Notes: generated from the letters alone by a model not told the origin. A stretch of DNA of 32,000 nt from Dickeya solani IPO 2222 (GCF_001644705.1 NZ_CP015137.1:4230001-4262000), one strand, 5' to 3'; numbered from the stretch's first letter, positions 1 to 32,000 are shown. A program made the numbers and translations.

Positions 1-746
1 ACAATCAGGACGGTTTTCAACAGCTGTTCAGCGAGCTGGGCATCGCCAACCGTTTCCAGGTGGTGCCGGGACGTACTCGCATTAATGTCAAACTCACCGA
101 GCAGAATGGCGAGGTGACCGACCTGAATTTCTCCGGTTTCGAGGTAACCCAGCAGGACTGGCAGCGTTTCGTCAACGATTCGCTGAGCTGGCTGGGCCAG
201 TTTGACATGGTTGCCGTTAGCGGCAGTCTGCCGAGCGGCGTTGACCCGGATGCGTTTACCGACTGGATGTCACGCCTGCGCAGTCAGTGCCCGTGCATTA
301 TTTTTGACAGCAGCCGCGAAGCGCTGGTGGCAGGCCTGAAAGCCTCGCCGTGGCTGGTGAAACCCAACCGCCGGGAGCTGGAAATCTGGGCCGGACGTAA
401 GTTGCCCACGCTGGCGGATGTGGTGGATGCGGCGCATGCGCTGCGTGAACAGGGTATTGCCCATGTCGTGATTTCGCTGGGAGCGGAAGGTGCGCTGTGG
501 GTCAATGCGTCTGGTGCCTGGTTGGCGAAGCCGCCGGCCTGTGAAGTGATCAGTACGGTAGGTGCGGGTGACTCCATGGTGGGGGGATTGATCTATGGCT
601 TATTGATGCGTGAGTCCAGTGAACACACGTTGCGCCTGGCCACTGCGGTGGCAGCATTGGCCGTCAGCCAGAGCAACGTAGGCATTAGCGATCGCCCGCA
701 GCTGGCTGCGATGATGGCGCGTGTCGATCTAAAACCATTTAACTGA
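1..746 (+). CDS. fruK: 1-phosphofructokinase, 5' end cut by window edge
   Basis: The frame is open from nt 3 (NQDGFQQLFSELGIANRFQVVPGRTRINVKL...), so the GTG at 60 in the ORF track is not the true start. It has the PfkB-family C-terminal motif VISTVGAGDSMVGG. The stop lies 16 nt before fruA, as in fruBKA operons. Confidence 0.9.
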   Translation, partial: NQDGFQQLFSELGIANRFQVVPGRTRINVKLTEQNGEVTDLNFSGFEVTQQDWQRFVNDSLSWLGQFDMVAVSGSLPSGVDPDAFTDWMSRLRSQCPCIIFDSSREALVAGLKASPWLVKPNRRELEIWAGRKLPTLADVVDAAHALREQGIAHVVISLGAEGALWVNASGAWLAKPPACEVISTVGAGDSMVGGLIYGLLMRESSEHTLRLATAVAALAVSQSNVGISDRPQLAAMMARVDLKPFN

Positions 747-762
747 CAGCAGGAGATAAACA

Positions 763-2448
763 ATGAAAACGCTGCTGATACTTGATAAATCACTGGGACT
801 GGCGAAAAGCCGTCTGGTGAAAAATTTGCTCGGTGCTGCTGCAGCTAACGCAGGACTTATCCTCACTGAGCAGTTTGCCGATGCGGAGCTGGCCATCGTG
901 CTGGGTGCTCCCGTACAGGCAGACAGTGGTCTGAATGGCAAAAAAGTGTTTGCCGGGGATACAGAACTGGCATTGAGTCAACCGGCGGCGTTTCTGGAAA
1001 AAGCCAAAGCGGAAGCGCAGTCGTATCAGGCGCCGGCCACCGCTGCGGCGGCCCCGGCTACCGCCAAACGCATCGTGGCGGTGACCGCCTGTCCGACTGG
1101 GGTGGCGCACACCTTCATGGCGGCGGAAGCGATTGAAAGCGAAGCGAAAAAGCGCGGCTGGTGGGTGAAGGTCGAAACCCGCGGTTCCGTGGGTGCCGGC
1201 AACCCGATCAGCCCGGAAGACGTCGAGCAGGCGGATCTGGTGATCGTGGCGGCGGACATTGAAGTTGACCTTAGCAAATTTGCTGGCAAAAAGATGTACC
1301 GCACCTCCACCGGTCTGGCGCTGAAGAAGACGGCGCAGGAGTTTGACAAGGCGCTGTCCGAGGCGACGGTGTTCCAGCCGTCCGCCCAGAGCAGTGCGGC
1401 GGCCGGCGGCGAGTCCGCCAGGAAAGGCGGTGCTGGACCATACCGTCACCTGCTGACCGGCGTGTCCTACATGCTGCCGATGGTGGTGGCAGGCGGTCTG
1501 TGTATCGCCCTGTCGTTCGTGTTCGGGATTACGGCATTCAAGGAAGAAGGTACGCTGGCTGCCGCGCTGATGAAGATCGGCGGTGGGTCGGCCTTTGCCC
1601 TGATGGTGCCGGTACTGGCCGGTTATATCGCGTTCTCGATTGCTGACCGTCCGGGCCTGACGCCGGGTCTGGTCGGCGGTATGCTGGCGGTTAGCACCGG
1701 CGCCGGCTTCCTCGGTGGTATCATCGCCGGTTTCCTGGCCGGTTATCTGGCTCGCGCCATCAGCAACCATGTGACGCTGCCGCAGAGCATGTCGGCGCTG
1801 AAACCGATCCTGATTATTCCGCTGGTCGCCACGCTGATCACCGGTTTGATCATGATCTACGTGGTGGGTACGCCGGTAGCGAAAATCCTGACCGGTCTGA
1901 CCGGCTGGCTGCAGTCGATGGGCACGGCCAATGCGGTCATTCTGGGCGCGATTCTGGGCGGTATGATGTGTACCGACATGGGTGGCCCGGTGAACAAAGT
2001 GGCTTACGTGTTCGGTACTACGCTGCTGAGTAGCCAGGTGTATGCGCCGATGGCCGCCGTCATGGCTGCCGGTATGGTGCCGCCGCTGGCGATGGGTCTG
2101 GCGACCTTTATTGCCGGCAAAAAATTCACCGCCAACGAACGTGAAGGCGGCAAGGCGGCGGTGGTGCTGGGTCTGTGCTTCATCTCCGAAGGGGCCATTC
2201 CTTACGCTGCCCGCGACCCGATGCGTGTGCTGCCGTGCTGTATCCTGGGCGGTGCGCTGACCGGCGCGACCTCTATGGCGATTGGCGCGAAGCTGATGGC
2301 GCCGCACGGCGGTCTGTTCGTGCTGCTGATTCCGGGTGCGATTACGCCGGTACTGGGTTATCTGTTCTCCATCATCGCCGGTACGGTAGTGGCTGGCGTG
2401 CTGTATGCCGTGCTGAAACGTCCGGAAGAGCAACTGGCCAAAGCCTGA
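763..2448 (+). CDS. fruA: PTS fructose-specific EIIB'BC component
   Basis: The 561-aa product is collinear with my recollection of E. coli FruA (MKTLLI..., VTACPTGVAHTFMAAEAIE..AKKRGWWVKVETRGSVG, GGPVNK, FISEGAIP..ARDPMRVLP). An AGGAG RBS lies 7 nt upstream. Confidence 0.93.
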   Translation: MKTLLILDKSLGLAKSRLVKNLLGAAAANAGLILTEQFADAELAIVLGAPVQADSGLNGKKVFAGDTELALSQPAAFLEKAKAEAQSYQAPATAAAAPATAKRIVAVTACPTGVAHTFMAAEAIESEAKKRGWWVKVETRGSVGAGNPISPEDVEQADLVIVAADIEVDLSKFAGKKMYRTSTGLALKKTAQEFDKALSEATVFQPSAQSSAAAGGESARKGGAGPYRHLLTGVSYMLPMVVAGGLCIALSFVFGITAFKEEGTLAAALMKIGGGSAFALMVPVLAGYIAFSIADRPGLTPGLVGGMLAVSTGAGFLGGIIAGFLAGYLARAISNHVTLPQSMSALKPILIIPLVATLITGLIMIYVVGTPVAKILTGLTGWLQSMGTANAVILGAILGGMMCTDMGGPVNKVAYVFGTTLLSSQVYAPMAAVMAAGMVPPLAMGLATFIAGKKFTANEREGGKAAVVLGLCFISEGAIPYAARDPMRVLPCCILGGALTGATSMAIGAKLMAPHGGLFVLLIPGAITPVLGYLFSIIAGTVVAGVLYAVLKRPEEQLAKA

Positions 2449-2470
2449 TTGCCGCTGTAACCTGATGACA

Positions 2471-2500
2471 AACGCCAGTCTTGCGACTGGCGTTTTTTTT
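2471..2500 (+). terminator. Rho-independent terminator of the fru operon
   Basis: Perfect 10-bp stem aacgccagtc/gactggcgtt with loop ttgc, followed by a run of T. Confidence 0.75.
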
Positions 2501-2572
2501 ACGTTTTTTTCGCCGAATCGGGTAATAGCGGTATGATTTTGCATTGCTGTGGGGGAAGAGAAGGAGAACCGT

Positions 2573-3283
2573 ATGCCGCGTCACCATGCCAGTCGTGGAA
2601 TTTTGGTGTTGGAATCGCCCTGGGAACTGGATGAGCATGATGCCAACCGCTCATCCGTGGTGCCGTTTATTGAAGGCATCGCCAAAGTTGCCGGTGATAC
2701 CGAGGTGTATTACGCGAATTTCTACGATAAGAAGAGTTTTCGCACCGCACTACATTGCCTGTGCAAGATCCCGTTCAAAAACATCATTATCTATGTCGCC
2801 GCGCACGGTCAGGGAAAAGAGCTTGGCGGTACGCATATCCGGGATGTCCTCGTACCGGTCGGTGAATTGTCCCATCATTTCAATATTACCGGGCTGTTGC
2901 TCGGCGCTTGTTTCGTGGGCGCGCATACCGATCTAATGGAAACGTTTACCAGCGGCAATTATTTGCGCTGGTGCGCCGGATATGCCTCAGAAACCGAATG
3001 GCTTACTGGTACGCTGATTGACTGTGCCATCATCAATCAAATGCTATCGCTAAAAAAGAACGCCTTCTCAGATCGCGATACTATTGTCGAGAACCTGGCG
3101 CTGGCGATTTCTCCCTTCCACGATAAATACGCGATTGGGCGTGATACGCACGGCAAGCCGATGCAACTGCGCGATGCCTTTCAATGTGTGGTTCAGCCCA
3201 GTGGGCAAGGGCATAAGCCGCGCACGGTGTCGGACAAGGTCTTCCAGCGAGCGGGGCAATTGAGGCGGCAGGAAGTTGAATAA
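2573..3283 (+). CDS. Hypothetical protein with caspase/CHAT-like His...Cys strand pattern (function unknown)
   Basis: I prefer the ATG at 2573 because AAGGAG sits 6 nt upstream; the GTG at 2549 in the track is probably an extension. The 236-aa product has no signal peptide or TM segment visible. Motifs are NIIIYVAAHGQG and, about 40 aa later, ITGLLLGACFVG. It lies between the fruA terminator and nfo. Confidence 0.6.
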   Translation: MPRHHASRGILVLESPWELDEHDANRSSVVPFIEGIAKVAGDTEVYYANFYDKKSFRTALHCLCKIPFKNIIIYVAAHGQGKELGGTHIRDVLVPVGELSHHFNITGLLLGACFVGAHTDLMETFTSGNYLRWCAGYASETEWLTGTLIDCAIINQMLSLKKNAFSDRDTIVENLALAISPFHDKYAIGRDTHGKPMQLRDAFQCVVQPSGQGHKPRTVSDKVFQRAGQLRRQEVE

Positions 3284-3334
3284 GCGGGCGGCCTAAACGC
3301 GTGCCGCCACGTGAATATTTAGGCGAGTGAGGGG

Positions 3335-4192
3335 TCAGGTGACGCTGGCGGGCGATTGCTGTGACTTCAGCCAGGCGATTTCCTGCGCCCAGATATTCGG
3401 GTTGATGGTTTCCAGAATCAGCGGAATACCGTCAAAGCGCGGGTCGCGCATAATATAGCTGAATACGGTTTTACCGATGTTGCCTTCTCCCAGGCTGTGG
3501 TGACGGTCTACCCGGCTGTTGAATTCGCTTTTGGCGTCATTCAGGTGCATACCGCGCAAATAGCGGAAACCGACTACGCGTTCCAGTTCGGCAAAAGCGA
3601 GCTCGCAATCGGCTTCGGTGCGCAGATCATAACCGCCGGCAAAGGCGTGGCAGGTGTCGATACAGAAGCCGACCCGACTTTTGTCTTCCACCTGATCGAT
3701 GATTTCCGCCAGATGTTCAAAGCGGAACCCCAGATTGCTGCCCTGACCGGCGGTATTTTCAATCACGGCGGTCACGCCGGCGGTGGCGTCCAGCGCCAGG
3801 TTGATAGACCGGGCGATGCGGCTCAGACAGGTACTTTCGTCGATCTGACGCAGGTGACTGCCGGGATGGAAATTCAGCAACGTGAGCCCCAGTTGCTGAC
3901 AGCGCGATATTTCATCGATAAACGCCGCCTGGGATTTCTGTAAGGCGTCGTCGTCCGGGTGCCCCAGATTGATCAGGTAGCTGTCGTGCGGCAGAATTTG
4001 GGCCGGGGTGAACTGATACTGCGCACAGGCGGCCCGGAAACGATCGATGACATCCGCCGCCAACGGCGGGGCCTGCCACTGGCGCTGATTTTTGGTAAAC
4101 AGCGCGAACGCGGTGGCACCGATGTCATGGGCGCGGGCAACCGCCTGATCCACGCCGCCCGAGGCGCTGACGTGGGCTCCGACATATTTCAT
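3335..4192 (-). CDS. nfo: Endonuclease IV
   Basis: From the ATG at 4192 (AGGAG RBS upstream) the product is 285 aa and begins [13 protein letters not shown]...[11 protein letters not shown], matching E. coli Nfo in length and sequence. The track ORF start at 4219 is an upstream extension. Confidence 0.92.
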
Positions 4193-4258
4193 GCTTTTCT
4201 CCTTTTTATACCCGCGCATTATGACATTACCGCTTGGCTGGATGTAGCCTTGTTTCGT

Positions 4259-5341
4259 TCAGGCCAAGAGGTGTTGTACCCCTATATTGATGGCTGCGCC
4301 GCCTGCCACCAGCCAGAGAAACAGGACCGCCGCCAGCAGCAACGGCTTGATGCCGGCCTGTCGTAGCGTGCTCAGGCGCGTGGCCAGCCCCAGCGCCACC
4401 ATCGCCATGGTCAACAGCGCATTATCCAGTTGCGTCAGCATGGCGACCCAACCTGCCGGCAGCCAGTTCAGCGAGTTGACCCCGCACATCAACACAAAAC
4501 CCAGGGCGAACCACGGATAACCGGCGGTGGCGGCCGCGGTAGCCTGATGCGCGGGTTGACGCTGTTTCAGCCACAGACCGAGCAGAAACAGGAACGGCGC
4601 CAGCATCATGACACGCAGCATCTTGCCGATTACCGCCGTATTCTCGGTCACCGGGCCGATAGCGTGGCCGGCGGCCACTACCTGCGCGACTTCATGCACC
4701 GTTGAGCCGAGGTAGAGTCCGAAAGTCTGCGGGGTAAATAACCAGCCGCTATACTGGATAAAATGTTGGTACAGCCACGGGTAAAAAAACATGGCGGTGG
4801 TGCCGAACAGCACCACGGTCGATACCGCCACCGCTACCTTGTCGGCCGAGCTTTTCAGCACCGGCGCGGTGGCCAGCACGGCGGCGGCGCCGCAAATGCT
4901 GCTGCCTGCGCCGATCAGCAATACGGTGTGCCGATCCAGCCGGAACCAGCGCTGTCCCAGCCAGCAGGCGAGCAGCAGAGTAGAGGTGAGCGTCAACAGG
5001 TCGATCACCAGACCGGCGGCGCCGATGGCGGTGATTTGCTGAAAGCTGAGTTTGAAGCCGTACAGGATGATGCCCCAGCGCAGCAGATGATGCCGGGACC
5101 ACTGAACGCCGGCGTCACTCCAGGGTTGCAGATGCGCGTAGACGGTATTGCCCAGCACCATGCCAACCAGTATCGCCAGCGTCAGGGAACCTAGTCCTAA
5201 TCCGGCTATCGTCGGCTGGACGGATAACCATAATACGCCTCGGGTCAGCAGGCCGGTCAGGATGATGCCGATCAGCAGGTGGCCGGCGGCGGACAAAGGG
5301 GAAAAACGTTGTACCCTGGAAGAAAATGAAAACATAGCCAT
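4259..5341 (-). CDS. yeiH: YeiH/UPF0324 family inner-membrane protein
   Basis: Polytopic membrane protein with YeiH-like blocks (LRLGIILYGF.L.FQQI, LIGAGSSICGAAAVLAT, GSTVHEVAQVVAAGHAI, KMLRVMMLAPFL). It is divergent from yeiE as in E. coli. The start is ambiguous: GTG 5347, ATG 5341 or ATG 5335. Confidence 0.85.
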   Translation of the reverse strand: MAMFSFSSRVQRFSPLSAAGHLLIGIILTGLLTRGVLWLSVQPTIAGLGLGSLTLAILVGMVLGNTVYAHLQPWSDAGVQWSRHHLLRWGIILYGFKLSFQQITAIGAAGLVIDLLTLTSTLLLACWLGQRWFRLDRHTVLLIGAGSSICGAAAVLATAPVLKSSADKVAVAVSTVVLFGTTAMFFYPWLYQHFIQYSGWLFTPQTFGLYLGSTVHEVAQVVAAGHAIGPVTENTAVIGKMLRVMMLAPFLFLLGLWLKQRQPAHQATAAATAGYPWFALGFVLMCGVNSLNWLPAGWVAMLTQLDNALLTMAMVALGLATRLSTLRQAGIKPLLLAAVLFLWLVAGGAAINIGVQHLLA

Positions 5342-5406
5342 ACCCACTCTGGATGATAGAGGTTGAGGGCACAGCCTATGATCAGCACACTTAAAATAGA
5401 AATTGA

Positions 5407-5420
5407 TTATATATTTATAA
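5407..5420. promoter_or_regulatory. Candidate LysR-type (YeiE) operator in the yeiH/yeiE divergent region
   Basis: AT-rich dyad TTATA-TATT-TATAA sits in the 100-bp divergent intergenic region. LysR regulators typically bind T-N11-A dyads there. This call rests on sequence pattern only. Confidence 0.25.
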
Positions 5421-5448
5421 CCTATAGATATTTACGATAAGAGCCCCT

Positions 5449-6327
5449 ATGCATATTACGTTACGTCAACTGGAAGTGTTTACCGAAGTCCTGAAAAGTG
5501 GTTCAACGACCCAGGCTTCGGTGGTGTTGTCGCTGTCACAGTCGGCCGTCAGCGCGGCGCTGGCTGATCTTGAAAGTCAGTTGGGGGTGCAACTGTTTGA
5601 CCGCGTCGGCAAACGGCTGGTGGTCAATGAGCACGGTCGCCTGTTGTATCCCAAAGCGCTGGCGCTGCTGGAGCAGTCGGCGGAGATCGAGCAGCTGTTC
5701 CGGCGCGATAATGGCGCGCTGCGGATTTATGCCAGCAGTACCATCGGCAATTATCTGATGCCGGCGATGATTGCCCGCTACCGTCAGGATTTCCCGGCCA
5801 TTCCGCTGGAACTGTACGTGGGCAATACGCTGGATGTGGTGAATGCCGTTTCCGAATTCCGGGTCGATCTGGGACTGATTGAAGGGCCGTGCCACCATCC
5901 CGAACTGATCACCCAGCCCTGGCGGGAAGATGAACTGGTGGTGTTTTGTGCGCCGGGCAATCCGCTGATTGATCATGACTTTACGTTACAGATGCTGGCG
6001 GACGCGCCCTGGATCCTGCGTGAACACGGCTCGGGGACGCGTGAAGTGCTGGACCATCTGTTGCTGGCGCGCCTGCCGCATTTCCGGCTGGTGATGGAGT
6101 TGGGCAACTCGGAGGCGATCAAGCACGCGGTGCGGCACGGCATTGGCATCAGCTGCCTGTCGCGCCATGTGATCGCCGACCAGCTTGCCACCGGCGCGCT
6201 GGTGGAACTGTCGGTTCCTTTGCCGCCGCTGAACCGCACGCTGTATCTGGTGCACCACCGCCAGAAACATTTATCCGGCGTGCTGCAATGTTTTCTGGGG
6301 TATTGTCAGGGCGATGACGGTATCTAA
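5449..6327 (+). CDS. yeiE: LysR-family transcriptional regulator YeiE
   Basis: The 292-aa product has an N-terminal wHTH ([42 protein letters not shown]). Position and orientation between yeiH and lysP are as in E. coli. Confidence 0.85.
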
Positions 6328-6490
6328 ACAGACTGGCAACACTGGCGTAACGAACGGGGCATCAATCCAGAGGAGTTTCTTATGATGCCGGCTGAGTTAT
6401 GAAGGTCTCTTATAATCCGCGCTGTGCGCTATTCAGCGGGTAGCGGATTGCCTACAATCCGCCCTCAAATTTTCAAGGGCATGAATTGTA

Positions 6491-7963
6491 ATGGCTCAAC
6501 ATGAAACTCACTCCGCCGAACAGCGGGGAACCACACTGCGCCGTGAGCTGAAAGCGCGGCATTTGACGATGATCGCCATTGGCGGTTCGATCGGCACCGG
6601 GTTGTTTGTCGCTTCCGGCGCGACGGTGTCGCAAGCCGGGCCCGGCGGTGCGATGCTGTCTTATGCGCTGATCGGCCTGATGGTTTATTTCCTGATGACC
6701 AGTCTTGGCGAACTGGCGGCATTCATGCCGGTTTCCGGTTCGTTTTCCACCTATGGCGCGCGCTATGTGGAAGAAGGGTTCGGCTTCGCGCTGGGCTGGA
6801 ACTACTGGTACAACTGGGCGGTGACCATCGCGGTCGACCTGGTGGCGGCGCAACTGGTGATGGGATATTGGTTCCCGTCGGCGCCCGGCTGGGTGTGGAG
6901 CGCGCTGTTCCTGTCGCTGATGTTTTTGCTGAACTACATCTCCGTCAAAGGGTTTGGCGAAGCGGAATACTGGTTCTCGCTGATTAAGGTCACCACCGTC
7001 ATCCTGTTTATCGCGGTCGGGCTGCTGATGATGATCGGCATTGTGCGCGGGGGCGAACACGCGGGCTGGCATAACTGGCAGATTGGCGATGCGCCGTTCG
7101 CCGGCGGCTTTTCCGCCATGATCGGCGTGGCGATGATTGTCGGTTTCTCGTTCCAGGGCACCGAACTGATCGGCGTGGCGGCGGGGGAATCAAAAGACCC
7201 GCAGACCAATATTCCGCGCGCGGTTCGCCAGGTGTTCTGGCGTATTCTGCTGTTCTATATTTTCGCCATCCTGATCATCAGCCTGCTGGTCCCTTACACC
7301 GACCCGAACCTGCTGCGCAATGATGTGAAAGATATCAGCGTTAGTCCGTTCACGCTGGTGTTCGAGAACGCCGGCCTGCTGTCGGCGGCGGCGGTGATGA
7401 ATGCGGTGATCCTGACCGCGGTGCTGTCGGCGGGTAATTCCGGCATGTACGCGTCCACCCGCATGCTGTTTACGCTGGCGCGGGAAGGTAAGGCACCGGC
7501 CTGTTTCGGCAAACTGTCGAAAGGCGGGGTGCCGCGCAACGCGCTGTACGCTACCACGGTGGTCGCGGGCCTGTGCTTTCTGTCGTCGATGTTCGGCAAC
7601 CAGACGGTGTACCTGTGGCTGCTGAATACCTCCGGTATGACCGGGTTCATCGCCTGGCTGGGGATTGCCATCAGCCACTACCGTTTCCGCCGCGGTTACG
7701 TCATGCAGGGACTTGACCTGAACGCGTTACCGTACCGTTCCGGTTTCTTCCCGCTGGGGCCGATCTTTGCTTTCGTGCTGTGCCTGATTATTACGCTGGG
7801 CCAGAACTATCAGGCGTTTTTGGCTGACAAGATCGACTGGTACGCGGTGACGGCGACTTACATCGGCATTCCGCTGTTTCTGGTGATCTGGCTTGGTTTC
7901 CGGTTAGTAAAAGGTTCGCGGATGGTGAAATACCGCGACATGACCTTCCCGCAACACCAGTAA
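6491..7963 (+). CDS. lysP: Lysine-specific permease (APC family)
   Basis: The 490-aa product contains LKARHLTMIAIGGSIGTGLFVASG and has 12-TM APC architecture. Length and synteny match E. coli LysP. Confidence 0.92.
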   Translation: MAQHETHSAEQRGTTLRRELKARHLTMIAIGGSIGTGLFVASGATVSQAGPGGAMLSYALIGLMVYFLMTSLGELAAFMPVSGSFSTYGARYVEEGFGFALGWNYWYNWAVTIAVDLVAAQLVMGYWFPSAPGWVWSALFLSLMFLLNYISVKGFGEAEYWFSLIKVTTVILFIAVGLLMMIGIVRGGEHAGWHNWQIGDAPFAGGFSAMIGVAMIVGFSFQGTELIGVAAGESKDPQTNIPRAVRQVFWRILLFYIFAILIISLLVPYTDPNLLRNDVKDISVSPFTLVFENAGLLSAAAVMNAVILTAVLSAGNSGMYASTRMLFTLAREGKAPACFGKLSKGGVPRNALYATTVVAGLCFLSSMFGNQTVYLWLLNTSGMTGFIAWLGIAISHYRFRRGYVMQGLDLNALPYRSGFFPLGPIFAFVLCLIITLGQNYQAFLADKIDWYAVTATYIGIPLFLVIWLGFRLVKGSRMVKYRDMTFPQHQ

Positions 7964-7977
7964 CCGTTGCGTAAAGC

Positions 7978-8010
7978 AAAAAAGCCAGCCGTATTGCGGC
8001 TGGCTTTTTT
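7978..8010. terminator. Bidirectional rho-independent terminator (lysP / sotB)
   Basis: The sequence aaaaaagccagccg-tattg-cggctggctttttt has an A-run and a T-run flanking a GC stem. It lies between convergent genes. Confidence 0.75.
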
Positions 8011-8045
8011 ATGGGCGAAAGAGATGGCGTTCAAACGCGACAGAC

Positions 8046-9233
8046 TTAAACCCGAGACTGCACCAGTCGCACGCTGCGGTAGACGCTGAGCAGGGTGGCG
8101 AACAGCGCCACCAGCACCAGCGGCGCACCGACATAACCGATTTTGTCCATCCCCAGATGCAGGCTGACCTGACTGCCCAGCAGCGCGCCGCCGCCGATGC
8201 CGAGATTGAACAACCCGGAGAAAATCGACATGGCGACATCGCTGGCGTCAGGCGCCAGCGACAGCACTTTGGCCTGCATCGCCAGCCCGATGGACATCAT
8301 CGCCAGCCCCCATACCAGACAGAGCAGCGTCAGGCCGAACGGATAACCGGACAGCGGCATCAGCAGCGCCAGACAGGCCAGCAACAGCAACATGGCGGTC
8401 ACCAGAAAGCCGATCGGGAAGCGTTCGCTGTAACGGCTGTAGAGCATACTGCCCACGATCCCGGCGCAGCCGAACAACAGCAAAATCAAGGTGGTGAAGT
8501 TTTCCGGCAAACCGGCGACCGTCTGGATAAACGGTTCGATATAGCTGTAAGCGGTGAAATGCGCGGTCACCACCACCACGGTCAGCAGGTAGAGGCCGAC
8601 CAGCGCCGGGCGGCGGAACAGTTTCGGCACGCTGGACAGCGAACCAGAATGCTCGCTGGGCAGCAACGGCAGCAAGCGCGCCAGCAGGATCATGGCGATC
8701 GTGGCGCCGGCGGCGATGGTCAGCAGGGTCACACGCCAACCGAGATACTGGCCAATTACCCGACCCAGCGGCAGCCCCAGCACCATCGCCAGCGACGACC
8801 CGGTGGCGATCAACCCCAACGCCTGCGCGCGTTTGCCGGGCGGCGCCATGCGAATCGCCAGCGAGGCGGTAATCGACCAGAATACCGAGTGCGCCAGCGC
8901 CACCCCGGCGCGGGAAATGACCAGTACGGTAAAGTTCCAGGCGACGGCAGACAGCAGGTGGCTGACGATAAACAGGCTGAACAGGCCAATCAGCAATTTA
9001 CGACGCTCAATGCCGCTGGTCAGCAACATGCAGATCAGCGAGGCCACCGCCACGATCCAGGCATAAATCGTAATCATCAGACCGACGTCTTCGGTTTTCA
9101 TGGCAAAGGAGTTGGCGATGTCGCTCAACAGCCCCACCGGAATAAATTCCGTGGTGTTGAAAATAAACGCGGCGATAGCCAATGTGACCACGCGCAGCCA
9201 GGCGGTGGCGCGCGAGGATGATGCGGATGTCAT
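8046..9233 (-). CDS. sotB: MFS sugar efflux transporter SotB/YdeA
   Basis: The 395-aa product is collinear with remembered E. coli YdeA/SotB ([67 protein letters not shown]). Confidence 0.88.
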
Positions 9234-9804
9234 AACAGGATCCTGAACGGGTGTGACGGCGCTCTATTGTAGCCAATTGCGAGTGAAAATGCGATGACGC
9301 TCACATTTCAGCCAGGAGACGCCGCGCCTGAATTGTGGAGCGGCGCGCTGCTTTCGACGAACGTTTGGCGTCCCCGATGGCAGGCACAGTTGCGAAGACT
9401 GCCATCAGCAGGCGTTTCGCCGCGTTCGCTGTCGCGATTCATTGTGTGATACCGGCTAATATTATTGTAGATAGAATTATGCCGCCAAAATAATTGATGT
9501 TCAAAATTATGCGGCAGAATGAATATTATTAGTTCGTTGTATTTTTAAATAAGCCACATAAAGAAATATTATTTGTGTCTTTTGGTGATTGGTTATTATG
9601 GCATAGCGAAAATATTATTTATGAATATCCTTTGGGTGCGAATCTATGACACTTTTTTTACGCTTTTTATTTTCAAGCTGAATGCCGTGGATTTTACTTT
9701 TGGCAAGGGTTATAGCTTAAAATTAGCAATCTTTTCATTTATTTTATGATTTTATGACTATTTATTTATGACTGACCATAGAAAAAGAAATTGGTGTGCC
9801 TAAG

Positions 9805-9820
9805 AATTACCCTGGTAATT
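9805..9820. promoter_or_regulatory. Candidate operator dyad in the AT-rich leader of the tetronate-like cassette
   Basis: Perfect 7-bp inverted repeat AATTACC-CT-GGTAATT, about 130 nt upstream of the first cassette gene. No regulator is assigned. Confidence 0.25.
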
Positions 9821-9946
9821 ATTGTATTTTATAGAGCGGTAAAGTACATAATGTGAAATAGGTTTTTATAATGATGCGTGAAATTGCAGTTGCAAAAGAA
9901 AAGCAGGTGTGAGAGCTTTATCACAAGCTTCGATGAGGGAACAGCA

Positions 9947-10972
9947 ATGAGCGTATATATTAATGCGGTGGAAACCTATTTGCCTGGTCCAGTTATTAGT
10001 AATCAGGAATTGGGGAATAAAATCGGATTTAAACCTGAGTTAATTAAAAAGCTTTTCGGGAATACCGGCCGGCATTTTGCCGTTAATATGAATACCGGTA
10101 AACCTATCGCGTCGTCAGCAGAATTAATTACCATAGTAATCAAGAAACTTCTCTCCAGCGCCTGCATAAATAAAGAACGCATCGATTTTATTATCGTAGC
10201 GTCCGCCACGCCGGATACGCTCTTGCCAAGCAGTGTCAATCAGGCGTGTCATGCTATGGAGTTTCGGCAGATTGAAACCTACCAGATTGTTTCGGGGTGT
10301 TCTGGCGCGGTGCAGGCGATCAAGCTAGCTCGCGAGCTGGTGGCGGCACCGGATAATGGCCTGGACAACGGCCTGGTCATCGGGGTTGATACCGCCTATA
10401 AATTCCTGGATATCTTTGATGAACATGCCAGTAAGAAAGAAACGAAGGAACTGGTGAATTATACGCTGTTTGGCGACGGTGTCGGCGGATGCCTGATTTC
10501 CAATCAGCCCTCAGCATCCAGTATTGAGATTGAACATATTTCTTTTAAATATCTGGGCGTTGATGAAGCGGTTGGGCAATTGGCTAATTGGCGTGGCTCC
10601 CGTAATGATATTGATTATGGCGCTTTGCTGAATGAAGAATATAAATTGATTGAAAAACTGGTTCCGGTTATTACCCAGGATGCAATCAATGCATTGACGG
10701 ATAAATTAGGCGGGCGTCCGGACTGGCTGCTGCCGCCGCAACTTTCCGGTTCGATGCTGGAGAAAATTTTATCCGATATCGGTTATACGGTAGATGAAAT
10801 ATTCAGTATGGTGGATAAAATCGGTAATACTGCCAATGCCGCGCTGTTTTTTCAGATAAAAGAATTCAGCGATATCTCCCTTGCCAATGAAAGTGCCATT
10901 GGTATTTCTGTTGAGTCGTCGCGTTGGCTGGCGGGCGGTCTGATTCTAAGAAACAGGAAAGGCCTTTTATAA
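9947..10972 (+). CDS. KAS III (FabH)-like enzyme, putative tetronate-forming condensing enzyme/acyltransferase
   Basis: The ATG at 9947 has a GAGGGA RBS; the GTG at 9878 in the track is an extension. The 341-aa product has FabH-like blocks: IIVASATPD, active-site-like VSGCSGAVQAI, LFGDGVGG, DWLLPPQLS (FabH has DWLVPHQAN) and IGNTANAAL (FabH has HGNTSAAS). Confidence 0.85.
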   Translation: MSVYINAVETYLPGPVISNQELGNKIGFKPELIKKLFGNTGRHFAVNMNTGKPIASSAELITIVIKKLLSSACINKERIDFIIVASATPDTLLPSSVNQACHAMEFRQIETYQIVSGCSGAVQAIKLARELVAAPDNGLDNGLVIGVDTAYKFLDIFDEHASKKETKELVNYTLFGDGVGGCLISNQPSASSIEIEHISFKYLGVDEAVGQLANWRGSRNDIDYGALLNEEYKLIEKLVPVITQDAINALTDKLGGRPDWLLPPQLSGSMLEKILSDIGYTVDEIFSMVDKIGNTANAALFFQIKEFSDISLANESAIGISVESSRWLAGGLILRNRKGLL

Positions 10973-10996
10973 CATCATGTAAAAAGGACTTTTATC

Positions 10997-11279
10997 TATA
11001 CCCGTCATACTTCGAGTTGCAGGGCAACCGACAGACGTGTTGCGCAACGCAATGCGTTTGCTTTTCAGGGCAAGGCTCGTTATGAGCCTTGTAACGCGAC
11101 AATAGCGTGAATCCTTAGGTGGTTATATCAGTAAATGACTGGGGGAACGTCAACACGACCGCGGCCGTAAACCCTGTGGAATGAAATCTACTGTAGCCCA
11201 AAGAGAAAAGGCCCGTAGGTGCATCGATGGACCGAGTCGTGAAGCGGATACGCCTGCAACCTGAAATCTGATAGGGATA
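10997..11279. repeat. Enlarged ERIC/IRU (enterobacterial repetitive intergenic consensus) element
   Basis: The termini tatacccgtcatacttcgagttgcagg ... cctgcaacctgaaatctgatagggata and the core gtgaatccttaggtggttatatcagtaaatgactggggga match the remembered ERIC consensus, including the ERIC1R/ERIC2 primer regions. At about 283 bp versus the canonical ~127 bp, it implies internal insertions. Confidence 0.65.
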
Positions 11280-11297
11280 AAGAGAATAAGGACATTT

Positions 11298-13046
11298 ATG
11301 AAACAGGATAATGCATTAAGTCGGATCGCCGCCTCGAAAAAAATCACGGCGGAAGGAAAGTGCATCGTTAATATAGCCACGTTCAGTAATTTCAATCATA
11401 AAGCATTGAATGACCTGATTGCGTTCAACCTGAATGACCTGGGCTGTTATCCATCCTTTTATGACGGTATTTACAGCGACTATTTTCCCCACGTTTTGGG
11501 TAGTGCCGCCGACATCAAGACGTTCGGGGCGCAGTTTCATTTTTATGTCCTTGATTCCTCCTTTATCGAAAACGATATTGGTTCGCTGCTGCCGGCGGAT
11601 GATATCCGCGAAAATATCCAGGAGCACAAAAGTCGGCTGGCGTATCTGCTGAATTTTTCCGCTACCGGCTGTGATGCCCGCATTGTGCTGAACACCGTCC
11701 ATATCGCTGAATCACAGCTCAAACAGATTATCGCGCAGGATCAGCGGGCGGCGTTGAAGCAGCTGATCGGCGAGTTCAACGCGTATCTTGTGGCGTTGGG
11801 GCAGACGGAAGATCGCGTGACGGTGGTCGATCTGCAGGAGATCGGCGGGACAGTGGAGGATGCTGCCACCCGCCGAACGGCGCAGTTATTAGGGCTGGGC
11901 GTTGGCCTGGATGCGCTGGACGTCATTGCGCGCGTCGGCGTTGCCGCTATCCGGCAAGTTCTGGGGAAAACGCTGAAATGCGTGGTCAGCGATCTGGATA
12001 ACACGTTGTGGAAGGGCATTTTGGCGGACGACGGCGTCGACGGCATCCTGATGGCGGATAAACATATCGGCACGGGGCACCTGCGCTATCAGGAGTATCT
12101 GCGCAATCTGTACGATCAGGGCATCATTCTGGCCATTTGTAGCAAAAACAATCTGGAGAATGTGGAGGAGGCGTTTAAACGCCGCGCCGACGAGATGCGC
12201 ATTTCACTGGACAAGTTTTCCGTGGTCAGCGCCAACTGGCAGGGGAAAAGCGGCAACATCCTGAACATCGCCAACGAATTGAACATCTCCCCGGAACACA
12301 TGCTTTTTATTGACGACTCGGCGTTCGAATGCGCGGAAGTCAAGGCCCGCATTCCGGCAATCACCGTGCTGGAATTTTCCGGCGACGTGGCGGAGAACCT
12401 CGCCACGCTGATCGCCGCCGACTATTTCCTGCGTCCGACCCTCAGCAGCGATGACCGCATGCGCAACCTGAGCTATGCGCAGAATAAACTCCGCACGGAG
12501 CTGCAAAAAGATTTTGCGGATGACCACGCCTTTCTGGCCAGTCTGGGTATGACGCTGACTATCCTGCCGGTGGATTCGTCCACGCTGGATCGCGTATCGC
12601 AACTGACGCTGCGCACCAACCAGTTCAATATGACGACGCAACGGATGACCACGCAGGACGTGGCCGGCTACCTCGCGCGGGAAGGGCATCTGGCGGTTAC
12701 GCTGGCGTGCCGCGACCGAATCGGCGACTACGGCGCCATTGGTGCGATATTCCTGCGTTTCGACGGCGATGGCTGTCACATCGATAATTTCATCATGAGC
12801 TGCCGTATCTTCGGGCGTCAGGTCGAGTTCGCGGCGATGCGCTGGCTGTTCGGCTTGTGCCGGACACGGGGTGTCGACCGGATTACCGCCGCGTACGGCC
12901 CGACCGAAAAAAATAGAAAATTCCAGCGTTTTTATCCGGATTGCGGGTTCACCGAAACCGCAAGCAATGTGTTCACCGTTATCGACCCGGCGCCCGCGTC
13001 GCTGGCCGAAAACAGTCATACCGTCACTGTCAAAGAAGGGGAATGA
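11298..13046 (+). CDS. FkbH-like HAD-IIIC protein, putative glyceryl-S-ACP synthase
   Basis: The 582-aa product has HAD motif I VVSDLDNTLWKG, motif II AICSKNN, WQGKSGNI and motif IV MLFIDDSAFE. The C-terminal segment is FkbH-typical (NFIMSCRIFGRQVE). The N-terminal flavodoxin-like region (IVNIATFSNF) is typical of the family. An AAGGA RBS is present. Confidence 0.85.
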   Translation: MKQDNALSRIAASKKITAEGKCIVNIATFSNFNHKALNDLIAFNLNDLGCYPSFYDGIYSDYFPHVLGSAADIKTFGAQFHFYVLDSSFIENDIGSLLPADDIRENIQEHKSRLAYLLNFSATGCDARIVLNTVHIAESQLKQIIAQDQRAALKQLIGEFNAYLVALGQTEDRVTVVDLQEIGGTVEDAATRRTAQLLGLGVGLDALDVIARVGVAAIRQVLGKTLKCVVSDLDNTLWKGILADDGVDGILMADKHIGTGHLRYQEYLRNLYDQGIILAICSKNNLENVEEAFKRRADEMRISLDKFSVVSANWQGKSGNILNIANELNISPEHMLFIDDSAFECAEVKARIPAITVLEFSGDVAENLATLIAADYFLRPTLSSDDRMRNLSYAQNKLRTELQKDFADDHAFLASLGMTLTILPVDSSTLDRVSQLTLRTNQFNMTTQRMTTQDVAGYLAREGHLAVTLACRDRIGDYGAIGAIFLRFDGDGCHIDNFIMSCRIFGRQVEFAAMRWLFGLCRTRGVDRITAAYGPTEKNRKFQRFYPDCGFTETASNVFTVIDPAPASLAENSHTVTVKEGE

Positions 13047-13288
13047 CCATGAAACTGGACGATTTTATCGGCTTGATCAATACCAAAACCGGCATGGCGC
13101 TGGCGACCGAACAGGCGCAGGAGGATTTGACCAACCTTCCGGAGTGGGACTCGTTGACCTTCGTCTATCTGTTGATGGAAATCGAAAAACAGCAGAACAT
13201 CAAAATCGATGTCGAGCAGGTATTGCAGTGCACCACGCTGAATGACATTTACAGGGTCGTGAGCCATGAAGTTACTGAAAGTTTCTAG
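13043..13288 (+). CDS. Acyl carrier protein
   Basis: The product is 79-81 aa, starting at ATG 13043 (which overlaps the upstream TGA) or at ATG 13049 (better spaced from GAAGGGGA). The phosphopantetheine-site motif is LPEWDSLTFVYLLMEIE. The ORF-track frame 12941..13288 is the same frame with a spurious N-terminal extension. Confidence 0.8.
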   Translation: MTMKLDDFIGLINTKTGMALATEQAQEDLTNLPEWDSLTFVYLLMEIEKQQNIKIDVEQVLQCTTLNDIYRVVSHEVTESF

Positions 13289-14012
13289 GGAAAGGCGCCA
13301 GACGCTCTCTTTTCTAGCGATATCCAGGGGCATTCCGGCCATTACCGTCATGCGAGAGATCGATGTCTCGCGCATTGTGGCGGGCGGGCTGCAGCGCAGC
13401 ATGACGGCGATTACCATCAAGGCGATCAGCGAGGCGCTGCGTCAGTTCCCGCAACTGAACGCGATGATCAAATTCGGCAGCGCCAGCACGCTGATTTGCC
13501 CGGATAACATCAGTACCCGGGTGACGCTGGAAAAGGCGCTGAACGGCGTGTCCGGGGTGTATTCACGGGTGATCAGAAATACGGATCGGCTGTCTGTCGC
13601 CGATATCGAACGGGCGCTGCAGCAGTTCAAGCAGGAGGATGTGGCTACCAGCGAACATTACAAGAAAATTCGCTTTATTCAGCGTTTGCCGCCGTTACTG
13701 GCCGCCCTGCTGCTGCGGCTGGCGATGCTATCGCCGACGCTGCAGGCGGAAACCTGGGGTAGCTTCACCGTGACATCGCTGGGGAAAAACAGCCCCGACG
13801 CCTGTATTCCCCTATCCGGTTCCACGTTCACGTTTACGCTGGGGATGATTAACGAAAAGTTGTCGCGAAACTTGAATGACGTGGCGATGTCGCAGGTGGC
13901 GAATCTGTCGATGATTTTCGACCACCGTGTGCTGGACGGCCGGCTGGCGTCAGAATTTCTGGCGCAGATAAAAAGCAACATGGAAGGCTTTGCACTGGAG
14001 TCATCATCATGA
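13266..14012 (+). CDS. Stand-alone 2-oxoacid dehydrogenase E2-type acyltransferase (catalytic domain only)
   Basis: The 248-aa product has the catalytic signature MIFDHRVLDGRLASEFL (DHRxxDG) and an N-terminal ...IPAITVMREIDVS block typical of PF00198-type domains. It has no lipoyl or E3-binding domain. Its start overlaps the ACP gene by 23 nt. Confidence 0.8.
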   Translation: MKLLKVSRERRQTLSFLAISRGIPAITVMREIDVSRIVAGGLQRSMTAITIKAISEALRQFPQLNAMIKFGSASTLICPDNISTRVTLEKALNGVSGVYSRVIRNTDRLSVADIERALQQFKQEDVATSEHYKKIRFIQRLPPLLAALLLRLAMLSPTLQAETWGSFTVTSLGKNSPDACIPLSGSTFTFTLGMINEKLSRNLNDVAMSQVANLSMIFDHRVLDGRLASEFLAQIKSNMEGFALESSS

Positions 14013-15082
14013 TGCTTGATGAACTCAAGAATTTTGTGCTGCTGCACAGCAATGTGCTGAATGTCGGCGCGGAAACCCGCGCCATCCTGCCGGATATTCA
14101 TCATCTGGGCGACGATTTGCCGCATAGCTGGAGCCAGGTGTTTTACCGTCAGGCGCAGTACCATGAAAATCAAGGCGAATTGCTCAAGGCGTGTTCGCTT
14201 TACAATCTGGCGCGTTTTCCCTATCCGGAAACGCCGCTCCAGCATGAGTGCAACCGGCATTGTCAGCGCTTGTTCCGCCAGCAGTATATCGAGAGCGGCA
14301 CGGTGACGAGGGTCAGTCTGTCGCAGGGGCGCCAAGTGTGTTACGTCAGAAAAAAGAACACCGGCAACGTCGTCATTATTAATGGGGGCATCATCTCGCT
14401 GAAAGAGCAGTGGGTGAATCTGGTGGGGCTGTTCGAACGTTTCGACGTTACCGTGGTGTTGACGGAAATGCCGGGGGTGGGGGAAAACCAACTGCCCTAC
14501 AACGAACAATCCTACCGCATGTACAGCGATGTGCTGGATTATCTCGCACAGGATCGCTCCGACATTCGGTGCCATATTTTCGGCCTGAGCTTCAGTGGGT
14601 TTATCGCGTACAAGAACAGCCTGAACGATAGCCGCATCGTGGGCATCACCATGGCGGGCACGCCGCTGGATTCGCTGTACCACGATCGGGATGTCTATCG
14701 GCGGCTGCCTTACGTTACACGGCTGGTTATCGGGCATAATGTGGGGAAAACGCATCCGGAACTGGATGACGACGACAAGGTATTTCGTTACCTCGATGCC
14801 ACGTTCGTGATGCGCCAGGAGGATACCAACCATAGCGTCAGGCTGTATTACGTTCAGAGCCTGCGCGACGAGGTGATCCCTAACGTCGAAGCGGACGCGA
14901 TCCGCCGTTTGTCCCGGCAGCACCATATTCTGTCGCTGGATGACGTGCATGGGTCGCCCGGGTACGGCAAAACCGTGCGGGTTTATTTGCTGTGGTCGTT
15001 GTTGGATTCGTTGCGCCTGCCGCGGGTCCTGCTCGGCGTCGCCAGGCTGGGGTTTCGCGTCTTGCGGCGTCTGAAGCGATAG
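14009..15082 (+). CDS. Alpha/beta-hydrolase fold protein (FrsA/DUF1100-like)
   Basis: The 357-aa product has the nucleophile elbow GLSFSG (GxSxG) after a beta-strand (IRCHIFGLSFSG), with later D and H candidates (LRDEVIP, DDVHGSPG). It has an ATGA start/stop overlap with the upstream gene. Confidence 0.75.
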   Translation: MMLDELKNFVLLHSNVLNVGAETRAILPDIHHLGDDLPHSWSQVFYRQAQYHENQGELLKACSLYNLARFPYPETPLQHECNRHCQRLFRQQYIESGTVTRVSLSQGRQVCYVRKKNTGNVVIINGGIISLKEQWVNLVGLFERFDVTVVLTEMPGVGENQLPYNEQSYRMYSDVLDYLAQDRSDIRCHIFGLSFSGFIAYKNSLNDSRIVGITMAGTPLDSLYHDRDVYRRLPYVTRLVIGHNVGKTHPELDDDDKVFRYLDATFVMRQEDTNHSVRLYYVQSLRDEVIPNVEADAIRRLSRQHHILSLDDVHGSPGYGKTVRVYLLWSLLDSLRLPRVLLGVARLGFRVLRRLKR

Positions 15083-15178
15083 CGGCGTTTCGCTATGAGT
15101 CGGGTGCCGGCGCGGTGGCAATCGACGCACCGCGCACAGCCCTTTAGTCTGTATACCGTTTAGGCCTTTTGTCAGTTT

Positions 15179-15207
15179 GGGGCGGCAATACCGGCCCCAT
15201 TTTTTTA
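15179..15207 (+). terminator. Probable rho-independent terminator closing the cassette
   Basis: GC-rich hairpin ggggcgg-caatac-cggcccc (imperfect) followed by attttttta, about 100 nt after the hydrolase stop. Confidence 0.5.
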
Positions 15208-15257
15208 TGTGCCGCGTCGTCTCGTCGGTCGGCGTGAGGGAGACGTTTCGGCAGGCG

Positions 15258-16253
15258 TCAGCGTTTCTGGAAGTAGGTCATCGCCAGCGCCAGCGCCAGC
15301 ACCAGCCCTTTGATGATATCCATAGCGTAATAAGGCACGGACAGCATCACCAGCCCGTTTTGCAACACGCCGAGGATCACCGCACCGACCAACGTTCCCA
15401 GCGCATTGGGTTTGCCGGAGCCGGCCAGCGAAAAACCAATATAGGCGGCGGCCACCGCGTCCATCAGATAACCACTGCCGGCGTTGACCTGCGAAGAGCC
15501 GATACGCGACGCCAGCAGGATGCCGCCCAGTGCCGCCAGTAGCGACGAAAGCAGGTAAGCCAGCACGCGGTAACGGGCGGTGCGGATGCCGGCCAGCCGC
15601 GCTGCTTCTGGATTACCGCCAATCGCGTACATGCGTCGGCCGTGCTTGGTCAGCGACATATAAAGCTGCACCAGCACCGTCACCACCAGCATGATCACCA
15701 CAATCACCGGCACCTGTCCCAACGTGGCGAACACCTCGGGAATAACGCCTTCCGCCATATCGCCGCTCGGCAGCAGCATATTCTGGGTGATGGAGCCGCC
15801 GTAGCTGTAGGTCATGGCCACACCCTGAATCACGAACAGGCTGGCCAGCGTCGCCAGCATGTCGGGAATCCGCAGCACCACGATCAGAAACGCATTGAAC
15901 AGCCCCACCAGCAGACACAGCGTCAGCGTCAGCGCGATGGCGGCAGTGGCGCCCAAACCGTGCCAGACGAACAGCGAAATCACCAGCGCGTTCGCCAGCG
16001 AGGCGGTCGACCCCACCGACAGGTCGAAGCCGCCTACCGATAGCGAAATGGAAACGGCTATCGCGATCACCGTGACGATGGCGATGGAACGCAGGATATT
16101 GATGATGTTGTTCGGATCGAGGAAATTGTCCGATGCCAGCCCGAACAGGACGATCAGCGCGACGACGGTAATCAGCATCCCCCATTTGTAGAACAGGTCA
16201 AACAGGCGGTGATGAAAGGGCAGCGCCCCGTTGGATGCAAGTGGCTGACTCAC
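15258..16253 (-). CDS. Sugar-type (CUT2, RbsC-like) ABC transporter permease
   Basis: The preferred start is GTG 16253, which overlaps the ATPase stop (GTGA) and has GGAGGA 7 nt upstream. The 331-aa product has about 9-10 TM segments and the typical block NILRSIAIVTVIAIAVSISLSVGGFDLSVGS. The Arg-rich N-terminal extension in the track ORF is spurious. Confidence 0.85.
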   Translation of the reverse strand: MSQPLASNGALPFHHRLFDLFYKWGMLITVVALIVLFGLASDNFLDPNNIINILRSIAIVTVIAIAVSISLSVGGFDLSVGSTASLANALVISLFVWHGLGATAAIALTLTLCLLVGLFNAFLIVVLRIPDMLATLASLFVIQGVAMTYSYGGSITQNMLLPSGDMAEGVIPEVFATLGQVPVIVVIMLVVTVLVQLYMSLTKHGRRMYAIGGNPEAARLAGIRTARYRVLAYLLSSLLAALGGILLASRIGSSQVNAGSGYLMDAVAAAYIGFSLAGSGKPNALGTLVGAVILGVLQNGLVMLSVPYYAMDIIKGLVLALALAMTYFQKR

Positions 16254-17761
16254 GCGGGAGTTCCTCCGGTTGAATAAAATAACAACGTCTCTTCGTCGGC
16301 GTCGGCGCCGTCCAGTTCGGCGACGATACGCCCGTCCCACAGCACGCAGATTCGGTCGCACAGGCCCACCAGTTCGGAGAATTCGCCGGAGGCGTAAATT
16401 ACGCCTTTACCCTGCTGCGCCAGTGAATCGATCAGGGTAAACAGATCCTGTTTGGCTTTGATATCCACGCCTTTGGTGGGCTCATCCAGAATCAGTACCT
16501 GTACGTCGCTGCGCAGCCATTTGCCAATCGCCACCTTTTGCTGGTTACCGCCGGACAGACGGCGTAAACGCTGTTGCGGCCCGCTGGTACGGATGGTCAG
16601 CCGCTGGATCAGGGAGCGGGCCCAGGCCAGCGCCTGACCGTGCCCGAAAACGCCGTAGCGGGAAAAGCTGTCGCTGGCGCTGATGCTGAGGTTCATGGTG
16701 ACGGATTCGTCAATAAAAATGCCCTCTTTGCGCCGCTCTTCCGGCACCAGTGCAATACCCTGTCGTACCGCATCGGCCGGCGAGGTGGGACGCCAGGGCT
16801 GACCCTGATAGCGCCCGGACTCGATGCGGCTGCGGGCGGCGCCGAACAGCGCCTTGCACAGCTCGGTCTTGCCGGCGCCGGCGAGACCGGCGATGCCAAG
16901 AATCTCGCCCTGACGTAGCCGGAGCGAAATGTTGTGCAGCAGGGTGTCGTCATGCAGGCCATCTACCTGCAACAGGGTGTCATTGTCGCGGCGTGGGCGG
17001 CGCGGCGGGAAAATATCATCCAGCCGGTGGCCCAGCATCCGCTCGACAATTTCCCCGCCGCTCAGCCCTTGCATCGGGCCGCTGCTGACAAATTGCCCGT
17101 CGCGCAGCACGGTCAGCGTGTCGCAGATGGCTTTCAGCTCGTGGATACGGTGCGAAATGAAGACGACGCCGATACCGTCCTGCTGCAGACGGCGCACGAC
17201 GGCGAACAGCCGGGCGCTTTCTTCCTGATCGAGCGGGGCGGTGGGTTCGTCGAGAATCAGAAATCGGCAGCGATGGGAGAGCGCGCGCGCCAGCAGGATT
17301 TGCTGTTTTTCCGCCAGCGAGCACCGTTCCAGCCGCTGGCGAACATTGATGCTGACCCCCAGTTGCGCCAGCAGCGCCTGCGCCCGCTGATAGAGCGCCG
17401 GCCAGTTGAGTACGTGGCCGCTTTCCGCCAGTTGATCCAGCATGATGTTTTCCGCCACCGACAGCGTAGGCACCAGCGCGGCGTCCACTTCCTGTTGCAC
17501 CAGATGAATACCGTGGCGTTTGGCGTCTCGGGGAGAATGAATCGCAACTTTTTCGCCATCCAGCAGGATATCTCCGCTGTAATGGTCATAAGATCCGGAA
17601 AGAATCGCCATCAGCGTGGATTTTCCCGCGCCGTTGGCGCCGGTCAACGCGTGGATGGTTCCGCCTTCCAGCGTGAAATTCACCTGTCTGAGCGCTGGGA
17701 ATCCGGCAAAAGAGATGGAAATGTAGCGCATTTCCAGACGCGAACGCGGGTTTATGGACAT
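16250..17761 (-). CDS. Sugar-type ABC transporter ATP-binding protein (duplicated ATPase, RbsA/MglA-like)
   Basis: There are two NBDs: Walker A GANGAGKST and GLAGAGKTE, signature LSGGNQQKV, and Walker B LILDEPT (twice). The first ATG is at 17761; the track start at 17773 is a TTG. Confidence 0.88.
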   Translation of the reverse strand: MSINPRSRLEMRYISISFAGFPALRQVNFTLEGGTIHALTGANGAGKSTLMAILSGSYDHYSGDILLDGEKVAIHSPRDAKRHGIHLVQQEVDAALVPTLSVAENIMLDQLAESGHVLNWPALYQRAQALLAQLGVSINVRQRLERCSLAEKQQILLARALSHRCRFLILDEPTAPLDQEESARLFAVVRRLQQDGIGVVFISHRIHELKAICDTLTVLRDGQFVSSGPMQGLSGGEIVERMLGHRLDDIFPPRRPRRDNDTLLQVDGLHDDTLLHNISLRLRQGEILGIAGLAGAGKTELCKALFGAARSRIESGRYQGQPWRPTSPADAVRQGIALVPEERRKEGIFIDESVTMNLSISASDSFSRYGVFGHGQALAWARSLIQRLTIRTSGPQQRLRRLSGGNQQKVAIGKWLRSDVQVLILDEPTKGVDIKAKQDLFTLIDSLAQQGKGVIYASGEFSELVGLCDRICVLWDGRIVAELDGADADEETLLFYSTGGTPA

Positions 17762-17978
17762 AATTGACAACAACTGGTTCTTAACAGCGATAATGACGGG
17801 AGCCCGACGTTGAAAAATATCATATTAACCGCAGAATGGAATGCCTGAATGGGTTTCTGGGTGGCTCGGGAAAGAAATGAAAAAGCATAACTTAAGCAAA
17901 AACGTTATTAAGATCGGCGCCGGTTATCCTTAACTATGGTTTTTCCGCGCAGAGCTCCAGATTAAACAGAACATTATC

Positions 17979-18062
17979 TATACCCAACATCATTCGAGCT
18001 GCAGGACAACCGGCTTGCGTGTTGAACAACGCATCGGCAACTCGACGGATGACGGGGAGATA
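17979..18062. repeat. Short ERIC-like element (internally deleted copy)
   Basis: The left end tatacccaacatcattcgagctgcaggacaacc...gcgtgttgaacaacgca closely parallels the left part of the 10997 element. The right end caactcgacggatgacggggagata resembles the ERIC right terminus. The core is missing. Confidence 0.45.
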
Positions 18063-18094
18063 CAAAAATCGATTCAGACAGGAATGCATCCGTA

Positions 18095-19183
18095 ATGAGT
18101 ACAACTGATATCCGGGTCCAGGTGGGACCGGCCAATTATTTTTCTTTCCCCGGGGCGATTGACAAGCTGAGCGAATTTTATCCGGACGAGGTACTGGCCC
18201 GTGCGTTCTGGATACATGGCGAGCGGGCGCTGGCGGCGACGCGCGCTTATCTGCCGGCGGCGTTTTCTGCGCCGACGGCCCGGTCGGCCGGTTTTTCCGC
18301 ACACTGCAGCGAAAATGAAATTGCGCGGTTGACGGCGGCGGCGGGTGATGACCGCACCGTGGTGATTGGCGTCGGCGGCGGCGCGGTGCTGGACACTGCC
18401 AAAGTGGTAGCGCGTCGTCTTGGTCTGCCGTTGGTGGCGATTCCGACCATTGCCGCGACCTGCGCCGCCTGGACGCCGCTCTCGGTTTGGTACAACGATG
18501 CCGGGCAGGCGCTACGGTTTGAGATTTTTAACGATGCCAATCATCTGGTGCTGGTGGAACCGCGTATTCTGCTGGCGGCGCCGGTGGAATACCTGCTGGC
18601 GGGGATCGGCGATACGCTGGCGAAATGGTATGAAGCGGTGGTGTTAAGCCCGCAGCCGGAAACCCTGTCGCTGACTGTACGTCTGGGGTTACAAACCGCG
18701 CAGGATATTCGTGATGTGCTGCTGAACCAGAGCGAATCCGCGCTGAAGGCCGTGTATAACGCCACGCTGAACCAGGACTTTCTGGATGTTATCGACGCGA
18801 TTATCGCCGGCGGCGGTATGGTGGGTGGATTGGGCGAGCGCTACACCCGGGTGGCGGCGGCGCATGCGGTGCACAACGGTTTGACGGTGCTGCCGCAGAC
18901 GGCGCATTTTCTGCATGGCACCAAAGTGGCTTACGGCATTCTGGTGCAGTGCGCGCTGTTAGGGCAAGCCGATACGCTGCGTCAGTTGAAAGCGGCGTTC
19001 CGGGTGTTCGGGTTGCCGATATCGCTGGCCGAGCTGGGTGTGGATATTACCGATGAAACGGCATTGCAGGCGGTTATCGCCCGTACCTTGCAGGCCGGCG
19101 AATCCATTCATTATCTGCCCGGACCGCTGGGCACTGATATGTTGCTGACTGCGTTCCGGACTGTGGAGCTGGCGAACGGCTGA
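18095..19183 (+). CDS. hcxA: Iron-containing (group III) alcohol/hydroxycarboxylate dehydrogenase, YbdH/HcxA-like
   Basis: The 362-aa product is collinear with remembered E. coli YbdH (IRV.VGPANYFS.PG, VVIGVGGGA.LDTAK, PTIAATCAAWTPLSVWYNDAGQAL, LLAGIGDTLAKWYEAVVL, RVAAAHAVHNGLTVLPQT, FLHGTKVAYGILVQ). Confidence 0.85.
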   Translation: MSTTDIRVQVGPANYFSFPGAIDKLSEFYPDEVLARAFWIHGERALAATRAYLPAAFSAPTARSAGFSAHCSENEIARLTAAAGDDRTVVIGVGGGAVLDTAKVVARRLGLPLVAIPTIAATCAAWTPLSVWYNDAGQALRFEIFNDANHLVLVEPRILLAAPVEYLLAGIGDTLAKWYEAVVLSPQPETLSLTVRLGLQTAQDIRDVLLNQSESALKAVYNATLNQDFLDVIDAIIAGGGMVGGLGERYTRVAAAHAVHNGLTVLPQTAHFLHGTKVAYGILVQCALLGQADTLRQLKAAFRVFGLPISLAELGVDITDETALQAVIARTLQAGESIHYLPGPLGTDMLLTAFRTVELANG

Positions 19184-19190
19184 TAAAGTA

Positions 19191-19217
19191 ACGGGGTGGT
19201 TTTTTAAACCACCCCGT
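19191..19217. terminator. Bidirectional terminator hairpin between hcxA and the KTSC gene
   Basis: The sequence acggggtggttt-ttt-aaaccaccccgt is a perfect long stem between convergent genes. Confidence 0.65.
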
Positions 19218-19231
19218 CATTAAGGGCTGGG

Positions 19232-19444
19232 TTATTGCAGTTTGTCATACGGAAAGGAATTCCTGATGTAACGTGCGTAATAACGCGCTTTGGCATTGGA
19301 GGCCATCAACTCCTCATAAATCATTCGTGCTACGTTTTTGTACTGATACAGACTGCCGTTCAGTAATTCTACTTCTAATATGCTGGTTTCCGAATCGTAA
19401 CCTACGGCAAACAGCTCGGTGGAAGATACACGTTTGCGTTGCAA
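19232..19444 (-). CDS. KTSC domain-containing small protein
   Basis: The 70-aa product has the pattern V.SS.L.AVGYD..TSILEVEL.NGS.YQY..V....YEEL..S.AK..Y....I typical of KTSC (PF13619). It uses a TTG start with an AGGGAG RBS. Confidence 0.7.
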   Translation of the reverse strand: MQRKRVSSTELFAVGYDSETSILEVELLNGSLYQYKNVARMIYEELMASNAKARYYARYIRNSFPYDKLQ

Positions 19445-19483
19445 AACAAATTGCTCCCTGTTGATGGTTGCGATGTAACGGCA

Positions 19484-19512
19484 ATGTTACTTGCTGTATT
19501 TTTTTTGGTCAA
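19484..19512 (-). promoter_or_regulatory. Candidate sigma70 promoter for the KTSC gene
   Basis: On the minus strand: TTGACC, a 17-nt spacer, then TAACAT, about 35 nt upstream of the TTG start. This is a pattern match only. Confidence 0.3.
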
Positions 19513-19773
19513 TGTCGACGCCAGAGGGCCGAAAAATCGTCAGTAAAAACAGACGAAAGAATGCAAAAAAAACCTTATCATTTCTCTATTTCACCTGCAC
19601 ATTGGCAGATGATGCCACGTTTGCAGGAATCTATCCGTCAGTCAATGATTGGCCGTCAGGATGGATTCCCACTTTGGTGGCGATCACGTTTTTATGTAAT
19701 ACCGGCACATCCGCGAGGGGTCAATCTACACCGTCTGTTGTGCCGGGTTTATCGCATTATTAAACAACTCCGA

Positions 19774-20619
19774 TCAGTTCGGCTGCAAGTGCTTTGCGTG
19801 AAAACGCAGATGATCTTCGATAAAGCTGGCGATGAAGTAGTAGCTGTGGTCATAACCCGGCTGAATGCGCAGCGTCAGCGGCCATTGCCGTGCACTGGCG
19901 ACGGCTTCCAACTGCTCGGGCTGAAGCTGGGTTGGCAGGAAGCTGTCGCCGTCGCCCTGATCGATCAACGTCGGCAGCGGCGCGTCGCTGTGAGCGAGCA
20001 GATGACAGCTGTCGTATTGCAGCCACTGCTGCCGGTCGTCGCCCAGATAGGCGCTGAAGGCTTTCTGCCCCCAGGGCACCGTTGACGGGTTGACGATTGG
20101 CGCAAAGGCCGACACCGAGCGGAAACGCCCCGGATGGCGCAGCGCCAGCATCAGCGCGCCGTGCCCGCCCATCGAGTGACCGCTGATGGCGACCCGATCG
20201 CTGGCGCTGACGTGCTGGCGCACCAGCGCCGGCAGTTCGTCGCTGATATAGTCGAACATACGGAAATGCTGGTCCCAGGGCGATTGCGTGGCGTTGACAT
20301 AAAAGCCCGCGCCTTTGCCCAGGTCGTACTGGGCGTCGTCCGGAACCTCATCGCCGCGCGGGCTGGTGTCCGGCATCACCAGCGCCAGCCCCAGTTCTGC
20401 CGCCACCCGTTGGGCGCCGGACTTGATGGTGAAATTCTCGTCGTTGCAGGTCAACCCCGACAGCCAGTACAGCACCGGCGGTGGGGCCTCCCCGGTAAGG
20501 GGAGGATAAAACACGCTGAAGGTCATGTCGCAGTTCAACGTGGCGGAGGCATGGCGGTAACGCCGCTGCCAGCCGCCGAACAACCGGTGTTCTTCCAGTA
20601 ATTCCAGTGACACAGTCAT
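19774..20619 (-). CDS. fghA: S-formylglutathione hydrolase (esterase D; FrmB/YeiG family)
   Basis: From ATG 20619 the sequence reads [18 protein letters not shown]..., very close to remembered E. coli YeiG ([59 protein letters not shown]). An alternative ATG at 20640 overlaps the frmA stop. Confidence 0.88.
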
Positions 20620-20639
20620 GGTGTGCGAATTTCCTGTCA

Positions 20640-21776
<1,137 letters not shown>

Positions 21777-21858
21777 TCAGAGTGGCGCAGCCGCCGGAAT
21801 GACGCAGCGGCTGCCAGGGATAATGCGGCATTGATATCGAATGCCGACAGGGAATGTA

Positions 21859-22722
21859 TTAAACGCCGATTTCAATCATCAGTTTTTTCAGCGCCTCAAC
21901 ATTGGGACCGAAGGCATCCCGCCGCCAGATAAGCCAGGTGCTGACCGAGGCGATATCGGTAGGCAGGTGATGGACCTGAACCTGCTGGCCGGCCGGCAGG
22001 GCTTCCAGTACGCTGAGCGGCACCATCGCCACACCGCTGCCGCCCGCCACGCCCGCCAGCAGGGCGCCGTACGACGGCATTTCGATTACGGCGGCGGGGG
22101 AGATGCCTTGCCCGCGAAACCAGCCTTCCAGTCGCTGGCGGTAGCCGCAGCCTGATGCGAAGGCCAGCAACGGCAGGTGACGCACCTGTTCAGCCTGAGA
22201 AATCGGCGGTATGCCAGTGGCGGTAATCAGCGCCAACTGCTGTGAAAAGACCCGGCAGCTGTTGATGGCGTCATGGTTAATCGGCCCGGTCACCAGCGCT
22301 GCCGCCAGTTCGCCGGCGTTCACGGCGTCCAGCAGCGCGCCGCAGGTGTCGCTGCGCAGCGCTAACTGAACCTGCGGATAGCGGCGGTGGTACAGCGCCA
22401 GCAAATTAGGCAACGAGGCGATCAGCAGGCTTTCCACCGCCCCTAGCGTGAACAGGCCGGCCGGTTCGCTGGTGTGCGCCATCGCCAGCGCTTCATCGCT
22501 CAACGCCAGAATACGCTGGGCGTAGCACAGGAAATTATGGCCTGCGGGTGAAAGGCGAACGCGCTGGCGCTCACGAATAAACAGATCGGTACCCAGTTCC
22601 TGTTCCAACTGGCGCAACCGGGTGGTGAGGTTGGAAGGCACGCGGCCAAGCTGCGCGGCTGCGCGCACCAGTGAACCGGTTTCCGCCACCAGACAGAACA
22701 TACGCAGTTGGGTCAAGTCCAT
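21859..22722 (-). CDS. LysR-family transcriptional regulator
   Basis: The 287-aa product has an N-terminal wHTH (MDLTQLRMFCLVAETGSLVRAAAQLGRVPSNLTTRLRQLEQELG) and a LysR substrate-binding C-terminal half. It lies co-directionally upstream of frmA-fghA. Confidence 0.85.
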   Translation of the reverse strand: MDLTQLRMFCLVAETGSLVRAAAQLGRVPSNLTTRLRQLEQELGTDLFIRERQRVRLSPAGHNFLCYAQRILALSDEALAMAHTSEPAGLFTLGAVESLLIASLPNLLALYHRRYPQVQLALRSDTCGALLDAVNAGELAAALVTGPINHDAINSCRVFSQQLALITATGIPPISQAEQVRHLPLLAFASGCGYRQRLEGWFRGQGISPAAVIEMPSYGALLAGVAGGSGVAMVPLSVLEALPAGQQVQVHHLPTDIASVSTWLIWRRDAFGPNVEALKKLMIEIGV

Positions 22723-23162
22723 ATATTCTCTTTTGGTGAATAACTTCTGTTAAGTTGTTTATTTATGGTGAGTGTAACGGTTGTGTCTGCGACTGGCAAC
22801 CCGGTTGTTTATCCGTTCGCTGGCCGTCATAAAGGGTGCGGTAAGACGTGCAGTGATATCACCGTGCCGGATGCGGCCTACTGTGTATCCCCGGTAGTGA
22901 AAAGCAGGTGATAATAGTTATATTGAAAGCTAATATTTGGCTATCAGGTTATATCTATAAAATGTCGGGCATACGTCGACGGTTTTTTTTATTTTTTGTG
23001 ACATTTAAATCAGCCGCCGGGTAATAGCGTGGCTTTTTTTTTATCACTGAGTAAGGATAAGATAGGACTCGGGTTTTGGCACGGAGCCTGCTTATCCCTC
23101 TTTTTCTTTGTGACATCCTATGGACGACACAGACGGTCAGAAATGACTGATCTCCTACCCGT

Positions 23163-23290
23163 TATACCCGCCATCTTTCAATTGCGGATGCATTGGTTGC
23201 TTTCCTTGGCTCCCGTCTCTTACTCGTGTAGACGGCTGGAGTTTCAACGGATTGCCGCCTGCCTGTGACTTGAATTACTTAGGGTAAATA
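23163..23290. repeat. Canonical-length ERIC/IRU element
   Basis: A 128-bp element. The left end tatacccgccatctttcaattgcggatgcattgg and right end gccgcctgcctgtgacttgaattacttagggtaaata match the remembered ERIC termini well. The central part is more diverged. The 79-aa track ORF 23029..23268 overlaps it and is spurious. Confidence 0.7.
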
Positions 23291-23376
23291 GCTTCATCCA
23301 TCTTTGCGCCATCGCATTTTGCTGCGCTGTGGATAAGGCATTATTCAAATCAGACACACATTATCTGGATATCATG

Positions 23377-25002
23377 ATGCGCATTTTAAAAAATATCACC
23401 ATCAGGGCCATGCTTTTAATCATACTTACGGTGTTTATCTTAATCTGGGGAGGCAGCGCGATTACCACTATCGTGTCATTAAATAAAGTCGAATCGTTAT
23501 TGAACACCAATCAAACCGAGAAGAAAAATTACACTATTTTGTCCAACGGTCGGGAAGCCTTTACCCAGTCGATCGCGCTGATTAACCGCAGTACGCTGTT
23601 TCAGCAGCGAGGTGATAGCGCTCAGGCTCAGGCGCTGCTGCAAAAAGTACAAAGCAATCTCGACAACACCCGCACGTTGCTGACAGCCTTCCGCGCCGCC
23701 GGTCATGACGGTATCAACGCCACGCTGGCGGGACAAATCGCCGACTCATGGGACAACGCCATTTCCCAGGCGCTGATGCCGATGTTGAACGCCAGCCGCG
23801 CCGGCCGTTTCGAGGAATACCAGCATTATTATCTGGACGCTTACCCTGCTTTGGCACAGGCGTTTGGCAGCAATGTAGCGCAGTACGGCGAGGCGATACA
23901 GGTCGACGACTCGTTGACCCGGGCGAATCGGCTAACCTCCGTCAGCCGGGATGTGCTGAGTGGCGCCCTGATTTTGGGGGTGTTGGCGTTATTCCTGTGC
24001 GATCGCTACCTGGTCAACTATCTGGTTAAACCGGTCGGGGATATCAAACGTCATCTGACCGCATTGACGGAGGGGCGCCTTGGCGCGGATCTGCCGGAAT
24101 TCGGTCGTAACTGCGTTGGGCAGTTGATTCCCTACATCCGGCAAATGCAAAGCAATCTGCACGATACCGTGAGCGTGATCCGCGATAGCTCGGCCGCGTT
24201 GCATGTTGGCGCGAGCGAGATCAGAAGCGGTAACGACGAGCTGGCCAGCCGGACGGAAGAACAAGCCGCGGCATTGCAACAGACGGCCGCCAGTATGGAG
24301 CAGTTGAGCGCGACGGTGACTCAAAACGCGGATAACCTTAAGCAGGCGAGCAAACTGGCGCAGGAAGCTACCGAGCGCGCGCTTAGCGGCGGCGAAGCGG
24401 GCAAGTCGCTGGAGTCGATGATGAAGGGGATTTCTGACAGTTCGCGTCAAATCAATGACATCATCACCCTGATCAACGGTATCGCTTTCCAGACCAATAT
24501 CCTGGCGTTGAACGCGGCGGTGGAAGCGGCGCGCGCCGGTGAGGCCGGACGTGGTTTTGCCGTTGTGGCGGGCGAAGTCCGTAATCTGGCTCAGCGTAGC
24601 GGTCAAGCGGCTAAGGATATCGGCGCATTGATCGGCGATTCCGTTCAGCGTGTCGAAGCGGGATCCGTCCAATTGACGCAGGCCGGCGCGGCAATGGGCG
24701 ATATTATCAACAGCATCATGAGTGTGGATGCATTGATTCGCGATATCGCGTCGGCGTCTGAAGAGCAAAAGAACGGCATTAAGCAGGTGAGCCTGGCCGT
24801 GACGGAAATGGACGGCGTGACCCAGCAGAATGCGGCGCTGGTGGAGGAAGCGGCATCATCGGCGGCATCGCTGGAGTCTCAGGCTCGGCAACTGGCGGGC
24901 GCCGTCACCGTATTCAGTCTGTCGGAGGAGGAGCACCGGTATTCCGCCAACGGCATGCTGCCCACGTCACGACTGGCATTGAGCGCAGCGCCGTCCCGTT
25001 GA
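23377..25002 (+). CDS. Methyl-accepting chemotaxis protein, paralogue 1 (no C-terminal pentapeptide)
   Basis: The start is set at [10 protein letters not shown] by alignment with paralogues 2-4; the track GTG at 23329 is an extension. It has TM1, a ~160-aa periplasmic Tar-like four-helix-bundle-sized domain, TM2, HAMP, a methylation helix ([21 protein letters not shown]) and the hairpin tip [35 protein letters not shown]. It ends ...LSAAPSR. Confidence 0.9.
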
Positions 25003-25060
25003 GATTAATTGCCGTGTCGTGAACGACGCGGCTTCTTTTTCACCGAACGCATCATAAAAG

Positions 25061-25089
25061 CCATCGGTTTCGGTACCGGTGGTTTTTTA
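25061..25089 (+). terminator. Probable rho-independent terminator after MCP 1
   Basis: The sequence ccatcggt-ttcggt-accggtgg forms an 8-bp stem with one G.U pair, followed by ttttttat. Confidence 0.55.
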
Positions 25090-25532
25090 TGGCTGACACT
25101 ACCTGAATCATATCCCCACCATTTTGCTGGCTGCCGGTACGTCGGCTGCCTCACATTCCGGTCGATCTCTGCCTTGCTCCTCCGGCACGGCAGCACGTTG
25201 GCTTAAGGCTTTCCTGTCGCCCGAATAATGTAGGCTACAACAATGACAGCGATAGGTGTTTTTAATGAAGGGGAAATAACCAGCAATATTAAAGGGAAAG
25301 TGCATGCATATTTTATAATGTGATCGCTGACGGCATAGTGTTTTTTAATTTAAGGCTCGCTTAATTTTCTCTGGGTAATCTTTGAAATGAAGGTCGTCGG
25401 GTTCTCGGATTATTTTTCTGAGCAACGAAAACGATAAGCTGAAGTGCTATTTCACTTGTTTAATTGGCAATAGTTTATACCGGAAAGATTAGTACTGTGA
25501 CTGATTCTCAGTGCTGGCTTTGCCGGTTTCAC

Positions 25533-25668
25533 CAGGGTTTTTCTTGTCACGATGCGCAGATAAGTAAACAGCGGTAAAGAATACGCCTGATTACACGGGG
25601 AGCAACCAACGCAGGTGACTATAACTAATATACGTGCCATGCACGCAGAAAATGATTCGGAGCCTGTT
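25533..25668 (+). promoter_or_regulatory. Conserved ~135-nt leader/upstream module of MCP 2
   Basis: The blocks cagggtttttcttgtcacgatgcgcag, aaccaacgcaggtgact and cggagcctgttATG are shared at the same spacing with the MCP 3 and MCP 4 upstream regions. Confidence 0.35.
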
Positions 25669-27324
25669 ATGAATTTCTTGAAAAATATCACCGTCAGACG
25701 AATGATGTTAATTATCCTGGTGCTCTTTACGCTTGTATGGGGAATGGCATCCTCATTAACCCTGTATTCGCTTGGCAATGTTAATGGTTTATTGAGTGAC
25801 AATCAGGATCAGAAAAAAAGCTATTCCATTCTGGTCCGCGGCAATGATCAATATTCTCGTGCGGTAATGCGTATGTCGCGCATACCGGAATTTATACAAC
25901 AAGGCGATATGGATAATGCCCAGAAAACGTTGAGTTCTGCGACGGGTGCGCTGAAAAATGCCCAAGAGGCGTTGGCGCAGTTTAAGCGCAGCCGGCAGGT
26001 TGGCGTCAGCGATGAACAGGTCCAGCAACTGATTGCATCATGGGAACAGATTCTCAGCAATGCGGTCGAGCCAATGATGAGCGCGCTGAAAGACGGGCGA
26101 ATGGACGAATTTAAACGAATTTTCCTGAAACAATATCCGCCGATGAGCGTGGAGTTTGGCGAATTGACGGAAAAATACGCCGCCGCTATCCAGTCCGACA
26201 ATACTATTACGAATGTAGAGAACTACATCGCTATTAGCAAAAACGTGTTACTGGTTGCTTTGATAATGGGTGTTCTCGTGCTGTTCCTGAGCGACCGTTA
26301 TCTGGTCGGTTATCTGGTGAAACCGATTGGTCAGATTAAACGCCATCTGGAATTGCTGACCAGCGGTAAACTCGGCGTCGAGCTGGATGAATTCGGCCGT
26401 AACTGCGCCGGTCAGTTGATCCCCTACATCCGGACAATGCAGCACAGCCTTCGCAATACGGTGCAGACTATCCACGCCGGTTCGTCGGTGATTTACACCG
26501 GCACCAGTGAAATTCGGCAGGGCAATGACGAACTGTCGCGCCGTACCGACCAGCAGGCGGCCGCCTTGCAGGAAACCGCCGCCAGCATGGAAGAGCTGAC
26601 ATCGACGGTGAAAAATAATGCTGATAACGTGCATCAGGCGCGGCAGATTTCAGAAGAGGCGCAGCGGATGGCCCGGCATGGCGGCGACATTACCGACAGC
26701 GTGGTGACCACCATGCAGGGTATTTCCGACAGCTCCCGCAAGATTGCCGATATCACCAGCGTGATTAACGGCATCGCCTTCCAGACCAATATCCTGGCGC
26801 TGAACGCGGCGGTGGAAGCGGCGCGGGCCGGCGAGCAGGGTCGAGGTTTCGCGGTGGTGGCCGGAGAAGTGCGCAATCTGGCGCAGCGCAGCGCGCAGGC
26901 GGCCAAAGAGATTGAGACGCTGATCGGCGAATCGGTCAGCCGGGTGAGTACCGGCTCTGAGCTGGTGCGGGAAGCCGGTAGCGCGATGGAAGTGATTATC
27001 TCCTCGGTGTCGCGGGTACACGACCTGATGGGCGAGATTTCGGCGGCGTCCGACGAGCAGAGCCGGGGTATTGCGCAAATTGGTCAGGCGGTAACGGAAA
27101 TGGACGGCGTGACGCAGCAGAACGCGGCGCTGGTGCAGGAAGCCTCGACGGCGGCGGCGTCGCTGGAAGATCAGGCGCAGAGCCTGGCGGCGGCGGTGGC
27201 GGCGTTTGACCTGGGCGATACGCCACTGCGCTCCCCACGCGTTAACGCTCCGGCGTTGAAACGACCGGCGCTGAAAGCCTCCCTGCCGGCCAGGTCGTCC
27301 CACGGAGACTGGGAAACGTTCTGA
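25669..27324 (+). CDS. Methyl-accepting chemotaxis protein, paralogue 2 (C-terminal DWETF)
   Basis: The ATG at 25669 has GGAG 6 nt upstream, giving a 551-aa product. Architecture is as for paralogue 1, with [21 protein letters not shown] and [35 protein letters not shown]. It ends SSHGDWETF. Confidence 0.92.
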
Positions 27325-27352
27325 CAGGCTTCTGGTTCTCTCGTTTTAGCTC

Positions 27353-27387
27353 AGAATGCACCGGCTTGCCGGTGCATTCTGTTTTAT
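27353..27387 (+). terminator. Rho-independent terminator after MCP 2
   Basis: Perfect 12-bp stem agaatgcaccgg/ccggtgcattct with loop cttg, then gttttat. Confidence 0.75.
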
Positions 27388-27691
27388 GGCGATGGTGGCA
27401 GGTTTTTATCCGGGTGGTTGCCGCTGAGATGATTACCCGGGACTCAATAACTGAGGGAATTAAAAAATAAACAAGGCTGAAATGAAATAACGTGATCCTG
27501 GTCAGCTTTACTTTTTTATTTTAAGGCTCACTTAATTTTCAATCGGTAGTATTAACGATGAAGACACATTGAACGTGTTGCCGGTCATGAAAGTGAATAC
27601 GGGTCGCTAAAAAGGAATGCGGTTTATTTAACCGCTATCTATGCCGGAATAAAAATATTGTTATTACATTGTTGAAATAATTTTATTGAGC

Positions 27692-27825
27692 CAGGGTTTT
27701 TCTTGTCACAATGCGCAGCAGGTGCACAGTGGTGAGCGATGCACTATTTACACTGGGGAATACCAACCGCAGGTGGCTATGACTAAGCAAGCGCTGAAGG
27801 CGCGACTAATTATCCGGAGCCTGTT
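27692..27825 (+). promoter_or_regulatory. Conserved ~135-nt leader/upstream module of MCP 3
   Basis: Carries cagggtttttcttgtcacaatgcgcag, accaaccgcaggtggct and ccggagcctgttATG, the same order and spacing as upstream of MCP 2 and MCP 4. Confidence 0.35.
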
Positions 27826-29481
27826 ATGAATATCTTAAGACACATCACTGTCAGAAGAATGTTGTTAATTATCCTGACACTGTTTACCGTTATCTGGGGA
27901 ATGGCATCCATTTTTACTCTGAACTCATTCAGCAGCATGAGTGATTTGCTGAATGACAACATGGCACAAAAGAAGAGTTACTCGACGCTGGTCAAAGGCA
28001 ACGATCAATATTTCCGTGCGGTAACACGGATGTTGCGCGCGGTGGATTACCTGCAGACCGGCGATGCCGACAATGCGCAGAAAACCCTGAGTTCAGCCGC
28101 CAGCGCATTGAAGAATAGCGAAGAGGCGCTGGCGCAGTTTAAAAACAGCGAGCATATCGGGGTGGATAAAGAGGTGGTGCAGCAGATGACCGATGTCTGG
28201 GGCCGGTTGCTGCAAAGCGTAGTGGAGCCGATGCTGACGGCGGTCAAAGACGGTCGGATGGACGATTTCCGCCAGCTGTTTCGCAAACAGTATCCGCCGT
28301 TGAGCGTGGAATTCGGCGGCGTGGCGGACAAGTACGTGACGGCTATTCAATCCGATGATGCCATTATCTCAGCGGAAAAACATATTGCCATCAACAAGGA
28401 TCTGCTGCTGGTTGCCCTGATTATCGGCGTCATCGTACTGTTCCTGAGCGACCGTTATCTGGTCAACTATCTGGTGAAACCGATTGGTCAGATTAAACAT
28501 CACCTGGAATTGCTGACCAGCGGCAAACTCGGGGTGGAACTGGATGAATTCGGCCGCAACTGTGCCGGTCAGCTGATCCCTTACATCCGGGCGATGCAGC
28601 ACAGCCTGCGCAATACGGTGCAGACTATCCATGCCAGCTCATCGGTGATTTACACCGGTACCAGCGAAATTCGGCAGGGCAATGACGAACTGTCGCGCCG
28701 TACCGACCAGCAGGCGGCGGCTTTGCAGGAAACCGCCGCCAGTATGGAAGAGCTGACCTCGACGGTGAAAAACAACGCGGATAACGTACGTCAGGCGCGG
28801 CAGATTTCGGAAGAGGCACAGCAGATGGCTCGTCAGGGCGGCGACATTACCGACAGCGTGGTGACCACCATGCAGGGTATTTCCGACAGCTCGCGCAAGA
28901 TTGCCGATATCACCAGCGTGATTAACGGCATCGCCTTCCAGACCAATATCCTGGCGCTGAACGCGGCGGTGGAAGCGGCGCGGGCCGGCGAACAGGGTCG
29001 CGGTTTCGCGGTGGTGGCCGGGGAAGTACGCAATCTGGCGCAGCGCAGCGCGCAGGCCGCCAAAGAGATTGAGACGCTGATTGGCGAATCGGTCAGCCGG
29101 GTGAGTACCGGCTCTGAACTGGTGCGGGAAGCGGGCAACGCGATGGAAGTGATTATCTCCTCGGTATCGCGGGTGCATGACCTGATGGGCGAGATTTCGG
29201 CGGCGTCCGATGAGCAGAGCCGGGGCATTGCGCAAATCGGTCAGGCGGTGACGGAAATGGACGGCGTGACGCAGCAGAACGCGGCGCTGGTGGAGGAAGC
29301 CTCGACGGCGGCGGCGTCGCTGGAAGATCAGGCGCAAAGTCTGGCGGCGGCGGTAGCGGCGTTTGACCTGGGCGATACGCCGCTGCGCTCCCCACGCGTT
29401 AGCGCTCCGGCGCTGAAACGACCGGCGCTGAAAGCCTCCCTGCCGGCCAGGTCGTCTCACGGCGACTGGGAAACATTCTGA
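27826..29481 (+). CDS. Methyl-accepting chemotaxis protein, paralogue 3 (C-terminal DWETF)
   Basis: The 551-aa product has a cytoplasmic part nearly identical to paralogue 2 and a clearly diverged periplasmic domain. It ends SSHGDWETF. Confidence 0.92.
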
Positions 29482-29506
29482 CGCGTTTCCAACCTCTCGC
29501 GTTATC

Positions 29507-29550
29507 GCCGAAGGCATCGGTTTACCGGTGCCTTCGGCTTACTCCGTTTT
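29507..29550 (+). terminator. Probable terminator after MCP 3
   Basis: Perfect 10-bp stem gccgaaggca/tgccttcggc with a 12-nt loop. The downstream T-tract (ttactccgtttta) is weak. Confidence 0.5.
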
Positions 29551-30006
29551 ATATCCCACCTGTTCGCCTGACGCGGTGATAACGACGATTTGCCGTTATG
29601 GTCCGTGCTGCACTGTAATAATTTTCTATCGCTTCTATACTCGATTGGAACATCCAACGTTAAGACAACAAGGGTTAAAACCGTATCGTCAAAAATAACG
29701 CTGTTTAAAATCGTATTCGTTAAATAACGGACGCCTGACGCCAGCTATCTTGGCGACAGGCACGGTTGTTTTGACGCGCTCAGAGGCCAGATGGCGTTCG
29801 GCACAGAGCGGATAACAGCGCGGTGGAAAGGGCGGCGTGCGACGAGAGGGAGGAAAAAGTGGTATAAATTTTAACAGTTGCAATGGGTTATTATTGCATT
29901 TGATTCAATAATGGAGGCAATTAAAATATCAGCAGCGGAATAATGGGGAGGTGTGATTCTGAGGGGTTTTATTTTTTTAGAGCAGGATTCTCTTTGTTTT
30001 TGCCTT

Positions 30007-30062
30007 ATAGTTTTAGAGACATCGTTTTAGAGACATAGTTTTAGAGACATAGTTTTAGAGAC
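30007..30062. repeat. Tandem repeat, 4 x 14 bp (AT[A/C]GTTTTAGAGAC)
   Basis: Read directly: atagttttagagac / atcgttttagagac / atagttttagagac / atagttttagagac. The units are head-to-tail with no spacers, and a degenerate fifth copy (tttttttagagcagg) lies about 25 nt upstream. Confidence 0.9.
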
Positions 30063-30207
30063 GTGAAAACCATTGAAGGCATTATCGGTCATGGCCGACT
30101 GAACAGATCGTCGTCAACGCTGGCGTGTTGTTTTGATTTTTTCAGTAATCATTCGTACCAGAAACATAAATGTTATTACTGACACCTCCCGATAATGTGT
30201 GTTGAGT

Positions 30208-30342
30208 CAGGGGCTTTCTTGTCACGATGCGAAGTGGATGGCAGTGGCGAGGGAGGCGTCTGGCTACCGTCGGGGTCAACCAAACGCAGGTGGCTACTAT
30301 CAAACACGTGCTTAACGCATGATTAATTGTCCGGAGCCTGTT
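30208..30342 (+). promoter_or_regulatory. Conserved ~135-nt leader/upstream module of MCP 4
   Basis: Carries caggggctttcttgtcacgatgcgaag, aaccaaacgcaggtggct and ccggagcctgttATG, the same order and spacing as upstream of MCP 2 and MCP 3. Confidence 0.35.
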
Positions 30343-32000
30343 ATGACTTTTTTAAGAAATATTACTGTCAGAAGAATGATGTTAATTATTCTGGCACTGT
30401 TTACCGTTATCTGGGGTATCACCTCTATTTATACACTGAACTCGTTCAGCAGCATGAACCACCTGCTGGATGACACGATAGACCAAAAGAAAAGTTTCTC
30501 GAATCTGGTTAAAGGCAATGATCAGTATTTCCGCTCGGTAACCCGGATGATGCGGGTGGTGGATTACCGGCAGTCTGGCGATACCGACAATGCGCAGAAG
30601 ACCCTGACCTCGGCGACCACCGCACTGAAAAATAGCGAAGAGGCGCTGGCGCAGTTTAGAAGCAGCGGGCATGTCGGCGTGGACGAGTCACTGGCGAAGC
30701 AGATGGTCGATGTCTGGAGTCGTTTACTGCAAACCGGAATGGCACCGATGCTGGCGGCGGTTAACGAAGGGCGGAACGACGATTTCCAGCAACTTTACCG
30801 CCAACAATATATGCCGCTGAGCGTGGAGTTTGGCGATGTGGCGAACAAATACGTCAACGCCATTCAGTCGGACGATACCATCACGGCGCTGAAGACACAC
30901 ATCACCATCAACAAGAATGTGCTACTGGCCGCGCTGATTATTGGCGTTATCGTGCTGTTCCTGAGCGACCGTTATCTGGTCAATTATTTGGTGAAACCGA
31001 TTGGTCAGATTAAACGCCATCTGGAATTGCTGACCAGCGGTAAACTCGGCGCGGAACTGGATGAGTTCGGCCGCAACTGCGCCGGCCAGTTGATCCCCTA
31101 TATCCGGGCGATGCAGCATAGCCTGAGCGATACCGTACAGACTATTCATACCAGTTCGTCGGTGATCCATACCGGCACCGGCGAAATTCGGCAGGGTAAC
31201 GATGAACTGTCGCGCCGTACCGACCAGCAGGCCGCCGCCTTGCAGGAAACCGCCGCCAGCATGGAAGAGCTGACGTCGACGGTAAAAAACAACGCCGATA
31301 ACGTGCGTCAGGCCCGGCAGATTTCGGAAGAGGCGCAGCAGATGGCCCGGCAGGGCGGTGACATTACCGAAAGCGTGGTGACCACCATGCAGAGTATTTC
31401 CGACAGCTCCCGCAAGATTGCCGATATCACCAGCGTGATTAACGGCATCGCCTTCCAGACCAATATCCTGGCGCTGAATGCCGCGGTGGAAGCGGCGCGA
31501 GCCGGCGAGCAGGGGCGTGGTTTCGCGGTGGTGGCCGGGGAAGTTCGGAGTCTGGCACAGCGCAGCGCGCAGGCGGCCAAAGAGATTGAGACGCTGATCA
31601 GCGAATCGGTCGGCCGGGTGAATACCGGTTCTGAACTGGTGCGGGAAGCCGGCAGCGCCATGGAAGTGATTATTTCCTCGGTGTCGCGGGTACATGATCT
31701 GATGGGCGAGATTTCGGCGGCGTCCGACGAGCAGAGCCGGGGTATTGCGCAAATTGGTCAGGCGGTAACGGAAATGGACGGCGTGACGCAGCAGAACGCG
31801 GCGCTGGTGCAGGAAGCCACCACGGCGGCGGCCTCGTTGGAAGAGCAGGCGCGGAATCTGACGGCGGCGGTGGCGGCGTTTGACCTGGGCGACAAGCAGA
31901 CCGTACTGATTACTCCTCGCGCTGCTGTGCCGGCGCTGAAACGACCGGCGCTGAAAGCCTCTCTGCCGGCCAGTTCGTCTCACGGGAACTGGGAAACGTT
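30343..32000 (+). CDS. Methyl-accepting chemotaxis protein, paralogue 4 (C-terminal NWETF), 3' end runs off the window
   Basis: It is absent from the ORF track because no stop falls inside the window. I translated it by hand from ATG 30343: [25 protein letters not shown] ... [35 protein letters not shown] ... [23 protein letters not shown](F). The last codon is split by the window end. Confidence 0.9.

Follow-up and report, generated by a model that had tools for sequence, protein, structure and literature searches.

The operon agg1-agg5 for agglomerin biosynthesis has been deposited as HF565364.1 under the name 'Pantoea agglomerans PB-6042' (Kanchanabanca et al. 2013, as cited in PMC11350110 and PMC4979870). 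Within this pathway Agg4 acetylates and Agg5 eliminates acetate, installing the exo-methylene (PMC4979870), and the mechanism of these two enzymes and of the FkbH/ACP/FabH trio that precedes them has been described (PMC4979870, PMC7489565). By its description the RK-682 pathway of Streptomyces (RkC, RkD, RkE, RkF) is similar, in that an FkbH-like protein, an ACP and a FabH-like protein yield a simple 3-acyl-tetronate whose chain is of the fatty-acyl type; RK-682 itself retains the 5-hydroxymethyl group, unlike the agglomerin-type 5-methylidene product, and Agg4 and Agg5 accept RK-682 and convert it to a novel agglomerin derivative (reviewed in PMC4979870). A 2024 survey reported homologues of the agglomerin cluster in 178 strains of Dickeya and 2 of Musicola; among those in its supplement are D. 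solani CFBP5647, RNS 05.1.2A and IFB0421, which match HF565364.1 at 88.3-88.6% nucleotide identity with 97% of the query covered (PMC11350110).

The cassette analysed here lies in a window of 32 kb (the whole stretch of DNA that was examined), which exact protein matches assign to D. solani. It resembles agg1-agg5 in gene order, in the absence of a PKS and in the flanking MFS gene (92% identity). The deposited proteins are 89% (Agg2), 91% (Agg3) and 89% (Agg4) identical to those of D. solani, the differences being the host label and a protein divergence of approximately 10%. We therefore consider it highly probable (about 0.9) that the cassette is the D. solani orthologue of the agglomerin operon and constitutes a self-contained, PKS-free pathway to a 3-acyl-5-methylidene-tetronate. 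A preliminary description of this DNA had read it as an agglomerin-type tetronate cassette; that functional reading was right and can be put more strongly, as the similarity to the Agg proteins is one of orthology, and the product which it predicted belongs to the class made by the agg pathway (PMC4979870). Its further suggestion, that this may be an undescribed metabolite locus in soft-rot Pectobacteriaceae, did not survive comparison with the databases: Dickeya homologues, D. solani included, were already listed in the survey (PMC11350110). The metabolite cluster is thus known from earlier work and is not new.

The five functions, and usually their order, are also common to AbyA1-AbyA5 of abyssomicin and to the 'glycerate-utilisation operon' of the spirotetronates and polyether-tetronates (e.g. 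Mad7, 8, 16, 17, 18; PMC7489565). The catalytic residues are shared, and the AbyA5 structure aligns with Agg5. However, the AbyA-type cassettes sit inside large type I PKS clusters which supply the 3-oxoacyl chain, whereas the D. solani cassette stands alone, and identity to the D. solani proteins is only 24-37%.

Organisation and conservation of the locus

An ORF scan of the window recovered all five genes of the cassette (9947-15082) as co-directional ORFs on the + strand, as previously described (Table 1). The order of FabH-like protein, FkbH, ACP, E2-like protein and hydrolase was confirmed as collinear with agg1-agg5. The tight packing claimed for the cassette was seen for genes 2-5 only, which are separated by a 2-nt gap and then overlap by 23 nt and 4 nt; genes 1 and 2 are 325 nt apart, the gap holding a repeat-like insertion. 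As ORFs in the window reach at most 584 aa, it is without a PKS or NRPS, in agreement with the preliminary description. Long antisense ORFs at 13679-15130 and 12204-13019 (- strand) gave zero Pfam matches and were treated as spurious.

Table 1. Features of the agglomerin-type locus of D. solani (positions within the 32-kb window)
Feature	Position	Strand	Remarks
MFS transporter	8046-9233	-	sugar-efflux type; divergent from cassette; NF002921, 608 bits (cut-off 401)
Divergent intergenic region	9234-9946		39% GC, vs 56% for the window
Gene 1, agg1 orthologue	9947-10972	+	FabH-like (KAS III fold) enzyme, 341 aa
Repeat-like insertion between agg1 and agg2	10990-11286		ca. 297 nt; imperfect 34-nt terminal inverted repeats
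Gene 2, agg2 orthologue	11298-13046	+	FkbH-type glyceryl-S-ACP synthase
Gene 3, agg3 orthologue	13049-13288	+	dedicated ACP, 79 aa
Gene 4, agg4 orthologue	13266-14012	+	E2-catalytic-domain O-acetyltransferase, 248 aa
Gene 5, agg5 orthologue	14009-15082	+	alpha/beta-hydrolase-fold acetate-eliminating enzyme
Terminator-like hairpin	15178-15206	+	GC-rich stem then U7; ca. 95 nt past agg5 stop, convergent intergenic region

Identical cassette proteins are encoded on 41-43 D. solani contigs, and dN/dS relative to D. chrysanthemi is 0.06-0.16 across the five genes, all of which are intact and under purifying selection. Gene content, order, orthology, catalytic residues and selection were each observed directly in the present analysis.

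The cassette is flanked by the MFS transporter and a sugar ABC transporter. The former corresponds to CCP37719.1 of the agg deposit, named 'sugar efflux transporter [Pantoea agglomerans]', and is a conserved chromosomal neighbour found in the same position in D. chrysanthemi and Brenneria; a role in tetronate export may be envisaged. The divergent intergenic region is presumed to be the promoter/regulatory region of the operon. Several sigma-70-like hexamer pairs occur on the + strand at 9500-9750, but with 12 found against 7.2 expected they point only weakly to a promoter; the region gave zero Rfam matches, and its small ORFs zero Pfam matches. Beyond agg5, the hairpin has an 8-bp stem (-13 kcal/mol), its z-score against shuffled sequences is not significant, and it was missed by a consensus terminator scan because of a bulge; it hints weakly at a terminator.

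The arms of the insertion (10990-11023 and 11253-11286) are 71% complementary, and it is present as a single copy in the window. It is shared with D. chrysanthemi and absent from Brenneria, in which the gap is 30 nt, and from Photorhabdus, in which the two genes overlap. We take it to resemble the ERIC family. It could in principle affect the co-transcription of agg1 with agg2.

Among loci recovered from species-representative genomes, 52/80 carry the five genes in identical order on one strand, including those of a Streptomyces species named for abyssomicin and of Actinomadura kijaniata; the same order was found in D. chrysanthemi, Brenneria and Photorhabdus. Other stand-alone cassettes in the Enterobacterales, most with all five genes ordered as in D. 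solani, were found in Brenneria uluponensis, Photorhabdus sp. APURE, P. viridis, Enterobacter asburiae TN152, Proteus myxofaciens, Rouxiella and Phaseolibacter, although the two Rouxiella loci gave no ACP match by tblastn and the last gene of the Proteus locus is cut by a contig end. The Brenneria cassette (58-69% identity to D. solani) is found at the D. solani position in the chromosome, with the MFS gene on one side and frmA/frmB (called by Pfam domains) on the other, whilst identity in the other Enterobacterales falls to 30-53%; the Photorhabdus cassette adjoins luxCDAB. Unlike D. solani, these cassettes are without the agg1-agg2 insertion. To our knowledge, no products of them have been reported.

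The five enzymes and a proposed pathway

The domain assignments made earlier were all borne out by profile matches above cut-off: PF08545 for Agg1 (30.2 bits vs 24), TIGR01686 (FkbH) for Agg2 (291.5 vs 146.65), PF00550 for Agg3 (30.2 vs 20.8), PF00198 for Agg4 (66.7 vs 23) and an FrsA-like alpha/beta-hydrolase profile for Agg5 (22.4 vs 22). The motifs quoted in support of them (VSGCSGA; VVSDLDNTLW, AICSKNN, FIDDS and MSCRIFGR; EWDSL; FDHRVLDG; GLSFSG) were likewise seen in the translations, and both the FkbH-like and the E2-like protein fall among tetronate enzymes and not among polysaccharide or lipid-modification homologues.

Agg2 comprises a HAD-IIIC phosphatase domain and a C-terminal transfer domain, and aligns over 582/582 residues, with zero gaps, to CCP37722.1, the deposited 'Glyceryl-ACP synthase'. 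Residues D232, D234, T236, S282-K283-N284, D339-D340 and C502 (of the SCR motif) are invariant in 55/55 homologues. Directly downstream of the FkbH gene is that of the small ACP, the counterpart of CCP37723.1; its 79-aa form has the length of the deposited Agg3 and it contains the DSL phosphopantetheine-attachment motif. On these grounds Agg3 is assigned as the dedicated ACP predicted to carry the glyceryl unit.

The counterpart of Agg4 is CCP37724.1, 'Acetyl-CoA dependent acetyltransferase related to the catalytic domain of the E2...', and its DHRxxDG motif is invariant in 76-77 of 77 homologues. A profile search of the 248 residues found PF00198 only, with neither a lipoyl nor a subunit-binding domain. 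As a 2-oxoacid dehydrogenase E2 subunit Agg4 was rejected, the best equivalog scoring 45.5 bits against a cut-off of 378.65 and the catalytic domain being present alone. Agg5 matches AbyA5 structures (PDB 4ywf, 5no5) over residues 4-333 (E 2.9e-43), with S194, D287 and H314 invariant in 84/84 homologues.

The ORF of gene 1 opens at a GTG at 9878, whilst initiation at the ATG at 9947, upstream of which lies a GAGGG Shine-Dalgarno motif, gives the 341-aa form, identical to proteins annotated in D. solani. Agg1 matches PDB 5by7 over its full length (E 4.2e-46), whereas genuine FabH structures reach only E 1e-10 to 6e-16. Cys118 and Asn294 are invariant in 72/72 cassette-linked homologues, in which the position of the FabH catalytic His is taken by Pro264. 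Assignment as a FabH (KAS III) of primary metabolism was rejected: it scored 88 bits where the NF006829 cut-off is 249 and 81 bits where that of TIGR00747 is 292, and the Cys-His-Asn triad is incomplete, with Pro at the His position (LPPQLS vs VPHQAN). Judged from its sequence, Agg1 is a predicted FabH-like condensing enzyme of the tetronate-forming subfamily. Agg1 and Agg5 are each 93% identical to their D. chrysanthemi orthologues, which serve as a proxy for the deposited proteins, and it is on this proxy and the published whole-cluster blastn that their orthology is based.

The chemistry of each step proposed below is taken from the literature on the orthologous system. Agg2 would take a glyceryl unit from 1,3-bisphosphoglycerate, dephosphorylate it and load it onto Agg3. 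Agg1, with the acyl-accepting Cys and the Asn kept and Pro replacing the decarboxylation His, would then condense glyceryl-S-Agg3 with a 3-oxoacyl thioester from fatty-acid metabolism, the formation of the C-C and C-O bonds giving a 3-acyl-5-hydroxymethyl-tetronate. Agg4 would use acetyl-CoA to O-acetylate the primary alcohol, from which Agg5 would eliminate acetate to leave the exocyclic methylene. As the cassette stands alone, without a PKS, the acyl chain would have to derive from primary fatty-acid metabolism.

Expression, product and origin

Expression of the operon in D. solani, agglomerins as its product there and the chain lengths used are all inferred; searches of the accessible literature returned no agglomerin metabolite or expression data for this species. 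The cassette could instead be silent or decaying in D. solani, with the insertion or the AT-rich upstream region blocking expression so that no tetronate is made. The same searches found no data on production by any named Dickeya, the 297-nt insertion falls within the operon, and the upstream region is poorer in GC than the window as a whole. AT-richness of this kind is typical of regions subject to xenogeneic silencing. However, none of the five ORFs is disrupted and their catalytic residues are invariant, dN/dS is low, identical proteins recur across the D. solani contigs, and D. chrysanthemi carries the same insertion whilst its Agg2, Agg3 and Agg4 share 99% identity with those of the agglomerin source strain. 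Silence is thus an improbable state for this operon. Far less probable still is that the FkbH-like protein serves, together with the ACP, to supply a glycerate-derived hydroxymalonyl- or methoxymalonyl-ACP extender to a PKS encoded elsewhere, even though some NCBI/UniRef cluster-member records bear the name 'methoxymalonyl-ACP biosynthesis protein FkbH' and D. solani has trans-AT PKS clusters elsewhere in its genome (PMC9765074). The two dehydrogenases and the O-methyltransferase which define that pathway (PMC7489565) are found neither in the cassette nor in its flanks, so membership of the methoxymalonyl-ACP pathway (FkbG, H, I, J, K) is effectively refuted; the genes are linked instead to a tetronate-specific FabH-like partner and to Agg4 and Agg5, and the FkbH-like protein is 89% identical to the glyceryl-ACP synthase of a characterised tetronate pathway.

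The remaining alternative accepts an active pathway, the product of which is mainly a diffusible signal or plant-interaction factor, or consists of congeners other than agglomerins A-D. Related exo-methylene lactones are cell-density-dependent mediators in Nostoc (PMC9324945), agglomerin activity is only moderate and mainly against anaerobes (PMC11350110), and a change in acyl-chain preference could follow from the divergence between the D. solani and the deposited enzymes. The sequence itself says nothing about biological role, however, and the cassette is without a receptor or regulator gene; we regard this alternative as unlikely, and retain the reading of the cassette as the orthologue of the agglomerin operon.

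A separate observation concerns the deposit itself: the PB-6042 proteins, including the flanking transporter, are 99-99.7% identical to those of D. chrysanthemi. The difference between D. solani and the deposit is therefore one between two Dickeya species and not between Pantoea and Dickeya, and these identities suggest that the classical agglomerin producer was probably a Dickeya.

A broader proposal, to which we would give about an even chance, is that agglomerins are Dickeya metabolites, the strain known as 'Enterobacter/Pantoea agglomerans PB-6042' being D. chrysanthemi-like, and that D. solani, with roughly one in three of the Dickeya sequenced, turns fatty-acid intermediates into acyl-tetronates during soft rot. 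If true, these compounds would have an unrecognised role in Dickeya, either in signalling or in competition, for example with the anaerobes of macerated tissue that is poor in oxygen.

Gene content, enzymes and proposed chemistry

The five-gene cassette of D. solani is an already known biosynthetic cluster and not a new kind of system. Translation of the window recovered five forward-strand ORFs across 9947-15082, where the preliminary description had placed them, together with all of its peptide motifs, and profile searches of the five products placed every domain above its curated cut-off, including those it had named for checking (TIGR01686, PF00198, PF00550 and PF08545). Its statement that the genes are tightly packed holds for genes 2-5, which abut or overlap, but not for genes 1 and 2, which lie 325 nt apart. 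The agg1 ORF opens with a GTG at 9878, and a GAGGG stands ahead of the ATG at 9947; the 341-aa Agg1 which starts at this ATG matches annotated D. solani proteins exactly and is equal in length to the Brenneria and Photorhabdus orthologues. As no ORF in the 32-kb window exceeds 584 aa, the window contains no PKS or NRPS, as had been claimed. The antisense or small ORFs listed in the table gave zero Pfam matches and were rejected as genes.

Features of the cassette and its surroundings
Feature	Position	Strand	Content	Current label
Upstream intergenic region	9234-9946		39% GC	
Gene 1 (agg1)	9947-10972	+	FabH-like; ACP_syn_III PF08545, 30.2 bits	3-oxoacyl-ACP synthase
Gap element	10990-11286		~297 nt, 34-nt imperfect terminal inverted repeats	
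Gene 2 (agg2)	11298-13046	+	FkbH domain TIGR01686, 291.5 bits	HAD-IIIC family phosphatase
Gene 3 (agg3)	13049-13288	+	PP-binding PF00550, 30.2 bits	acyl carrier protein
Gene 4 (agg4)	13266-14012	+	2-oxoacid_dh catalytic domain PF00198, 66.7 bits	2-oxo acid dehydrogenase subunit E2
Gene 5 (agg5)	14009-15082	+	FrsA-like alpha/beta-hydrolase	alpha/beta hydrolase
Putative terminator	15178-15206		hairpin then U7 run	
ABC transporter pair	15258-17773	-	sugar-type permease and ATPase	
Chemoreceptor genes	23329-29481		three (TarH, MCPsignal; 557, 569, 551 aa)	
Rejected ORF	9573-9749	+		
Rejected ORF	11150-11395	-		
Rejected ORF	12204-13019	-		
Rejected ORF	13679-15130	-		

Solved structures provide independent anchors. 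Residues 4-333 of Agg5 match the abyssomicin-pathway enzyme AbyA5 (PDB 4ywf, 5no5; E 2.9e-43). For Agg1 the match to PDB 5by7, an entry known by its deposited name only, spans the whole protein (E 4.2e-46), whereas its matches to genuine FabH structures have E values of 6e-16 or weaker. Matches to Agg4 are confined to the catalytic domains of E2 subunits. On membership tests, gene 1 was rejected as a genuine FabH, gene 4 as a genuine E2 subunit and the cassette as a methoxymalonyl-ACP system.

Residue conservation was assessed in homologues from 80 species-representative genome loci and from four further loci (the window, D. chrysanthemi, Brenneria uluponensis and Photorhabdus sp. APURE). Cys118 and Asn294 of Agg1 are invariant in the cassette-linked homologues, and in place of the catalytic His of FabH 72/72 sequences have Pro (Pro264 in the window; LPPQLS as against VPHQAN), as 5by7 likewise does; Pro for His alongside an invariant Cys and Asn cleanly marks off tetronate-forming enzymes from true KAS III at the sequence level. 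Agg2 retains D232, D234, T236, S282-K283-N284, D339-D340 and Cys502 of the SCR motif in all 55 sequences; the Cys of the AICSKNN motif, quoted in the preliminary description, is not conserved (Val in 33/55). The DHRxxDG motif of Agg4 is likewise maintained (D219-H220-R221 in 77/77, D224-G225 in 76/77), and S194, D287 and H314 of Agg5 are invariant. The cassette is intact, and purifying selection acts on it, dN/dS against D. chrysanthemi being 0.06-0.16 in each of the five genes.

In orthologous systems the FkbH-like enzyme converts 1,3-bisphosphoglycerate to glyceryl-S-ACP, which the FabH-like enzyme joins to a 3-oxoacyl thioester, so making the tetronate ring; Agg4 then acetylates the 5-hydroxymethyl group and Agg5 eliminates acetate to leave the exo-methylene, the last two steps having been demonstrated by knock-out, complementation and in vitro reconstitution (PMC4979870, PMC7489565, PMC9324945). 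A Pro in place of the His of FabH would fit a non-decarboxylative condensation. Since the window holds neither PKS nor NRPS, the acyl chain would be supplied by primary fatty-acid metabolism.

Orthology with the agglomerin genes and the probable identity of the producer

The deposited agglomerin proteins were reached via 90%-identity clusters containing the D. chrysanthemi orthologues, the same clusters holding deposits from "Pantoea agglomerans" or "Enterobacter agglomerans" which, by name and organism, are taken to be proteins of the agg record HF565364. The direct comparison covers Agg2, Agg3, Agg4 and the transporter, as the deposited Agg1 and Agg5 are not among the 15 cluster members listed; these two are covered by the whole-record nucleotide identity, with D. 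solani CFBP5647, RNS 05.1.2A and IFB0421 matching the 8,009-bp HF565364.1 at 97% query cover and 88.3-88.6% identity (PMC11350110 supplement). The Agg1-, Agg2- and Agg5-like proteins of the window are exact matches to D. solani proteins on 41-43 contigs. The orthology of Agg2-Agg4 to the agg products (89-91%), the match to AbyA5 and the intact residues show that the cassette had been assigned its function correctly.

Amino acid identities of the cassette proteins and the flanking transporter
Protein	D. chrysanthemi to window	Brenneria to window	Photorhabdus to window	Deposited protein	Deposit to window	PB-6042 to D. chrysanthemi
Agg1	93%	69%	51%			
Agg2	89%	58%	37%	CCP37722.1, 'Glyceryl-ACP synthase'	89%, 582/582 residues, zero gaps	99.0%
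Agg3	91%	65%	38%	CCP37723.1, 'Acyl-carrier protein'	91%	98.7%
Agg4	90%	64%	43%	CCP37724.1, 'Acetyl-CoA dependent acetyltransferase related to the catalytic domain of the E2...'	89%	99.2%
Agg5	93%	62%	39%			
MFS transporter				CCP37719.1, 'sugar efflux transporter'	92%	99.7%

Judged by these sequences, the agglomerin producer PB-6042 is probably a D. chrysanthemi-like Dickeya and not a Pantoea, because it is not only Agg2, Agg3 and Agg4 but also the product of a flanking chromosomal gene, the sugar-efflux transporter, which is near identical to D. chrysanthemi. The authors of the 2024 survey state that the identity of PB-6042 cannot be verified, and found the cluster in no other Pantoea (PMC11350110), a puzzle to which a Dickeya-like PB-6042 would provide the answer. 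It follows that the earlier remark that no characterised tetronate was known from soft-rot Pectobacteriaceae is probably wrong in substance, agglomerin most likely being one.

Chromosomal setting, gene order and composition

The cassette is flanked by ordinary chromosomal genes: upstream are nfo, yeiH, yeiE, an amino-acid permease and the sugar-efflux-type MFS transporter, and downstream are a sugar ABC transporter, an Fe-ADH-type oxidoreductase, S-formylglutathione hydrolase and class III alcohol dehydrogenase genes (frmB/frmA type), a LysR regulator and three tandem chemoreceptor genes. The AT-rich spacers between these co-directional chemoreceptor genes show up in the composition profile as GC minima at regular intervals. 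The ABC pair is convergent to agg5, and no periplasmic binding-protein gene was seen adjacent to it among the annotated ORFs. The ABC genes are found in D. solani and D. chrysanthemi and are missing at the equivalent position in Brenneria, where a KTSC-domain gene and then frmB- and frmA-like genes directly follow the cassette.

The chromosomal position of the cassette is common to D. solani, D. chrysanthemi and Brenneria uluponensis, whilst that of Photorhabdus sp. APURE lies elsewhere, beside luxCDAB. In this Photorhabdus locus (98-4605 and 6137-10907) the diverged five-gene cassette stands about 1.5 kb from a luxCDAB-like set (luxC, luxD and two luciferase-subunit domains), with two small unannotated ORFs in between. 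LuxD is a fatty-acyl-ACP thioesterase, and the tetronate cassette and the lux set would thus both tap the fatty-acyl pool.

A profile scan of species-representative genomes with the Agg5 alignment found the five genes collinear on one strand at 52 of 80 loci, mostly actinomycete (including Streptomyces abyssomicinicus and Actinomadura kijaniata), in agreement with the conserved five-gene glycerate-utilisation operon described in PMC7489565. The 80 loci are an incomplete census, as the scan returned none from Dickeya, Musicola or Brenneria though all three carry the cassette, and were used solely for gene order and residue conservation.

Transcription of the operon probably starts, we tentatively suggest, in the AT-rich region upstream of agg1, and may well end at the hairpin and U7 run beyond agg5. 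No Rfam family matched 9000-15400 at E <= 1, and hence no known riboswitch or sRNA accounts for either the upstream region or the gap between agg1 and agg2. The element in this gap, possibly ERIC/MITE-like, is also present in D. chrysanthemi, whereas the cassettes of Brenneria and Photorhabdus lack it; its matches in 5,426 E. coli genomes were three weak partial ones only (73% identical, near bsmA). Composition is a mosaic, repeated in D. chrysanthemi, in which agg1 (45.4% GC) and agg3 (47.9%) fall between the upstream region and agg2, agg4 and agg5 (55-56%), with the MFS gene at 61.5%, thus suggesting an old horizontal acquisition with uneven amelioration.

Novelty and meaning

The agglomerin cluster was reportedly characterised in 2013 by Kanchanabanca. 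Homologues were surveyed in 2024 and found in 181 strains, 178 of them Dickeya and 2 Musicola (PMC11350110). The locus is therefore known, and the suggestion that it specifies an undescribed metabolite was not borne out, D. solani strains being already tabulated in the supplement to that survey. The literature search returned no account of a named Dickeya making agglomerin, no D. solani secondary-metabolite paper discussing the locus and no acyl-tetronate study in D. solani.

If PB-6042 is a Dickeya, the textbook 'Pantoea antibiotic' would move to that genus, a change of modest importance. For genome annotation, the five D. solani genes can be renamed agg1-agg5 with confidence. Work on D. solani, which is emerging as a pathogen of potato, has dealt with oocydin, zeamine and solanimycin, and the cassette probably provides the species with an additional small antibacterial, a predicted acyl-tetronate.
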